A DNA stretch of 64,000 nt from an uncultured Verrucomicrobiota bacterium (lineage in GTDB: Bacteria > Verrucomicrobiota > Verrucomicrobiia > Limisphaerales > JADLHS01). Both the position numbers and the translations under genes were made by a program. Below the pieces are notes generated by a model. It saw only the letters and a program-made list of their open reading frames with translations, had not been told where the DNA came from and did no database searches. The stretch lies in NCBI GenBank assembly GCA_903828255.1, contig CAIKLQ010000998.1, positions 3,133 through 67,132 on the forward strand. The letters are read 5' to 3'. Positions 1 through 64,000 of this stretch are shown in pieces (position 1 is the first letter of the stretch; each line of letters opens with the position of its first letter).

Positions 1-270
1 TATCAAAGTCCCGCCAGTCACTGTTATTAATGATCGGACTTATCGCAAGCAATGCCGGTTTATCAGGGGGCGTCTGCAACTTGCCGTCGTTGATGAATTT
101 CTTTAAGGATTCAATCATTGTAGCCGCCGCGTCATTCAAATCCTTCTGGTCAAGTTCGGATGAGATAACTGCTTTTTTATCCACCGGATCGCGGGTGACA
201 GTTGTCGCACAGCCGGTCAAAACCAGCAGGGCGAGGCAGGAAAAGAATAAAGGCAGAACTTTTGTTTTCA
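1..270 (-). CDS. LpoB-like (COG3417) lipoprotein, N-terminal part; gene runs off the window start
   Basis: Absent from the ORF track because it has no stop in the window. Reverse complement of 1-270 reads MKTKVLPLFFSCLALLVLTGCATTVTRDPVDKKAVISSELDQKDLNDAAATMIESLKKFINDGKL..PALLAISPIINNS. It has a lipobox (LTGC) and an LpoB-like N-terminal pattern. ATG is at 270-268. Confidence 0.55.
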
Positions 271-328
271 TAATTTCCATGTGGATTGCGTTTGTTTTGT
301 TTTGCAGAGGGGTGTTCATATTTGTCTT

Positions 329-754
329 TTAGTCTTCGATCAACTTCAGGCGAAAATCTTTCGCGGTTTCGGTCGGCGCGGTCGCGTTCAAGAACAGGCT
401 TTCCTTGCCCTCAATGTGCCGTGGCAACGACACCGAGGTCGGGGTGCTAACCAGATTGCCGTTCTCGTCGAACCATTCGAACTTGTAATTGAAACGTTGC
501 AACGAGCGCGTCGTATTGAGCACTTCAACCTGAATTCTCAACAATCCACCGACACCAGTGCTTTCATTCACGCCTAGAACCCGGACCCTTCGGTTCAAAC
601 TGGCGTCGGTAATAATGCGCTTATCTGCAACCATCTGCTTTTGCGCGGTAGGCTGGGCGCGCTCAACAGTGTTGACAGTGCTGCATCCGGTCAGGCAAAC
701 CAGTCCTACAGTGAGGCTGAAGCCGGAAAACGAGAAGAGCTTGCGAGTTTTCAT
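329..754 (-). CDS. YcfL-family (DUF1425) lipoprotein
   Basis: 141 aa with lipobox LTGC. RIQVEVLNTTRSLQRFNYKFEWFDENG matches the YcfL/DUF1425 pattern. The start overlaps the upstream stop as ATGA (751-754). Confidence 0.7.
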   Translation of the reverse strand: MKTRKLFSFSGFSLTVGLVCLTGCSTVNTVERAQPTAQKQMVADKRIITDASLNRRVRVLGVNESTGVGGLLRIQVEVLNTTRSLQRFNYKFEWFDENGNLVSTPTSVSLPRHIEGKESLFLNATAPTETAKDFRLKLIED

Positions 755-2205
755 TTTAGTTTGATTTGCGTAACCATCAGTGCGTTGGTGGCGCTGGTGG
801 ATTTGACATATATCAGATTCACCGTGCCATCCCCTACTGTGACCTCAAGCTTCGACATTCCGCCCGGCCCGGAGAGTTCGAGTTTGCGGTCCAGTGGTGT
901 CGGTATCCGACAAAACTGGAATTCTTTGGGCAGCGTGTTCCAAGTTCGGGTGTCGGCAATGTTCACGGACGCTTGAAGAGCCGAAAGCAGTAAATCCATA
1001 AGAAACTTCGTCAATGCATCTTGTTTTTCCATTTTCTTGCTGACTCCATACGCTGCCGCTGCTTTGACAGCCGTGGAAATGAGGGTTTTGGTGATGATGG
1101 TCGGCAACTCATCCTTAAAAGCTTGTCCCACCACGCTGTCCATGCTTGAAAGAAGCGCCGTAGTTTCATTTGTTCCTCCAGCGCCGACATTAAGGCTGGA
1201 CAATTGGCCTTCTTGAAACTTGAGCGTAGGAAAGGCAGCTCCGATGTAGGGGACTTTTTGCACACCTACGAGAAAAAGCGGAATATCAATTCGGATCTGG
1301 TTACGAATGGGCGCGCATCCTGTCTCAAAGATTACATAGGTCGTTGGCGGGATTGGTGTTCCTTGCAAAACTTGATCCATCATTTCCAAGTCCTGCTTGA
1401 TGAACTTGTTCTCACCGATGCTGCCCAAGGTGAAACGGAACGAATCGCGCGCCCGTTCCAAATCAGATCGGCCGGTATTCGCCGTCAGGAAAAAGAGCGC
1501 ATCCAGATAATACACAAAAGGGTTGACATAATTCGTCTTGGCCTGAAACCCGTCCAAAAATCCGTAGTTGGTTTTGACCTGCTGAGTAAAGTTGGGGTCG
1601 GCTTTCGCCTTGTCCGCCATTTCCTTGCCTTTATCCGCCCCCTTAATTGGCTTGCCTTGGTCGTCCTTCGCCTCTTTAAGTTTTTCAGCCGCTTCCTCGG
1701 TTTGTGCAATGCGCCGCTTGTTGTTTTCTTCCGCGTCCTGCTGGCGCTGGGAGGCTCGGATCAATTCAACGCGCGCTTTTGCCGGCTCGCCAAGTTGGAG
1801 AAAGTTTAGTGCCTTGTAAGCGTTCAACATCACCTTGTCGTAATCCCGACCCTTATAGGGCAGGTTGGCCTGAGTAGTGAGCAAAGCGCCCGTTTCCTGG
1901 CTGATGCTGACCTTGGCCTTCTCATCGTAGGAGTTAATCTTTTCCTCAGCCGCGTCAAATGCAGTATCGCTTTCCGGGTACTGTCCCGCCGCCCGCAGCG
2001 CCGCGCCTTGCTCCAGTCGCCAGATGACGGTGTCCTTGTTGTCCTTATTTTTCTCAGCTTGGGCAGTAAATTGCTTCGCGGCGTCCTGTACGTTGCCCTG
2101 CCGCCAAGATGCCATCGGCGGCTTGTACGTTTGGCAGCCGGTTACGAAAGCGCCGGCCAGGCAAATCATCGCCAGCAGATACACGTTGGATTTCATATTG
2201 GTCAT
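751..2205 (-). CDS. COG3014-type lipoprotein (TPR-like N-terminus)
   Basis: 484 aa with lipobox VTGCQ and a charged coiled middle. The C-terminal part has a pattern I associate with COG3014 proteins that neighbour LpoB/YcfL genes. Translationally coupled to the next gene. Confidence 0.6.
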   Translation of the reverse strand: MTNMKSNVYLLAMICLAGAFVTGCQTYKPPMASWRQGNVQDAAKQFTAQAEKNKDNKDTVIWRLEQGAALRAAGQYPESDTAFDAAEEKINSYDEKAKVSISQETGALLTTQANLPYKGRDYDKVMLNAYKALNFLQLGEPAKARVELIRASQRQQDAEENNKRRIAQTEEAAEKLKEAKDDQGKPIKGADKGKEMADKAKADPNFTQQVKTNYGFLDGFQAKTNYVNPFVYYLDALFFLTANTGRSDLERARDSFRFTLGSIGENKFIKQDLEMMDQVLQGTPIPPTTYVIFETGCAPIRNQIRIDIPLFLVGVQKVPYIGAAFPTLKFQEGQLSSLNVGAGGTNETTALLSSMDSVVGQAFKDELPTIITKTLISTAVKAAAAYGVSKKMEKQDALTKFLMDLLLSALQASVNIADTRTWNTLPKEFQFCRIPTPLDRKLELSGPGGMSKLEVTVGDGTVNLIYVKSTSATNALMVTQIKLK

Positions 2206-2250
2206 AGCTTGTCCGTTAGTTGAAGGGTTGGAGTTCTGATTTCTGAAATT

Positions 2251-3165
2251 TTAAGGAGACTTCGCAGCCGGAAGCCTAAGAACCGCACCAACCGCCACGC
2301 CGTTGTCCTCCAGCAATTCCGCCGTTGTGCTCTTGGGCTGCACGCTAACGACTCTAGCCTTGCCCACCAAGACTTCTTCCCGTCCCAGCGATTCCTTTGT
2401 GTCTGGATCAATCAATTCCTCGCCGACGGCGAACACGTTCCAGGTTTGACCCACCACGATGCCGGTGCCATCGCCGCGATTGATCATGATTTGTTTATCC
2501 CGCTTCGTGAGAACCTTGGCGGGGAAAATCACGTCGGCCACGTGGTTGGCAATCTTTCCAGCCATATCGCGAGCGATGACAACCAGCAGATCATCGGTAA
2601 GATTTCCGTCTGTGGCGGTGCTGCTGTATTCACTGATGTCCTTGTTGGTGGCGGTTTGGAAATTTGCGGATTCGCGGAGCTTGCCGGATTCGGTCCAATA
2701 AACCTTGCTGACCGCTGAAAGCCGAATTTCTCGCACGGTAATCACTTCCTTCTGAATCTTCAGCTCCTCTTTCCGGGTTATATCCTGAAAATTATCCACC
2801 GTGGTAATCAAATAGAACTTGGTTCCCGCCAGCTTGAAAAGTTGCGGGAGAGATGGATCGTTGGCGTCGAAATTGCCGGAATGTGCCTGATCCTGCTTTT
2901 TGACGAGTTCCTTCAAATCACTCGTTGCCACGATTTGAAACTTTCGAGTCGTGTTAAAACTGTCAAGCAACTGGCTGTCGAGGGACTCAACAACGCGCCC
3001 CATCGAAAGAGTTTTGCCGGCCTTGTCCACGACTTGCTTGAGTGAAGTTGTTGGTGTGATGGACGCAATACCCAAAGTCTCCGCCTGTCCTCGAACCAAA
3101 TCGGGAATCAGAGTCAATGGCAATACTAGGAAACAAAATATTCGGTGTTTAATTAGTGTGGTCAT
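2251..3165 (-). CDS. CsgG/LpoB-fold-like periplasmic or outer-membrane protein
   Basis: 304 aa with a signal peptide. Pattern is ..FQIVATSDLKELV.. LAGTKFYLITTVDNF .. DLLVVIARDMAGKIANHV, followed by a C-terminal beta domain. Resembles the CsgG/COG1462 family. Confidence 0.45.
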   Translation of the reverse strand: MTTLIKHRIFCFLVLPLTLIPDLVRGQAETLGIASITPTTSLKQVVDKAGKTLSMGRVVESLDSQLLDSFNTTRKFQIVATSDLKELVKKQDQAHSGNFDANDPSLPQLFKLAGTKFYLITTVDNFQDITRKEELKIQKEVITVREIRLSAVSKVYWTESGKLRESANFQTATNKDISEYSSTATDGNLTDDLLVVIARDMAGKIANHVADVIFPAKVLTKRDKQIMINRGDGTGIVVGQTWNVFAVGEELIDPDTKESLGREEVLVGKARVVSVQPKSTTAELLEDNGVAVGAVLRLPAAKSP

Positions 3166-3190
3166 AAAGTTTTTCTCCTGTCAGAAAGGT

Positions 3191-4519
3191 CTAATTTCCC
3201 AAAAGTTTCAGAGTGGCTCCGTCAAATAGGGATTTACCTTTAGCCTCAATGTTAGCGTTGACAACCGTTTTGGTGTCCACCCGGTAGCCGCTTTGGCGCA
3301 AAGTTTGGGCGAAACCTCCCATCATCTCACGCAGGCCATCGGTCATCTTCTCACCAGCCTTTATGGCAAAAAGAAAAGTGGTGTTGTCTTTCCAACGGGC
3401 ATAGCCGGCCTCGGACATTTGCAAGGCGGTGTTTTCGAACCTTTGCCCATCCGAACAGTTTACGGTCCGTTCCCAAGGGGTGAATCCTTCGCGGGTAATC
3501 CGCATCTTGCTCAAACCCGGACGCACCTTGAACTTGCCGGGAGCGGAACCGATCGCAATTCCATCCATTTCGACCGTCGCATTCAGCACTTGGATTCCCA
3601 TGCGATTGGTGGACACTGCAAATGTGCCGTCATCGAGGATGCGAATGTCCGGGAGGGAAGTCGGCAAATTCACGAGGTCTTGCATGGAGCAGGAAACCGT
3701 GATTTCCACCAGTTTTGGCTGGCTGGATATTGTGGTTGGCCGTTTCCAGCGAGGATCTTCTGCAACTTGAGTTGCCGCATCGTCGAGCAAGTCGTTGACG
3801 ATGTCTGAATTTTCCGTTTGGTTGCTGTCGGTAAAACGGATCGTTTTAACCGCCTTAACTGTGTTCCCAATCAAACTTCCTCCTTGCGCCGCCTCCAACA
3901 ACTTGCAACTAACTCGCAACGTGTAGATGACGTTAACCGTCTTCAACTCGGCGTCGGTTTTCTTCTCAGTGCCGAATGAGGTGATTGAGGCCACAAGCAG
4001 ATAATCCGCTCCCAAGTTTTGTGCGAGGCGAAGGGCGGACGAACTGTCACTTAAAGCCGTATCCGAGCTGGTTGGTCCCGGCGTGGCTGAAGCTTGCGCC
4101 GCGGTTGCGGTTCCAACCACGACGGCCGCCTCCTTTGAACCGGTGGGGGTCTCCACTTTTGCGGCCACCGCCGTGGCCGACGCCGTTGAAACCCCAACAC
4201 TGGAATACGTTTTGAGCGCGTTGATGGACACTTCGCGGCTGATAACCGAGAAGCCTTTTTCTGTGATTCGGCTGGTGAGAAAATCCTCCAGCACCGCCAC
4301 TTTGTCATTCAGGGCAGGCCCGACGCGGTTCTCGACAAAAATTGCGGCCATTCGCCGGTTGGCGTTGGCGGAGTCTTGCACCGCCCCCGCCACTGGCTGC
4401 GCGGCGGCGGTTTGCGGCTCCGACAGGAGCAGAGCGGATGAGGCAATAAATGCCAGTAGCGTTGGAAGGGCGATCCACGGAATGATTTTGTTTGTTTTCA
4501 TGTTGTAACCTTTTGACAT
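3191..4519 (-). CDS. Secreted protein with CsgG/LpoB-like N-domain and C-terminal PEGA domain
   Basis: 442 aa with a signal peptide. MKTNKIIPWIALPTLLAF (ATG at 4501) is an alternative start. N-domain: AAIFVENRVGPALNDKVAVLEDFLTSRITEKGFSVISRE. PEGA-like segment: VEMDGIAIGSAPGKFKVRPGLSKMRITREGFTPWERTV. Confidence 0.6.
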   Translation of the reverse strand: MSKGYNMKTNKIIPWIALPTLLAFIASSALLLSEPQTAAAQPVAGAVQDSANANRRMAAIFVENRVGPALNDKVAVLEDFLTSRITEKGFSVISREVSINALKTYSSVGVSTASATAVAAKVETPTGSKEAAVVVGTATAAQASATPGPTSSDTALSDSSSALRLAQNLGADYLLVASITSFGTEKKTDAELKTVNVIYTLRVSCKLLEAAQGGSLIGNTVKAVKTIRFTDSNQTENSDIVNDLLDDAATQVAEDPRWKRPTTISSQPKLVEITVSCSMQDLVNLPTSLPDIRILDDGTFAVSTNRMGIQVLNATVEMDGIAIGSAPGKFKVRPGLSKMRITREGFTPWERTVNCSDGQRFENTALQMSEAGYARWKDNTTFLFAIKAGEKMTDGLREMMGGFAQTLRQSGYRVDTKTVVNANIEAKGKSLFDGATLKLLGN

Positions 4520-5218
4520 TCAGCCGCCCACGGTGAGGCTCACGGGGTTGCTCCACTGGCCGACTTGGACATCGCCCAGGCGGTAGATGGCTTTGTAGGT
4601 CCACTTGGCGGGCGCGGCGGGAAAGGGCTGCGTGTCCACATAGCCGGGCGTGGTGTCAAAGGTCAGCGGGATAAAGCCTTTGCCGTCGGCGCGGTCCACC
4701 TGGATTTCGCACAGATCCAGGAAAGCGGCGTTGCCGCCCCAGCCCCAGCCAACTTCCACGCGACCGCCACTGATTTGCACGGCGAACACCGGCTGCACGG
4801 TGGCCAAATCCGGCCCGGTTTGTTGCGCGCCTTCGATGCCCAGGGCTTCGCCCATCGCGGGGTTGTAGTTGGGGTTGGCCTTGAGCTGTTTGACGAGCAC
4901 CCGGAACCGCGCCTCAACGCCCAGCGCCACCGCCGCCACCGCCGGCGGGAACGTGGGGGCCACGGGGGATCCGGCGGCCGGGGGCGCGCCGCCGCCGCGC
5001 ACGAGGTCTTTCCACGTCGTCCATTGCTGCGCGCCGTTCTGCATGGGCCGCTGGCATTGGAGGACATAGCTGAAATAATCGGCATCCGCTGCCTGTGCCG
5101 CAAGCTGTGGGGCGGCCAGGCCCAAAACGGTCGCGTAACTGCCGATGTTCAGCTTGAAGGTTTGCAGTTGGGCGGCGAAGTCGTCGTCATTTCCGGCGAG
5201 GTATTTTGTTTTGGCCAT
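4520..5218 (-). CDS. Hypothetical protein (no family recognised)
   Basis: 232 aa with protein-like composition. Its stop TGA (4522-4520) directly abuts the ATG at 4519 of the next gene. The C-terminal half looks like a beta-sandwich (WTYKAIYRLGDVQVGQWSNPVSLTV). Confidence 0.55.
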   Translation of the reverse strand: MAKTKYLAGNDDDFAAQLQTFKLNIGSYATVLGLAAPQLAAQAADADYFSYVLQCQRPMQNGAQQWTTWKDLVRGGGAPPAAGSPVAPTFPPAVAAVALGVEARFRVLVKQLKANPNYNPAMGEALGIEGAQQTGPDLATVQPVFAVQISGGRVEVGWGWGGNAAFLDLCEIQVDRADGKGFIPLTFDTTPGYVDTQPFPAAPAKWTYKAIYRLGDVQVGQWSNPVSLTVGG

Positions 5219-5243
5219 AAAGGTTTGGGGGGTGGAGTTAGAG

Positions 5244-5271
5244 GGTTGGGGGTTTGGGGTTTGGGGAACGG
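5244..5271. repeat. G-rich heptanucleotide tandem array (ggtttgg-type, about 4 units)
   Basis: Read directly: ggttggg ggtttgg ggtttgg ggaacgg. It lies 26 nt upstream of the ATG at 5218, so it is C-rich on the coding strand. Confidence 0.6.
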
Positions 5272-5824
5272 GTTGGAACCGGGCAATTCTTATTTTGGCG
5301 GGGCACCGGCTGGCAGCCGGCTTTGGGCGTAACGGAGGCGCGGCGGGACCCCAACCACAGAAACGGCGGCCCGCATCCGTCCGTTGAGCTTAAGCCGGTT
5401 GCAGACCGGCGCTCCGGTGGCCGGGCCCAGTTGCGCCCGTCGTTCGCAGCGGGCCGCGCGGGGTGAAAACCCACGGTTTGGGGCGGTTTTCGTGGTTTGG
5501 GACGGAAAAACGCCGCGGCAGGATGAATGCGCCGCGCGGCAACCCGGAGTTTCCTTGCGGCGAAAGGTTTTTGCCGCGCGGCAAAAATGCTCCTGACCCA
5601 CGGCGGAACGAGGTCGCCGCGCGGGGACGCGATCGGGCGGCGCGGGGACGCGGTTTCGGCGCGAGGCGGGAATAACCCGGGCGCCCGGCGGGAATGAAGG
5701 GGTGGCGAGGCGGATTGCATTTGCCGCCGGGCAACCCGGAGTGGCCGCGCGGGAGAATCGTCTGGCCGTCGGGAAAAAGGATTGAAAAAACCGGAAAAAT
5801 CTACCTGCGGAAGTTGCCGGATTG

Positions 5825-5921
5825 CCGGCGAGCCGTGGCCGGCGAGCCGTGACCGGCGAGCCGTGACCGGCGAGCCGTGACCGGCGAGCCGTGACCGGCG
5901 AGCCGTGACCGGCGAGCCACA
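5825..5921. repeat. 14-bp tandem repeat, about 7 copies (ccggcgagccgtga)
   Basis: Counted directly: ccggcgagccgtgg, then five copies of ccggcgagccgtga, then a partial ccggcgagccaca. There are no spacers between copies. Confidence 0.9.
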
Positions 5922-6312
5922 GTCGGCAAGCTGACTAGGGCAAACGAATGGCGTTGGATTTTCGTTTGCCGAAGTTTCATAATCATTTTTCCCCGAGCGA
6001 GCGGGGCGCAGTAGGACAGGTTGGGAATGGCTTGTCAAGGGCCGGACGAAGATTTTTTACGAATTATGCGGAGCGCCGACTTGGAGTCAGTTTGGCGGCG
6101 GCCCCGCGCCAAGAGCGGACGCATGCGGGGAGCGCTGGGGAATGTGTGGTAGGGGAATGCAGGCGACAGGTCTTATTCCCCTGACCATTATTCCCATGAC
6201 TTTTGCGGGCGGCCTCGGGTCTAACGCCAGCGCCAAAATGGGCAGCCAGAGCAGCGAAAACCCCGATGGACACCGATGGACACGGATGAACTTGGAAAGC
6301 ACAATTGACCGG

Positions 6313-6405
6313 CCGCAAAGAGCGCAAAGGACGCAAGGGAAGACCATTGGCCATAGATAGTTCTCACCCACCGGGTAATCTTCGCGCTCTTTGCGTCCTT
6401 TGCGG
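6313..6405. repeat. Imperfect inverted repeat built from gcaaag-type units
   Basis: ccgcaaagagcgcaaaggacgcaagg (6313-6338) faces cgcgctctttgcgtcctttgcgg (6383-6405). The arms are only partially complementary because the internal units are swapped. Confidence 0.6.
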
Positions 6406-6535
6406 TTCAACTGCTCCGTTTAGGCAGGACACCGATTTCTCCGCCGGTTTCTTCGCGGCGCGGCGCTGCGTTCAAGCCGGACTCCGAAATAGAAGCGCTC
6501 TTGGTACGGACCGGGGCGCTGGCTTTACCGGCGGA

Positions 6536-6635
6536 GCGCGGGTCTGTGACCCGCAGCGCGTCGGCAGTGGTGGGGGGTGAGAATTTTTCCAGAGCCCTCG
6601 GGGGTGGCGATCCGCTGCGGGTCACAGACCCGCGC
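6536..6635. repeat. Perfect 23-bp inverted repeat pair separated by 54 bp
   Basis: gcgcgggtctgtgacccgcagcg (6536-6558) is the exact reverse complement of cgctgcgggtcacagacccgcgc (6613-6635). Confidence 0.85.
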
Positions 6636-6822
6636 GCCGCGGCCGCTTCCCCGGTCATTCGCCAGTTCCACTTTGGATTTCGGGTTCAAGCCGGCCTGCA
6701 ATAGTCCAAGTTGATCGCGGGCGGCGCGGAACTCTGCCGCGGTGGCGGCTGTGTTGCGCTGGGTCCGCGGGGCCTCGAAGTTCAGCCGCACTTCCCATCG
6801 TGAAGCCCGGGAAGGTGGCGAT

Positions 6823-8196
6823 TCAGCCGACGGCTTTCGCCTTCATTGCGCGTTGCTTGCGCATCACCAGCAGCATGGCGCAGCCACCGATGAAACCGAA
6901 GCCAGCCATCGTCGGATACCAAATCCCCCAACCATATTTATCAATCAGCCGCCCGGTGATCGGCAACGCGATGGCGGTGCCGTAGTATTGGAAGGAGTCA
7001 ATCACGCCGGTGGCGAACCCGGCCATCTTGCGCCCGCCAATGTCCATCGGTGCCGCGGAACCCACGATGGCGTGCGTGGAATTGGCTGTCAGCGACACCA
7101 ATACCAGAAAGAGGCAACCGAGAAAAATCCCGAGCGGAGTCGGTCCCACGACGCCCATGTAAATCACCAGCGCGGCGCACAGGATCACCAGGCTTTCAAA
7201 ATAGTAGAGCGTCATGGCCACCGGCGAGCGGTGGCCCTTGAAAAATCTGTCTGACACGTAGCCGGCTGTGAAGGACCCGAACACTGCGACAATCGGCATG
7301 AGGTTCATCGTGTAAAAAACGGCGGGCGGTTTTGCGGCCAGATCGAGTTTGAGCTGTTCCACGAAGTAGAGGACTGCGAGTTGATCGGAACTGTTGCGCA
7401 CGGCCCCGGTGCAGGCGTAGGCCACCGCGTAATACCAGACCAGCGGATGGGTGAAGATGGTCACGAAAGATTCCTTGAGGCTGGCCCGCGTGCCGTCGTC
7501 GGCCTTGCCATCGCCGTCGCTTACCACGCCGGAATAACCGGCCTCCTCCGGGGTCTCCTTCGGAATCAGCACGAGCAGGATCGCCATGACGGCCGTGAAG
7601 ATTGGCGGGATGCGGAAGAGCCAGCGCCATTCGCCGGCGGCCACCGTCCAGGTGCCCACGGCAAAGCCCGCGAGGATGATGGGCGCGAGGTTGTTGATCG
7701 CGAACTGGCCCGATTGGATCATGAAGCCGAAAATGCCGGCGAAGGTGCCGCGCTCGGTGCGGTTGAACCACGCCGCGTTGATCTTGACCATGCCCGGCGC
7801 GCCGAAGGATTGGAACCAGCCGTTCAGCAACCAGATCAGGGCGAAGGTGGAAAAGGTCCCGACGAAGGAAGCGAATCCGAAAACCAGATTCACGGTGATG
7901 GTGCCGATCGCGCCGATGAACATGGCGATCTTCCCGCCGATGCGGTCCGTGAGCAGGCCGTTGACAAGCTGGCCGGTGCCGTAGGCGATGGACCAAGCGC
8001 TCAACATGTCGGTGATGTCGCTCTTGCTGAAGTGAAACTCCGCGATCAGCCCCGGCGTGGCGAAACGGAAATTGTAGCGGCACATGTAAAAGGACGCATA
8101 CATGAGCCCGAGGATGACCCAGTTCAAACCGCGCCGGGGACGGAAGCCGGGAGGATACTGGAGGCGCACGGGGGATGGGGAGGCGCTGATGTTCAT
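6823..8196 (-). CDS. MFS transporter, organophosphate:phosphate antiporter (GlpT/UhpC)-like
   Basis: 457 aa with about 12 TM segments. The N-terminal MYASFYMCRYNFRFATPGLI matches the Y..R.NF..A.P motif region of the OPA family, and LTDRIGGK matches MFS signature 2. Confidence 0.7.
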   Translation of the reverse strand: MNISASPSPVRLQYPPGFRPRRGLNWVILGLMYASFYMCRYNFRFATPGLIAEFHFSKSDITDMLSAWSIAYGTGQLVNGLLTDRIGGKIAMFIGAIGTITVNLVFGFASFVGTFSTFALIWLLNGWFQSFGAPGMVKINAAWFNRTERGTFAGIFGFMIQSGQFAINNLAPIILAGFAVGTWTVAAGEWRWLFRIPPIFTAVMAILLVLIPKETPEEAGYSGVVSDGDGKADDGTRASLKESFVTIFTHPLVWYYAVAYACTGAVRNSSDQLAVLYFVEQLKLDLAAKPPAVFYTMNLMPIVAVFGSFTAGYVSDRFFKGHRSPVAMTLYYFESLVILCAALVIYMGVVGPTPLGIFLGCLFLVLVSLTANSTHAIVGSAAPMDIGGRKMAGFATGVIDSFQYYGTAIALPITGRLIDKYGWGIWYPTMAGFGFIGGCAMLLVMRKQRAMKAKAVG

Positions 8197-8918
8197 GGTT
8201 GTTTGTGATCGGGTCGGCAGTGCTCTGGCTTCGGACGCCAGCTAAACAGGCGGGGGCGTGAAGGTCAAAAGGTTTCACCCTGAAGTTTTCGCCGATGGCA
8301 GCGCTACATTTTCGCAGACAGGACTGCGCAAACATGGCCCTCCACGCGCCCGCCCCCCGCAGCCGGCAAAATCATGCGGAGGGCAGGTGGGGGCGTTCTG
8401 GCCTCCTCCGCATGGGGTTGCCTGCTCCACGAACAACCGCAATGCGGCGGCTTGGCATTACGACCACCTTGTTGGTTTTTCATGGTTAGGAGAGCCCCCT
8501 CATGTGGGCTGCTACTTTTCAAACAGGCTCTCACAGGATGCGCCTGGAAGGGTGTTTACCTGACAGGAGCCTCCGTTGCGCCCCGCCGGGAAAAATCCCC
8601 AAGTCCCAAGCCCGGTCGGCGGGCGGCTCGAGGCCGCTGGTTTGCGCTTCACGTTTCTGGCCACGGACGAAACCATCGAGGCGGCGGAGGACAAAGCCAC
8701 CCCGGACATTTTTTGCGCGCCGGGCGCGGCGGCGGTTCGGGAAGTGGAGCGCAAGGTGGGCTCTGGGATCGCGTCCCGAACTCACACGGGCCGCTCCACG
8801 GACGGGCGGTAGCACGGCGCCGGGTTTCGGCGGTGGCGGACTTGACCAGCAACTTGACCAGCGACAAATGGCTTGGCAGCGGCAGCGGCCAGATGCAAAG
8901 CTGACCCCGCGCAAATTT

Positions 8919-9395
8919 ATGAAACTTTTGTCACCCCTTTGGCGAGTCCTGCTGGTCACGCTTTTTCTGGGCGCGACTGCGCTGCGGGCCGCGGAGGAAG
9001 CGAAACCGGGGATCTGGTTTCTGCGGCTGCAACTCAAGGAGGGCGCGTTTTCGCTCGTGAGCGCGACCACCGTGCCCGGCGGGCTGAAAATTCCGCGCGG
9101 CGCAAAGCCATCCAAGGAGCTTCAATTGGTCGTGGAGGATGCCGCGGGCAAGGCGGTTTGGACGGAGGAAATGGCGGACCCTTCGGTGGAGCGGTTGGAG
9201 TACACGGAGGCCGCGCAACCAGGGGTCCTTCAAGTGAAGAAAGTGCGGCGGGCACAAGTTGATTTCACGGTGCGGGTGCCAGCGGCGTCGGCCAAGCGCA
9301 CGCTCGCGATTTACCGCCGGGTTGCGCCGGGCGCGAGCTCCGCTCCGAAAACGGCGGCAACGCGGCAATTGGTTGGCCGCATCGCGCTGCCATGA
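8919..9395 (+). CDS. Small secreted hypothetical protein
   Basis: In-frame ATG at 8919 inside ORF 8502-9395 gives MKLLSPLWRVLLVTLFLGATALRAAEE, a signal peptide. The upstream part of the ORF is R/P/A-rich junk. The stop overlaps the next start as ATGA at 9392. Confidence 0.55.
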   Translation: MKLLSPLWRVLLVTLFLGATALRAAEEAKPGIWFLRLQLKEGAFSLVSATTVPGGLKIPRGAKPSKELQLVVEDAAGKAVWTEEMADPSVERLEYTEAAQPGVLQVKKVRRAQVDFTVRVPAASAKRTLAIYRRVAPGASSAPKTAATRQLVGRIALP

Positions 9396-10915
9396 AGACT
9401 CGCCACTCGAACCGGAGTGCCGGGCTCCGATCCGGCGCGTTGGAGGGAACTGCCGGAAGCGCATTCGCCGCCGCCTCCGGCTCGGCCTCGGGTTTCCCGT
9501 TGTTTCGAGGAGGAGGGGGCCATGGGAAAGCGCGCGTTTTCGACCAAGCTCTCAGTGCGATCCTCTGGTCACTGGGGTTACTCTCGCTCGCCGCCGGCAC
9601 CACCTTTGCAGAGGGCACGCTCTACACGCTGGCAACCAACGGCCCCACCAGCAACCGGATCAACCTCGTGTTCCTGGCCGAAGGCTATACCGCCGGCCAG
9701 ACCGCCCAGTTCAGCGCCAACGCCCGCGCGGTCCTGCAACAGCTCACCACCACGCCGCCGTTCAACGAGTATTCCAATTACTTCAATGCCTTCGCGATTT
9801 TTGTGGCGTCCGCGGAAGCCGGCTCGGACCATCCGGCGCGCGGAATTTTCCGGGACACGTATTTCAACAGCACCTACGACAGTTACGGTACCGCTCGCCT
9901 AGTGACCATCCCGCCAAATGATTGGGACGGCAACTACGCCAACGGCTACGGCAAGGTGGATACCTTGTTACAGGCGTTGCTGCCGGATTATGACCAAGCG
10001 CTCCTGGTCGTGAACGACCCCGAGTACGGCGGTTCCGGCGGCACCGTGCTGGTTACCTCCACGCATCCGTCCTCGCCGGAAATCGGGGTGCATGAGTTTG
10101 GCCACAGCTTCGCCGACTTGGGCGATGAGTATAGCACGGCGTTTCCCGGATACCCCGACACGGAGGAGCCGAACACCACGCAGCAAACGAACCGCGCCCA
10201 AATCAAATGGAACGTTTGGATTCTGCCCAGCACGCCCGTACCGACGCCGGACGTGGCGAGCTACTACGCCGTGGACGGGCTGTTCGAGGGCGCGCATTAT
10301 CACCCCACCGGCTGGTTTCGCCCCAAGCACAATTGCAAGATGCGCGCCTTGGATATCCCGTTCTGCGAGATTTGCGGTGAAGCGTTTGTGCTCTCCATCT
10401 ACGGCCGGATTGAACCCATCGAATCAGTTTCGCCGGCGACCAACTCGCTGACCAGCTTGACCAACTCCGACGCGACCACGCTGTCGCTGGGGCTGCCGCA
10501 TCCCTCCACCCATTCGCTCGGCGTGCAATGGTTCGTGAACGGCGTTTTGCAACCCAACGCCACGAACGCGGCGTTCATCGTGAGCGGCTGGAATCTCCCG
10601 CAGCCAACCAACGCCATCCGCGCCGACGTGCGCGATGCCACCGCACTCGTACGCACCGACCCGCAGCAATTACTTCAGGCCAGCCGCACCTGGAGCGTCC
10701 AGTCCGCCATAGTTCGCCCCGCGCTTTCGATCAGCCCGGTGGGCGGCCAGATATCGGTGAGTTGGCCCGCGCTCGCCGCTGGGTTTCAATTGGAATCCAC
10801 GACGAACCTGGACCCGATCAACTCCTGGACCGGGTGGGGCGTCATCAGCAACCAAACCAGCGCGAACTTCCTCCCGTCCGCCGCGCCGCGGTATTTCCGG
10901 CTCCGGCATCCATGA
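9392..10915 (+). CDS. Peptidase M64 (IgA-peptidase-like) zinc metalloprotease
   Basis: NRINLVFLAEGYTAGQ... and the HExxH site VHEFGHSFADLGDEY are typical of family M64. It also has a C-terminal beta domain. The start is uncertain. Confidence 0.75.
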   Translation: MKTRHSNRSAGLRSGALEGTAGSAFAAASGSASGFPLFRGGGGHGKARVFDQALSAILWSLGLLSLAAGTTFAEGTLYTLATNGPTSNRINLVFLAEGYTAGQTAQFSANARAVLQQLTTTPPFNEYSNYFNAFAIFVASAEAGSDHPARGIFRDTYFNSTYDSYGTARLVTIPPNDWDGNYANGYGKVDTLLQALLPDYDQALLVVNDPEYGGSGGTVLVTSTHPSSPEIGVHEFGHSFADLGDEYSTAFPGYPDTEEPNTTQQTNRAQIKWNVWILPSTPVPTPDVASYYAVDGLFEGAHYHPTGWFRPKHNCKMRALDIPFCEICGEAFVLSIYGRIEPIESVSPATNSLTSLTNSDATTLSLGLPHPSTHSLGVQWFVNGVLQPNATNAAFIVSGWNLPQPTNAIRADVRDATALVRTDPQQLLQASRTWSVQSAIVRPALSISPVGGQISVSWPALAAGFQLESTTNLDPINSWTGWGVISNQTSANFLPSAAPRYFRLRHP

Positions 10916-10971
10916 GGAGTCCGCGACCGGACGCTCGCCGCATGGCTGCTTGTCCGCCGCCGGAGAATTGA

Positions 10972-12384
10972 TTGGAAACTTGGATTGTAGGGCGGATGCG
11001 CTACCCTGCCGCCATGAATGAAACCGCTGCCCGTTCCGTGAGCCTTGCGGCGCCCGCGCCGCCAGCCGCTGCGGAACACGCGCGTTTCGTCCGCAAGCAA
11101 CTGCCCGAGCACGGCCTCTTTGCCAACCACGATTGGCGCACCTCCGCTGCCCCATTTCCACTCGGCCCGGAACTGGCGAAGGAGATCGAATCGCTGGGCC
11201 GCGTGCTGCTGCAGTTTTATCGCGCGGTCAATTTGCTTTACCGCAAGAGCGCGGAAGGCCAGCAGCCCGAGTGGGTCGCGCGCTGGCTGGACCTCGGCAA
11301 ACCGGCCGAACTCATCGCGCTGCAACGCTCGCCGGCGTTCAAGAATCATGTGCCGCGCGTCATCCGGCCCGATCTGCTCCTGACCGAGCACGGCCTGAGC
11401 GTGACGGAACTGGATTCCGTGCCCGGCGGCATCGGGTTGACGGCGTGGCTGAATCAAACTTATTCGGAGTCCCAAGCCCAAAGTCCCAAGTCCCAAGTCA
11501 TGGGCGGTGCGGACGGCATGTTGCGCGGGTTCGAGTCCATCTTCGGCGACGCAAAACAAGTCCACATCGTTGTCTCCGAGGAATCGGCGACCTATCGGCC
11601 CGAGATGCAATGGCTCGCCGATCAGTTGGGAAATTCAAAATTCAGAATTCAGAATTCAGAATTCACCAACTTCGCCGACGGCGACGCGGTATATCGCTTC
11701 TTCGAGTTGTTCGATCTCGCAAACGTGGCGAACGCGCACACCATTTTTGAACTGGCCGCCGCCGGCCGTATTCGCCTCACGCCGCCGCCCAAGCCAGTGT
11801 TCGAGGAGAAAATGTTGTTCGCCCTGCTGTGGAATCGAAACCTCTACAGCTTCTGGCGGCAGGAACTTGGTGAAGGCTTTTTGAATCGCCTCCGCAAACT
11901 CGTGCCCTACACCTGGGTGGTTGACCCTTCGCCCCTGCCGCCGCAGGCCACCCTCCCCGAACTCAACCTCACCGATTGGCAGCAACTCAAGGCGCTCTCG
12001 CAAAAGGAACGCGAACTGATCCTGAAAGTTTCCGGTTTCTCGGCTCACGCCTGGGGCGCGCGCGGCGTCTTTCTCGGCAGCGATTTGTCGCAGGAGGAAT
12101 GGGCGACGGTCGTGGGCGACGCGATCCGGCATTTCCAGGAATCCCCGCGCGTGTTGCAGCGCTTCCACAAAACCACCCTCGTCGAAGCGCAGTGGTTTGA
12201 CTTCCAGCGCAACGAACTCGTGCCCATGAAAGGGCGCGCGCGATTGTGCCCCTACTATTTCGTGTCCGGCGACGGCGACGCCGCGCGTCCGCAACTCGGC
12301 GGCGTGCTGGCCACGATTTGCCCAGCGGATAAGAAGATCATTCACGGGATGACCGAGGCCATCCTGGCCCCCTGCTGCGCATGA
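10972..12384 (+). CDS. Hypothetical protein, possibly ATP-grasp-like (glutathionylspermidine-synthase-type fold)
   Basis: 470 aa. RPDLLLTEHGLSVTELDSVPGGIG and the later LKVSGFSAHAWGARGVFLG segment resemble ATP-grasp ligase patterns. It carries two internal heptamer arrays. The family call is weak. Confidence 0.5.
   Translation: METWIVGRMRYPAAMNETAARSVSLAAPAPPAAAEHARFVRKQLPEHGLFANHDWRTSAAPFPLGPELAKEIESLGRVLLQFYRAVNLLYRKSAEGQQPEWVARWLDLGKPAELIALQRSPAFKNHVPRVIRPDLLLTEHGLSVTELDSVPGGIGLTAWLNQTYSESQAQSPKSQVMGGADGMLRGFESIFGDAKQVHIVVSEESATYRPEMQWLADQLGNSKFRIQNSEFTNFADGDAVYRFFELFDLANVANAHTIFELAAAGRIRLTPPPKPVFEEKMLFALLWNRNLYSFWRQELGEGFLNRLRKLVPYTWVVDPSPLPPQATLPELNLTDWQQLKALSQKERELILKVSGFSAHAWGARGVFLGSDLSQEEWATVVGDAIRHFQESPRVLQRFHKTTLVEAQWFDFQRNELVPMKGRARLCPYYFVSGDGDAARPQLGGVLATICPADKKIIHGMTEAILAPCCA
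11469..11500. repeat. Heptanucleotide tandem array inside a CDS (gtcccaa-type, about 4.5 units)
   Basis: gtcccaa gcccaaa gtcccaa gtcccaa gtca. Translated in frame as SQAQSPKSQV. Confidence 0.8.
11632..11666. repeat. AT-rich heptanucleotide tandem array inside a CDS (aattcag, 5 units)
   Basis: aattcaa aattcag aattcag aattcag aattcac, containing four overlapping GAATTC sites. About 30% GC inside a GC-rich gene. Translated as SKFRIQNSEFT. Confidence 0.85.
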
Positions 12385-13034
12385 ACCCAGAACTTGATGC
12401 CTTGTTTCATTACGCGCTGCTGGCCTTCGGCTCGTTGTTCGTGATCGTTGATCCCATCGCGACGGTGCCGGCGTTCCTGGCCATGACGCCGCGCGACACC
12501 CCGGAGCAACGCATGCGCACGGCGCGACTGGCATCGTTCGTGATGGCTGGCGTGCTGCTGCTTTTCGCGGTGGCGGGCAAAATCATTTTCAAGTTTCTGG
12601 GCATCACGATGCCGGCGTTCCAAATCGCCGCGAGCATCGTGCTGCTGATGGTGGCGCTGGACATGTTGCGGGCGCAGCGTTCGCGGATGCAGGAGACGAG
12701 TGAGGAAACCCACGCGGGCACGGAGAAAGCCGACATCGCGATCACGCCGCTGGCCGTGCCGATGCTGGCGGGGCCGGGCGCGATCTCCACGGTCATCGTG
12801 TTGCAAGCGCGGTCCAGCGGGGTGGCGCAACACGCCGCGCTTTATGTCTGCATCATCGGGGTGGCGCTCGCGAGCTACGTCATCTTCCGCATCTCCGCCC
12901 ACGGCGCGAAGTGGCTGAATCCCATCGCCATGAAAATCACGACGCGCATCATGGGGTTGCTCCTGGCCGCGGTGGCGATTCAATTCCTGATCAACGGCCT
13001 CAAAGGTGTGAAAGCGGAATGGCTCTCGCCGTAA
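12381..13034 (+). CDS. MarC-family (UPF0056) integral membrane protein
   Basis: 217 aa. FGSLFVIVDPIATVPAFLAMT is the characteristic MarC N-terminal motif. There are six TM segments and an ATGA overlap with the upstream gene. Confidence 0.8.
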   Translation: MNPELDALFHYALLAFGSLFVIVDPIATVPAFLAMTPRDTPEQRMRTARLASFVMAGVLLLFAVAGKIIFKFLGITMPAFQIAASIVLLMVALDMLRAQRSRMQETSEETHAGTEKADIAITPLAVPMLAGPGAISTVIVLQARSSGVAQHAALYVCIIGVALASYVIFRISAHGAKWLNPIAMKITTRIMGLLLAAVAIQFLINGLKGVKAEWLSP

Positions 13035-13112
13035 CGCCGCGACCTGGGGCCAATCGCCCCCGGCGGCAGATCGCCCCTTGACGGCCGAAATAGGCGGGCA
13101 CATGCTTCGCCA

Positions 13113-13904
13113 ATGATCACCGCCGCAACAGCAACTCTCTCGGCCCCGCGAAGCGCCAATCAGGAAATGGGCATCCCTTCCGCGCGAACGAAATCTCCCG
13201 GCAGGGGCTTCACCCTGATCGAACTGCTCGTGGTGATCGCCATCATCGCGATTCTTGCCGCGCTGCTGCTGCCGGCGCTCGCCAACGCCAAGCAGAAAGC
13301 CCTGACCGTCCGTTGCATGAGCAACCAAAGCCAGATCGGCAAGGCCTTTTTCATGTACGCCGACGACAACAATTCCTATTACCCCGAGATCAGCGACTGG
13401 GCTTCCACCGGCGGCAAAGACGGGACTTACGATGTTTACACGGCGGCGACCAATCGCCCGCTGAATGTCTATATTGCGCGGGGTTACGAAGTTTTCCGTT
13501 GCCCCTCTGACAAGGGCGATTTCTGGTCGCTGGCCGCGCGCGGGGTCAACTGCACCAACTGCTACCTGCAATACGGCAACAGCTACCTGACCGAGTTCGG
13601 TTTCGACTATTTCAAAGTCAAGCTGGTCTGCGGCCAGAAAGGCGAAACGAATCCGAAGTACCGCTCAATCCGCAGCTCGGAAGTCGCTCTCAAGCCCACT
13701 ACCAAAATCATCCAAGGCGACTGGATCTGGCACGCCAACCGGGACGTCACTCAGGCGCGCGGCCAATGGCACAATTACAAGGGCCGGAATCGTATGATGA
13801 TGCTCTTCGGGGACTCGCACACCGAGTATTTCAAGTTCCTTTCCACGGCGCAAATGAACGCGCTCGCCAGCGACCCTCCGGACCGAAATTTCCTCTGGTG
13901 GTAG
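13113..13904 (+). CDS. Prepilin-type N-terminal cleavage/methylation domain protein (DUF1559-like, PVC type)
   Basis: [32 protein letters not shown], then a C-terminal [10 protein letters not shown] (H-x9-DG-like) region. Alternative start is ATG at 13167. Confidence 0.8.
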
Positions 13905-14080
13905 CGCGCATCGCCATAGCCGGCGGGGCTTGGCGCTTTAAGGGCTGGAGATGGCGGCTAGGAGGCGGCAGGCCCTTCAAGACAGCACTGGCGGGGGTCG
14001 GATTCACGGCCGGCATATTGACGCCACCACCAACCCCGCCCCGCAGCCTTGCAGATTGCAAATGCTTGCGGGCGCTGGAG

Positions 14081-15298
14081 TCAGCCGATGAAGGCGGCGT
14101 GGACGGCTTTCATCGCCGGCTCGCCTTTCGCCAGATCAATCACCACGGAGATCTTGATTTCGCTCGTCGAGATCATGTCAATGTTCACGCCGGCTGTGGC
14201 GAGCACATCGAACAACTTCCCGGCCACCCCGCTGTGGCTTTTCATGCCCACGCCGACGATGGAGAGCTTGCCGATGCCTTCGTTCGCGATCACTTCGCGG
14301 TAGCCAATCTCCGCCCTCAATCCCTCAATCACCTTGCGCGCCTTGAGCAGGTCGGGCTTGTCCACGGTGAAGGAAAGGTCCGTGGCGGGCGTGCCGCTGC
14401 CGTGGCTGATGTTTTGCACGATCATATCCACGTTCACGTTCGCGTCGCCGACGGCCTTGAAGATTCGCGCCGCCACGCCGGGTTTGTCCGGCACGGCCAC
14501 GAGCGTGACCTTGGCCTGATTCTTGTCGAGCGAGACGCCGCGAATCACGACGTCTTCCATGCTTTTGGTTTCTTCTTTCACAATCGTTCCGGGGTTGTCG
14601 TTCAAACTGGAGCGGACTTCAAACACCACGCCAAATTTCTTGGCAAATTCAACGGAGCGGCTCTGCATCACCTTCGCGCCGAGGCTGGCAAGTTCGAGCA
14701 TCTCGTCGTAGGAAATTTCTGCGAGCTTCTTCGCGCTGGGCACGATGCGCGGGTCGGCGGTATAGACGCCATCAACGTCGGTGTAAATCTGGCAGAGGTC
14801 GGCCTTGAGCGCGGCGGCGAGGGCGATGGCCGTCAGATCCGAACCGCCGCGGCCCAGCGTGGTAATCTGACCGTCCTTCGTCTCGCCTTGAAAGCCCGCC
14901 ACGATGACGACGTTGCCCTGATCGAGCCGCTCATGAACCTGTTTGGGCGTGATGTTGTGAATCTTGGCCTTGGTGTGGACGCCGTCCGTGACGATGCCCG
15001 CCTGCGCGCCGGTGAGCGAAACCGCCGGGATATTGAGCGCGTGCAAGGCGATGGCCGTGAGCGCGATGGTCTGTTGCTCGCCGGTGGCGAGAAGCATGTC
15101 CATCTCACGTTCGCTGGGCAGCGGCGCGATCTCTTTGGCCAGCTTGATCAAGCCATCGGTGACGCCGCTCATGGCGGAAACCACGACTACGATCTGGTCG
15201 CCTTGCGCGCGATATTTCGCCACGCGCGCGGCCACATTTTTGATGCGATCCGTGTTGGCCACCGACGTGCCGCCATATTTTTGAACGATCAATGCCAT
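14081..15298 (-). CDS. lysC: Aspartate kinase
   Basis: MALIVQKYGGTSVANTDRIKNVA.. VVVVSAMSGVTD .. and two C-terminal ACT domains. ATG at 15298 chosen because aspartate kinases usually begin MALIVQKYGG. The ORF extends to 15325. Confidence 0.93.
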   Translation of the reverse strand: MALIVQKYGGTSVANTDRIKNVAARVAKYRAQGDQIVVVVSAMSGVTDGLIKLAKEIAPLPSEREMDMLLATGEQQTIALTAIALHALNIPAVSLTGAQAGIVTDGVHTKAKIHNITPKQVHERLDQGNVVIVAGFQGETKDGQITTLGRGGSDLTAIALAAALKADLCQIYTDVDGVYTADPRIVPSAKKLAEISYDEMLELASLGAKVMQSRSVEFAKKFGVVFEVRSSLNDNPGTIVKEETKSMEDVVIRGVSLDKNQAKVTLVAVPDKPGVAARIFKAVGDANVNVDMIVQNISHGSGTPATDLSFTVDKPDLLKARKVIEGLRAEIGYREVIANEGIGKLSIVGVGMKSHSGVAGKLFDVLATAGVNIDMISTSEIKISVVIDLAKGEPAMKAVHAAFIG

Positions 15299-15379
15299 AA
15301 AATCCCCGGACTCGTACGCCTCCATCGGAAGTCAACGAAGCCCCAAAGGGAGCGGGAACTTAAACTGTGCAGGCCGGTT

Positions 15380-15700
15380 TGAAAAGCGCGGAGTTTTAGT
15401 GGCGCCAGCCTCCTGGTTTGCGACCTTGTCGGCAACCTTTCAGGTTGGCGAACCCGGTTTGACGCAGCCGGGAAACGCCAAGCCGGAGGCTCGCGACACC
15501 GGTGTGATTAAGAGCGGGTGTGGAAATGGTTGCCCGCGCAGGGACTGAGCCTCAATGAAGCAAAGACCCGCCTGGGGAACAGTCGGGAAGCCGGATACGG
15601 GAAATCCGTCTGTCCGGTTTGCTGCGGGGTGGAGGAGGACGTTAGGAGCTGACAACTACGGTCGGTTGAACCCCTAGCGCCAACTCTGCCTAACTCTACT
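15380..15700. other. Highly structured GC-rich segment in the lysC / GNAT divergent intergenic region (candidate ncRNA or leader, family unidentified)
   Basis: Stems seen: ttggcg..cccgg..ccggg..cgccaa (about 15444-15481); gaggctc (about 15486) with gagcctc (about 15547); cccgc (about 15566) with gcggg (about 15624). A 33-nt hairpin aagccggau-acgg-gaaa-uccgu-cu-guccgguuu lies at 15588-15620. Confidence 0.3.
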
Positions 15701-15782
15701 TTGCGTCAGGGAAAAAGGATTGAGTCTTGCGGCGGTGCCGCGGTTGGGGCAGGATGCGGTTGCAAAAAAACCGATTGCTTTT

Positions 15783-16367
15783 ATGTCCATTGAACTCGAA
15801 CTCCAGAAATTCCCGAAGGAAATCACGTTGAAGGACGGCGCAAAGGTCACGTTGCGACCGTTGCGCAAGACCGACGAAAAGAACTTCCACGAACTGTTCC
15901 TCGGCATCCCAGAGCAGGAACGCATGTTCATCAAGCATCGCGTCACGGAACTGGCGGTCATCCGCGATTGGTGCCAGAACATTGACTTGGGGCGCAATCT
16001 TCCGCTGGTCGCCGTGCAAGGTGGAAAAATCCTCGGCGACGCCACCTTGCATCAACAACTCGGCGGCTGGAAACGGCACATCGGGCGCGTGAGCGTCCTG
16101 GTGCATCCACAGTATCGCGGGCGCGGGCTCGCACGAGCGCTCGTCTCGGAGATCGTGGACATCGCGCGCAACGTCAGCTTGGAGAAGGTGGAAGCCGAAT
16201 TCATCGGCGGGCAGGAGACGGCGATCCACATGTTCGCCATGCTGGGCTTCAGCGAACTGGTCCGGCTGGATGACTATGTGAAAGACATGCAGGCCATCAC
16301 CCACGAGTACGTTTTGATGGGACTCAACCTCCACGGCGACGAGGAATACGCCGGCGTCGGCGGCTGA
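15783..16367 (+). CDS. GNAT-family N-acetyltransferase
   Basis: VLVHPQYRGRGLARALVSEIVDIAR is the acetyl-CoA-binding motif A (Q/RxxGxG/A). ATG at 15783 (MSIELELQKF) is preferred over the track start 15720. Confidence 0.8.
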   Translation: MSIELELQKFPKEITLKDGAKVTLRPLRKTDEKNFHELFLGIPEQERMFIKHRVTELAVIRDWCQNIDLGRNLPLVAVQGGKILGDATLHQQLGGWKRHIGRVSVLVHPQYRGRGLARALVSEIVDIARNVSLEKVEAEFIGGQETAIHMFAMLGFSELVRLDDYVKDMQAITHEYVLMGLNLHGDEEYAGVGG

Positions 16368-16432
16368 GTTGCACGCCTCAGAGGCAAGCTCGCCGTCACC
16401 GAACCACCCAAGCCGACGCGGCGCGCCCATCG

Positions 16433-16696
16433 ATGCCTCAGGAAATTTGCCCCAACTGCGGCAGCGAGCTTTCGCCCAAAGCTCGCGTCTGCCCGTATTG
16501 CGGCTCGGATGAAAAGACCGGCTGGTCCGACGAAGCGCACGTTGGCGGGTTGGATCTGCCGGATCAGGAATTCAACTACGACGAATTCGTACAAGACGAG
16601 TTTGGCGGAGCGAGAGTCAAACCGCGCGGGCTGCATTGGTTCTGGTGGTTGGTCGCGCTGTTGTTGCTCATCGCGGTGGTGTTGGTTTGCACCTAA
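16433..16696 (+). CDS. Zinc-ribbon protein with C-terminal TM helix
   Basis: 87 aa. CPNCGSEL..x..CPYCGSDE forms two CxxC pairs. An acidic middle is followed by the TM helix WFWWLVALLLLIAVVLV. Confidence 0.55.
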   Translation: MPQEICPNCGSELSPKARVCPYCGSDEKTGWSDEAHVGGLDLPDQEFNYDEFVQDEFGGARVKPRGLHWFWWLVALLLLIAVVLVCT

Positions 16697-16773
16697 TCGC
16701 TTCCTGCCACCATGAATCCCCTGGCGTTTTGAGCCACCGCCGCTGGCAGCCACTTTTCCGCGGCAACGAATCC

Positions 16774-17994
16774 ATGGATTGGAACGAAATTGATTGGCCC
16801 GCACTGGAGCGCTTGCGCGCCAACTTTTTGGGCGGCCGCGCCGGCGCCGCCGATTACTGGCGAAGCGAATCTGACCTCGCCAGCTACGACACCACCTTTG
16901 CCCAGCGGATCGGTTGGAAGTGGGATTACGTGCTCGCCGAACTCGCACGGCGCGGTTGGTCGCCACCGCGCGGGGAGCTGCTCGATTGGGGTTGCGGCAG
17001 CGGCATTGCCGGGCGGGCGTTTCTTGACCATTTCGGCGTTGAGTCTGTTTCGACACTTCGGGTCTGGGATCGCTCGACGCTAGCCAGGCAATTCGCGACC
17101 CGCCGGGCGCAGGCAAAGTATCCGGGGCTGGAAGTTGCCCCCTGGCTTGGAGATGTTCCGGGGGCGGCGGAAGCATTGGAGCGCCGGCCTCCGATCTGCC
17201 GTGAAACCGTGGACCTACCGATGAACCAGCGAGAGGCACGGGCCTCTCGCTCGTGCGAACCGGAACCCACAGGCGAGACGCCTGTGCCACTACCGCCGTC
17301 GCCCGCTCATAGCGGTTCAGTAGCCCAAGCCGCGACCCCTTGGCGTCCACGGCAGATATACTCAAAAGCCGGTTCAGAAACCGACGCTCCGCCCGGCACG
17401 CTTCTCGTCAGCCATGTTCTAAACGAACTAACCCCCGATCAGATCGAAGCCCTAGTCAGGTTGATTGCCCGTTCGGAGTGCGTCCTCTGGGTTGAGCCCG
17501 GAACTTACGGCGTGAGCCGCGCGCTCAGCGCGATCCGCGAACGACTGCGTCCCGAATTCAACGTCATCGCGCCCTGCCCGCATCAGGAACATTGCGGCGT
17601 CCTCACGGCGGGTAACGAACGGCATTGGTGTCATCATTTTGCGTCGCCGCCGGCGGAAGTTTTCCAGGATGGTCACTGGTCCCACTTCGCCAATCTGCTT
17701 GGCATTGACCTGCGCGACCTGGCCCTAAGTTTTCTCGTCCTCGATCGGCGTCCCGCTCCGGCACTGCCCCCGGGCGCGACCCGCATCCTCGGCCATCCGC
17801 GAATTTACAAGCCGCACGCGCTGCTCTTGAGTTGCGACCAAGCCGGCGTGCGTGAGCGCAAACTGACGAAGCGCGCCTTGCCAGAAGAATTCAAGCGCCT
17901 GAAGAACCGTGAATTCGATTCGTTGCAAATCATGCAGGGCGAAGGTGCGGAAGTGGAATCGTGCGCCGATTCTCAGGGTTTGATGATGCGATGA
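16774..17994 (+). CDS. Rsm22-family (COG5459) SAM-dependent methyltransferase-like protein
   Basis: ATG at 16774 (MDWNEIDWPALERL). LLDWGCGSGIAG is SAM motif I. The C-terminal APCPHQEHCGV...WCHHF cysteine cluster is typical of Rsm22. It contains an inserted hairpin-repeat segment. Confidence 0.65.
   Translation: MDWNEIDWPALERLRANFLGGRAGAADYWRSESDLASYDTTFAQRIGWKWDYVLAELARRGWSPPRGELLDWGCGSGIAGRAFLDHFGVESVSTLRVWDRSTLARQFATRRAQAKYPGLEVAPWLGDVPGAAEALERRPPICRETVDLPMNQREARASRSCEPEPTGETPVPLPPSPAHSGSVAQAATPWRPRQIYSKAGSETDAPPGTLLVSHVLNELTPDQIEALVRLIARSECVLWVEPGTYGVSRALSAIRERLRPEFNVIAPCPHQEHCGVLTAGNERHWCHHFASPPAEVFQDGHWSHFANLLGIDLRDLALSFLVLDRRPAPALPPGATRILGHPRIYKPHALLLSCDQAGVRERKLTKRALPEEFKRLKNREFDSLQIMQGEGAEVESCADSQGLMMR
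17230..17286. repeat. Two GC-rich hairpins (REP-like element) embedded in a CDS
   Basis: cgagagg-cacggg-cctctcg (17230-17249) and cacaggcg-aga-cgcctgtg (17268-17286). Translated in frame as REARASRSCEPEPTGETPVPL. Confidence 0.75.
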
Positions 17995-18094
17995 CGACCA
18001 ATGCGGCGTTCACGGTCCTGGCACCGACGAGGGTGGACGCCACGAAGACGCCAGTGCAAACCAGTGTGCTCTTCGTCACCAATACCACGGCGGC

Positions 18095-18352
18095 CTACCT
18101 CGCTATCTCCAAGCCCTCTGCGCCAGTGAAGTCCAGCGGGACGTGGGCGTTGACGAACTGCTCGGTCACCACGACGACGGGGTATCCCGCGCGCGTGATT
18201 CCGATGGGAGCGCGATTGACGTTTCCTTCCTTTCTCATGGCGACGGCTTTTTCGGGGCCCAGATGTTGCCAGATTCTCGCGGACAAATCGTCGAGCGAGA
18301 TAACCATGGTTTTCTGGGCTTCCGCGTTGAGCGCCTTGAACAGGTCGGCCAT
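18095..18352 (-). CDS. Small hypothetical ORF (uncertain)
   Basis: 85 aa with plausible composition (MADLFKALNAEAQKTMVISLDDLSARIW..). It lies downstream of, and co-directional with, the prepilin-like gene. No family recognised. Confidence 0.3.
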   Translation of the reverse strand: MADLFKALNAEAQKTMVISLDDLSARIWQHLGPEKAVAMRKEGNVNRAPIGITRAGYPVVVVTEQFVNAHVPLDFTGAEGLEIAR

Positions 18353-18399
18353 GAGCCAATTGACTCCAAGCTGGAGCCGGTGCTTGAACCGTTCAGCCG

Positions 18400-19275
18400 T
18401 TACGGTTTCCGGAAACTGGTCCGGGTCTTGAGCCAGTCGAAATCGGTGGTCGGTGTGGCGGGAAACGGTTTACCGCGCACGATGTTCTTGCGCGCCGGTG
18501 GTCCGGTCTGCGGAATCACCCAGCGATGCGACTCTAGGTGGCCATCCGCAAAGACGAGGTTGGCACCGCCGTTGTGGTACGAACCCGGCAGGTTGCCCCA
18601 AATGCTTTCGTCCAGCCGATTCACGAAGAAGCCGTCGTTCAGCGTGTCGCAATGCTCGTCGAGGAAAACAAAGATGCCCGACGGATTCGAAATCTCGCCC
18701 TGCTTGAAAAACTGCAAGTAAGCGGGGTTGAAACGGTTGGTCAACTCACCCGGATTACCCACCTGTGCGTTCATGGACATGCTGCGGATGTGCGGGCCAT
18801 TGAGCGCCGGCGCGCGATCCGACGGGCATTTATAAATCGCCGTGGCGCGGCTGGTATAAGGGCCGAGCTTGGCGTTGGAGAGATAAAGCAGGTTGGTGTT
18901 GTCGTCGCCGTCCTCCCAGTCCTGCACATTGTTGGCCCAGGTCTGGCGGCGGGCCAGCGTTTCCGGCACGCCGTGGTTATTGACGAGCAAGCCCTCGTTA
19001 TCGTCGGCATATAGATGCCAAGCCACGGCGAGTTGCTTGAGATTATTCGCACACGCCAGCCCCTCGGCTTTGGCTTTGGATCGGCCCAACGTCGGCAGCA
19101 ACAAAGCCGCGAGCAACGCGATGATGGCGATGACCACCAGCAGTTCAATCAGGGTGAACGCGGCCTCCGGTCGGCTGGTTTGGTCAAGCGGCGGGGCCCA
19201 CGCCCGCCGTGAAACTTCCGCCCCGCCGGGGGGCCGAACCAGCCGATGCGGGTTGCTGAAAACCGAAATATTCAT
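18400..19275 (-). CDS. Prepilin-type N-terminal cleavage/methylation domain protein (DUF1559-like)
   Basis: ATG at 19275 ([10 protein letters not shown]..) followed by [32 protein letters not shown], then C-terminal [12 protein letters not shown]. The rest of the 740-aa track ORF upstream is R/A/G-rich artefact overlapping the + strand gene. Confidence 0.8.
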
Positions 19276-19548
19276 GGGAACGAGTTCGACAATCTGGTTG
19301 ACCGAGCTTTGCGTCAATGGGAAATAGCTCTTTCGCTCCCTGCGCCGCAAATTAAAAAGGCAGGACCGGCGCCGCCAAATCCACAGGAATGCGCGGGTTG
19401 CGGGTTGCGTCAGGCCCGCCCGCACACCACCAACGATTCTTAACACACCACGCAACAGCCTTCGTTCTGCCTTAGCGCGGCAAGTCACATCTCTCGCCTC
19501 GCCCCGCTTTCGCCTCGACTCCCGCTCCGCGCCCGCCAGACTTTCCCG

Positions 19549-20439
19549 GTGCGCACCTGCGTCATTTTCAATCCTGTCGCCAAGGGTGACAAAGCCCGGC
19601 GGTTTCGAGGCAGCCTGGAGGCCCTCGGGAAGGAATGTGTTTTGAAAAAAACCGCAGCCGCCGGCGATGGCCGACGCCTCGCGGCTCAAGCCATTGCGGA
19701 AGGTTTCGAGTTGGTGGTTGCGGCGGGAGGCGATGGCACGCTCAATGAAGTACTCAACGGCTTCGGCGATGCGCCGAACGGTTTTCAGCGCGCCTGTCTG
19801 GGCGTCCTCCCGCTCGGCACGATCAATGTCTTCGCGCGCGAGTTGAGTATTCCCCTCACGCCCGCCGCCGCGTGGGCCGTTATTCGGCGCGGACGCGAAA
19901 TCCGGGTGGACTTGCCGCGAGCTGATTTCAGCGTGAACGGAAAACGCGAACGCCGTTTTTTTGCGCAACTGGCCGGCGCGGGATTGGATGCGCGCGCCAT
20001 TGAACTGGTGTCCTGGTCGCTCAAGAAAAAAATCGGCTCCCTGGCCTACGTGGTCGCCGGGCTGAAAGCGGTGGCCCACCGGCGGTCGCTCATCACCGCA
20101 TCCAGCGGCCCCACGAGCCTGGCGGGCGAGTTGATCTTGATCGGCAACGGGCGGCGTTATGGAGGCAGCTACCAAATCCAGCCCCACGCCGATTTGCAGG
20201 ACGGGAAGCTGGACGTTTGTGTTTTCCCCCGCGCCGGCTGGGCAACGCTGCTCCGCTGCGGATTTCCGCTCCTGGTGCGGGGTCGCTTGCCGGAGCATCT
20301 GGTGCGGAGATTTACGGCAACGGACTTCACGCTCACGGGCGCTTCCCCGGCGGCGTTTGAACTGGATGGCGATCTCGTGGGTGCCCTGCCGGTGAAGTTC
20401 TCGGTCGAGCCTGGAGCTTTGCGGGTGTTGGCCCCATGA
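19549..20439 (+). CDS. Diacylglycerol-kinase-family lipid kinase (YegS/BmrU-like)
   Basis: [11 protein letters not shown].. and [16 protein letters not shown] form the DAGK catalytic-domain signature. GTG start. Confidence 0.8.
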
Positions 20440-20565
20440 GTGGGCGAGCAAGCTCGGCACCCTTTGCCAGGGGGCCGAACGCTCCGAGACGTAGGAGGGG
20501 CGCGGTTTTGAGCATGTCGCCCGGAGCGCGGGATGGAGCATCGGGTTCCGCTCAGAATCTCGTGG

Positions 20566-20579
20566 AAGCAAATTTGCTT
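20566..20579. promoter_or_regulatory. Perfect 14-nt AT-rich palindrome AAGCAAATTTGCTT, candidate operator
   Basis: Read directly. It sits about 80 nt upstream of the ATG at 20659, in otherwise GC-rich DNA. Confidence 0.25.
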
Positions 20580-20658
20580 TGACAGAGCCTCGCGCAAAGG
20601 TTGCCATAGCTGGTGTCGGCACGATTGCCGCACGAAAATCCGAACCAAAACCAACACC

Positions 20659-21531
20659 ATGAAATCTTTGTCACAAAAAATCACCGCCACACTACTGCTC
20701 ACTACGCTCGTCACCGTAACCACCACCGTCAGCGCGTCCCCTATTCCGGAGGACGCCAAGATCGCTGGTTTCGCCGTGGGTTGCCAAGCCTACACCTTCA
20801 ACCGGTTCACCGCCTTCCAAGCGATTGAAAAAACCGCCCAAGCCGGCGGCAAGTGCATCGAGTTTTACCCCGGCCAGAAACTCAGCGCCGAACAACCGGA
20901 CCTGAAACTCCATCATGACGCTTCCGACGAAACCATCGCCGCGGTCAAAGCCAAGCTCGCCAAACACGGCGTGCGCGCAGTCAATTACGGCGTGGTGAGC
21001 GGCAAGGATGCCGCAGAGTGGCGCAAGATTTTTGAATTCGCCAAGAAGCTCGACCTCTACGCCATCAGCACCGAAGACGTGCCGCAACTCGACACCATTG
21101 AGAAGCTGGTGAAGGAGTTTGACATCCGGGTCGGCTACCATCAGCACGCGCGCCAATCGAATAATCCCAAGTACCAAGTCTGGGATCCGAATTTTGTGCT
21201 GTCGCTCGTCAAAGACCGCGACCCGCGCATCGGAGCCAGCGCCGACACAGGCCATTGGGCCACCTCCGGCCTCAAGCCTTTGGACGCCATTCGCATTCTC
21301 AAAGGCCGGATCGTAAGCGTTCACCTGAAGGACCGCCCCGTCATCGGCCAACAAAAAGAGGACGTGGTCCTAGGCACGGGCGTGGCCGACATTGCCGGCA
21401 TCCTTCAGGAACTCAAGGCGCAGGGTTTTTCGGGCAACATTGCCATGGAGTACGAAGCCAATTGGGATGATTCCGTGGCGGACGTGGCGCAATGTGTCGG
21501 GTTCATTCGTGGGTGGGGTACCAGCCACTGA
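20659..21531 (+). CDS. Secreted sugar-phosphate isomerase/epimerase (xylose-isomerase-like TIM barrel)
   Basis: ATG at 20659 gives the signal peptide [30 protein letters not shown].., ..VGYHQH.., ..ADTGHW.. and ..SVHLKD follow the AP_endonuc_2/TIM-barrel pattern. Confidence 0.7.
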
Positions 21532-21577
21532 CGCGCCACTGGCGCGGGCGCTCAATCCCATACCCGAAACGGGATTG
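21532..21577 (+). terminator. Two stem-loops directly after the stop codon (candidate terminator, no U-tract)
   Basis: cgcgcc-act-ggcgcg (21532-21546) and caatccc-atacccgaaac-gggattg (21553-21577). Confidence 0.25.
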
Positions 21578-21954
21578 CATTCAGTTCCAGGAAAACTCCG
21601 CAGCGTGGGCATTTGTCCGGCTGCTGTGATTCCCGGATGCGATGCCGCCCCGAAATCGCGCAAGCTGGCTTGAATTGCCGCCAGCGTGAGCGTGTCCTGC
21701 CCGGGAACGGAAGGCGATCCAGCACGACGGAAAGAGGCGGCGCGGTTCTCGGCAGTTTGGGTTTGCCCGACAGCCGCGTCCCTGCGCCCGCGTCTGCGGC
21801 AAGGCGCGGCGCGGCCACGTTCAACAATGTGACCGCGTCATGGGGTTCCCGATTCTCGAAGCACAGGATGGTTTGGAGGGCGCACTGCGCACCCTCGGCC
21901 GCGCCGCCGGAAACTTTGGCGCGGTATTCGCGTTTTATACATTCGGCTGTGAAA

Positions 21955-22614
21955 CCTCGCGGCACTTATCAGATTTCGGCCTGCAAAAACCCGAACAAAT
22001 CCACGTCCTACCGCATCACCGGCATCCAGCCCAACGGTCTCCGCGTCCGTGAAAACTACAAGTCCGAACCTGAGGCTTTTACCCGCAAACCGCAACTCGA
22101 AATCGAGGCCCTCAACTTCGCCCCTGAGAAACACATCACCACCACCCGGCTCACCCCGGCCCAAGAAGCCGACGCCGAGCGCGCCTTTGCCGAACTCGGC
22201 CCGCGCCCGCTCCTTCCCGCCAACCTCCGCGAAGGGTTGTTGCCCCACGCCCTCCGCAAAACGCCGTTCCGTGGTGCCAACTGGCGCCGCGACTTCGATG
22301 CCCTCAATCTGGCGCTGGGCTTTGGCAATCCCGACCAGCGTCCGCGCCGCACGGAAACCGATGCGGAGAAGACGCAACGGAAGGCGCTGCAACTCTGGAC
22401 TCAGGACATTCTGCAGCACACGGCCATCAGCCATCACTTGGCGTATTTCCAGCACGAAGGCAAAACCGCCGAGTGGGCGGGCAACAGCCCCGACATCATT
22501 CAGCGCCATTACAAAGGCTTGGCCAAACCAGCCGACGCGAAAGCATTCTGGACCATCACCCCGGTCGCCCTCGAAAACCAGAGCCTTCCGTTGCCCGCTC
22601 AAGTTGCAGCGTGA
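21955..22614 (+). pseudogene. Tyrosine recombinase/integrase remnant (catalytic core largely deleted)
   Basis: The N-terminal YQISACKNPNKSTSYRITGIQPNGLRVRENYKSEPEA resembles an integrase arm/SAM-like region. The C-terminal LQHTAISHHLAYFQHEGKTAEWAGNSPDIIQRHYKGL resembles the HxxR...Y box. It is too short (about 220 aa) and has no proper start. Confidence 0.45.
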
Positions 22615-22774
22615 ACCAACGCTCGCAAGGCTCGCGCGACCCAAACCGCCCCTCCGCCCAAGTAAATTTTTCCTAACGTTTTGCAGCTTTGTGACGGGGC
22701 GACTGAGTGTTAAATAGCTTACTGCTAGCTAAACAATGATTGCTTTTTGATTGTTTTATATTCACTCTGTACAC

Positions 22775-22993
22775 ATGGAAAACAACGATAAACGCACAAT
22801 GACGCTGAATCTAACGCCCCGGGAAATGGCCGTGTTGGAAGATTTGGCGTCGAAGAAAGATCTCAGCAAGACGGGAGTGATGCGCTTGGCGCTGCGATTG
22901 TTGCAGGCGGTTGACGCGAAGATTCGTATGGGCCAGAAACTCATGTTTGAGGATGAAAAAACCAAGGAAAAGAGCGAGCTGGTCCTGATCTGA
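22775..22993 (+). CDS. Ribbon-helix-helix (CopG/Arc-type) antitoxin-like protein
   Basis: 72 aa. MTLNLTPREMAVLEDLASKKDLSKTGVMRLALRLLQ follows the beta-strand plus two-helix RHH pattern. Low GC. It ends 1 nt before the next ORF. Confidence 0.65.
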   Translation: MENNDKRTMTLNLTPREMAVLEDLASKKDLSKTGVMRLALRLLQAVDAKIRMGQKLMFEDEKTKEKSELVLI

Positions 22994-22994
22994 T

Positions 22995-23600
22995 ATGGAA
23001 GAATCCCGCGTCTATCTGAAGAAAGTGGCAACCGGGGAATTGGTGGAGGCCAGTTTATTGGATGAGGTCACAGATAAGCACTTGGCCCGGTGGAGCAGTT
23101 CGTGGCAGCCGGTCATGCAGGCGCACTCTGTGGGTCGGGTTTTCCGGGATAAGCCCGAAGACCATCACTGGGATTGGACGAGGAAGGCGGGCGAATGATG
23201 TCCGCTGCTCGGCTACCATTCCTTCGCTGTCACGTCTGAGGGAGACTTGCAGGGCTTGATGCTCGCAAGTGGTTTCAAATCCGCACGCGTTCAAGCTCAA
23301 TTTGGCAAGCCCATCGTGTATGTGGAGTTCCTGGCGACCGCACCGTGGAATCGGCCCGAAATCCAGAAGCCTCCACGCTTTCGCGGTATCGGGACAGTCA
23401 TGGTCGCAGCAGCGGTGGAGGTAAGTTGGGAATTGGGATACCGGGGGCTCATGGGCCTCCCCATTCCCTGCTGGCGGCGGAGTTGTTTTACCGAGACACT
23501 TGCAGAATGACTGAACTGGGGAAGGACGCGGCGCATTAGGGATTGATGTATTACGAAATGACAGACAACCAGGCGGAAGAATGGGTGAGGACGCGGGCTT
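22995..23600 (+). pseudogene. GNAT-type toxin gene, disrupted
   Basis: The reading frame continues through an in-frame TGA at 23196-23198 (..WTRKAGE*CPLLGYHSFAVTSEGDLQGLMLAS..). There is a frameshift near 23460 (..GYRGLMGL / HSLLAAELFYRDTCRMTELGKDAAH) and a TAG at 23537-23539. Confidence 0.55.
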
Positions 23601-23712
23601 GGGATTCGCACCTTTCTCATTGCGGAGGTCGGGCTAAATCGGGCGGACAACTTTGCAAAACTTGACCTAGATCAAAGTCCGCGGTTCGCGCGTCGGCTAG
23701 CTTGGACGCGCG

Positions 23713-25248
23713 ATGAAGAAAAAATCTTTACCTCTTTGCCTCCGCGCAAGTTTGATCGCGTCCTTTATTTGCATGGGGGCCGCCCCCGCTCCCGCTCTCG
23801 TGCCGGCCCAGGCGCTCTACGAGCAGCAGTGCGCGGCGTGTCACGGCCTCAACGGCGACGGCAACGGGCCGGCCGCCGTCTGGGTTTACCCCAAGCCGCG
23901 CAACTTCAGCGCGGGCTTGTTCAAAATCAAATCCACGCCCGGCACGGCGCTGCCGACGGACGAAGATTTGTTCCAATCGGTCACGCGCGGATTGCCCGGC
24001 AGTTCCATGCCAAGCTTTTCGTATCTCCCCGAGTCGCAGCGGCGCGAGTTGGTTCAATATGTCAAATACCTGACCAGCTTCGTGGACCAGTCGGGCAAGC
24101 GCGTCAACCGCTTCGAGGCCGCCGCTGCCGGCGGAACGCTCGCCCAGTCGGTGGTCGTGCCGCCGGAAACGCCCAACACTGTCCAGGAACTCACCTTGGG
24201 CCGCGAGACCTTCAAGAAAATGCAGTGCGCGCTTTGCCACGGCGAAACCGGCGCGGGCGACGGTCCGCAAGTGCCGACGCTCAAGGACGCTGCCGGACTC
24301 CCGATCCGCCCGCGCGATTTCAACACCGGCTTGTTCCGCGGCGGTCATACGGGGCGCGATCTTTATCTCCGCATCCACAACGGGCTGGCCGGCACCCCGA
24401 TGGTGCCCTACGGCAGCGACGTGATGAAACCCGAGGAACGCTGGGCGCTCGTTCACTTCGTGCAATCACTGCGCCGCACGGATATTTCAGTCAATGATCT
24501 GCTCACGCCGGAGGATGCGGCCATTCACGTGAAGCAGGTCACTCAGCTTGCCACGGATCCGATGGACAATTACTGGGAGACGCTGGATCCCGTGCGCGTG
24601 CCGTTGAACCCGCTCTGGCCGGAGCCGAATCAGGTTTACGCCGTCTCCGTCTCGGCGGTGACCGACGGCAAGAAACTGGCGGTGTTGCTCCAGTGGCGGG
24701 ATGAGTTGCCACAGACGAGCGCGATTCGCGTGCAGGATTTCCAGGACGGCGCGGCGCTGCAATTTTCCATGACCGGGCGCTTCCCGTTCCTCGGCATGGG
24801 CGACACGAACAACCCCGTCAATCTCTGGCAATGGAAAGCTGGCTGGCAGGCGGAGGTCGGCAGCCACGCGCCCGACGTGCGTGACGCCTACAACTCCATG
24901 CATGTGGATACTTACTTCCAAGAAGACCGCCACTTCGCCACCGCCCGGGACGCGGGAAACGTGATCTCGCAGTTGCACAAGTCACCGGTCGAGGATGCCA
25001 ATGCGCGCGGCTTCGGCTCGTTCAAGTCCCAGCCGATCGCGCAGCAAAACGTGGCCGGCAAGGGCGTGTGGAACGACGGCTTCTGGCATGTGGTATTCAT
25101 CCGCGACTTGAAATCTCCCGATGCGGACGATGTGAAGTTTGCCCCGGGAACGTCCGTGCCGGTGGCGTTCGCCATCTGGAATGGCGAGCAGCGCGACCGG
25201 AATGGCCGCAAGATGATCAGCAACTGGTACCAATTGCTTTTCGACTGA
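23713..25248 (+). CDS. Gamma-type subunit: dihaem cytochrome c fused to EbdC/NxrC-like haem-b (EB_dh) domain
   Basis: 511 aa with a signal peptide. CAACH at 23830-23844 and CALCH at 24226-24240. The C-terminal half ends ..VPVAFAIWNGEQRDRNGRKMISNWYQLLF, typical of type II DMSO-reductase gamma subunits. Confidence 0.75.
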   Translation: MKKKSLPLCLRASLIASFICMGAAPAPALVPAQALYEQQCAACHGLNGDGNGPAAVWVYPKPRNFSAGLFKIKSTPGTALPTDEDLFQSVTRGLPGSSMPSFSYLPESQRRELVQYVKYLTSFVDQSGKRVNRFEAAAAGGTLAQSVVVPPETPNTVQELTLGRETFKKMQCALCHGETGAGDGPQVPTLKDAAGLPIRPRDFNTGLFRGGHTGRDLYLRIHNGLAGTPMVPYGSDVMKPEERWALVHFVQSLRRTDISVNDLLTPEDAAIHVKQVTQLATDPMDNYWETLDPVRVPLNPLWPEPNQVYAVSVSAVTDGKKLAVLLQWRDELPQTSAIRVQDFQDGAALQFSMTGRFPFLGMGDTNNPVNLWQWKAGWQAEVGSHAPDVRDAYNSMHVDTYFQEDRHFATARDAGNVISQLHKSPVEDANARGFGSFKSQPIAQQNVAGKGVWNDGFWHVVFIRDLKSPDADDVKFAPGTSVPVAFAIWNGEQRDRNGRKMISNWYQLLFD

Positions 25249-25290
25249 GATAAACCCCACGCCGCAAACCCCGATTTACCGAGCAAAGCT

Positions 25291-28200
25291 ATGAACGATA
25301 ATCTTTCCCGCCGCTCCTTCCTCCAACGCAGTGGCCTCGCCGGTGCGGGCCTCACCGCCGCCCAGTTCCTGCCGTTGCGTTTCCTCCAGGCGCAACAGTC
25401 TGCCGAGGATGTGAGCAATCCGCTCGCGCACTACCCCAACCGCAACTGGGAGCAACAGTATCGCAATCAATACGCCTACGACCACCAGTTCTCTTGGGTC
25501 TGCGCGCCGAATGACACGCACAATTGCCGCATCACTGCCCACGTTCGCAATGGCGTCATTGTGCGGCTTGGCGAGGAATACGACATCGCCGACTACTCGG
25601 ACCTCTACGGCAATCACGCCACCGCTGCTTGGGGCAATCGCCATTGCGCGAAGGGCTACACCTTCCACCGCATCCTTTACGGCCCGTATCGGCTGAAGCA
25701 TCCGATCGTGCGGCGCGGCTGGAAGCGTTGGGCGGACGACGGTTTCCCCACGCTCACCGCCGAGGTCAAAGCCAAATACAAGTTTGATTCGCGCGGCACG
25801 GATAAGTTCGAGCGCCTGTCGTGGGACGACGCGTTCACCTATATCGCGAAAGCTACCAAGGCCATCGCCACACGTTATAGCGGTGAAGCGGGCGTGAAGC
25901 TCCTCGAATCGCAAGGTTATCCGAAGGAGATGATTGATGACATGGGCGGCGCAGGCACACGCACTATCAAGATGCGCGGCGGCATGGGCTTGCTGGGCGT
26001 GCTGGGCAAGTATGGCATGTATCGCCTGTGTAATTCCCTCGCGCTGCTGGACGTGAACATCCGCGGCGTGAAACCGGAGGAAGCCAAGGCGGGTCGCGTC
26101 TGGTCGAATTACACCTGGCACGGCGATCAAGCTCCCGGCCATCCGTGGGTGCATGGCTTGCAGAACAGCGAGTCGGACTTCAACGATCTCCGCAACTCGA
26201 AGCTCATCATCATGAACGGGAAGAATCTCGTGGAAAACAAAATGGCCGACGCGCATTGGTTCGTCGAAGCCATGGAGCGCGGGGCGAAGATCGTCGTCAT
26301 CGCGCCCGAATACGGCGCGCCGTCCACGAAGTCGGATTACTGGATACCGGTCCGTCCCTCCACGGACGCGGCATTGTGGCTCGGCGTGACGCGACTGATG
26401 ATTGATAACAAGTGGTATGACGAAGCGTTCGTAAAGCAGTTCACGGATTTCCCATTCCTCATTCGCAAAGACAATCTCAAGCGGCTGCGCGCCTCGGAAG
26501 TGTTCGCCAACTACACCAGCACCTTGCCCGCCGATGGTCCGAGCAAGAAGGTCCAGAACATCACGGACGATCAACACAAGAAGCTCGGCGATTATGTGGT
26601 GTGGGATGCGAAATCCAATTCCGCCAAAGCCGTCACACGCGACATGGTGGGTGAGACGTTCGCCAAATCCGGTATTGATCCCCAGCTCGATTTCAACGGG
26701 AAGGTGAAGCTGACCGACGGCAGCGAAGTCGAAGTAGCTACGTCCTGGAGCCTCTACCAGGTTCATCTCAAGGACTACGACCTCGACAGCGTTTCCGAAA
26801 TCACGAGCGCGCCAAAGGAATTGATCGAGCGGCTGGCCAAGGACATCGCGACGATCAAGCCGACTTCGCTGCATCAGGGCGAAGGCATCAACCACTGGTT
26901 CCACGCTACCGAGGCGAATCGCGCGGCGTATTTGCCGCTCATGCTCACTGGCAACATTGGCAAGCCCGGCGCGGGTTGTCATGGTTGGGCAGGGAACTAC
27001 AAGGCGGCTTTGTTCCAGGGCAGCAAGCTTACCGGGCCGGGCTTCAAAGGCTGGGTGGGCGAAGATCCGTTCGAGCAGAATCTGGATCCCAACGCGCATG
27101 GCAAAGACATCAAAGCCCATGCCTACACGAAGGACGAAGAGCCCGCCTATTGGAATCACGGCGACCGCCCGCTCATCGTCAACACCCCCAAGGAAGGCCG
27201 CAAAGTCTTCACCGGCAAATCGCACATGCCGTCGCCGACGAAGGCGATTTTTACGACCAACGTCAACCTGATCAACAACGCCAAGTGGGCTTACGGCATG
27301 ATCAAGAACGTCAACCCGAACGTGGAGTTGATCGTGACGATGGATACGCAGATGACCGCGAGCGTGGAGTATTCCGACTTCGGACTGCCGGCGAATTCGT
27401 GGGTGGAGTTTCAGGACCTCGAGATCACGGCGAGTTGTTCGAATCCGTTCCTGCAAATTTGGAAGGGCGGCATCAAACCGGTTTACGATTCCAAGGACGA
27501 CCTTTCCATCCTGGCCGGCATCGGGGAAGCGCTTGGCAAACTTACCGGGGACAAACGGTTTCACGATCACTTCAAGTTCGAGCATGAGGGCAAGCGCAGC
27601 ATCTACATCCAGCGCCTGCTCGACTCCTGCACCACCACCGCCGGTTACCAACTCAGCGACATCATGGCCGGCAAATACGGCCCGCCGGGCGGCTGTCTGA
27701 TGCTGTTCCGTTCGTATCCGCGCATTCCGTTCTACGAGCAGATTCACGACAATTATCCGTTCTACACGGACACCGGGCGGCTGCATTCCTACAGCGACGA
27801 TCCGACGGCGATTTCCTGTGGCGAGAATTTCATTGTCCATCGCGAAGGCCCGGAGGCCACGCCCTATTTGCCGAATGTCATCGTCAGTTCCAATCCGCTG
27901 GTGCGTCCGAACGACTACGGCATTCCGCTTGACGCCGAGCATTGGGACGAACGCACGGTGCGCAATGTGAAGATGAGTTGGGCCGACACCAAGAACTCGA
28001 AGAACTTTCTCTGGGAGAAAGGGTTTCAGTTCTACTGCCTCACGCCCAAGTCGCGCCACAGTGTCCACTCGTCTTGGGCGAACGTGGACTGGCATCTCAT
28101 CTGGAACTCGAACTTCGGCGATCCCTATCGCTTGGATAAACGCCTGCCGAACGTTGGCGAACACCAGATTCACATGAACCCGCAGGCCGCGCGCGATCTC

Positions 28201-28767
28201 GGCATCGCCGACGGCGACTACGTCTATGTGGACGCTAACCCCGCTGACCGTCCGTATCTCGGCGCGACGCCGAGTGATCCTTTCTACAAGGTGAGTCGCC
28301 TCATGCTGCGGCTGACCTTCAACGCGGCCTATCCCTACAACGTCGTGATGATGAAGCACGGCTCGTTCATCGCCACGGAGAAAACCGTCAAGGCCCAACA
28401 GACTCGGCCCGACGGCCTGTCGCTTACGGAAGAAGGCTACATCTCGAATTTCCGTTTCGGTTCGCAGCAGTCCGTCACGCGCAACTGGCACATGCCGATG
28501 CACCAGACCGACACGCTGTTTCACAAGACGAAGGCGATGATGGCCTTTATCTTCGGCGGCGAGGCGGACAATCACGCCATCAACACAGTGCCAAAGGAGT
28601 GTCTGATCCGCATCACCAAAGCGGAGGATGGCGGTCTTGGTGGCAAAGGCCCATGGAAGCCCGGCACGAACGGCATGTCCCCCGACGCCGAGAATGACGG
28701 AATGAAGAAGTATATCGCCGGTAAGTTCAGCGGCAAGGGCGAGGGTGGTGGAGCACAGTTGGAGTAA
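25291..28767 (+). CDS. Molybdopterin (bis-MGD) oxidoreductase alpha subunit, type II DMSO-reductase family, periplasmic NxrA/NarG-like
   Basis: 1158 aa. Tat leader: SRRSFLQRSGLAGAGLTAAQF. FS0 motif: CAPNDTHNC..x..NRHCAKG. TWHGD aligns with the NarG Mo-ligand Asp region. LYGPYRLKHP resembles NarG LYSANRLKYP. Confidence 0.88.
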   Translation: MNDNLSRRSFLQRSGLAGAGLTAAQFLPLRFLQAQQSAEDVSNPLAHYPNRNWEQQYRNQYAYDHQFSWVCAPNDTHNCRITAHVRNGVIVRLGEEYDIADYSDLYGNHATAAWGNRHCAKGYTFHRILYGPYRLKHPIVRRGWKRWADDGFPTLTAEVKAKYKFDSRGTDKFERLSWDDAFTYIAKATKAIATRYSGEAGVKLLESQGYPKEMIDDMGGAGTRTIKMRGGMGLLGVLGKYGMYRLCNSLALLDVNIRGVKPEEAKAGRVWSNYTWHGDQAPGHPWVHGLQNSESDFNDLRNSKLIIMNGKNLVENKMADAHWFVEAMERGAKIVVIAPEYGAPSTKSDYWIPVRPSTDAALWLGVTRLMIDNKWYDEAFVKQFTDFPFLIRKDNLKRLRASEVFANYTSTLPADGPSKKVQNITDDQHKKLGDYVVWDAKSNSAKAVTRDMVGETFAKSGIDPQLDFNGKVKLTDGSEVEVATSWSLYQVHLKDYDLDSVSEITSAPKELIERLAKDIATIKPTSLHQGEGINHWFHATEANRAAYLPLMLTGNIGKPGAGCHGWAGNYKAALFQGSKLTGPGFKGWVGEDPFEQNLDPNAHGKDIKAHAYTKDEEPAYWNHGDRPLIVNTPKEGRKVFTGKSHMPSPTKAIFTTNVNLINNAKWAYGMIKNVNPNVELIVTMDTQMTASVEYSDFGLPANSWVEFQDLEITASCSNPFLQIWKGGIKPVYDSKDDLSILAGIGEALGKLTGDKRFHDHFKFEHEGKRSIYIQRLLDSCTTTAGYQLSDIMAGKYGPPGGCLMLFRSYPRIPFYEQIHDNYPFYTDTGRLHSYSDDPTAISCGENFIVHREGPEATPYLPNVIVSSNPLVRPNDYGIPLDAEHWDERTVRNVKMSWADTKNSKNFLWEKGFQFYCLTPKSRHSVHSSWANVDWHLIWNSNFGDPYRLDKRLPNVGEHQIHMNPQAARDLGIADGDYVYVDANPADRPYLGATPSDPFYKVSRLMLRLTFNAAYPYNVVMMKHGSFIATEKTVKAQQTRPDGLSLTEEGYISNFRFGSQQSVTRNWHMPMHQTDTLFHKTKAMMAFIFGGEADNHAINTVPKECLIRITKAEDGGLGGKGPWKPGTNGMSPDAENDGMKKYIAGKFSGKGEGGGAQLE

Positions 28768-28787
28768 ATCCGAAAACCGAACCACCC

Positions 28788-29336
28788 ATGCCCAAAGATG
28801 AATTTGATTTTGAAGATCCGCTGGAACTGAACGGCGTAGCGCTGTTCACGCACGAGGACACAACCAACGACATGGCTGAATGTTTCATCGAGGAGTTCAT
28901 GCGCATGGGTTACGGCCACAAGCAAATTCTGGCGCTGTTCCGCAATCCGCAATACCTCGGACCGCACTTGGCCTTCGAGAAGCGTGGCGAACCATTCGTG
29001 CGCGACACCATCACGGAAGTCTTCGCGCGCTGGGGGCGGTTGGCGTCGTGGGCTGGTTCGTCCGAAAATCCCCTCACCTCGACCCTCTCCCCCTCTGAAG
29101 GGGAGAGGGAGAATTGTCCTCCGTCAAATCGCGAACCTGTGACTGCCGAAATGAGATCGGCCAAGGAAATTTCAGAAGGGCGATCATCGCTGTTCCCTCC
29201 CCCCCGCGGAGGGGGAGAGAGTCAGGGTGAGGGGGTAGGCGGGGTGAATTCAGCCGCTGCGCCGACACCGACTTTCGAGTCGGCGGGCGCGTTAACCGAC
29301 CCGATGGGGGCTCCCATTCCGATTTTGAACCTGTGA
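28788..29336 (+). CDS. Hypothetical protein between the alpha and beta genes; C-terminal half built from palindromic repeat DNA
   Basis: The first 85 aa or so look like a real domain (MPKDEFDFEDPLELNGVALFTHEDTTNDMAECFIEEFMRMGYGHKQILALFRNPQYLGPHLAFEKRGEPF). The remainder (..LSPSEGERE..PPPRGGGESQGEG..) is encoded by GC hairpin repeats. Confidence 0.5.
   Translation: MPKDEFDFEDPLELNGVALFTHEDTTNDMAECFIEEFMRMGYGHKQILALFRNPQYLGPHLAFEKRGEPFVRDTITEVFARWGRLASWAGSSENPLTSTLSPSEGERENCPPSNREPVTAEMRSAKEISEGRSSLFPPPRGGGESQGEGVGGVNSAAAPTPTFESAGALTDPMGAPIPILNL
29083..29217. repeat. GC-rich palindromic elements (two hairpins) inside ORF 28788-29336
   Basis: ccctctcccc-ctctgaa-ggggagaggg (29083-29109, perfect 10-bp stem) and ctccccc-ccgcgga-gggggag (29197-29217). 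Confidence 0.8.
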
Positions 29337-29372
29337 CCGCCGCCGCAATTAACCATTTAACCTTACCCTATT

Positions 29373-30644
29373 ATGAGCAACGTCCTTAACTGGCAACTCG
29401 GTCGTGAGATGGAATACCCTTACGACGCAGCCTATCCCGACCAACAGTTCGCATTCATCTTCAACCTCAATCGCTGCATCGGGTGTCAGAGCTGCACCAT
29501 GGCCTGCAAGTCCACTTGGACGTTTTCCAAGGGTCAGGAATACATGTGGTGGAACAACGTCGAGACCAAACCCTACGGTGGCTATCCGCATCATTGGGAC
29601 GTGAAGACGCTCGACCTGCTCGAAAAAGCCAATCCCGGCGGTCAGAATTGGGGCGGCAAGCCCGAGAGTGTGAAGGCACCTTACGGCAAGTTCAACGGCA
29701 AGACCATTTTCGAGGCCGCCAAAACCAACATCGCTCCGGAAGGCGCGAATCGCGCGCTCGGCTACCTCCCGACGGACGAAGAGTGGTCCGCTCCGAATCG
29801 TTACGAAGATCACCCCGTCGGCAACGAGAAGGGCGTGAAGGGGCAATACTTCAAGGGCGGCGAACTGTTGCCTGAGCACAAGACCTGGTTCTTCTACCTT
29901 GCGCGCATCTGCAATCACTGCTCCTACCCGGCGTGTCTTGCTGCGTGCCCACGCAACGCCATTTACAAACGTCCCGAAGACGGCATCGTTCTGGTGGATC
30001 AGGAGCGCTGTCGTGGTTACCGCAAGTGCATGGAAGCTTGCCCTTACAAGAAAACATTTTATCGGGGCACGACCCGCACCAGTGAGAAGTGCATCGCCTG
30101 CTTCCCGCGCGTCGAGGGCAAGGATCAAGCCGGCAAAGGGCTGCCGATGCAAACCCGGTGCATGGCGGCGTGCATCGGTCACATCCGGCTTCAGGGTCTT
30201 ATTGAGTTAAACAAGGACGGCACTTGGAAAGAGAACCGGCAGAGTCCGCTTTACTATCTCATCCACGTCGCGAAAGTGGCGCTGCCGCTGTATCCGCAGT
30301 TCGGCACGGAGCCAAACGGTTATTACATACCGCCGCGTTGGGTGCCGCGACCGTATCTCCAGCAAATGTTCGGTCCGGGCGTGGACGCGGCCATCGAGAA
30401 ATACGCCGCACCGGATCGGGAATTGCTCGCGGTGCTGCAGCTTTTCGGCAAGGACCAACGCATTTGCTATCGCTACGAAATCAAGGAAGGTCCGAAGGTT
30501 TTCGAGACTGAAGTGCGCGGGAAGAAATTCACGCTCTACAACGACACGGTCATTGGTTACGCCAAAGACGGCACGAAGATCATTGAAACCCCTGTGGAAG
30601 AACCCCTCCACGTTCGCTCCGACAAACATGCCAACTCCATCTGA
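29373..30644 (+). CDS. Fe-S beta subunit (NarH/NxrB-like) of type II DMSO-reductase family enzyme
   Basis: 423 aa. Cys clusters: CIGCQSCTMAC, CNHCSYPACLAACP, CRGYRKCMEACP and CIACFPR. Confidence 0.88.
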   Translation: MSNVLNWQLGREMEYPYDAAYPDQQFAFIFNLNRCIGCQSCTMACKSTWTFSKGQEYMWWNNVETKPYGGYPHHWDVKTLDLLEKANPGGQNWGGKPESVKAPYGKFNGKTIFEAAKTNIAPEGANRALGYLPTDEEWSAPNRYEDHPVGNEKGVKGQYFKGGELLPEHKTWFFYLARICNHCSYPACLAACPRNAIYKRPEDGIVLVDQERCRGYRKCMEACPYKKTFYRGTTRTSEKCIACFPRVEGKDQAGKGLPMQTRCMAACIGHIRLQGLIELNKDGTWKENRQSPLYYLIHVAKVALPLYPQFGTEPNGYYIPPRWVPRPYLQQMFGPGVDAAIEKYAAPDRELLAVLQLFGKDQRICYRYEIKEGPKVFETEVRGKKFTLYNDTVIGYAKDGTKIIETPVEEPLHVRSDKHANSI

Positions 30645-31596
30645 ACCAACGCTGAGCGAGCCGATTCCCATGCGTGAATGGGCCGCGCGCAGCGAAGGAG
30701 CGAAGCGCTCAGTGTTCGGTAACTACCGCGAGGATGATCTGGAAAGTAGCCGCCGCCGGGAGGAGGCTCGATCTTCATTTGCGGGCAACCCCGGAACATC
30801 TCAGAGCCTCCCTACGGCGGCGGCTACCAAAGCGGGGTTGCAAAGCTCCATTGACCTCGCGCTCGCCCGCGCCTTCATTCACCGCTTTCTCGCCAAAGCC
30901 TACGAAGACCCGACTGTCGAAGCCTGGCGCTGGCTGACTGATGGGCCGACCACTGCCTCGCTCCGTGGCGCCACCTCGGTGTTCAGCGCAGACCTTGCCA
31001 CCAGCACCGAAGCCTTGATTGACGCCCTCCAACCCGACGCCTTCGATCCGTTCCACTCCGCCTATCTCGCCGCTTTCGGGCACGCCGCGCGCGGGCAATG
31101 TCCGCTCAACGAAATTGAATACGGCGATCTCAAAGCCGATCCGCTCTTTCAGCCGCACCGCTTGGCCGACCTCGCCGCGTTCTACAGCGCCTTCGGCTTG
31201 GAAGTCGCCGCGGACGCCGACGAACGCCAGGATCATATCTGCTTGGAACTGGAATTCAGTTGCGTGCTCGCGGCCAAGGAAGCCTACGCGCTGGAAAATC
31301 AACTGGACGCCGAGGAACTGGCGCTGTGCCGCGACGCGCAAAAGAAATTCCTGCGCGAACATCTCGGCCGGTGGACGCCCGCCTTCGCGCGCCGGCTGGC
31401 GAGCACCACCCCGGACGCCGCGCTTCGCGCTTTGGCGGATTTCACCCGCGGCTTCATCGAGTTGGAATGTGCCCGCTTTGCCGTGAATCCCGGCGGCGAA
31501 GATTTGCTGTTGCGTCCTGTGGATCAAGCCGCCGAGAGCATGTGCGATTCGTGTGGCATTCCCGGTTTGCCGCCCGGCGCGCTGCCCACCACCTGA
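30628..31596 (+). CDS. TorD/NarJ-family chaperone (delta subunit)
   Basis: DHICLELEFSCVLAAKEAY and FLREHLGRWTPAFARRL are typical of the TorD/NarJ/DmsD family. ATG at 30628 overlaps the end of the beta gene. Alternative start is ATG at 30670. Confidence 0.7.
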   Translation: MPTPSEPTLSEPIPMREWAARSEGAKRSVFGNYREDDLESSRRREEARSSFAGNPGTSQSLPTAAATKAGLQSSIDLALARAFIHRFLAKAYEDPTVEAWRWLTDGPTTASLRGATSVFSADLATSTEALIDALQPDAFDPFHSAYLAAFGHAARGQCPLNEIEYGDLKADPLFQPHRLADLAAFYSAFGLEVAADADERQDHICLELEFSCVLAAKEAYALENQLDAEELALCRDAQKKFLREHLGRWTPAFARRLASTTPDAALRALADFTRGFIELECARFAVNPGGEDLLLRPVDQAAESMCDSCGIPGLPPGALPTT

Positions 31597-31683
31597 CCGG
31601 AATGACGAAGGACGAATTGAAAAATACCGCGACGATGTCGTCCTTGGGATTCCATTCGGCATCCGTAATTTGACATTCTTGAT

Positions 31684-32610
31684 ATGCAACTGCGCTACGA
31701 CGAAGATTTGGTGGAGGCCGCCGTGTTCCTCTGCACGAGCGGGCGGCGCAGCGGGGTGCCCGCGCTGCAAATTGTCCGCTTCCAGCGCGAGCGCGAAAAA
31801 CCCTACGCCATTTCTGACCCGGACGAGCGCAACGCCGCGTTCTTTAAGTTGCACCTCGACTGGTTTCGCGAGTGGGGCTTGGAGACTGTTCTTGCCAGCT
31901 CGGTGAAAGAATTCCCGCTGCTGCCGCAGAGGTTAAACCTGCTCGCCGTGCGCAAGGCCCGCGGGAAAAGCGACGAAGGCGCGGAGCTTTACGTGAATGA
32001 AACCGGCCAGCGCACTGGCATTCTCGCCCTGCGGCCCGAACGGTTCGCGCAAGACGCGGCTTTGTGGGATTATCTTCGTCACGAGTTCACCCATCTGCAC
32101 GACATGGTTGACCCCGGCTTCGGCTATTCACCCGTCCTCGATCTGCCCGCGCTCAACGCCGCTCAAATCCGGCTCGCCCGCGAACGCTACCGTTTGCTGT
32201 GGGACATCACGATTGATGGTCGGCTCACCGCTGCGGGCCACGCGCCCATGGCCGCGCGCGAGCAACACGCCGCCGCATTTGCGCGCGGCTACTCGTTCTG
32301 GCCGGCGGAGCGACAAACCGAGACATTTGATTCACTCTGGGGCAACACCGCGCCGCGGCACGCCGACTTCCTTGCGCTGATTGCCGACCCGCGCGGTTTG
32401 CGGGAGGCGCATCGGCCCGCGCCCGGCGCTTCGTGTCCGTTGTGTGACTTTCCCACATTTGACTGGGTCAACGGCGATTCGCTGTCGCCGCCCGTCACCG
32501 TGCGCATCGCGTCAGAATTTCCAAGCTGGCTCCCCGACCAAGGCCTCTGCGGTCGCTGTCATGAAGTTTACGCCGCAGCGGTGGACACCCGCCTCCAGGT
32601 TGTGTGTTGA
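31684..32610 (+). CDS. Hypothetical HExxH protein with C-terminal CxxC..CxxC zinc-ribbon-like pair
   Basis: 308 aa. HEFTH at 32080-32094 (..YLRHEFTHLHDMVDPGFGY..). The C-terminus carries SCPLCDF ... GLCGRCHE. No family recognised. Confidence 0.55.
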   Translation: MQLRYDEDLVEAAVFLCTSGRRSGVPALQIVRFQREREKPYAISDPDERNAAFFKLHLDWFREWGLETVLASSVKEFPLLPQRLNLLAVRKARGKSDEGAELYVNETGQRTGILALRPERFAQDAALWDYLRHEFTHLHDMVDPGFGYSPVLDLPALNAAQIRLARERYRLLWDITIDGRLTAAGHAPMAAREQHAAAFARGYSFWPAERQTETFDSLWGNTAPRHADFLALIADPRGLREAHRPAPGASCPLCDFPTFDWVNGDSLSPPVTVRIASEFPSWLPDQGLCGRCHEVYAAAVDTRLQVVC

Positions 32611-32644
32611 CCCACAGCGGCCGGCAAAGTAAGGAGTACGTATC

Positions 32645-33106
32645 GTGATTCGCATCTGCCAACTGTTCATCTCGCCCGGCCACAATTTCGTCGGCCATCA
32701 CGGCCAGCCGCCGGGCACAAATCCCCTGGTCCCCATGAGCGAGGTGGAATGTGTCGCGGGGCGCGGATTACGCGGGGACCGCTACTTTGAGCGCGAGGAA
32801 AATCACAAGGGCCAGATCACCTTTTTCTCGCTGGAAGTTTTCGAGGCGTTGCGCCAGGAAATGAATTTGCCGGACGCCCAACCCCAAGCTACGCGTCGCA
32901 ATGCGTTCACCCGAGGCGCGGATTTGAATGCGCTCATCGGCCAGGAATTTGAAGTGCAGGGCGTGCGTTTCTTCGGTGTGGAGGAAAGCAGTCCGTGCGA
33001 CTGGATGAATCTCGCGGTCGGGCCGGGCGCGCGGGAATGGTTGAAAGGCCGCGGCGGCTTGCGCGCGCGCATCCTCACCGACGGCGTCTTGCGGCGGGAT
33101 GGCTGA
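32645..33106 (+). CDS. MOSC-domain protein
   Basis: 153 aa, GTG start. GRGLRGDRY.., ..TRRNAFTRGADLN and ..SSPCDWM (conserved Cys) fit the MOSC beta-barrel pattern. Confidence 0.65.
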   Translation: MIRICQLFISPGHNFVGHHGQPPGTNPLVPMSEVECVAGRGLRGDRYFEREENHKGQITFFSLEVFEALRQEMNLPDAQPQATRRNAFTRGADLNALIGQEFEVQGVRFFGVEESSPCDWMNLAVGPGAREWLKGRGGLRARILTDGVLRRDG

Positions 33107-33722
33107 GATGAAGTTCAGCGCCGTCATCCTTGCCGGCGGCGCATCGCGGCGCATGGGTCGCGACAAGGCGGCGATTGCAGTGCGAGGTCTGTCCCTTTTG
33201 GCGCGCGCGGTGGCAACGGTTCGCCGCGCCGGCGTCAGCGAAATCTTTATTTCCGGTCGCGAGGGAGGAAACTACGCGGCAGTGGATTGCCCGGTGTTGT
33301 TCGACGCAAAGCCTGGTTGTGGTCCGCTTGGCGGGATCGAACGGGCCTTGAGCGTGATGAGTTCTCCGCTGCTGCTCGTGCTTGCGGTGGACCTGCCAAA
33401 AATGACAGCGACGTTTCTGCGCAAGCTCCTCGCCGTCTGCGATGCCAACATGGGCGTTGTGCCCAAGTGGCGAGGTGAACTTGAACCGCTGGCCGCCCTC
33501 TACCCAAAACGTTGTCACGCGCTCGTGCTCGCTGCGCTTCGGGAGGATCGTCTGGCCGCGCGCGACTTTGCCGAAGCCTGTCTGCACGCAAAGGCAGTGC
33601 GGACCTTCCCCGTTACTGCGACCGATCGCGTTCGTTTTGCCAATTGCAATTCACCCGGCGATCTCTCGGCTATCGCAAGCCGGGCAACTTGCGGAGTGAC
33701 TGGCTCGCAGGGTTCGAGCTAA
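33099..33722 (+). CDS. mobA: Molybdenum cofactor guanylyltransferase
   Basis: VILAGGASRRMGRDKA.. and GPLGGI.. ..LVLAVDLP are the classic MobA motifs. It overlaps the end of the MOSC gene by 8 nt. Confidence 0.85.
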   Translation: MAEMKFSAVILAGGASRRMGRDKAAIAVRGLSLLARAVATVRRAGVSEIFISGREGGNYAAVDCPVLFDAKPGCGPLGGIERALSVMSSPLLLVLAVDLPKMTATFLRKLLAVCDANMGVVPKWRGELEPLAALYPKRCHALVLAALREDRLAARDFAEACLHAKAVRTFPVTATDRVRFANCNSPGDLSAIASRATCGVTGSQGSS

Positions 33723-33775
33723 GTTCGCCATTCGGCTTGGCGTGGGTCGGGAAACTGGCTAGGCTGGCCGGGCTA

Positions 33776-35008
33776 ATGGCGCACGAGACGTTACTGATGG
33801 TGGTCATCGTCCTGGTTTCCGCCGGGGCGAGCTTCTTTTTTGCGCTCGCGGAAACGGCGCTGTTCTCCCTCGGCACCTGGCAGGCGCGACAGCTCGCGGA
33901 AAAAAATCCCCGGTTCGGCAGTATCGTGAGTCGGCTGCTCGCCCAGTCGGAGGATTTGCTGGCGACGCTGGTGTTGGGCAACACGTTCGCCAACGCCGCG
34001 ATGCTGGCCATCGCGTTGTGGATGGCGCTTTCGGATCATTGGCCGCTCTGGTCCACTGCGGCGGGGTTGCTGGTCCTGATTCTTTTTGGGTGCGAGGTGT
34101 TGCCCAAGACGCTGGCGGTGCGGCAGCCGGAACTGTGGGCGTTGCGCGTCGGGCCGCCCTTGTTTTTCTTCCAAAAACTCACGCTCCCGCTGCGTTGGCT
34201 CGCACAGAAGCTCAACGAGTTGATCCTCGGGATTACCATTCCCAAATCCATCCAACCGCAGTCCGCACTCACCGATGCGGACTATCAAGAGTTGCTCGAA
34301 CTGGCCACGCAGCAGGGCGCACTGGCCCAGAGCGAGAAGGAAATCATTTTGCAGATCATCAGCCTGGATCAGCGCACAGCCAAGGACGTGATGCGGCCGC
34401 GCTCGCGCATGGCGTGCATCTCGGACGAATCCACGGTCGAGGAAATGCTCGCCGCGGCGCGCAAGTTCAAGCACCGCCGGCTGCCGATGTATGACGAAAC
34501 GCCGGACACCATCGTCGGCATCCTCAATACGCGGGCGCTCCTGTTCGATCCGCAAATTGATCTGGCGGATGCCATCGAGTTTCCGTCGTTCGTGCCGGAA
34601 TCCATGAATCTGCTGCAACTGCTCAAAAGTTTGCAGCGCCAGCGACGTGGCCTAGCCATGGTGCTCGATGAATTCGGCGGCACGGCTGGATTGGTCACGC
34701 TGGAGGATATTCTCGGCGGACTCGTGGGCAGTGTCCGCGGCGAAGTGGAGGGCGGGGGATTTGTCTTGGAAAAGCTCGCGCCCGGGCGCTGGCGCGTGAG
34801 CGGCACGATGCGGCTGGACGATTTTCGGCGGGAACATCCGGCATTGGGCGAAGTGCCCGAGGTCGAAACGATGGGTGGTTTGCTCACGCACCTGCTAGGC
34901 GTGGTGCCGGGACCGGGGGAATCCGCGACGTTTTGCGGACTGAAACTCATGGCGCAGGTGACAGATGATCGGCGGGTTCGGGAACTCGTCGTTGAACTGG
35001 GGAAGTGA
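33776..35008 (+). CDS. CNNM/CorC-family transporter (DUF21 + CBS pair + CorC_HlyC)
   Basis: ATG at 33776 (MAHETLLMVVIVLVSAGASFFFALAETALFSL). A CBS region follows, then C-terminal ..WRVSGTMRLDDF.. and ..GGLLTHLLGVVP. Confidence 0.8.
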   Translation: MAHETLLMVVIVLVSAGASFFFALAETALFSLGTWQARQLAEKNPRFGSIVSRLLAQSEDLLATLVLGNTFANAAMLAIALWMALSDHWPLWSTAAGLLVLILFGCEVLPKTLAVRQPELWALRVGPPLFFFQKLTLPLRWLAQKLNELILGITIPKSIQPQSALTDADYQELLELATQQGALAQSEKEIILQIISLDQRTAKDVMRPRSRMACISDESTVEEMLAAARKFKHRRLPMYDETPDTIVGILNTRALLFDPQIDLADAIEFPSFVPESMNLLQLLKSLQRQRRGLAMVLDEFGGTAGLVTLEDILGGLVGSVRGEVEGGGFVLEKLAPGRWRVSGTMRLDDFRREHPALGEVPEVETMGGLLTHLLGVVPGPGESATFCGLKLMAQVTDDRRVRELVVELGK

Positions 35009-35017
35009 AGATGGGGA

Positions 35018-35045
35018 AACCTGCAACCTGCAACCTGCAACCGCG
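35018..35045. repeat. Heptanucleotide tandem array (aacctgc, about 4 units), intergenic
   Basis: aacctgc aacctgc aacctgc aaccgcg, lying between the first two CNNM paralogs. Confidence 0.8.
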
Positions 35046-35117
35046 AACACCCAATGACTCTCGTTCGCGTCGCTTTGGAGGTTGGGCGTTGAATGTTGAA
35101 TTTTTCTTTCGCTTGGT

Positions 35118-36107
35118 ATGGCTATAAACGCATTAAGCTGGCTCGTTATCGCCTTCTGCCTGGGACTGTCCTTCCTGCTCTCGGGGATGGAAGCGGGGGT
35201 ATTTGCGTTGAGCCGGCTGCGGGTGCGCCAGCAAATGCGCGCGGGCCGGGTGTCGGCGAAGTTGCTGCATGGCTTCCTCGAAAATCCGGAGAACTTTCTC
35301 TGGACGATTCTGGTCGGCAACACGCTGGTCAACTTTGTCATTCTCGGCTGGGTGGTGGCCACCCTGCACGGGCAATTCGGGGGTCGATGGCTCGTCTTCG
35401 CCTTGCTCTTCGCGGCCATCGTTTTCCTGTTTTACGCCCTGTTCGATCTGCTGCCGAAAATGCTGTTCCGCATTTTTCCCAACCGGCTGTGCCTCCTGTC
35501 AGCGCGGCCGTTCCGGTTCGTGCATCTGGCTTTGCGGCCGCTGGTGGCGCTCGTCGAGCGGGTTTCGCAAACGCTGCTGCGCTGGACCGGCGGGAAAGTT
35601 TTTTCCGGCCACCTCTTCGGCAACCGGGAAGAGTTGCGGCAGGTCATGCAGGACTCCGCGCAAGCTTTCTCGTCTGAGGAACGCGCGATGATCGGTCGCG
35701 TGCTTGATTTGCAGACGCTCACCGTGCGGCAGATCGCCACGCCCATCGCGCAGGCCGTGACCGTGAACACGACGACCACCGTGAGCGAGGTGTTCGCGCT
35801 GGCCCGGGAGCGCGGGTTGACGCGCCTCCCGGTTTGGGAATTGCGCGCCGGCCAGCGGCGCATCGCCGGGTTGGTTTCGGTGGAGACGTTGTTGTTTCAG
35901 ACGAATCTGGAGGTCACGCGCCCCGTCGGGACGCTCGTGCAGCCGGCGTTATTTCTGGAGGAGGAAGCGCGGTTGGAAGTGGCGTTGCGCCGGATGCAGC
36001 GGGGCGGGCAGCGGCTGGCGGTGGTGCTGGGGCGGGATCAGCGCGAGACGGGCATCGTGAGTTTGGAGGACATTCTCAAGGTCATTTTCGGCGAGGTGAA
36101 ATTGTAG
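35118..36107 (+). CDS. CNNM-like protein (DUF21 + CBS pair, no CorC_HlyC domain)
   Basis: 329 aa. SFLLSGMEAGVFALSRLRVRQ is a DUF21-type start, followed by CBS-like segments. It ends 1 nt before the next ATG. Confidence 0.75.
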   Translation: MAINALSWLVIAFCLGLSFLLSGMEAGVFALSRLRVRQQMRAGRVSAKLLHGFLENPENFLWTILVGNTLVNFVILGWVVATLHGQFGGRWLVFALLFAAIVFLFYALFDLLPKMLFRIFPNRLCLLSARPFRFVHLALRPLVALVERVSQTLLRWTGGKVFSGHLFGNREELRQVMQDSAQAFSSEERAMIGRVLDLQTLTVRQIATPIAQAVTVNTTTTVSEVFALARERGLTRLPVWELRAGQRRIAGLVSVETLLFQTNLEVTRPVGTLVQPALFLEEEARLEVALRRMQRGGQRLAVVLGRDQRETGIVSLEDILKVIFGEVKL

Positions 36108-36108
36108 C

Positions 36109-37455
36109 ATGGACTGGAACCCGATCATTTTGCTCGGCTTGAAAATTGCCGCCGTGGCGCTGCTGGTCATGCTCAACGGCTTTTTCGTCGCAGCGGAATT
36201 CGCGTTGGTCAAGATTCGCGACACCCAGTTGCTCCCGGAGGTTCGGCGCGGACATCGCCGGGCGAAGGTAGCCCAGTTGATCTTGCAGCAGCTCGATGCC
36301 TTCCTGAGCGCGGCGCAATTGGGTATCACGCTGGCCAGTCTGGGTTTGGGGTGGATCGGCGAGCCGGTCTTCTCGGCGCTGTTGCAACCGGTGTTTGGCT
36401 GGCTGCACGTCAACGCCCCGGAAGTGCGCCATGTGTTGTCGTTTATCATCGGCTTCTCCGCCATCACGTTTCTGCACATCAGCGCGGGCGAACAAGCGCC
36501 CAAATGGCTGGCGATTCAACAGCCGCTGACGACGACCTTGTGGATCGCGTACCCGATGCTGTGGTTCTATCGCGTTTCCTATCCGTTCGTCGTCGTGCTC
36601 AACTCGTTTTCGCAATGGTTGCTCCGGCAGGTCGGTTTGGAGCCGGCCACGGAGGGCGAGGGCGCGCATTCCGAGGAGGAACTCCGGCTGCTTTTTGCGA
36701 CGTCCCAGAAACATTCCGGCGGCACGGCCCTGGGGCGGCACATCCTGTTAAATGCGCTCGAATTGCGCCGCCGCATCGTGCGCGAAGTGATGCGGCCTCG
36801 TCAGGAAATGACCGTGTTGGACACGGCGGCGAGCATTGCGGAGTGCGTGGAGGTGGCCGAGAAAACCCGTTACTCGCGCTTTCCCCTGTGCGAAGCCGGC
36901 AATCCCGACAAGACGCTGGGCGTCATTCACATCAAAGACCTCTACTCGTTACGCGGAAAGGCGACCACCGGCGCGGACCTGTTGACGGCGGCGCGCAAGC
37001 TGATTTACGTGCCGGAAACTGCGCGCCTGGAAAAACTGCTTCAGCTTTTTCTCGAACGCAAATTGCACTTGGCGATCGTCGTGGATGAATACGGCGGGAC
37101 GTTGGGTTTGGTGACACTGGAAAACATCCTGGAGGAATTGGTCGGCCAGATTCAGGACGAGTTTGATCAGGAAAAACCGTTGCTCACGCGGACTAGCGAC
37201 ACGGTGTGGGAGGTGGCGGGCGCGCTGCCGTTGCACGAGCTGGAAGAAATCGTGGGCGTGGCGTTACGGGAAGAAGGCGTCACCACGACGAGCGGATGGA
37301 TGACGCAGCAGCTCGGCGGTTTTCCAAAACAGGGAGATGGGCTCACCGTTGGCAGCTTTGAATTGCGTGTCGAAGAGATGGATGACATGCGCGTGGCGCG
37401 GTTGAAGATTTCAAAGCGGGTCGGCACGGAACCGCCGACGGCCAAGGGAGAGTGA
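36109..37455 (+). CDS. CNNM/TlyC/CorC-family transporter (DUF21 + CBS pair + CorC_HlyC)
   Basis: 448 aa. LNGFFVAAEFALVKIRDTQL.., ..CBS.. and ..WEVAGALPLHELEE.. ..SGWMTQQLGGFPKQGD. Confidence 0.85.
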   Translation: MDWNPIILLGLKIAAVALLVMLNGFFVAAEFALVKIRDTQLLPEVRRGHRRAKVAQLILQQLDAFLSAAQLGITLASLGLGWIGEPVFSALLQPVFGWLHVNAPEVRHVLSFIIGFSAITFLHISAGEQAPKWLAIQQPLTTTLWIAYPMLWFYRVSYPFVVVLNSFSQWLLRQVGLEPATEGEGAHSEEELRLLFATSQKHSGGTALGRHILLNALELRRRIVREVMRPRQEMTVLDTAASIAECVEVAEKTRYSRFPLCEAGNPDKTLGVIHIKDLYSLRGKATTGADLLTAARKLIYVPETARLEKLLQLFLERKLHLAIVVDEYGGTLGLVTLENILEELVGQIQDEFDQEKPLLTRTSDTVWEVAGALPLHELEEIVGVALREEGVTTTSGWMTQQLGGFPKQGDGLTVGSFELRVEEMDDMRVARLKISKRVGTEPPTAKGE

Positions 37456-37530
37456 TTGGGAGCGGAGCGCAGACGCCTTCGTCCGCGCGAACCCGGATCG
37501 AAACGCACGGACGCGGCGACCGCGCGCCTT

Positions 37531-38376
37531 TCACCACCGCGCGCCGCGCACCGCGAAGACGGAGACGACCACGCTCGTTACCGCGCAGAAAATCACCGGC
37601 AGCCAGAGTTGGTGCCGGGCGGCACCGGTCGCAAACAAGATCATCGCCAGCAACCAGACTCCCAGCGGATGATAATCCGGCGGGCGCCGGCTCGGGCGGG
37701 CACGCTTGTCAATCAGCGCGGGCGTCACGAAAGCCATGATGAGCAGCGCCGTGAGGAGCCAGCCTAGAAAATTTGTCACCGGCGCGCCGCCCCAAGTGAG
37801 CGGCAGGCGCGTGGGCTGCCAAAGCCAGTAGCGTTTGACCACGGCGGCGAACGGCTCCAGTCCCGCGTCAAACAACACAGTGAGTGTGACGGTGATGCCG
37901 ATCAGCCAGAAACCGTAGGCGCGCACTTTGCGCCAGGGACGCAGGATCAGGCGCGCGACGCCACGGGAATTGAGGACCGCCACGATCCACACCAACGGCA
38001 TCGGCCACGCCAGAATGTTGAGCAGTCGCGGACCGGCATCGGCAGTGTAATGGAACGGACCAAACGGCATAGCCGTCGTGGCCCCGAGGCTGTGCGAGAC
38101 GCTGCCGATGAGGGCGATGATCGCGGCTCCGAGAATGGCGTTCTGCGCCGTCAATTGCAGGGCGAGCGCGACCAGGGTGACCACGGTGGCGGTGACGATC
38201 AGCAGCACCTCGGGCCAGCCGGGTTTGCCGGTCTTCAGCGCGTTGCCGAACAATCCGTAAATTACGAGGCCATAGCTGGTCAGCGCCAACAGGGAGGTGG
38301 ACCATTTGGCGAAACGGCCCAGCGCCTCCGTAGGATTGCTTGCTACTGGCGGCTTGCGTTGCGGGGATTCATTCAT
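37531..38376 (-). CDS. Polytopic membrane protein, DUF422/COG2324-like (annotated in databases as carotenoid biosynthesis protein)
   Basis: About 281 aa from ATG 38376 (MNESPQRK..), with seven or more TM helices. The pattern ..PFGPFHYT.. ..LAWPMPLVW.. ..NFLGWLL resembles DUF422. Confidence 0.45.
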   Translation of the reverse strand: MNESPQRKPPVASNPTEALGRFAKWSTSLLALTSYGLVIYGLFGNALKTGKPGWPEVLLIVTATVVTLVALALQLTAQNAILGAAIIALIGSVSHSLGATTAMPFGPFHYTADAGPRLLNILAWPMPLVWIVAVLNSRGVARLILRPWRKVRAYGFWLIGITVTLTVLFDAGLEPFAAVVKRYWLWQPTRLPLTWGGAPVTNFLGWLLTALLIMAFVTPALIDKRARPSRRPPDYHPLGVWLLAMILFATGAARHQLWLPVIFCAVTSVVVSVFAVRGARW

Positions 38377-38410
38377 CTGACGGCCAGAGCATAATTCCAA
38401 ATCGCGTACA

Positions 38411-38752
38411 GTGAAGCGCAAAGTTTGCCCCCCGGATGGGATTTTGCTTCAGGCAAAAGGCCGCGCCCGCGCCGGGGACAATCGGTCAGAATGTCTGGAC
38501 GCCGCAACCGGGGCCCACGTCTGGGAGCATGAGACAACCGGGGCCCTTTGGGGATGCCGCTGGCTGGCTGGCGACCGGCTTTACGTTGGCAACGTGGCGG
38601 CCCGCATGACCGTGCTTCGTGCCGGACGGCGCAAGGAACTGCTGGCCCAGATCGAGATGGAGTCGCCTCTCTATTCGCGTCCGGCGCTGATTGGCGATGC
38701 GCTTTATCTGGCCACCGCACACCGGTTGTACCGCATCGCGGCAAAGCCTTGA
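38411..38752 (+). pseudogene. C-terminal fragment of a PQQ-like beta-propeller repeat protein
   Basis: CLDAATGAHVWEHETTGAL..GDRLYVGN..SPLYSRPALIGDALYLATAHRLYRI looks like the last two or so blades of a BamB/PQQ-type propeller. No N-terminal part or signal peptide. Confidence 0.3.
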
Positions 38753-38863
38753 TCCCTCATCCAGGAAAGCGCCACGAGGCATCCCCGCCGGCGATTTCTC
38801 GGGAGGGCAAGGACCACCGGCGCGACCGGTGGCGCTGAAGCTCGGCCATTTTAACCGGAAAAT

Positions 38864-39214
38864 TCACTGCTCCGCCGAGAGTTTCGCGATGACTTCGGCC
38901 GCGGTGAGGCCGTGGAGTTTGATGACTTTGTGGCGCGAGGTTTGACCGCGGAGGATTTGCACCACGCCGCGCGCACAGTCAAATTTTTTCGCCAGCAAGC
39001 GGAGCACCGCTTCGTTCGCCGCGGCATCCACTGGTGGGGCAGTGACTTTGAGGCGCAGTTCCGCGCCGAACGGTTCGCCGACTTCGTTCGTCGGCGCGCG
39101 GGGTTGCACCTTGACGGCCAGCGTCACGCCGTCCGCCTGGACGCTCAAGAAACCGGGCAGCGGGATCGGGGGCGCGGGCGGTTTCGGTTTTCGGGCTGAC
39201 TTCTGATCGTGCAT
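38864..39214 (-). CDS. DUF167 (YggU-family) protein
   Basis: LAVKVQPRAPTNEV..LRLKVTAPPVDAAANEAVLRLLAKKF..VQILRGQTSRHKVIKL matches the YggU pattern. Confidence 0.75.
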   Translation of the reverse strand: MHDQKSARKPKPPAPPIPLPGFLSVQADGVTLAVKVQPRAPTNEVGEPFGAELRLKVTAPPVDAAANEAVLRLLAKKFDCARGVVQILRGQTSRHKVIKLHGLTAAEVIAKLSAEQ

Positions 39215-39243
39215 TACGCCGGGATTTTGCCCATACTCGGCGC

Positions 39244-40017
39244 GTGATGAACAGAAATCTTCTTGTCTTGGGCGGTGCCGTGGCGCTCCTGATGTTTGCC
39301 GGATGCGCAGCGGACCGGCTTAAACCTTCGGAAGTGTACCCCGCTGCCAACGTGCGCAATGCGCCGCCGGAAATGAACCTCAACGAAATTCAAATCCTCG
39401 AACGCGCCGCCGCCCAACCGGTAGCGACCGTCGTGGGCCAAGGCTGGCGCTCCGTGTTTGACGGCCATTCGTTGGAGGGTTGGCGCATCACTGAATTCGG
39501 CGGGCACGGGCGCGTGGTAGTGCAGAAAGGACTTCTGGTCCTGCCCGCGGGCACGCCGTTCACCGGGGTCAGTTTCACGAACGATCCGCCGAAAGTGAAC
39601 TACGAGCTTTCGCTGGAAGCGATGCGCGTGAGCGGTTCGGACTTTTTTTGCGGACTGACTTTCCCGGTGCAAGATTCGTTTTGCAGCCTGATCGTCGGCG
39701 GCTGGGGCGGGACGCTGGTTGGGCTTTCCAATCTCGACGGAGCGGACGCCTCCGAGAACGAAACCACGCAATTCGTCAGCTTTGAATCCGGCCGCTGGTA
39801 TCGCATCCGGCTGCGCGTGACGGAACACAAGATCGAAGCCTGGGTCGAGCAGAAGAAAGTCGTGAACGTCACCACCACCGGCCGCAAACTCTCGCTGCGG
39901 TTTGGCGACATCGAACTTTCCAAACCGCTCGGCATCGCGGCCTGGGACACGGGTGCGGCCCTGCGCGAAATCCAGATCCGCACCGTGAACGCACCGGAAT
40001 CGGCAGCGGAGCAGTGA
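39244..40017 (+). CDS. DUF1080 (3-keto-disaccharide hydrolase-like) lipoprotein
   Basis: Lipobox [18 protein letters not shown].. ..[23 protein letters not shown].. ..[17 protein letters not shown] is typical of DUF1080. Confidence 0.75.
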
Positions 40018-40922
40018 GCTCACCACGCCTCTTCCGATTCCTTTGGCGCACGGCGGTCGTGGGGCTGAGCTTGTGCCTCACGACTGGTTGCCGGACTCCG
40101 AACAGCGCCGGGCGCACGGAGCGGAATGTGGTTTATGCGCACATTGGCGAAAAGGAATTGGTCCTCGATCTGTTCTTCCCGAAATCGTCCGACCCGAAGC
40201 CCCGCCCCGTGGCGGTCAACTTCCACGGAGGCGGATGGACCTACGGCGCCAAGTGGAACGGCACCGGCTGGCTCGCTGCCTCAGAACTGCTCCAGCGTGG
40301 TTACGTCTTCGTTTCCGTCAATTACCGGCTCGCGCCGCGGAATAAATTTCCGGCGCAAATCGAGGACGCCAAGTGCGCCATCCGTTTCCTGCGGGCGCAC
40401 GCCCGGCAATACCATCTCGACCCGGAACGAATCGCGGCGGTCGGTAACAGCGCCGGCGGGCATCTCGCGGCCCTCTTGGGGACGGCGAAAGAGAGCGCCG
40501 GGTTTGACCGCAGCGGCGGATGGACCAATGAATCCAGCCGCGTGCAGGCGGTGGTGGATATGTTCGGTCCGGCGGACCTGCTCTATGGGGTGCAGCACAA
40601 TGAGACCTGGTCACTGCTCGCCGGCGAGGTGTTTGGATCGAAAACGTCGGAGGAAATCCTGCGCCGCGCCAGCCCGGTGAATTATGTAGCTCCGGACGAT
40701 CCGCCATTTCTGCTGCTGCATGGCGAGCGCGACAGTTTAGTGCCGCTCGTGCAATCGGAACTGTTGGCGGCGGCGTTGCGGAAAGCCGGGGTGCCGGTGG
40801 AGTTCATCATCGTAAAACACGCCGGCCATTGCTTCGTTCCCGCGGGCCGGCCACCGAGTCCCAACGACGCAGAAATCGGAAAATTGATCGCGGATTTTCT
40901 GGATCGAAAGATGCCGAGATAG
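40014..40922 (+). CDS. Alpha/beta hydrolase (esterase/lipase-type) lipoprotein
   Basis: Lipobox LTTGC, oxyanion HGGGW and nucleophile elbow GNSAGGH. GTGA overlap with the upstream gene. Confidence 0.8.
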
Positions 40923-41063
40923 CGCACGCGCGTGGCCACGGGTCGAGTTGTCATGAAGTCGTGACTTTCTTGGCGCGAAGCTGTTCGCAACTACCAGAAC
41001 CGTTCAGTCGCCGAGGATCAGTTTCCTTCCGCAGCTCGTAAGGGCGAGAGTTGTTGCCAAACT

Positions 41064-42143
41064 TCAGGGTGAGACGCGCAATCGCCAGAAGGCGGTGCCG
41101 TTCAAGGGGTAAGTCACCTCAACCTGGATCGGAATGCCTGACCCGGCGCCGACTGGCAGGAGGTCATACCAAGTAGATGTGCCGTCGAAGGCGTCAAGTT
41201 GCTCCATGGTGTAAGACCGGTTGGCTTGAGTTGGAAAGGAAAGCAACACGCCAGTGGCGGTGCGACCGGTCATGGTTACCTGCGGCAGAACACGCTGACC
41301 AGTCTTGAACTGAACCGTGCTGCTGTAATTGGTGACGCCGTCCCGCACCGCCGCCACGCGCCAAAAGTAGCTTGTCGCTGGGGCGAGTGGCGGCGCGGCG
41401 AAGCTGAGTTCCGAAGTGGTGCCCACCAGATTGGTGGATCGCAGAGTGGAACTCTTGCCAAGATAAACCTGGAACTCCGGCGGGGCCGAAAAGTACTCGC
41501 TGGAGAAACCAAACCCGTCCACATCCGCAAACCAAGCAAAGGCGGCTTGAGGAATGTAGCCGTCGGCTTGAACAACCAACTGAATATTCTGCCCGGCGTA
41601 CGCCAGCAGGTTCGTGCTGCGGCTCACCCAATTGTGGCTGAGGAACTGGGGTTCGTTGCCCATCGCATCCTCGAGCAACACCACAGGGACGCCACCTTGG
41701 TAGAGCAACACGCGTAAACGGCCCATGATGGTGTACGGAAGGGTGTTGTAGATTCGCTCCTTCCACTGAAGCGTGGCGGAGATGGCGTCAGCAGGAATGT
41801 ACAAGTCTTGGAAGAGTTGTCCGGTCGAGCGTAGGACATTCGGCATAGAGGAGCCGGCCCACTGATAGCCCATGCCGTAGGCATTCGTAGTGTCGGTGTA
41901 AACTGCCCAAATGGCTGGATACTGGCCACCAGCGTACCAGCCCGGACTGAAACCGGTTTCGAAACTCCCGTTCACCATCAGGTCGTCCACCCAACGCCAT
42001 GTCAGCGTTGTATCGGGGGCCACATTGGTCGCGCCGGGTGATGGCGACTGAAGTAATGGACCTGGGGCAGAACTGGCACAGGCATTTCCGCCGAGCGCAA
42101 CTGAAAGAAAGAGCATTGAAAACCACCGGAGATCGCTTTTCAT
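41064..42143 (-). CDS. Secreted protein with fibronectin-type-III-like terminal domains
   Basis: ATG at 42143 (MKSDLRWFSMLFLSVALGGNACA). FN3-like segments: PGATNVAPDTTLTWRW and ..LAPATSYFWRVAAV. Confidence 0.6.
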   Translation of the reverse strand: MKSDLRWFSMLFLSVALGGNACASSAPGPLLQSPSPGATNVAPDTTLTWRWVDDLMVNGSFETGFSPGWYAGGQYPAIWAVYTDTTNAYGMGYQWAGSSMPNVLRSTGQLFQDLYIPADAISATLQWKERIYNTLPYTIMGRLRVLLYQGGVPVVLLEDAMGNEPQFLSHNWVSRSTNLLAYAGQNIQLVVQADGYIPQAAFAWFADVDGFGFSSEYFSAPPEFQVYLGKSSTLRSTNLVGTTSELSFAAPPLAPATSYFWRVAAVRDGVTNYSSTVQFKTGQRVLPQVTMTGRTATGVLLSFPTQANRSYTMEQLDAFDGTSTWYDLLPVGAGSGIPIQVEVTYPLNGTAFWRLRVSP

Positions 42144-42295
42144 TAAGCCGATCCTTGCGAATCTCCCCAAGACTGTCAAACTAGGATTCCCCGCTCCAGG
42201 AGACCAGGAGACCACGAGACCGTGCTGAGATGATGGCTGTCGGAAAGAAAAATGGGCCGGTGTTTTGCACCGGCCCTTGAACAAGAAAGACGCGG

Positions 42296-43336
42296 CTACT
42301 TCCCCAGCAAATGCTCAATCACCAGTTGGTCGAGCGCGGCGTAGTTGCAGTCCGCGATCAGTGCCTGCGCCTGTTTCTCTGGATAACTGCGGGCTTTCTC
42401 GACGAGCTTGAGGAACGTGCGCCGGCTGTTGTCCAGATGGGCGAGCCAGTGTTCGACTTTCGTCGGACGAAACGGATGCACGTCAAAGCAAACATACTCA
42501 CCCCGCTTGCCGTAGCCGTTGCGTTCGAGGGAGCGGACTTGGTTGAAGGCGACCCGGAGGTTCGCGCTGCCGAAAGGTTTGTCCTGGTCGAACTTCAAAC
42601 CGTTCTGGTCATTCAGGTGGAGCGACCAGAGTTTTCCGAACGCCATGGCGAAATCAATTTCGTCCGAGGGATCGAGGCCCGCCAGGATGGCGTGCGCGCT
42701 TTCGATCAAGCAACCGACGCGCTTCGGGTCGCGCGTGAGTTGGGCAATGGCGAGGGCGTGCCCGATGGTCGGAATGTAAGCATGGTCCATCGGCTCGTTG
42801 GGCTTGGGTTCGATGGAGATCCGGATTTTCTTGTCGTGTCCGAGCATCTTATCGAGGGCCTCGACCAGATAATCCACGCAGCGGCGGGCATTCTTGGATT
42901 CGCGGATGTAGCTGCCCTCGCGCGCGAACCAGAGCACGATGAGGTCGGTGCCGAGATGGTTCGCCACGTCAATGCAGCGAAGCGAGCGCTCGATGGCGTA
43001 TTGGCGGCACTTGGGGTCGTTGCTCGTGTAGCCGCCATCAATCGTGCGCGGGTCGAACCAGAGTCGCGGCGCGACCATTTCGGCGACCACGCCGGCGTCG
43101 GCGAGTTTCTTTTTCAGTTCGCGCGATTCCTTGCGGACTTGCGCATCGGACTTGCTGTCAATTTCCGGAACGGCGTCGTCGTCGTGGAACATCATCGCCT
43201 CGAAGCCAAGTTGCTTGAGTTGATCGAGTTTCCAATCGAAGGATTGGGCCGGACGGGTGGTGGGGCCGTAAGGGTCCTGGCCTTCGCTGATATTCCAAGG
43301 ACCGAAACAGAATTTGTATTGATGTGGTTTAACCAT
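42296..43336 (-). CDS. Xylose-isomerase-family TIM-barrel enzyme (class I XylA-related)
   Basis: KFCFGPWNISEGQDPYG, FHDDDAVPE, VLWFAREGSY and IEPKPNEP parallel actinobacterial XylA motifs (FTFGLWT..DPFG, FHD.D, LWGGREG, EPKPNEP). Confidence 0.7.
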   Translation of the reverse strand: MVKPHQYKFCFGPWNISEGQDPYGPTTRPAQSFDWKLDQLKQLGFEAMMFHDDDAVPEIDSKSDAQVRKESRELKKKLADAGVVAEMVAPRLWFDPRTIDGGYTSNDPKCRQYAIERSLRCIDVANHLGTDLIVLWFAREGSYIRESKNARRCVDYLVEALDKMLGHDKKIRISIEPKPNEPMDHAYIPTIGHALAIAQLTRDPKRVGCLIESAHAILAGLDPSDEIDFAMAFGKLWSLHLNDQNGLKFDQDKPFGSANLRVAFNQVRSLERNGYGKRGEYVCFDVHPFRPTKVEHWLAHLDNSRRTFLKLVEKARSYPEKQAQALIADCNYAALDQLVIEHLLGK

Positions 43337-43463
43337 AAATTGTGGAGTGACGCTAGCAGGCCGGTTCGCGAAGAAAAGGAAAAATGCGCGCCTTTTTCAA
43401 AAATAGATTAACTCATTTTTTCTCGCACACTTGAAAGCGACGTTCAATGAGCGCCGGGACTCT

Positions 43464-44276
43464 TTACGGCAGGTCATAACCGGTATGCACATCGCCTCCG
43501 GTGTTCGGGGCATCCTTGTTCAATTGGCCGTCGGGGCCGTAATTAAACCAGTTGGAGTCATAATCGGGATCGGAAGCGACAGACCATTGGCGGAACAGGA
43601 TTTTTAGTTTTTCGGCATGGGAATCGGCAAAAACCGCGTTCAGAATCGGCTGCTGCTTGGCATCCTTGAGGTAGCGGTTGTAATGGAAGTCGAAGTTCTC
43701 GAAATAGACGCCCTGCCTCGATGGTTTTCCGAAGTCTGTGTCCTTGAGTCCCGGATAGATGGCGGTGTTATACCAGACCACCCACCGGGAACGATAGGAC
43801 GTGATTTCATTGTCGAGAGGAGGAGCCGAGTTGGTGAACATCCTATCGCCGGGACATCGGAAGACCCGAGGGTTGCCCACGTTCAACAGTTTCGGCACCC
43901 CGCCGAAGGTATAAGTGTATTGGTAGGTCACATTGGCAAAAGCTTGATAGTTGGCTGGGGTAACTTTGACGCCGCCGTTGCCGAAAAAGTTCAGCGCCGA
44001 TGGGAACTTGCTCTGATTGTCGTTGATGTAAAGGGATTGAGCCAGGCCCGCCTGCTTCAAGTTGTTCATGCAGGCAATCGCCTTGGCCTTTTCCTTGGCC
44101 TTCGCAAGCGCGGGCAACAGCATCGCCGCCAGAATCGCGATGATAGCGATGACCACCAAAAGCTCAATAAGAGTGAAACCGCCCCGATTGGCTAGGCGGA
44201 TTTTGCCCCCAGAGCTTGCATGGCTCGTTCTCGACGTGCCGGCGGACCTATTGATGTTGGCAGGCATGGTATTCAC
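43464..44276 (-). CDS. Prepilin-type N-terminal cleavage/methylation domain protein (DUF1559-like)
   Basis: [32 protein letters not shown], then C-terminal [11 protein letters not shown]. Confidence 0.8.
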
Positions 44277-44614
44277 TGATTGACGGTCACAACCTGGCGG
44301 GTGATGGGGTTGATACTAAACCTTTTTCCGGCGGGTGGGGCGGGAAACGGGCGTCCCTTAAAGGCTGGGAAATTGGTCAGCTCGTCAACCGTTTGAGGAG
44401 CGCCCATCGGCGACGTGGACATCATTCGCATCGCCTGATTCATCTCCGCCACGGTTACCTCCGCATTGGCGGGTGCCGCAGTTTTGCCGCAACCCGTGGT
44501 CGCGAGCGCCAGCCCCAGCGCCAGAATTGGCAGCGCCGGCACCCCGTCCAGACCGGTCGCCGCCACGCTGCGAAGGCGGCAACTAAAAAGCACTTTCTTC
44601 AGAATCATTTTCAT
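44273..44614 (-). CDS. Small lipoprotein, hypothetical
   Basis: 113 aa with lipobox ATTGC. 4-nt overlap with the downstream prepilin-like gene. Confidence 0.5.
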
Positions 44615-44740
44615 AATCGCAAATCACATTTCCGTTTTGAGCCGACTCCAGTTTGTCAGTTGGGCGGCGGAAGTGGTGCAAAACGCTTCCGCCACCACCC
44701 AATACACCCGCTCAACCACCTTGAGCTTCTTGGAAACGCA

Positions 44741-47700
44741 TTACGGCAGGCGCAGGCGGTAGAATACCTTCAGTTGTGCCGGACTAATCGGGATGGTCAA
44801 ATTTGTCACGGACTGAGAACCCGGGATGTTGAACCAGTAATTTGTGTCCGTTAGATTCACCGAGTTGGACTGGGCAATCCAGCCCAGATGCGATCCCGGC
44901 CAGGTTAGATTGAGCATGTTCCCACCACTCATGCGGAACACGATGTTCGTGGGAGTGCTGGACATGCCGCCCGTCACCGAAATCGCGACCGTGGCGAAGT
45001 TCGTCGCGCCGAGGCCGTCGGTGATCTTGTAGATGAAGCTGTCCGCGACCGTGTTCGCCGGGACCGTGATGTAAGTGCCGTCGTTGCTCAACACCGACCC
45101 GTTTGTGGTCGTCGCCGCAGTGCCGGCGAATGTGAGCGGATGGTTCTCCGTGTCCGTCGCGCCAGCCAGCAGGTCGGCGATGCTCACTTGGATTGAACTG
45201 CCGGACGCGCGGTTGGTGGCCAGATTCACCGCCACCGGCGCGTGCAGCTTCACGTTGCCGATGCCCAGCGCCACGGCATAACCAGGAATCCACGGATGGA
45301 AGCCAGGGAAGGCGGTGACCGTAGCCAGATTCTGCGGCGTCCAACTGTAAGTGTAGGTGCGGAACGCACTGTCCAGCGTCGGCGTGAGAATGGTCTGAGT
45401 CCCAGTGTAAGCACCGCTCCCATCAAACTCCGGGAGAGTCACCTGAAGCGAGAGCGCCCCGCCGGTAATGCCATACAGCGCGGCGGCGAAGGAGAAGGTA
45501 TAGGTGACACCTTGTGTGACAGCGCTTCGCGCATTGTCGCGATCCATCGCACGGTCGGCTCCGACGTTGGACGCTTCATTGACATCGAGGCGCACGGCCG
45601 GGGTGCCGGGCACGCCGCCCTGGACTATGTGAGCATCGGTGGTGGACGCATCAATGATAGTGGCCGAAAACCAATCGGCGGCGTTGGGCGAGCCAACGCT
45701 GTAAAAGCGCCAATCGGCAAAGGTGGTGGTATCAATAATCCCACCGGTGCCAACTCCGACCTCCGTGCCGATGAGGTTGGCGGTGAAATCGCCGTTCGGG
45801 AAGGTGACCGCCGGCGAGCCGGTGGGCGCACCCACCTTGACCAACACGGTGCCGGTGCCGTTGTTTCCGTAGCCATCGGTAACAGTGTAGGTAAAGCTGT
45901 CATCCACGCCACTAGCCGGCACATAGATGGTGTCGGCATCCGTGGTGAGCGTGGCCCCATTGGCCGTCGCAGCGGAATTGGTCACAAGGGTGAGACCCAG
46001 CGGCTCATAGGACATGATTCTGGCCTTCTTCACCTGCGTGGCGCTGCCGGCGGCCCGATAGGCCGTGATGGTGTTGGCCACCGAGACGTAACGACCGAAC
46101 GCCACATTGTCCAGCACCAGCGCGCTGATAAAGCCCGGGTTGCGCGGGCGGAAAGAGATATTGACCTTGGCCGCATTCGGACTTTGCGGCAAATAACTCA
46201 TCGAATAGTGGTGAAAGGTCTGATCCGTCGGCAGCGCCGGGGTGTAGTGAACTCCCTCGCCGAGGTAATTACCATTCACATCAAACTCCGCAATCCCAAC
46301 GTCGCACAACTCCCTACCACCGGTGGTTCCATCCAACTCCAAGTCGAAAGAGAGGTTGTAGTGTTGGCCCGGGGTAACGGTCACCCGGTTGTTATCGCAA
46401 TCCAGCCCGTAGTCAAAGGCTGCTGGCGAACCGGTGTTATCAATATCCAAGCGCATGGCATGGCTGCCCGGAGTGCCGCCGGCGAAGTTACCTGCATCCA
46501 CAATCGTGCCGGTAAAGCCAAGGATGGCCGGTGAACCGACGCTGTAAAAGCGCCAGCCGGCAAACGTCGTCCCATCCACGACCCCATTGGTGACAATGAC
46601 AGACGCCGCGCCCAGCGAGCAGTATTCGAACGAGCCGTTCCACAGCGGTGGGAGATTGGTGAGGTTCAGGATTTGGATGTTATCCACGCTCGCCGCGCCT
46701 ACTCCTGGATTCACGACGATGCTGAGTGCACCCGCGGACGGATTCTGCAGCGTCCATGTGAACGCATACCTCTGGTAGTTGGTGGAGGAAACCAAGACGT
46801 TGCCTATCCCTTCTGTAGTGCCAGAGAAACTGCCGTCGCAGTTAAACTCCTGCGCCCCAATCCCCAGGCTGTACGGCGTGGCACCGGAAATCCAGGCGGC
46901 GTCCATGCTCACTAGGTAGGTTTCTCCATAGCCCACCGGGGTCTGCATGGAGGCATCCCATTGATCCACCCAGGAAGAACCCCCGCTGCTCAAATCCAGA
47001 CGGAGGGCTTGCTTGCCGGCGGAGGCATTGGTGATGATGCTGACGCTAAAGGACGCATTGGCCGAATTCACACCCACAAACCGCCAGCCCACAAGGGTGA
47101 ATGAATTAACGACATCGCCTCCACCTTGCGGGGCAGTGACGACGCCACCCGCCGGGCTGTATTCAAACGAGCCATTCCACGGTTGCGGGAGATTAGCCAT
47201 ATCCACGATTTGAAAGTTATCCACGCTCACCGCGCCCGCTGAAGGCGTGATGACGAAGCCGATTTGTGCCGTGGCCGGATTCTGCGGCGTTAGCATGTAG
47301 GTATAATGCGTGTAGTTTGCCGATGAAACCACGGCGGTCCCCAGCCCGTCTCCCGTATTGTCGTAAGTGCCGGTATTGTCGAATTCATGCGCCCCAATCG
47401 CCAGACTGTTGGGCGCACCGGAAATCAAGGCGGCGTCAAAGCTCACCAGGTAGCTGTGTCCATAGACCACCGGCGTGTGCATGGGCGAATCCCATTGATC
47501 AATGTAGGACGGGCCACCCGCGCTCACATCCAGGCGCAGGGCTTGCTTGCCGGCGGAAGCATTGGTGATAATGGTGGCGCTGAAGGAGGCATTGGCCGAA
47601 TTCGCAGCCACCAACCGCCAGCCCGTGATGGAGCTACCATCCACGACCATGCCGCCACCCTGCGGGGCATTGATGGTGGTGCCAGCGGAGTTGGCTTCAA

Positions 47701-49435
47701 AACTCCAGTTCGGAATGGGATTGGAACTGGCGGGGATAACCAGCGTGTTGGTCGCGCCACCGTAATAATTCACGTCATCTATGATTCCGATGACCGTGTA
47801 GTTGCCCGCCGCCACAGGCGGATAGAGCGAGCCGTTGTAGGACAGGTTGACTGTCAGGCCCGCCGGCGTGGTCGTGACCGTCACCGGATTGGCATTGTAG
47901 CCATCGGTCACCTGCGAGAGGTTGCTCAAAGTCACGGGCGCCGCCATCTTGGTCTTGACGGTGATGACATTGGTCATCGTGCCGCCAAACCAGGCCACGC
48001 CTTCTTGGAACATCTGGAAATGATTGGTATAGTTGCCCAGTGTGGCCGGCGACTGGAGGGTAAAGGTGAAGGCCTTGGCCCGGCCGCGGAAAATGCCGCC
48101 GTAGAGCGGGATTTCATCCTGCGTGTCGTTGATCAGAACGCGTTTGCCAGCGACCAGCGTCGTGGCGTCGGCATCCGCCTGGCCAAGCTTGTAGTTCGCG
48201 GCGGCTGTCCAGAGCGCGTTGCCGGCGTTACGGACGATGACGGTCACGGTACGGGACTCGCCGGGGGTCAGCGTGGCGGGGATGTTGTGCCAGAGAATTT
48301 TCGCGTCCTGTGCGGGAGTGTCGTTAAAGCTGGCGGCACCGCGCGCAGCGGTCTTGATATATTCGAACGGATCGCCGGTCGTGGACCACGCGTCGGTATT
48401 GCCGCTGGTGTTGGCGGAGGCGATGTAGGGGGTATTGCTGCTGGCGTACATGCCGCTGCCTTCGTCGTATTCATTCCAGCTTTCGAGGTAAACCCGCTGG
48501 GTGGTGCTGCGGTTAACTTGGTGCCACGCGTTGCTGAAATGCACGCCGCCGGCGCGGGCTAGGAAGCCGCCGGGGTTGCGGATGTTCTGGTCCCAATAGC
48601 CGGGCTTGATTTGCAGCGAGCGGATGGAGTTATAAAGGGTTTCATTGGTATAACCCCCGATCTCGAACTGATGCACCTTTTCGTCGGCAAAACTCGGAGT
48701 CACCCCGGCCACGGACGAAACCATGACAAAACCATTGGTGAAATACGGGTGGGCGGAGCCAAACGCGGTGACCAGGCGGTTGGACACGTCGGCGCGGGTG
48801 AGCGAAGGGACGTTCGAGTTGTTGGCCGACATGACATACATATCAAGGATGGGTTTATTGGCCTGGCGGGCAAGGTAGTCGTCCGCGTTGGTGCCGGTGC
48901 TCACGCTGTAATACTGGTTATAGAACCGGATGTATTGGTTCACAAACTCGTCCTTGCCGGCCCCGGTCGCGAGGTCAATCGCCGGCCCGGCATTCCAGGT
49001 AATCTGCTGGTCGAGAAACGGCGCGACCTTCGGCGTGTCGTAACCTTCGGCGCGGAGTTCGTTGAGCGCACTGAAAAGATTCCCGCGCTGTTGTTCCATG
49101 CCGGGGTAGAGATGGACGTAGAGCACGTCAATGTTGGCCCGCATCATCTGTTTGACCTGGCCTTTCCACCAGGTCGGCACGCCGGTCCAGTTGGGGCGGC
49201 CTTCGAGCGGCTGCCACGGCCCGGTGAGTTGGCCACCCGTCGCAGTGTACCAGTGAAACACGGCCGTCGCGACGTAGTGGTTGGTGGCGGAAAGGGTTGG
49301 CGCGGACGTGAACAGCGGCGGCGGTATCTGGGCTTCGGCCAGCCGCGGGGTGGCGACCAGCAAGGCCAGCAACGCCACGCGCGCACCCAGCCATTGGACA
49401 AATTTGTTGCGGCTACCGACTTGATCAATGTTCAT
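44741..49435 (-). CDS. Giant secreted multidomain protein: N-terminal glycoside-hydrolase-like (DUF5010/GH99-like) domain, about 4 CBM-like modules and cadherin/Ig-like domains
   Basis: ATG at 49435 (MNIDQVGSRNKFVQWLGARVALLALLVATPRLAEA). The YLESWNEYDEGSGMY motif is present. WNGSFE...GWRF...VDNFQI modules recur. Ig-like segments: DSFTYTVTDGYGNNGTGTVLV and DSFIYKITDGLGATNFATV. Confidence 0.8.
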   Translation of the reverse strand: MNIDQVGSRNKFVQWLGARVALLALLVATPRLAEAQIPPPLFTSAPTLSATNHYVATAVFHWYTATGGQLTGPWQPLEGRPNWTGVPTWWKGQVKQMMRANIDVLYVHLYPGMEQQRGNLFSALNELRAEGYDTPKVAPFLDQQITWNAGPAIDLATGAGKDEFVNQYIRFYNQYYSVSTGTNADDYLARQANKPILDMYVMSANNSNVPSLTRADVSNRLVTAFGSAHPYFTNGFVMVSSVAGVTPSFADEKVHQFEIGGYTNETLYNSIRSLQIKPGYWDQNIRNPGGFLARAGGVHFSNAWHQVNRSTTQRVYLESWNEYDEGSGMYASSNTPYIASANTSGNTDAWSTTGDPFEYIKTAARGAASFNDTPAQDAKILWHNIPATLTPGESRTVTVIVRNAGNALWTAAANYKLGQADADATTLVAGKRVLINDTQDEIPLYGGIFRGRAKAFTFTLQSPATLGNYTNHFQMFQEGVAWFGGTMTNVITVKTKMAAPVTLSNLSQVTDGYNANPVTVTTTPAGLTVNLSYNGSLYPPVAAGNYTVIGIIDDVNYYGGATNTLVIPASSNPIPNWSFEANSAGTTINAPQGGGMVVDGSSITGWRLVAANSANASFSATIITNASAGKQALRLDVSAGGPSYIDQWDSPMHTPVVYGHSYLVSFDAALISGAPNSLAIGAHEFDNTGTYDNTGDGLGTAVVSSANYTHYTYMLTPQNPATAQIGFVITPSAGAVSVDNFQIVDMANLPQPWNGSFEYSPAGGVVTAPQGGGDVVNSFTLVGWRFVGVNSANASFSVSIITNASAGKQALRLDLSSGGSSWVDQWDASMQTPVGYGETYLVSMDAAWISGATPYSLGIGAQEFNCDGSFSGTTEGIGNVLVSSTNYQRYAFTWTLQNPSAGALSIVVNPGVGAASVDNIQILNLTNLPPLWNGSFEYCSLGAASVIVTNGVVDGTTFAGWRFYSVGSPAILGFTGTIVDAGNFAGGTPGSHAMRLDIDNTGSPAAFDYGLDCDNNRVTVTPGQHYNLSFDLELDGTTGGRELCDVGIAEFDVNGNYLGEGVHYTPALPTDQTFHHYSMSYLPQSPNAAKVNISFRPRNPGFISALVLDNVAFGRYVSVANTITAYRAAGSATQVKKARIMSYEPLGLTLVTNSAATANGATLTTDADTIYVPASGVDDSFTYTVTDGYGNNGTGTVLVKVGAPTGSPAVTFPNGDFTANLIGTEVGVGTGGIIDTTTFADWRFYSVGSPNAADWFSATIIDASTTDAHIVQGGVPGTPAVRLDVNEASNVGADRAMDRDNARSAVTQGVTYTFSFAAALYGITGGALSLQVTLPEFDGSGAYTGTQTILTPTLDSAFRTYTYSWTPQNLATVTAFPGFHPWIPGYAVALGIGNVKLHAPVAVNLATNRASGSSIQVSIADLLAGATDTENHPLTFAGTAATTTNGSVLSNDGTYITVPANTVADSFIYKITDGLGATNFATVAISVTGGMSSTPTNIVFRMSGGNMLNLTWPGSHLGWIAQSNSVNLTDTNYWFNIPGSQSVTNLTIPISPAQLKVFYRLRLP
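46680..47750. repeat. Tandem duplication, period about 534 bp, inside the giant gene (two adjacent CBM-like modules)
   Basis: gcttgccggcggaggcattggtgatgatgctgacgctaaagga.. at 47011 is closely similar to gcttgccggcggaagcattggtgataatggtggcgctgaagga.. at 47545. Antisense ORFs 47013-47213 and 47547-47765 are near copies. Confidence 0.75.
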
Positions 49436-49547
49436 AAGCTTGAGATTGACACACCTTCTGCGTTTGGCTCCGTATATCGTCTCACCAACTTCCACTATTG
49501 TCTCAATTGCGTCTCGCTTTTCGGATCGCGAGTGCTATCAAAGTGCC

Positions 49548-50465
49548 GTGCGTGGCAGTCTTGAACGAATCTCGTCGGCCACTGGCCGCTCCTTCCGGGT
49601 GCTCCGGTGGGCGGACAATCTGCGCGATGTCGAATCGGTGCGCGACGCGAGCCATGTCGAGCGCATCCCTGGGGTCGGCGATCGCTGGCATTACCACGTC
49701 GAGATGGAGTTGACGGTTTTCACCCACGGCGAAGGCGCATTTTTCGTGGGCGATCACATTGGGCCGTTCGGTGCCGGGGAGGTTATCTTGCTCGGCGAAA
49801 ACCTGCCGCACCATTGGAGCGTGCGCGGTACCTGTGCGGGCCTTTCGGTACAGTGGAACTTCCCGCCGGAGCACGCCTTCTGGGCGTTCCCCGAGATGCT
49901 TCCCTTGGCCGGCCTTTTCCAAAAATCCGGCCACGGCATCCGCTATGGCGGCCGCACCGCTGCGGCCATCACCACCGGCATGCGGGAACTCGCGCGCACC
50001 AGCAGCCTGGAACGGCTCGGTCTGTTGCTGCGCCTCTTGTCACTCCTGGCAGGTGCGCCAGTATCGGAGCAGACCTTGCTGTCGCGCCACTCGTTTTCCC
50101 TGCCGGCGGATTCCATTCACCAGCAGGCGATCAGCGAGGCCATGCGGTATCTGCTCGCGAATTTCCGCAACGAGATCCGGCTCGATGAAATTCTCCGTCT
50201 CACGCACATGAGCAAAGCGACATTCTCCCGGCAGTTCAAGCGGCACTCGGGCAAAACCTTCAGCGAGTTCGTCGCTCACCTCCGCCTGCAAGCGGCCAGT
50301 CGCGAACTGGTCGAGACCGACCGTTCCGTCCTCGAAATCGCCCTCGCCTGTGGTTTCAGCGAAACCTCGTTTTTTAACCGCATCTTCCGGCGCATCTTAC
50401 ATTCCAGCCCCTCTGAATATCGCGCCCGGCAACGCGCGCGGCAACCACGGCCCGCGTTGAGTTGA
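49548..50465 (+). CDS. AraC-family transcriptional regulator (cupin N-domain + HTH)
   Basis: C-terminal ..LDEILRLTHMSKATFSRQFKRHSGKTFSEFVAHLRLQAASRELVETDRSVLEIALACGFSETSFFNRIFRR. In-frame GTG at 49548 is preferred. The track ATG at 49428 would overlap the divergent gene's start and give an atypical N-terminus. Confidence 0.8.
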   Translation: MRGSLERISSATGRSFRVLRWADNLRDVESVRDASHVERIPGVGDRWHYHVEMELTVFTHGEGAFFVGDHIGPFGAGEVILLGENLPHHWSVRGTCAGLSVQWNFPPEHAFWAFPEMLPLAGLFQKSGHGIRYGGRTAAAITTGMRELARTSSLERLGLLLRLLSLLAGAPVSEQTLLSRHSFSLPADSIHQQAISEAMRYLLANFRNEIRLDEILRLTHMSKATFSRQFKRHSGKTFSEFVAHLRLQAASRELVETDRSVLEIALACGFSETSFFNRIFRRILHSSPSEYRARQRARQPRPALS

Positions 50466-50702
50466 TGGAGTTTCCAGGCGAATGACGGTGCGGGACGGGT
50501 TTGCTGGTGGTCGCGACGCCTCGTCACAGCACGGTGCGAGCAACGCCTTCGTCGTGAGTTGACGAATCGTTTCCGCCAGTGTTTGGGAAATTGGACGGAG
50601 GCGGCGACTCCACCCTATGGTAACGAGGCGCCACCGCTACCCAAGCGGGCCTACTTCGGCCTGCGGGTCGAACGCGGCCCGCAAGCCCGCTTCGCATTGA
50701 GG

Positions 50703-51119
50703 TTACTTCTTCTCCTCTTTCACGCGCTTGGCTTCCCAGTCGCGGGAGTTTTTCTGGCCGTCGCGTTCGGTTTCGATGGTCCCCTTGATGGTGTCTTCCT
50801 CCACTTTGCCTTTGTAGGCGGCCGTGAATTTCGTGCCGTTGCGCTCGCGCGTGACCTTGAATGACACTTCGCCGGCCTTGAACTTCGCGTCGGTGATCTC
50901 CGTCTCCGTGTTGTCCCGGCCGGTGACCTTGCCGGTCAGCTTATCTCCGTCCTGCTTGAGCGTCAGCGTGGTTTCCATTTTCTGCCCGTTGCGCTCGAAG
51001 CTCCATTTCCATTTGCCCGCGGCCCCGGGCTTGTCGCCGGCAAACATGGAGTTGCTCGAACCGAGCACGAGGAGGGTGAACGTAGCCGCTGCCAACCAAG
51101 TAGTGAGTTTTGTTTTCAT
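50703..51119 (-). CDS. Small secreted hypothetical protein
   Basis: ATG at 51119 (MKTKLTTWLAAATFTLLVLGSSNSMFA). Lys/Glu/Thr-rich beta-type repeats (KLTGKVTGRDNTETEITDAKF.., TIKGTIETERDG). Confidence 0.6.
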   Translation of the reverse strand: MKTKLTTWLAAATFTLLVLGSSNSMFAGDKPGAAGKWKWSFERNGQKMETTLTLKQDGDKLTGKVTGRDNTETEITDAKFKAGEVSFKVTRERNGTKFTAAYKGKVEEDTIKGTIETERDGQKNSRDWEAKRVKEEKK

Positions 51120-51209
51120 GTGAGGATTTATGGTTTTTGTTTGTGTTGACCGACGCCCCAAAAAGAGGCCAACGGGGCTTGTTTGTCAAGCCGGCGGCAC
51201 TGGCCGGCA

Positions 51210-51349
51210 GCAATTCTCATTTTGGTCCGGAGCGCGGCTGTGTCGTCTCGACCAACCGCAGCCCGCCCGCACAGAACCAGGCGGTTTCTTGGCTCCTCGC
51301 GCGGCGGCTGGTCTTCGACCCCGCCGCGCTCCGCCAAAATGAGAATTGC
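51210..51349. repeat. 140-bp element bounded by about 26-bp inverted repeats (MITE-like)
   Basis: Left arm gcaattctcattttgg-tc-cggagcgcgg (51210-51237). The right-arm reverse complement is gcaattctcattttgg-cggagcgcgg (51324-51349). A 15/16 match, gcaattcttattttgg, also occurs at 5283-5298. Confidence 0.7.
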
Positions 51350-51772
51350 TGGTCGGCCAGCCGCAGTTCGTCCAAAAACACTTCGCGGCAGCCGCTGGTG
51401 TTTCAACCAACCGGCAAGCGGAGAGGAGGTTCTCAGTTCTCCCTGCCAAGTGAGCATGAGTCTCCTGACGTCGGCGGCTACCAGGCTTAGGCGAGGCCAG
51501 ACTCATCGCGTGGTGGTTTCGTGCTGGATTCCGCGGCACGAAATCTAGGCTTCGCCGGGAACTCGATGGACTACAAATCCAAAACTGGATGATCAAGGTT
51601 GGCTGATGCGGATGCGGGCAAAGCGCGCTTGCGATCCGCTGGCGGTTGCATTCAACGTCACGGCCACAGTCTCCGTGCCATCCAAATTATCCGTTACATT
51701 TTCGGTCGTGTGGGTTGGGCCGGAATTCCTGATGCCCGATGCGAGATCGTCCGCAACCTCGTAAAGGTATTA

Positions 51773-54205
51773 TCACCTGGATGAAGCCGGCAATTTGTGC
51801 AGTTCCACGCGGCTCGGCGGCTGGCCGCCGCGGAGGAGGTTGTAGGTGAGTCGCCATTGGCGATGCGCAGGGTCGTAATCGGTTTGCCAAAAGTCGTTCC
51901 CGTGGATGGCTTGATTTAGCGGGTGACCATCCACCAACAGTTCGTATCCGCGATAATCACTCAGTCCGCTGAACGTCACGGGCACATAGCCTTTGCCACC
52001 GGTCAGATTGCACACGGCACGATCCTTTCGATCTACGGTCAACGACAGCGGATAGGTTCTTCCCACCTTGCCTCGGATCGGCGTGACTTGAAGTGCGTTT
52101 CCAGCGGCCTCCTGCTGCACCAGCCGCCAGGTATCCGCGTCCTTTTCTAAAGTTTCCCGGAAGGCTATGTTTGGGCCGTAATAGGCTTGGGCGTCCGCTG
52201 GAAACATCACCAGTTCGATGTCGGCTTCCACAAAATCTCCGCGCTGCAATTCCGTCAGCCCTGGCGGCGGCGCGAGTTCGATGACGGTGCGGAAATTTCC
52301 TTTGCCCCACTCGGTGGCGTAGAACGAGGCGCTGGGTTGCGGGCACGGCTTGCCGCCGAGCACCGCGCGCCACGAACGCAGGATCAAACCGCGACTTGCC
52401 AGCGCGCTGCCCTGGTTCACCGCACCGCGCTCGACGCCATGAATGGAAATCCACGGAGCATCGCCGGCAAGGGACACGGAGCGTCGGTCATAAACATCCT
52501 TGGCGCGGCTCGGCTCCCATTCTTCGCGCAACCCCTGGCGATTGCCGACGGCCACGCGCCGGGCGGGAGTGTCGTTGTAGTAATCGGCGCCCAGTTGGTA
52601 AAACGCCAGTCGCTGCCATTTCACCGGCTGGCGCACGTCATAGCGCAGGTGATGAAAAGCCCGCAGATAGTCGTCGCTGCGCGCGATTGAGACATTCACG
52701 CGGCACGCAATCTCGCCGCCAAGCGTTTCTTCCACGTAAGCGACATCCGTGAGGCACGGGCCGTAGGCGCGGTAGTCCGTGCGCGTGGCGCGGAAACCCT
52801 GGTAACGCCCTGCGGCATCAATCCACGCGAGGAAGTCGCCGCCGCCGGCATTTGCCGCCCAGCCATAGGGCTTCGCATCGGGAGCCGGCAGCGTCATCAG
52901 CGGACGGATGTCATCAATGGCACACCGACGTTGCACGCGGCCCGGCTCGTAGCAAATGCTTTCGCCGAAGCTGCCGATGGCGGACTCATCCCAAAATTGA
53001 TTGTGCCCCCAGCCGATGAGCGAAAGTTGCGCGTGCGAAGCCGCCGGCACGCCACCGTAGCGCGCGTAGGCGAGCGCGAAAGTGAATTCCCGTCGCGACC
53101 GCGGCGGAAGGCGGATGAAAGTGCAACCGTGAAACCACGGCCCCTGATGCCGCAACGCGCCTTTTTCCGGTCGGGCATGCCAGTTCTTGGAAATCTGCAC
53201 AGGAATGCCCGTGGGATTTCCGTCCGCATCGCAGAGCAGCGGCGTGACCCCGGTGATCGCCGGAGGCTGCTCGTCAACGAACATGAGCGGCACGGTTGCC
53301 TCGCGATCCGTGTCGTTGCGCACGCTGAAACTCCAGCGGTCGAGGCGGTCCAGTTCCTCCTCGGGATAGTAAGTGCCCTGCTTGTTGGTCCACGAGCGGC
53401 GCGGCAGCGTGAGCCCGGTGCAGCCGGTTTCGGCGATGCGACTCAAGGTCAATCCAGACTCGGTTTCCACCGTGGGGGATTCCGCGCGCTCGGGCCCAAA
53501 CAGCTCCAAAACCGTGACGCGACTTGGCGCGCTCAGCGATCTCGACGACCGACGATTCCCCATCGCGATGCTCACCTCGCCGTCCGAGTCTGCGGCGCCC
53601 GGTTCCAGTTCTAGCGACGCCACCGCGCGGTCCGGCCACAGCGCAATTTCCATCCGGCCCTTGGCTCCGAGTTGGTTGCCAGCGGCATCTGCGAATTCCA
53701 GTCCCTCAATCGCGACATGCTGGAAGAAATGTCCACTCTCGATAAACCGCACGGGAAAATAGAAATCGTCTTTCGGCAAATCCCCGCGCCCGACGCACAC
53801 GAATTTCTTCCCCCGACTCTGAACGCTCAGTTCCCAGACGAGCGGGGGCAGTGTGAACAATGCTGAGTCGGCTCGCCGCAAGGCCGCTTCCATGTCCATG
53901 CGCCCGGCGAACCGACCCGCATGAAGCAATCGAAGATTCTTCGTATCCACCGCCAAGCCGAACGTGCCGCTTTGCAGGCACAGCACGGCCTCGGGTGGCG
54001 CGGCTTTCATGGTGTGGTAGCGCTGTGGGCCGTTGGCCCACCACAAAAGGGTGAAGTCTTCCGGCCGCGGCATGAACGACCCCAGCGCCGCCGCCGCCTG
54101 CGCGCAAAAGCTCACCGTGAGCAAAGCGATGGCGCCCCACTTCCTGGCGGTCATGGCTGCGGGCATCCAAACGTTTCTTCCGAGAATCATCGCCGCGAGT
54201 CTCAC
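51773..54205 (-). CDS. Large secreted hypothetical protein (no family recognised)
   Basis: 810 aa with protein-like composition throughout. Probable signal peptide WGAIALLTVSFCAQAAAA. Alternative start is ATG at 54154. Confidence 0.6.
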   Translation of the reverse strand: MRLAAMILGRNVWMPAAMTARKWGAIALLTVSFCAQAAAALGSFMPRPEDFTLLWWANGPQRYHTMKAAPPEAVLCLQSGTFGLAVDTKNLRLLHAGRFAGRMDMEAALRRADSALFTLPPLVWELSVQSRGKKFVCVGRGDLPKDDFYFPVRFIESGHFFQHVAIEGLEFADAAGNQLGAKGRMEIALWPDRAVASLELEPGAADSDGEVSIAMGNRRSSRSLSAPSRVTVLELFGPERAESPTVETESGLTLSRIAETGCTGLTLPRRSWTNKQGTYYPEEELDRLDRWSFSVRNDTDREATVPLMFVDEQPPAITGVTPLLCDADGNPTGIPVQISKNWHARPEKGALRHQGPWFHGCTFIRLPPRSRREFTFALAYARYGGVPAASHAQLSLIGWGHNQFWDESAIGSFGESICYEPGRVQRRCAIDDIRPLMTLPAPDAKPYGWAANAGGGDFLAWIDAAGRYQGFRATRTDYRAYGPCLTDVAYVEETLGGEIACRVNVSIARSDDYLRAFHHLRYDVRQPVKWQRLAFYQLGADYYNDTPARRVAVGNRQGLREEWEPSRAKDVYDRRSVSLAGDAPWISIHGVERGAVNQGSALASRGLILRSWRAVLGGKPCPQPSASFYATEWGKGNFRTVIELAPPPGLTELQRGDFVEADIELVMFPADAQAYYGPNIAFRETLEKDADTWRLVQQEAAGNALQVTPIRGKVGRTYPLSLTVDRKDRAVCNLTGGKGYVPVTFSGLSDYRGYELLVDGHPLNQAIHGNDFWQTDYDPAHRQWRLTYNLLRGGQPPSRVELHKLPASSR

Positions 54206-54475
54206 ATAAATGGCCGTGCGGCGTCACTGCGAAAAACGACCCGCGCGCCGAAGCCGGCTCGCGCCCCGGCAGTTGGTACCCCCGCTCTCGTTGCAAAGGG
54301 TTTTCCATTGCCTCGCTAACTGGTTTGCCTACGATGCCATTGCGCCGCCGTGCGTGAGTTTGAACCACTGCTGACCCAAAAATCACTTGAGCGACCCGAA
54401 TCAATTCCTTTTGTCATCCGCACCGGAAGCGGCGGTGAACGGGGCGGCGTTTTTCAAAGACGAAACGGAATAACC

Positions 54476-55702
54476 ATGCAAAACATCGTCATCGCCAAGC
54501 CCTACCGGTTTGTGCCGCCGCGTTACAGCGCGTTCTGGATGCGGATCGTCCGTTGGTATCTGCCCACGTATCTGCGGAACAGCTTCGGCATTACTTCGTG
54601 GGAGTGCGTGGGCGCGGAGCGATTGCGCGCTTCCCTGGCGGCGGGTTCAGGCGTGTTGCTGGCCTCCAACCACTGCCGCCCTTGCGATCCCATGGTCCTC
54701 GCGCTGCTCTCCGGCGAAGTCAGCCGCTCGTTCCACGTCATGGCCAGTTGGCATCTCTTCATGCAAAGCCGCGTGGAGGCATTCCTGTTGCCGCGCGTCG
54801 GCGGCTTCAGTGTTTATCGCGAAGGCCTGGATCGCGAATCGCTCAAGTGCGCCACCCGCATCCTGGCCGAGGCGCGTTTTCCCCTGGTCCTTTTCCCGGA
54901 GGGCTTCGTCACCCGCAACAACGACCGCGTGATGAACTTGATGGACGGCGTCGCGTTTCTGGCACGGTCAGCGGCCAAACAACGCGCCGTCGCGCCGCGC
55001 CCCGGCCAGACCGTCGTGCATCCAGTGTTCATCCGGTATTTCTTCGAGGGCGATGTCACGGCAACCATCACGCCCGTCTTGGAAGCCATTGAAGCCCGCC
55101 TGTCCTGGCAACCGCAGAACCAACTCCCCTTGCGCAAACGCATCATCAAAGCCGGCCACGCCTTGCTCGCGCTCAAAGAGATGGAATACCTCGGGGACTT
55201 CCAGTCCGGGGCATTCACGGAACGTCTCCTGCGCCTCCTCGATCATTTACTCTCGCCCCTCGAACAGGAATGGATCCCGGGCCGCCGCGAAACCGATTCC
55301 ATGGCGCGCATCAAACGCCTGCGCTCCGCCATCCTGCCGGAAATCGTTCACGGCGAACTCCCCGAGGAAGAGCGCGCCCGCCGCTGGCGACAGCTCTCGG
55401 ACCTCTACTTCGCCCAGCAACTACAGTGTTACTCAGGTGACTACCTAGCCGATGTGCCCACCGCCGAGCGTCTCCTGGAAACCGTGGAGCGCTACGAGGA
55501 AGACCTGACCGACATCGCCCGCCCGCATCCGCCCATCCACGCCGTCATCTCGGTCGGCGAAGCCATTGAAGCCTCACCCAACCGGGATCGCAGCGCCGAA
55601 AGTGACCCGATTGCGAACGAACTCCGCCGCCAACTCGAACAGTTGCTGGAAGAAAGCAAATCCCGGCGCCGCCCGCCCCAACCCAGCCCGCAAACCCCAT
55701 GA
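54476..55702 (+). CDS. PlsC-family (lysophospholipid/glycerol-phosphate) acyltransferase with long C-terminal extension
   Basis: ATG at 54476 (MQNIVIAKPY). Motif I is NHCRPCD (HX4D) and motif III is VLFPEGFVTRN. The C-terminal 200 aa or so are helical and unassigned. Confidence 0.75.
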   Translation: MQNIVIAKPYRFVPPRYSAFWMRIVRWYLPTYLRNSFGITSWECVGAERLRASLAAGSGVLLASNHCRPCDPMVLALLSGEVSRSFHVMASWHLFMQSRVEAFLLPRVGGFSVYREGLDRESLKCATRILAEARFPLVLFPEGFVTRNNDRVMNLMDGVAFLARSAAKQRAVAPRPGQTVVHPVFIRYFFEGDVTATITPVLEAIEARLSWQPQNQLPLRKRIIKAGHALLALKEMEYLGDFQSGAFTERLLRLLDHLLSPLEQEWIPGRRETDSMARIKRLRSAILPEIVHGELPEEERARRWRQLSDLYFAQQLQCYSGDYLADVPTAERLLETVERYEEDLTDIARPHPPIHAVISVGEAIEASPNRDRSAESDPIANELRRQLEQLLEESKSRRRPPQPSPQTP

Positions 55703-56367
55703 CTCTCTTCCTTGCCAATCTGTCCTGGCCCGGCATTGGCCTGCGCGCGGGAGTCGTTGCCGGCGGGCTGGTCATCTGGTTCTGGACGCAGTCACTCATC
55801 GCGCGCAAGGCCACGCCGAAAGCGGGCCTCGGCGATGTCGTCCACGATCTCACCGCGCCCTGGCATCAATACCTCACCACCCACCCCCGCGCCGCCAACG
55901 CCGCGCTCCTCACCAGCTCGTTCTGCATTGACTTCATTGGCCTCGCGCTGATCGGCGCGGCGGTCTTCGGCCCGACGTTCGCGCCGTTTCTGGCCGTGCT
56001 CGTGGTGTTCGCCCTGCGGCAGATTTGCCAAAGCCTCTGCACCCTTCCGCCGCCGCCGGGCATCATCTGGCGAAATCCCGGCTTCCCGACCCTGCTCGTG
56101 ACCTACGAAGTCGGCAATGACTTCTTCTTTTCCGGCCACACCGCGCTCGCCGTGCTGGGGGCCATCGAAGCGGCCCAATTCGGCCCGACGTGGCTCGCGA
56201 TTCCGGCGGCGCTCGTGGCGCTGGGCGAAATGGTCATCGTCCTCGTCCTGCGAGCGCATTACACCCTGGATGTCCTGACCGGCGCGCTGGCTGCCGCTGT
56301 CGCGGCGACGCTGGCGGCATGGATGTCCCCGACTGTGGATGCGTGGCTCGGTCGGCTGGTGGGTTAA
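55699..56367 (+). CDS. PAP2_C / sphingomyelin-synthase-like membrane phosphotransferase
   Basis: 222 aa with about six TM segments. GNDFFFSGHT (SGHT at 56131-56142) and HYTLDV (56257-56274) match the D3/D4 motifs of the SMS family. ATGA overlap with the acyltransferase gene. Confidence 0.65.
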   Translation: MTLFLANLSWPGIGLRAGVVAGGLVIWFWTQSLIARKATPKAGLGDVVHDLTAPWHQYLTTHPRAANAALLTSSFCIDFIGLALIGAAVFGPTFAPFLAVLVVFALRQICQSLCTLPPPPGIIWRNPGFPTLLVTYEVGNDFFFSGHTALAVLGAIEAAQFGPTWLAIPAALVALGEMVIVLVLRAHYTLDVLTGALAAAVAATLAAWMSPTVDAWLGRLVG

Positions 56368-56379
56368 TCAGCCCGGAGG

Positions 56380-56740
56380 GCTGAAAGAAATTAGCCGGGA
56401 GTTGAGCGACCCGTGGGAGCGATACCCCCGGTTCGGGCGGAAGAATCTCAGCAACCCGGAGGGATGCCATTACCCCTGCGACCCTACCAGGGTCGTGAAC
56501 CCCGGCGCACATTCCGGGGGTATCGTCGCTCCGCGGTGCGGCGGGGAGCATCTTGACACTGCCCCGAACGATGGGCCGCAAAGCGGCCCAACCTGAATAG
56601 CCGTGGGTGCAAACCCACGGTGAGGTCGTTGAAATGAGTGCGACCCCTGCGGGGTCGAATTGGTTTTTCCGCACAGTCCGTGGGCTGCGCCCACGGCTAT
56701 TCACGTCCTGCCCCTTCGGGGCAATCGGGGGCAGTGTCAA
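56380..56740. repeat. Intergenic block of nested GC-rich palindromes (dispersed-repeat-type structured element)
   Basis: Perfect 13-bp inverted repeat gaatagccgtggg (56595-56607) / cccacggctattc (56690-56702). Hairpins: ccgtgggt-gcaa-acccacgg (56601-56620), cgacccc-tgc-ggggtcg (56641-56657) and ccgtggg-ctgcg-cccacgg (56678-56696). Confidence 0.75.
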
Positions 56741-56939
56741 GAGGCTCGCGATGCGGCGGAGGCGGGAAGAAAAACCTTGCTGGAAACTCGCAAGTCCATT
56801 TTCATGAGCCTATGGAAAGAGCGACACTTGGAGAAATTGGCGATGCACGTCTCCGTGCTCGACTGTCGCCCAACAAAATGTTCCGCAGAAGATCCGAACG
56901 TCTGCACGATACAGCAGATGCGAATAAAGTTCAGAACCC

Positions 56940-57644
56940 ATGAGTACGGCGTTACCACCCAAAATTCCGTCTGATTCTCGGAATTCCATTTTTCATCAGG
57001 CTGCAACGGCAAGTGTGTTTGCTCCTTTGATTGCCATCGGCATCAACATTGCCACAACTGCCAGCCGCACGAATCTAGATCCTCAAACCCAAAGACCAGT
57101 GGCATTGATAGTCGGAATCGTGTGTTCGCTCATCATTCTGATCGGGTTGGTTTGCGGGGTCGCCGCTCTGTTTGGAATTCGCAATCACGGCAAGAAGGGG
57201 ATTCTCGGCAAAGCTTTGTGTGGAATCATGATCCCCTTGTTGCTCGCGGCGATAGCGATTCCCAATTTTAGGGCAGCAAGAGCACGAGCGATGCGGAACA
57301 ATCAGACCCAACTTTCCGTTGATGACCGGGTGCGGGATTTGGCGCACGAGCTCAATAAGCAAGCCACGAAGATGGTTGATGAAGTCACCAGACTGGAAGG
57401 TGTGGAGCCTTTGCCAAACAGAACTCTCTTGTACAAGTATTCACTAATCACAAAAACGGCCTCGGGAATTCCCCTCGACGCGCTTAACCAGCATGTCCGG
57501 CCCGGCGTTGTCAAAAGATACAAGACTCTTCCGGAAATGAAGATTTTCCGTGATAACGGAATTACCATCACATACCAATACAGAGACAAAGAGGGTCAAT
57601 TGATCGGCGATTTTTCCGTTGGCCCAAGCGATCTTGCGCAATAG
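56940..57644 (+). CDS. Membrane protein, hypothetical (3 TM + soluble C-domain), lower-GC gene
   Basis: 234 aa. The third helix, IMIPLLLAAIAIPNFRAARARA, resembles the distal half of a pilin alpha-1 helix but has no G/FTLIE cleavage motif. Visibly lower GC than its neighbours. Confidence 0.55.
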   Translation: MSTALPPKIPSDSRNSIFHQAATASVFAPLIAIGINIATTASRTNLDPQTQRPVALIVGIVCSLIILIGLVCGVAALFGIRNHGKKGILGKALCGIMIPLLLAAIAIPNFRAARARAMRNNQTQLSVDDRVRDLAHELNKQATKMVDEVTRLEGVEPLPNRTLLYKYSLITKTASGIPLDALNQHVRPGVVKRYKTLPEMKIFRDNGITITYQYRDKEGQLIGDFSVGPSDLAQ

Positions 57645-57752
57645 TTCGATAGATGACGGCCCGCGCCCTACGCGCTCAAACCAACGGGGGGACTGTTGTG
57701 GCTGGAATCCCCGCACTCATGGAGCTTTTCCGTTGAACTCACCCACCGCCCT

Positions 57753-59477
57753 TCAACTCGGTCGCCAATCCAGCACCTTCAACTGCACCGTGCGGCGGCC
57801 GTTGTAGTCGTTGGCTTGCGGCGCGAAGGCGAGATCGAACTGGCCGACGGGTTGGGATTCTTTGCCCGCGTTCCACCACACGGCTTCGTGCGCCACCTGG
57901 CCATCCGTGACCCAGAGTTTGACGTGCTGCTTCTCGCCGCCCATGCGCTGGAGCGGGCGCTGCTGCGTGAGGCGGCGGGCGCAGAATTGCACGTTGGGAT
58001 TGCCCATGCCGGTGGGGCGGAGTTGCTCCAGTTCGGCGAGCGCGGGCAGCGTGAGGTCGGCGAGGCGCACTTCGGCGTCGAGGCGCACCGGGGGCTGCAA
58101 ATCCTCGGGCTTCAGCGCGCGGCGGGCGAGTTCGTTCAGGCGCTGGCGGAAGGCGTCGAGGCGGTCGGGGTGAATGGTGATGCCCGCGGCCATCGCGTGA
58201 CCGCCGTGGCGCACGAGCAGGTCGTCACATTCCCGCAGCGCCGCCGCCAGATCGAAGCCGGCAATGCTCCGGCCCGAACCGCGCCAGTTCGCGCCCTCGC
58301 CGCCGACGATGATCGTGGGTCGGTAAAATTCCTGCAACACGCGCGACGCCACAATCCCCACGACGCCGATGTGCCAGAGCAACTGGCCTTCGACGATGAC
58401 GAAGTCGGTCTGCGGATTGAACCGCGCCCGCACCGCGCCGGTGACTTGCTCGACGATGCCGCGCTCGATCTTCTGGCGCTCGCGATTCTGCGCGTCGAGT
58501 TGCTGGGCGATGGGCGCGGCGGTGGCGGCATCGCGGGCGAGGAGCAGTTGGAGGGAGGCTTCGGCGGTTTCGAGACGTCCGGCGGCATTGAGGCGCGGGC
58601 CGAGTTGGAAACCCACTTCGTAAGTGCCGAGCTTGGGCGGACACTGCGCGACTTCCTTCAACGCGACGAGGCCGGGGCGCTGCGTCGTGCTCAAGCGTTC
58701 GAGGCCGGCGGTGACGAGGATGCGATTCTCGCCCGTGAGCGGAACGAGGTCCGCGACGGTGCCGAGCGCGACGAGGTCGAGCAAGGGGCGCAGATCAAAT
58801 TCCGCCGCGCCGGGCAGACCGGTTTCGCGTCCGCGTTTGACGATGGCGTGCGCGAGCTTGAAGGCGAGACCGGCGGAGCAGAGTTCGCGAAAGTCTGGAG
58901 TCTTGAGTCCAGAGTCTTGAGTCAATTGTGGATTGACGAGCGCCACCGCTTCCGGTGCCGGCGAGGAAATCTGGTGATGATCGAGCACGATCACATCCAC
59001 GCCGCGCTGCTTGAGCCAATGGATCGTGTTCACGGCGGTGGAGCCGCAGTCCACGGCGAGCAGCAGGGTCGCGGGAAATTTCTTGAGGCAATTCTCCACG
59101 CCGTCCTGGCTCAAGCCGTAGCCTTCATCCAAGCGGTGCGGCAGATAGGAGTGGGTTTTCCATCCCAGCGCCCCAAGGGTTTCCACCAGCAGCGTGGTGG
59201 AAGTTACGCCGTCCACATCGTAGTCGCCAAAGATGACGAGCGGTTCGGCGCGTTCGCGAGCGAGGAAGAGCCGGTCAACGGCGGCGGCCATGTTCGGCAA
59301 CAGAAACGGATCGGCGAGTTGCTTGAGGCGGGGCTGGAGGAAACTGCGGATGGCTTCCGGTTCGCTCAGCCCACGGTTGAGCAGGCACTGGACGAGCAAC
59401 GGGGAAAGCTTGAGTTTGGCCGCCAACGGGCCAGCCAAGAGCGGCTGGGGCGGGGCGAGTGACCAGCGGTGTTTCAT
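57753..59477 (-). CDS. recJ: Single-stranded-DNA-specific exonuclease RecJ
   Basis: ATG at 59477 (MKHRWSLAP..). Motifs: VIFGDYDVDGVTS, LPHRLDEGYG, VIVLDHHQ, and GGHAMAAG in the DHHA1 domain. The upstream part of the 841-aa track ORF is artefact. Confidence 0.9.
   Translation of the reverse strand: MKHRWSLAPPQPLLAGPLAAKLKLSPLLVQCLLNRGLSEPEAIRSFLQPRLKQLADPFLLPNMAAAVDRLFLARERAEPLVIFGDYDVDGVTSTTLLVETLGALGWKTHSYLPHRLDEGYGLSQDGVENCLKKFPATLLLAVDCGSTAVNTIHWLKQRGVDVIVLDHHQISSPAPEAVALVNPQLTQDSGLKTPDFRELCSAGLAFKLAHAIVKRGRETGLPGAAEFDLRPLLDLVALGTVADLVPLTGENRILVTAGLERLSTTQRPGLVALKEVAQCPPKLGTYEVGFQLGPRLNAAGRLETAEASLQLLLARDAATAAPIAQQLDAQNRERQKIERGIVEQVTGAVRARFNPQTDFVIVEGQLLWHIGVVGIVASRVLQEFYRPTIIVGGEGANWRGSGRSIAGFDLAAALRECDDLLVRHGGHAMAAGITIHPDRLDAFRQRLNELARRALKPEDLQPPVRLDAEVRLADLTLPALAELEQLRPTGMGNPNVQFCARRLTQQRPLQRMGGEKQHVKLWVTDGQVAHEAVWWNAGKESQPVGQFDLAFAPQANDYNGRRTVQLKVLDWRPS
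58892..58926. repeat. Heptanucleotide tandem array inside recJ (agtcNNg, 5 units)
   Basis: agtctgg agtcttg agtccag agtcttg agtcaat on the + strand. Encodes ..LTQDSGLKTPDF.. on the minus strand. Confidence 0.75.
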
Positions 59478-60136
59478 GCGGTAATTCCCAACCAGTTCAG
59501 GATCGTGTGCAGCCAGCCTCCCAAGTGTTTCACGATGAGCGCGCCGAAGATCGCGAAGTAAAGCGTGGCGACGAGGGACGCGAAATAGCCGAACCAAATC
59601 ATCACGCCGTCCGCTTCCATCATGCTCACGGCGACAAGAATGATGCCGTAACTGGGCAGCGCATTCGAGCCAATGAACGGCGGCGACGGCAACGGCAGCG
59701 CCAGCAGGACTGCCATGAATACGATCAGCAGGGCGTGTCCAAGGCGAGCGATCCGCCAACTCATCCAAGCGGTGCGACGCGGGCGGACAACTCTTTCGAG
59801 TTGGCGACAGAACTTCATGCCGCCGGTGAGAATGACGTTTCTGAGTTTGGGCGGCAGCACCCGGTCGCCAAGGAATTTCGGGAGGCGCGGGCGCCGCCCC
59901 AACGCCAACCGCAGCGCCAAGATGCCAACCATCGGCCCCAGCACGGTGCTCATGCCGGGGATGGAAACCCAGGCGATGAACGGCAGGCTGAAAATGATCA
60001 TCACCAGATAAAGTCCGCGACCGTCCGTGCCTTCGAGGACGCGGTTGGCGGTGAGGGGGCCGGGTTCGTGCGCCAGCAAACGGCCCAAGCTCCGTGAGAA
60101 CGGTTCGGGGCTGACGATGGTGCTGTCCGACTGCAT
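59474..60136 (-). CDS. ExoD-family membrane protein
   Basis: GLYLVMIIFSLPFI.. ..LLALPLPSPPFIGSNALPSYGIILVAVSMMEADG follows the ExoD pattern. ATG at 60136 (MQSDSTIV); the track start 60172 is TTG. The stop overlaps the recJ ATG as ATGA. Confidence 0.7.
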   Translation of the reverse strand: MQSDSTIVSPEPFSRSLGRLLAHEPGPLTANRVLEGTDGRGLYLVMIIFSLPFIAWVSIPGMSTVLGPMVGILALRLALGRRPRLPKFLGDRVLPPKLRNVILTGGMKFCRQLERVVRPRRTAWMSWRIARLGHALLIVFMAVLLALPLPSPPFIGSNALPSYGIILVAVSMMEADGVMIWFGYFASLVATLYFAIFGALIVKHLGGWLHTILNWLGITA

Positions 60137-60168
60137 GGGAGCAAAATTCGGGGGAGCCGCTCGGGGAG

Positions 60169-61152
60169 TCAATGCGGCTTGGACTTGCCGCGCGCCAACC
60201 GCGCTTCACGTTTCGCAGCAGCGACCGACAGCGCGATGGCTGTGGCGAGGATCGCGGCCACCACCAACAAGGAAGCACTGCTGGAAATGTCCACCTGGAA
60301 CCATTTTTCCGGCGCCGCGTGCGGGGCGAGCAACATCTTCACGCCGATGAACACGAGCACGAACGAGAGGCCAATCTTGAGGTAGCGAAAATACTCGATG
60401 GCTCCTGCCAGCACGAAATAGAGCGAGCGCAGGCCGAGAATGGCGAACACGTTTGACGTGAAAACGATGAAGGGCTTGGTGGTCACGGCGAAAACGGCGG
60501 GAATGGAATCCACCGCAAAAATCAGATCGGTGGTCTCCACCATCAATAATACCAGCGCCAGCGGGGTCAGCATGAAACCGCCGTCATTGCGGAGGGAAAA
60601 GTTCTGGCCGTGAAAATCGGGCGTGACCCGAAAATACTTTTTGGCCAGCCGGAGGATGAAATTCTTTTCGGGATGAATTTCTTCGTCGCTGACGAAAAGC
60701 ATTTTCACACCGGTGAAGACGAGGAAAGCCCCAAATAGATAGAGGGTCCAGAGGAAGCGTTGGATGAGCACGGCCCCGGCGCCAATCATCAGCCCGCGCA
60801 TGATCAACGCGCCCAAAATGCCCCAGAACAGCACGCGATGCTGATACTGCGACGGCACGCGGAAGTAGGCGAAGATGAGCGCGATGACAAAGACGTTGTC
60901 CATCGAGAGGGACAACTCGATGAGGTAGCCGGTAACGAACTGGACCGCTTCGGTTTTACCCCGCAGTGGCACGAGTGCCGCGGCGAAGAGCATGGACAGC
61001 GTGAACCAAATGGAACTCCAAATGAGCGCTTCCTTGAATTTGACGACGTGGGCCTGGCGATGAAACACGCCCAAGTCCAGCGCCAGGAACAAAACCACGC
61101 ACAGGATGAAACCCGCCCAATGCCAGTGTGTGATTTCAATCGGACCGGGCAT
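60169..61152 (-). CDS. TerC-family integral membrane protein (Alx-like)
   Basis: YLIELSLSMDNVFVIALIF and a second DSIPAVFAVT motif are characteristic of TerC. Confidence 0.85.
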   Translation of the reverse strand: MPGPIEITHWHWAGFILCVVLFLALDLGVFHRQAHVVKFKEALIWSSIWFTLSMLFAAALVPLRGKTEAVQFVTGYLIELSLSMDNVFVIALIFAYFRVPSQYQHRVLFWGILGALIMRGLMIGAGAVLIQRFLWTLYLFGAFLVFTGVKMLFVSDEEIHPEKNFILRLAKKYFRVTPDFHGQNFSLRNDGGFMLTPLALVLLMVETTDLIFAVDSIPAVFAVTTKPFIVFTSNVFAILGLRSLYFVLAGAIEYFRYLKIGLSFVLVFIGVKMLLAPHAAPEKWFQVDISSSASLLVVAAILATAIALSVAAAKREARLARGKSKPH

Positions 61153-61240
61153 GGACTTAGGTCATGTTACCGTCGGTTTTGGGTCTTAATCTTAATCTCC
61201 ATCTCCAAAGCAGAAGCAGATTGCGATTAGGAGCAGGGAA

Positions 61241-63838
61241 TCAAGGTTTCGCCGTCGTAGCCCCGGAAACCGACCCCAAATTTGGCGCCGTCACATGCGA
61301 TCCGATGTTGGGCCGTTGGCCTTTGTGCCACCACAAGACAATGGCGCTCGCGATGTAAATGCTCGAATACGTGCCTGTCAGGATGCCGATGAGGAACGTG
61401 AAGGCGAAGTCGTTGACAGGACCGCCGCCGAAAACGTAGAGCGACAGCGTAGCGAGGAACACCGTGCCGGAGGTGATGATCGTGCGGCTGAAGGTTTGGT
61501 TGAGCGCCGTGTTCATCACTTCGCGGAACGTGCCGCGCACGCCCAGCTTCAAATCTTCGCGGATGCGGTCAAATATGACGATGGTGTCGTTAATGGAGAA
61601 GCCGATGATGGTAAGCACCGCGGCGACGGTCGTCGCATTCAACTCACGCCCGACAAGGAAATACCAACCCATCGTCATCAGGATGTCGTGGATGATCGCG
61701 ATCACGGCACCGACAGCAAAGGAGAATTCGTAGCGGAACGCGACGTAAACCAAAATGCCGAACATGGCGATGATCGCGGCAATGATCGCGGTGTTGCGAA
61801 TCTCCGCGCCAACGGTCGCGCCCACCCGATTCGCACTCTGCACCGAAAATTTGGCGTCCGGGAAATCGGCCTTGATCTGCTCAACCACCTTCTTGGTCGA
61901 TTCTTCGCCGACCTTCTGCTCCTCGACGCGAACGGTGAGCCGAAGCGTCTTCTTGCCGGTGCCGACATCGCGTTGATAGGCGATCAGCGGTTCGCCCACG
62001 CCCGTCTTGGAGATGGACTTGCGCAAATCTGATTCGCCCACAATGTGCGCCTGGTCAACGCTGAGCGTAAGCGTGTCGCCACCGGCAAACTCAACGCCCA
62101 GAACCTCGCCGCCGCGGACGAAGATGCCATAGCCGTTGCCGACGAGAATCAACAGCCACGAGGCCGCGAAAGCTGGCACCGCCCAGCGCATGAAATCAAT
62201 TTTCCCGCCGCGCACGATGTGCAACATCGGCAGGCGTTTGACGAGGTTTTTGCCGAGCAACCAGTCGAACATCAGGCGCGTCACGACCAAGGCGGTGAAC
62301 ATGCTCACCAGCACGCCGATGGTCAGCGTCACCCCGAAGCCTTTGACCGGGCCGGTGCCCATGAAAATCAGAATTACGGACGAGATTAGCGTGGTTAAGT
62401 TGGAGTCGAAGATCGTACCGAACGCCTTGTCGTAACCGGCGGCGATGCCGCCGCTGATGGATTTGCCAGCGGCCAGCTCTTCCCGAATACGTTCGTAGAT
62501 CAGCACGTTCGCGTCCACCGCCATGCCGATGGTGAGCACGACACCCGCGATGCCAGGCAGCGTGAGCGTGGTGCCGATGGAGCACATGACGCCGAGCAGG
62601 ATGATGATGTTGAGCATCAAGGCCGCGTTCGCCACCACGCCCGCCAAGAGGTAATACGCCAGCATGAAGCCTGCGACCAAAATGACGCCGATGATCGAGG
62701 CCTTGATTCCACTCGCGATCGAATCCCGACCGAGCGTAGGATCCACGTCCGTGGAATAGACGATGTGCAACGGGGCGCGGAGGGGATTCTCCAGCACGTT
62801 CGCAAGTTCAAAGGCCTCGCGCCGGTCAAACGATCCGGTGATCTGGCCACTGCCGGTTTCAATCGGGCTTTGAATGTTCGGGGCGGAATAAAGCACGCCG
62901 TCCAAAACGATGGCGAGCCGGCGACCCACATTTTCGCGCGTCACCTGACCAAAGATCGTCGTGCCTTCATCATTCAACCGGAAATTGATCTGGGGTTCGC
63001 CGAAATTGCCCGGAACGACGCCGGCGCTGCGGATGATGTTGCCGGTCAAACCGCGCTCCGCATTTTTCTTAACGATCACCTGCTCCAAACGCTCGCTGCC
63101 GTCGGGGGAGCGATTCTTGCGCTTGAGCAATTCGTAGCCTGGGGGCGGGAGTTCGCCGTTCTTGATGATGTCATCGCTCTGCTCATGCACCATGCGGAAT
63201 TGCAGGAACGCGGCCTGTTGGATTTGCTTTTGCGCGCCTTCCTTGTCTGCTTCCGAGAGGCCGGGGAGTTGAATGAGAATTTGGTTGTTGCCGGCGGGTT
63301 GGATGACTGGCTCGGCCACGCCGAAACGGTCCACGCGTTTGCGCAACACTTCGACGGCTTGCGCGAGCGCCCCTTCCAAGTCTGCCTTGCCGGCCTGATT
63401 GGTGACCGTCACGAGCGTGCCCGAACTATTGGTCACCGTCTCCACGGTTTCCAAGCGATTCGTGTCCATCTCGACGAGGAACGACGTGCCGCCCTGCAGA
63501 TCGAGGCCAAGCTTGATTTTGCCGGCGGCTTCGCGCTGGAGCTTATTCAGAACGTAGGTGTTGGGGTACAGCTCGTTCTTCGTTTCAAAGAACGGAAAGT
63601 ACTTGGCAATGTTGTTCGTGCCCAAAGCGTCCCGGAGGTTGGCAAAGCCGCGCGTCGGGTTCTGGCCGCGCAAGACTTCGGCCTGCTGGACAATGTTGGT
63701 GAACGCCGCGTCTCTGGCGACGGCACGTTCCTGGAAGTATTGAATCAGGTCACGGCTCGCGGGGGGATAGATTTGATAGAACGACCACACCAAAACGATG
63801 AGGACGATGATTAGCCGAGTAACATTGTTGCGCTTCAT
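61241..63838 (-). CDS. secDF: Fused protein translocase subunit SecDF
   Basis: 865 aa. SecD part: LGLDLQGG, ..LEQVIVKK.., ..GIAGVVLTIGMAVDANVLIYERI. SecF part: GVEFAGG, ..INDTIVIFDRIRE. Confidence 0.92.
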   Translation of the reverse strand: MKRNNVTRLIIVLIVLVWSFYQIYPPASRDLIQYFQERAVARDAAFTNIVQQAEVLRGQNPTRGFANLRDALGTNNIAKYFPFFETKNELYPNTYVLNKLQREAAGKIKLGLDLQGGTSFLVEMDTNRLETVETVTNSSGTLVTVTNQAGKADLEGALAQAVEVLRKRVDRFGVAEPVIQPAGNNQILIQLPGLSEADKEGAQKQIQQAAFLQFRMVHEQSDDIIKNGELPPPGYELLKRKNRSPDGSERLEQVIVKKNAERGLTGNIIRSAGVVPGNFGEPQINFRLNDEGTTIFGQVTRENVGRRLAIVLDGVLYSAPNIQSPIETGSGQITGSFDRREAFELANVLENPLRAPLHIVYSTDVDPTLGRDSIASGIKASIIGVILVAGFMLAYYLLAGVVANAALMLNIIILLGVMCSIGTTLTLPGIAGVVLTIGMAVDANVLIYERIREELAAGKSISGGIAAGYDKAFGTIFDSNLTTLISSVILIFMGTGPVKGFGVTLTIGVLVSMFTALVVTRLMFDWLLGKNLVKRLPMLHIVRGGKIDFMRWAVPAFAASWLLILVGNGYGIFVRGGEVLGVEFAGGDTLTLSVDQAHIVGESDLRKSISKTGVGEPLIAYQRDVGTGKKTLRLTVRVEEQKVGEESTKKVVEQIKADFPDAKFSVQSANRVGATVGAEIRNTAIIAAIIAMFGILVYVAFRYEFSFAVGAVIAIIHDILMTMGWYFLVGRELNATTVAAVLTIIGFSINDTIVIFDRIREDLKLGVRGTFREVMNTALNQTFSRTIITSGTVFLATLSLYVFGGGPVNDFAFTFLIGILTGTYSSIYIASAIVLWWHKGQRPNIGSHVTAPNLGSVSGATTAKP

Positions 63839-63854
63839 GAGATGATGAGAAAAA

Positions 63855-64000
63855 TCAGGCTTCGATAGGTTCGCCGCTGCTTTCGATTGAAGCGACGGCG
63901 GCTTTGGTGATTTCCAGCTTGGAGGCGTCGGATTTGATGATAATGGTTTTTTCCTTCACAGTTTCGACCATTCCCACCAAACCTGCGGAAGTGATGACCC
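63855..64000 (-). CDS. yajC: Preprotein translocase subunit YajC, C-terminal part (gene runs off the window end)
   Basis: The reverse complement reads ..VITSAGLVGMVETVKEKTIIIKSDASKLEITKAAVASIESSGEPIEA*. It has the YajC pattern (G..V.T.gGi.G.V..v) and sits directly upstream of secDF. Confidence 0.7.
   Translation of the reverse strand, partial: VITSAGLVGMVETVKEKTIIIKSDASKLEITKAAVASIESSGEPIEA

What the first reader, a model, noticed from the sequence alone, without database searches (positions are those of the whole stretch)
23713..31596. Periplasmic NXR/pNAR-type molybdoenzyme (type II DMSO-reductase family) in a PVC-like heterotroph background
Five co-directional, tightly spaced genes encode gamma (23713-25248), alpha (25291-28767), an unknown ORF, beta (29373-30644) and a TorD/NarJ chaperone (30628-31596). 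The alpha subunit has a twin-arginine leader (SRRSFLQRSGLAGAG), so the catalytic site is periplasmic. Aligned by eye to E. coli NarG (HGVNCTGSCSWKIYVKNG), its FS0 motif reads C-APN-D-THN-C-RITAHVRNG (25501-25527). That is C-x3-D-x3-C, with Asp where NarG has Cys. TWHGD (Asp codon 26125-26127) aligns with the NarG Mo-ligand Asp region. To my knowledge, the combination of an Asp-substituted FS0, Tat export and a soluble haem gamma subunit characterises the Nitrospira/anammox nitrite-oxidoreductase clade, not cytoplasmic NarGHI. The substrate here (nitrite, nitrate, or another oxyanion or organic compound) is open. Neighbouring genes look like those of a polysaccharide-degrading PVC bacterium, not a nitrifier.
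Basis: partly seen in the sequence, partly recalled or inferred. Interest (0 to 1): 0.8.

Follow-up and report, generated by a model that had tools for sequence, protein, structure and literature searches.

The report
Periplasmic NXR-type nitrate reductase operon
A sugar-eating Verrucomicrobium carries a complete operon for a periplasmic molybdenum enzyme of the nitrite-oxidoreductase type; it is real, but common in non-nitrifying bacteria, where it most likely reduces nitrate during anaerobic respiration.

Summary
The alpha subunit matches Kuenenia NxrA (PDB 7B04) end to end (1736 bits, 63% identity), far above PcrA (186), EbdA (143) and NarG (102). The enzyme is not rare: more than 590 GTDB species representatives encode a relative. 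In a neighbour-joining tree the window falls in a Verrucomicrobiota subclade (bootstrap 100). That subclade lies inside an 80-sequence clade from non-nitrifier phyla, which is sister to Kuenenia plus Nitrospiraceae. The unit is larger than described. It is a conserved module of gamma, alpha, orfX, beta, chaperone and an uncharacterised 308-aa protein, followed here by MOSC and MobA genes. Gamma is a soluble three-haem protein (two c, one b). The likely role is anaerobic nitrate respiration. Limisphaera VF2, a cultured relative with the same operon (alpha 82% identical), respires nitrate. A CRP/FNR-type palindrome lies upstream of gamma in 25 of 30 Verrucomicrobiota-type loci. NXR-like genes in non-nitrifiers are already published, so this is a new member of a known kind, of moderate interest.

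The parts
23662..23675 (.). CRP/FNR-type palindrome TTGACCTAGATCAA, 38 nt upstream of the gamma start codon; candidate activator site of the operon
   Evidence: one mismatch to TTGAT-N4-ATCAA; the same palindrome (TTGAY-N4-RTCAA) lies within 200 nt upstream of gamma in 17/30 (<=1 mismatch) or 25/30 (<=2) Verrucomicrobiota-type loci, against 0/31 or 2/31 in other phyla. Background is 0.012 per window (binomial 3e-25). Controls upstream of alpha, beta and unk308 give 0/35, 1/28 and 0/25.
23713..25248 (+). gamma subunit (NxrC-like), 511 aa: Sec signal peptide, di-haem cytochrome c domain (CxxCH at nt 23830-23844 and 24226-24240) fused to a haem-b EB_dh domain (ligands M362 at nt 24796-24798 and K500 at nt 25210-25212); no membrane helix
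   Evidence: 6h5l_B 153 bits for residues 32-254; 7b04_C NxrC 105 bits for residues 306-508. M362/K500 align with Ks NxrC M155/K305. All are conserved in 63/63 homologues, none of which has a TM helix. The 23773 start used by a public gene call would remove the signal peptide, so 23713 is preferred.
25291..28767 (+). alpha subunit (NxrA-like Mo-bisMGD catalytic subunit), 1158 aa: Tat leader (RR nt 25309-25314), FS0 ligands C71/D75/C79 (nt 25501-25527) and C119 (nt 25645-25647), substrate Asn74 (nt 25510-25512), Mo ligand Asp279 (nt 26125-26127)
   Evidence: 7b04_B 1736 bits, residues 5-1145; 63% identity to Kuenenia NxrA; residues and their conservation; tree.
28788..29336 (+). orfX, 182 aa; conserved ~85-aa N-terminal cytoplasmic domain of unknown function, always between alpha and beta in this clade; variable low-complexity tail
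   Evidence: present in 75/80 loci at the same position; alignment; invariant D10 P11 M29 E35 E36 F51 G58 G67. No Pfam or NCBIfam family. Absent between nxrA and nxrB in the Nitrospiraceae loci.
29373..30644 (+). beta subunit (NxrB-like), 423 aa, 16 Cys arranged for three [4Fe-4S] and one [3Fe-4S] cluster
   Evidence: (7b04_A 603 bits, full length; PcrB 205, EbdB 196, NarH 178).
30628..31596 (+). TorD/NarJ-type private chaperone (delta); start codon uncertain (30553 TTG, 30628 ATG or 30670 ATG)
   Evidence: PF02613 68.9 bits; TIGR03482 96 bits; 63/80 loci; public call starts at 30670.
31684..32610 (+). unk308: conserved cytoplasmic protein of unknown function with an RHExxHxxDM block and a C-terminal CxxC...CxxC (C251, C254, C289, C292); sixth member of the conserved module
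   Evidence: 57/80 loci, always after the chaperone; invariant residues; 826 homologues, all 'hypothetical protein'; no Pfam; AF2 pLDDT 67; no fold match.
32645..33106 (+). MOSC-domain protein, co-directional accessory gene in Verrucomicrobiota versions of the operon
   Evidence: PF03473; 17 loci, close relatives only.
33099..33722 (+). MobA molybdenum-cofactor guanylyltransferase (makes the MGD form of the cofactor); overlaps the MOSC gene by 8 nt
   Evidence: PF12804 113.6 bits; MobA equivalog models 86-104 bits, below their curated cut-offs; recurs next to the module in 16-17 loci.

Best explanation
The region encodes a soluble, periplasmic, Tat-exported Mo-bisMGD nitrate/nitrite oxidoreductase of the NXR type: alpha-beta-gamma with a private chaperone.

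Shown here: the wiring runs Mo (Asp279) - FS0 (3Cys/1Asp) - four FeS clusters in beta - a Met/Lys-ligated haem b - two c-type haems in the fused N-terminal domain of gamma. No subunit has a membrane anchor, so the complex must exchange electrons with periplasmic or membrane-bound cytochromes c.

Inferred: in this facultatively anaerobic, polysaccharide-degrading Verrucomicrobium the enzyme works mainly as a respiratory nitrate reductase. Menaquinol would be oxidised by a quinol:cytochrome c oxidoreductase (alternative complex III in Limisphaera). Electrons would then pass through cytochrome c to the gamma c-haems, haem b and the FeS chain, and on to nitrate at the periplasmic Mo site. The nitrite produced would stay in the periplasm, where an NrfAH-type enzyme can reduce it, so no nitrate or nitrite transporter is needed. 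Expression would be switched on by a CRP/FNR-family regulator (Dnr/NarR-like) binding the palindrome at 23662-23675 when oxygen is low or N-oxides are present. The chaperone, orfX and unk308 (all cytoplasmic) together with MOSC and MobA would serve cofactor insertion and assembly before Tat export.
For: Identity of the enzyme:
- Alpha, beta and gamma each match the Kuenenia NXR crystal structure best: 1736, 603 and 105 bits.
- Alpha is 63% identical to KsNxrA.
- The catalytic and FS0 residues are identical.
- In the NJ tree the superclade has bootstrap 100.

Direction of catalysis:
1. Limisphaera sp. VF2 has the same operon (L017: alpha 82%, beta 83% and gamma 67% identical, same gene order). 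VF2 and strain 4302-co grow by anaerobic nitrate respiration. Their 'distant NarGHI homologs' are absent from the strictly aerobic L. ngatamarikiensis. These strains have NrfAH, alternative complex III and MK-7, and do not grow lithoautotrophically (PMC13608581).
2. A CRP/FNR-type palindrome is conserved upstream of gamma in 25/30 Verrucomicrobiota-type loci, including VF2, and is essentially absent from the controls.
3. Crp/Fnr-family regulators (6 loci), Rrf2-family regulators (14 loci) and hemerythrins recur next to the module. No terminal oxidase or CO2-fixation genes recur.
4. Purified Kuenenia NXR reduces nitrate about 25 times faster than it oxidises nitrite in vitro (1.5 umol against 61 nmol per min per mg; PMC8387239). 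The chemistry is therefore available.
5. From established knowledge, the architecture (soluble periplasmic alpha-beta-gamma with a haem-b gamma fed by cytochrome c) is the one used by the type-II reductases SerABC and ClrABC.
Against: - No experiment links this operon to nitrate reduction. The Limisphaera evidence is a correlation across three strains, and I could not see the paper's supplementary gene table to confirm that its 'distant NarGHI' genes are the L017 operon.
- The closest biochemically characterised relatives (Kuenenia, Nitrospira) use the enzyme physiologically for nitrite oxidation.
- The Met/Lys haem b is a high-potential centre typical of oxidising enzymes such as EBDH and NXR.
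- CRP/FNR-family regulators respond to many effectors. The neighbouring regulator lacks an FNR-type Cys cluster, so oxygen or NO sensing is inferred, not shown.
- Only 64 kb of this genome was visible. Nrf, alternative complex III and oxidases could not be checked in this organism.
Confidence: 0.62

Rival explanations
1. The enzyme works as a true nitrite oxidoreductase. The Verrucomicrobium, and the other phyla in the clade, would oxidise nitrite to nitrate as a supplementary energy or electron source. Electrons would pass through the gamma c-haems to a cbb3/caa3 oxidase, or to another high-potential acceptor when oxygen is absent.
For: - The enzyme belongs to the periplasmic NXR superclade and shares all catalytic and FS0 features with Kuenenia and Nitrospira.
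- The high-potential Met/Lys haem b is retained.
- Suarez et al. 2023 proposed exactly this role for Planctomycetota MAGs carrying Kuenenia-like genes.
- Limisphaera genomes encode cbb3 and caa3 oxidases.
Against: - The clade is sister to the nitrifier/anammox sequences, not nested within them.
- The cultured carrier is an organoheterotroph that respires nitrate and shows no lithoautotrophic growth. Nitrite oxidation itself was not tested.
- Regulatory context points to CRP/FNR and Rrf2 control rather than the sigma-54-type regulators seen beside Nitrospiraceae nxr.
- No oxidase or carbon-fixation genes recur near the module.
- Many carriers, such as Omnitrophota and Methylomirabilota, come from anoxic settings; this last point rests on general knowledge of those phyla and was not tested here.
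Confidence: 0.2
2. The enzyme is used in both directions as a redox valve. It would reduce nitrate when organic electron donors are in excess and oxygen is absent. It would oxidise nitrite (detoxification or electron supply) at oxic-anoxic interfaces, as Kuenenia NXR can do.
For: - Bidirectional catalysis has been measured for KsNXR.
- The soluble complex is linked to the cytochrome c pool, which can connect to both quinol:cytochrome c oxidoreductases and terminal oxidases.
Against: No evidence here favours a physiological oxidative role. The arguments against the nitrite-oxidiser reading apply equally.
Confidence: 0.12
3. The enzyme acts on a different substrate (chlorate, perchlorate, selenate, arsenate, dimethyl sulfide or an organic compound), and its similarity to NXR reflects ancestry only.
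For: - Type-II DMSO-reductase-family enzymes have changed substrate repeatedly.
- The best NCBIfam hits are the generic type-II models, all below their curated cut-offs.
Against: - Alpha is 63% identical to a characterised nitrite/nitrate enzyme. The substrate Asn (Ile in EbdA), the SNYTWHGDQAPGHP Mo-ligand segment and the FS0 ligands are all unchanged.
- Scores against PcrA, EbdA and NarG are about ten times lower.
- Limisphaera VF2 does not respire selenate or arsenate, but does respire nitrate.
Confidence: 0.04

Closest known systems
Kuenenia stuttgartiensis NXR-ABC (kustd1700/1703/1704; PDB 7B04; Chicano et al. 2021)
   Same: - Soluble, Tat-exported alpha-beta-gamma complex.
- Alpha 63% identical over 1143 residues; beta 603 bits over the full length.
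- Identical FS0 ligands (3Cys/1Asp), substrate Asn and Mo-ligand Asp.
- Gamma haem b with Met/Lys ligation.
   Different: - Kuenenia NxrC (322 aa) has no fused di-haem cytochrome c domain.
- The Kuenenia enzyme forms tubules with NXR-T inside the anammoxosome. The window has no candidate for such a subunit: only gamma, unk308 and two unrelated ORFs carry a CxxCH motif.
- Gene order differs: A..B-C in Kuenenia, C-A-X-B-D-Y here.
- In the tree the window lies in the sister clade, not with Kuenenia.
Nitrospira/Nitrospiraceae NxrAB (periplasmic NXR of canonical nitrite oxidisers)
   Same: Same superclade (bootstrap 100), with the same FS0 Asp, Asn and WHGD motifs and a Tat-dependent periplasmic orientation.
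   Different: - About 52-55% identity.
- nxrB follows nxrA directly. No gamma, orfX, chaperone or unk308 homologue lies within 10 kb.
- NxrC is expected to be membrane-bound in nitrite oxidisers (PMC8387239).
- A sigma-54 activator lies near one of the two Nitrospiraceae loci, rather than a CRP/FNR-type site.
'Distant NarGHI homolog' of Limisphaera sibirica VF2 and L. vallis 4302-co (PMC13608581, 2026)
   Same: - Same operon: alpha 82%, beta 83% and gamma 67% identical, with the same gene order through the MOSC gene.
- Same CRP/FNR-type palindrome upstream.
- Same carbohydrate-degrading Verrucomicrobiota (Limisphaerales) background.
   Different: Different species: thermophilic isolates against an uncultured metagenome scaffold. 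The paper files the genes under membrane-bound NarGHI. Read here, they encode a periplasmic NXR-type enzyme with no NarI-like membrane subunit.
Putative NXR genes of non-anammox Planctomycetota and KSB1 MAGs (Suarez et al. 2023, PMC10732223)
   Same: The same kind of observation: Kuenenia-like NxrA (above 1000 bits) in heterotrophic PVC genomes. One MAG from that study (Sumerlaeota OFTM353, L050) falls in the same 80-sequence clade with the same module.
   Different: Those authors favoured nitrite oxidation. The regulatory and physiological evidence gathered here favours nitrate reduction, at least for the Verrucomicrobiota subclade.
Periplasmic type-II reductases SerABC / ClrABC / PcrAB and haloarchaeal pNarGH
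   Same: They work alike: soluble or outward-facing Mo-bisMGD alpha, FeS beta, haem gamma (Ser, Clr), a TorD-type chaperone, and electrons supplied from the quinol pool through cytochromes.
   Different: - Only 25-38% identity.
- FS0 has Cys (or His) where this enzyme has Asp; WYAD replaces WHGD.
- Different substrates.
- pNar couples to a Rieske/cytochrome b module that is absent here.

Membership tests
Type II (Asp-ligated) DMSO-reductase family | Mo-bisMGD catalytic subunit with a conserved Asp as the protein ligand to Mo | tested here: met
   D279 in SNYTWHGDQAPGHP aligns with Ks D275. It is invariant in all 90 aligned sequences.
Type II (Asp-ligated) DMSO-reductase family | N-terminal FS0 [4Fe-4S] motif (H/C)-x3-(C/D)-x3-C...C in alpha, a four-cluster FeS beta, a haem gamma and a TorD/NarJ-type delta | tested here: met
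   C71/D75/C79/C119; beta with 16 Cys and a Fer4_11 match; gamma with EB_dh; delta with PF02613.
Type II (Asp-ligated) DMSO-reductase family | Scores above the curated NCBIfam cut-offs of TIGR03479/03478/03477/03482 (models built on the Ser/Clr/Ddh/Ebd/Pcr group) | tested here: not met
   These are the best hits for all four subunits, but all fall below the cut-offs: 342 against 985, 258 against 481, 125 against 170 and 96 against 152 bits. The enzyme lies outside that narrower subgroup, as Kuenenia-type NXR does.
Periplasmic NXR lineage (Nitrospira / Nitrospina / anammox type) | Twin-arginine signal on alpha (periplasmic active site) | tested here: met
   TIGR01409 at 19.7 bits, above the 16.7 cut-off; RR at residues 7-8. 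An RRxF/L motif is present in 73/80 clade members.
Periplasmic NXR lineage (Nitrospira / Nitrospina / anammox type) | FS0 with 3Cys/1Asp coordination | tested here: met
   D75 is conserved in 78/78 scorable clade members, in Kuenenia and in Nitrospiraceae. It is Cys in four type-II outgroups (PMC8387239).
Periplasmic NXR lineage (Nitrospira / Nitrospina / anammox type) | Alpha groups phylogenetically with NxrA of known nitrite oxidisers and anammox bacteria | tested here: inconclusive
   The window is inside the superclade (bootstrap 100), but in a sister clade to Kuenenia plus Nitrospiraceae (bootstrap 97), not nested among them. The tree is neighbour joining with one Nitrospiraceae anchor from a frameshifted assembly and no Nitrospina anchor.
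Periplasmic NXR lineage (Nitrospira / Nitrospina / anammox type) | Physiological nitrite oxidation | not testable with these tools
   The only physiology available is for Limisphaera, which respires nitrate. Nitrite oxidation was not assayed there.
Membrane-bound cytoplasmic NarGHI | No signal peptide on NarG, His-ligated FS0, and a NarI di-haem-b membrane anchor | tested here: not met
   A Tat signal is present; Cys and Asp occupy the positions of His and Cys; no NarI-like protein or membrane helix is in the cluster. The narG equivalog model scores 129 bits against a cut-off of 1084.
Ethylbenzene dehydrogenase / perchlorate, chlorate, selenate reductases | Alpha clusters with EbdA, PcrA, ClrA or SerA; the substrate-pocket residue differs (Ile in EbdA) | tested here: not met
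   PcrA 186 bits and EbdA 143 bits, against 1736 bits for NxrA. Asn74 is retained. The EbdA equivalog scores 164 bits against a cut-off of 2000.
NapAB periplasmic nitrate reductase | Cys-ligated Mo, roughly 830-aa NapA, di-haem NapB | tested here: not met
   NapA models score 40-50 bits against cut-offs above 900.

The most novel reading that the evidence does not exclude
The large NXR-like sister clade, found in Verrucomicrobiota, Planctomycetota, Omnitrophota, Methylomirabilota, Binatia and others, could represent unrecognised facultative nitrite oxidisers, or anaerobic nitrite oxidation coupled to other acceptors. Nitrate production in nature would then not be confined to the few known nitrifier lineages. 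The conserved, uncharacterised orfX and unk308 proteins would be new dedicated assembly factors of this enzyme type.
Probability: 0.12. Interest if true: 0.8.

Novelty: new member of a known kind. Interest (0 to 1): 0.4.

Why it matters
- Gene surveys count 'nxrA' (and the shared KEGG narG/nxrA orthologue, as I recall it) as nitrite-oxidation potential. A clade this large, more likely to be reducing nitrate in heterotrophs, means such counts can point in the wrong direction.
- The clade is the nearest outgroup to nitrifier and anammox NXR. It therefore bears on how nitrite oxidation evolved from anaerobic nitrate respiration.
- A cultured, sugar-grown thermophile (Limisphaera) carries the enzyme. 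That offers a much easier source of an NXR-type complex than Nitrospira or anammox enrichments, and a system in which to test what sets the catalytic direction.
- Two conserved genes of unknown function travel with the enzyme and are candidates for new maturation factors.

Tried and rejected
- The published full NxrA alignment (supplement of PMC8387239) is machine-read and too corrupted to use for a tree. I used it only to build two 107-aa baits.
- The bait search returned only N-terminal fragments of up to 188 aa and no clear Nitrospina sequence. I recovered a Nitrospiraceae nxrA from the surrounding DNA instead, but that assembly is frameshifted and had to be stitched. Its identities are therefore underestimates.
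- No maximum-likelihood program was available. The tree is neighbour joining on Kimura-corrected distances with 100 bootstraps.
- NCBIfam gave no names for nine of the 50%-identity representatives, eight of which served as outgroups.
- unk308: no Pfam or NCBIfam family. The AF2 model with a 46-sequence alignment reached only pLDDT 67, and the best Foldseek hit against the PDB had E = 2.5.
- orfX: no family, and the single-sequence AF2 model (pLDDT 57) is unusable.
- My by-eye reading of the upstream ORFs (21613-23510) as integrase / RHH / GNAT got no Pfam support, so I dropped it. These ORFs have no counterpart next to the operon in any other locus.
- There are no tRNA or Rfam matches in the window. 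The generic promoter and terminator scan was at background level.
- I found nothing about the Kuenenia genes between nxrA and nxrB, so whether orfX has an anammox counterpart is unknown.

Full report

Yes. The five + strand ORFs are at the reported coordinates and are tightly spaced.

- Pfam and NCBIfam give the expected assignments. Gamma is an EB_dh haem-b domain plus cytochrome c domains. Alpha is a molybdopterin oxidoreductase with a Tat signal that passes its cut-off. Beta is a 4Fe-4S dicluster protein with 16 cysteines. The last ORF is a Nitrate_red_del / TIGR03482 chaperone.
- The motif coordinates are exact. RR is at alpha residues 7-8, C71-x3-D75-x3-C79 at nt 25501-25527, C119 follows, and TWHGD has the Asp279 codon at 26125-26127.
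- These residues align with C67/D71/C75/C115 and D275 of Kuenenia NxrA. The structure paper defines those as the FS0 ligands and the Mo ligand. It also states that the histidine of NarG/EBDH sits at the position of Ks C67 (PMC8387239).

**2. What is it?**

All three structural subunits have the Kuenenia stuttgartiensis nitrite oxidoreductase crystal structure (7B04) as their best solved relative.

| Subunit | Match to 7B04 | Next best |
|---|---|---|
| Alpha | 1736 bits over residues 5-1145 | PcrA 186, EbdA 143, NarG 102 |
| Beta | 603 bits, full length | PcrB 205 |
| Gamma, C-terminal half | NxrC 105 bits | N-terminal half matches a Kuenenia di-haem cytochrome c, 6h5l_B, 153 bits |

Full-length identity of alpha is:
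- 63% to Kuenenia NxrA;
- about 52% to a Nitrospiraceae NxrA stitched from a frameshifted assembly, which is an underestimate (Kuenenia against that copy gives 57%, against about 60% in the literature);
- 70-82% to homologues from other non-nitrifier phyla.

It has a Sec signal peptide and two CxxCH motifs with conserved candidate distal methionines (M99, M230). A haem-b domain follows, whose Met362/Lys500 align with the Met155/Lys305 ligands of Kuenenia NxrC. All of these are conserved in 63 of 63 full-length homologues, and none has a membrane helix. No protein in the cluster has a transmembrane segment beyond that signal peptide. The complex is therefore soluble and periplasmic, with a built-in wire from Mo to two c-type haems.

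**3. How common is it, and where does it sit?**

It is not rare.

- The alpha subunit has more than 2000 homologues at E <= 1e-20. The top 120 are all at least 71% identical. Those that carry organism names are mostly Verrucomicrobiota, followed by KSB1, Phycisphaerae, Opitutaceae and others. NCBI already names some of them 'nitrate oxidoreductase subunit alpha'.
- A scan of one genome per GTDB species found at least 592 genomes with a relative. The best 80 (70-93% identity) come from Verrucomicrobiia/Limisphaerales, Binatia, Methylomirabilota, Omnitrophota, Phycisphaerae, Planctomycetales and Sumerlaeota. They include one cultured isolate, Limisphaera sp. VF-2.
- In a neighbour-joining tree (90 sequences, 1138 columns, 100 bootstraps) the periplasmic NXR superclade has bootstrap 100. 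Within it, Kuenenia plus Nitrospiraceae group together (97). All 80 loci plus the window form a separate clade (100). The Verrucomicrobiota sequences form a subclade (38 tips, 100) that holds both the window and Limisphaera VF2.
- The FS0 aspartate, the substrate asparagine and the WHGD motif are conserved across the whole superclade. Four type-II outgroups have Cys and WYAD instead.

However, it belongs to a sister lineage of the nitrifier/anammox enzymes rather than to them.

**4. The unit is bigger than reported.**

tblastn of the window proteins against the 80 loci shows a module conserved in order and strand: gamma, alpha, orfX, beta, chaperone, unk308. The counts are 74, 80, 75, 71, 63 and 57 loci, and the misses are mostly contig ends.

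- In close Verrucomicrobiota relatives, MOSC and MobA genes follow. Elsewhere MoaA, MoeA, MoaB and MobB recur.
- The 'unknown ORF' between alpha and beta is therefore a conserved gene: an ~85-residue cytoplasmic domain with a variable tail.
- The sixth gene (31684-32610) encodes a cytoplasmic protein. It has a nearly invariant RHExxHxxDM block and four invariant cysteines in a CxxC...CxxC arrangement.
- Neither protein matches a Pfam or NCBIfam family. The 826 homologues of unk308 are all unnamed, and its predicted structure has no match in the PDB.
- The two Nitrospiraceae loci show nxrA directly followed by nxrB, with none of the other four genes within 10 kb. The operon layout separates this clade from canonical Nitrospira.

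**5. Which way does it run?**

The active site cannot answer this. Purified Kuenenia NXR works in both directions and reduces nitrate about 25 times faster than it oxidises nitrite in vitro. Three lines of context point to nitrate reduction here.

First, physiology of a cultured carrier.
- L017 is from Limisphaera sp. VF-2 and has the same operon (alpha 82% identical). It is embedded among glycoside hydrolase genes, as the window's operon is embedded among carbohydrate-related genes.
- The 2026 description of strains VF2 and 4302-co reports anaerobic respiration with nitrate and nitrite on sugars and no lithoautotrophic growth. It also reports NrfAH, alternative complex III instead of bc1, and MK-7 as the only quinone.
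- It reports 'distant homologs of membrane-bound NarGHI' only in these two strains, not in the strictly aerobic type species (PMC13608581). I infer that those genes are this operon, but I could not see the supplementary table.

Second, regulation.
- A CRP/FNR-type palindrome (TTGACCTAGATCAA, 23662-23675) lies 38 nt before the gamma start.
- The same TTGAY-N4-RTCAA element lies within 200 nt upstream of gamma in 17/30 (<=1 mismatch) or 25/30 (<=2 mismatches) Verrucomicrobiota-type loci, including VF2. In other phyla the counts are 0/31 and 2/31. Background is 0.012 per window, and controls upstream of alpha, beta and unk308 give 0-1 hits.
- Crp/Fnr-family regulator genes lie next to the module in six loci. 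Rrf2-family regulators lie upstream in fourteen loci of other phyla, and hemerythrin genes recur.
- The Crp/Fnr protein I inspected has the E-xx-SR recognition helix that reads FNR boxes but lacks an N-terminal cysteine cluster. It therefore resembles Dnr/NnrR/NarR more than FNR. This is my reading, not a test.

Third, what is absent. No terminal oxidase, carbon-fixation or nitrite-transport genes recur within 10 kb.

From established knowledge, soluble periplasmic alpha-beta-gamma enzymes with a haem-b gamma fed from the quinol pool through cytochromes c are the standard design of selenate and chlorate reductases. The architecture is therefore as consistent with a reductase as with an oxidase.

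**6. Proposed mechanism (inferred).**

1. Menaquinol is oxidised by a quinol:cytochrome c oxidoreductase.
2. Electrons pass through cytochrome c to the gamma c-haems, haem b, FS4-FS1 and FS0, and reach the Mo-bisMGD site.
3. Nitrate is reduced to nitrite in the periplasm.
4. An Nrf-type enzyme may then reduce the nitrite.

Alpha and beta would be loaded with cofactors in the cytoplasm with the help of the TorD/NarJ-type chaperone and MobA, possibly also orfX, unk308 and the MOSC protein. They would then be exported by Tat on the alpha signal peptide. Gamma would be exported by Sec and receive its c-haems in the periplasm.

I put about 0.6 on nitrate respiration as the main role, 0.2 on nitrite oxidation, 0.1 on genuine two-way use and a few percent on another substrate.

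**7. Comparison with what is known, and novelty.**

- The enzyme type is well characterised (Kuenenia structure; Nitrospira and Nitrospina genomics).
- Kuenenia-like NXR genes in non-anammox Planctomycetota and KSB1 MAGs were published in 2023 and interpreted as possible nitrite oxidisers (PMC10732223). One MAG from that study (Sumerlaeota OFTM353, L050) is in the same clade.
- The Limisphaera paper noted the genes but filed them as distant NarGHI.
- This window adds a new member from an uncultured Verrucomicrobium. Its source is ENA scaffold BUCK21-1_SAMEA6872811.
- I did not find the following described in the papers I read: the conserved six-gene module with two unknown proteins, the universal di-haem-c fusion on gamma, the sister-clade position, and the lineage-specific CRP/FNR-type site.

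These refine a known kind and do not define a new one.

**8. Limits.**

- The tree is distance-based. It has one noisy Nitrospiraceae anchor and no Nitrospina, Nitrotoga or Thermogutta references.
- Organism labels of several MAG loci (Bifidobacteriaceae, Akkermansia, Limnocylindrales) are almost certainly binning or labelling errors, because those sequences nest within the Verrucomicrobiota subclade.
- Only 64 kb of this genome is visible, and it contains no other respiratory genes.
- The direction of catalysis rests on correlation and regulatory inference, not on an assay.

Noticed in passing
window 1-4500: The first ~4 kb have a much lower G+C content (0.51) than the rest of the window (0.58-0.65). 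The three long minus-strand ORFs there (751-2205, 2251-3165, 3191-4519) have no Pfam family apart from a weak PEGA domain. This may be a foreign island.
   Followed up: no
window 21613-23510: Three small or medium ORFs lie directly upstream of the operon (public gene calls at 21868-22614, 22775-22993 and 23259-23510). They have no Pfam family and no counterpart next to the operon in any of the 80 related loci, so the upstream junction is specific to this genome.
   Followed up: partly
window 33775-37455: Three consecutive CNNM/CorC-type (DUF21-CBS-CorC) paralogues follow MobA. Only two of the 80 loci show similar genes nearby, so they are probably unrelated to the NXR module.
   Followed up: partly
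window 13113-13904, 18400-19350, 43464-44276: There are several prepilin-like N_methyl genes, one also with a DUF1559 match, and a 1584-aa protein with MBG, CBM_4_9 and cadherin-like domains (44741-49495). These are typical of Planctomycetota and Verrucomicrobiota genomes.
   Followed up: no
L002, L006, L056 (labelled Bifidobacteriaceae), L022 (labelled Akkermansia muciniphila), L003 (Limnocylindrales), L012 (Myxococcales): These public MAG records carry organism labels that disagree with the gene tree. Their NXR-like alpha sequences nest deep inside the Verrucomicrobiota subclade (85-93% identity to the window), which suggests mis-binned contigs or wrong labels.
   Followed up: partly
L081 10001-14525 and L082 10001-14911 (Nitrospiraceae MAG GCA_046351075.1): Both nxrA copies of this MAG are split into several ORFs by frameshifts (188+674+305 aa in L081), probably from assembly errors. 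Public protein sets therefore hold truncated 'hypothetical' or 'TAT signal' fragments of NxrA.
   Followed up: partly
L053:5-1462 and homologues in L007, L020, L027, L064: A multihaem cytochrome c (c554/c7-like Pfam hits) recurs within a few kb upstream of the module in five loci. The Limisphaera paper reports a Hao-like gene confined to the same strains that carry the operon. This may be a partner for nitrite or hydroxylamine turnover.
   Followed up: no
L058:16625-17035 and homologues in six other Omnitrophota/Planctomycetales loci: A small ferredoxin-like protein (Fer4_10) with an N-terminal RR motif lies directly after unk308 in seven loci, as an extra lineage-specific component of the module.
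   Followed up: no
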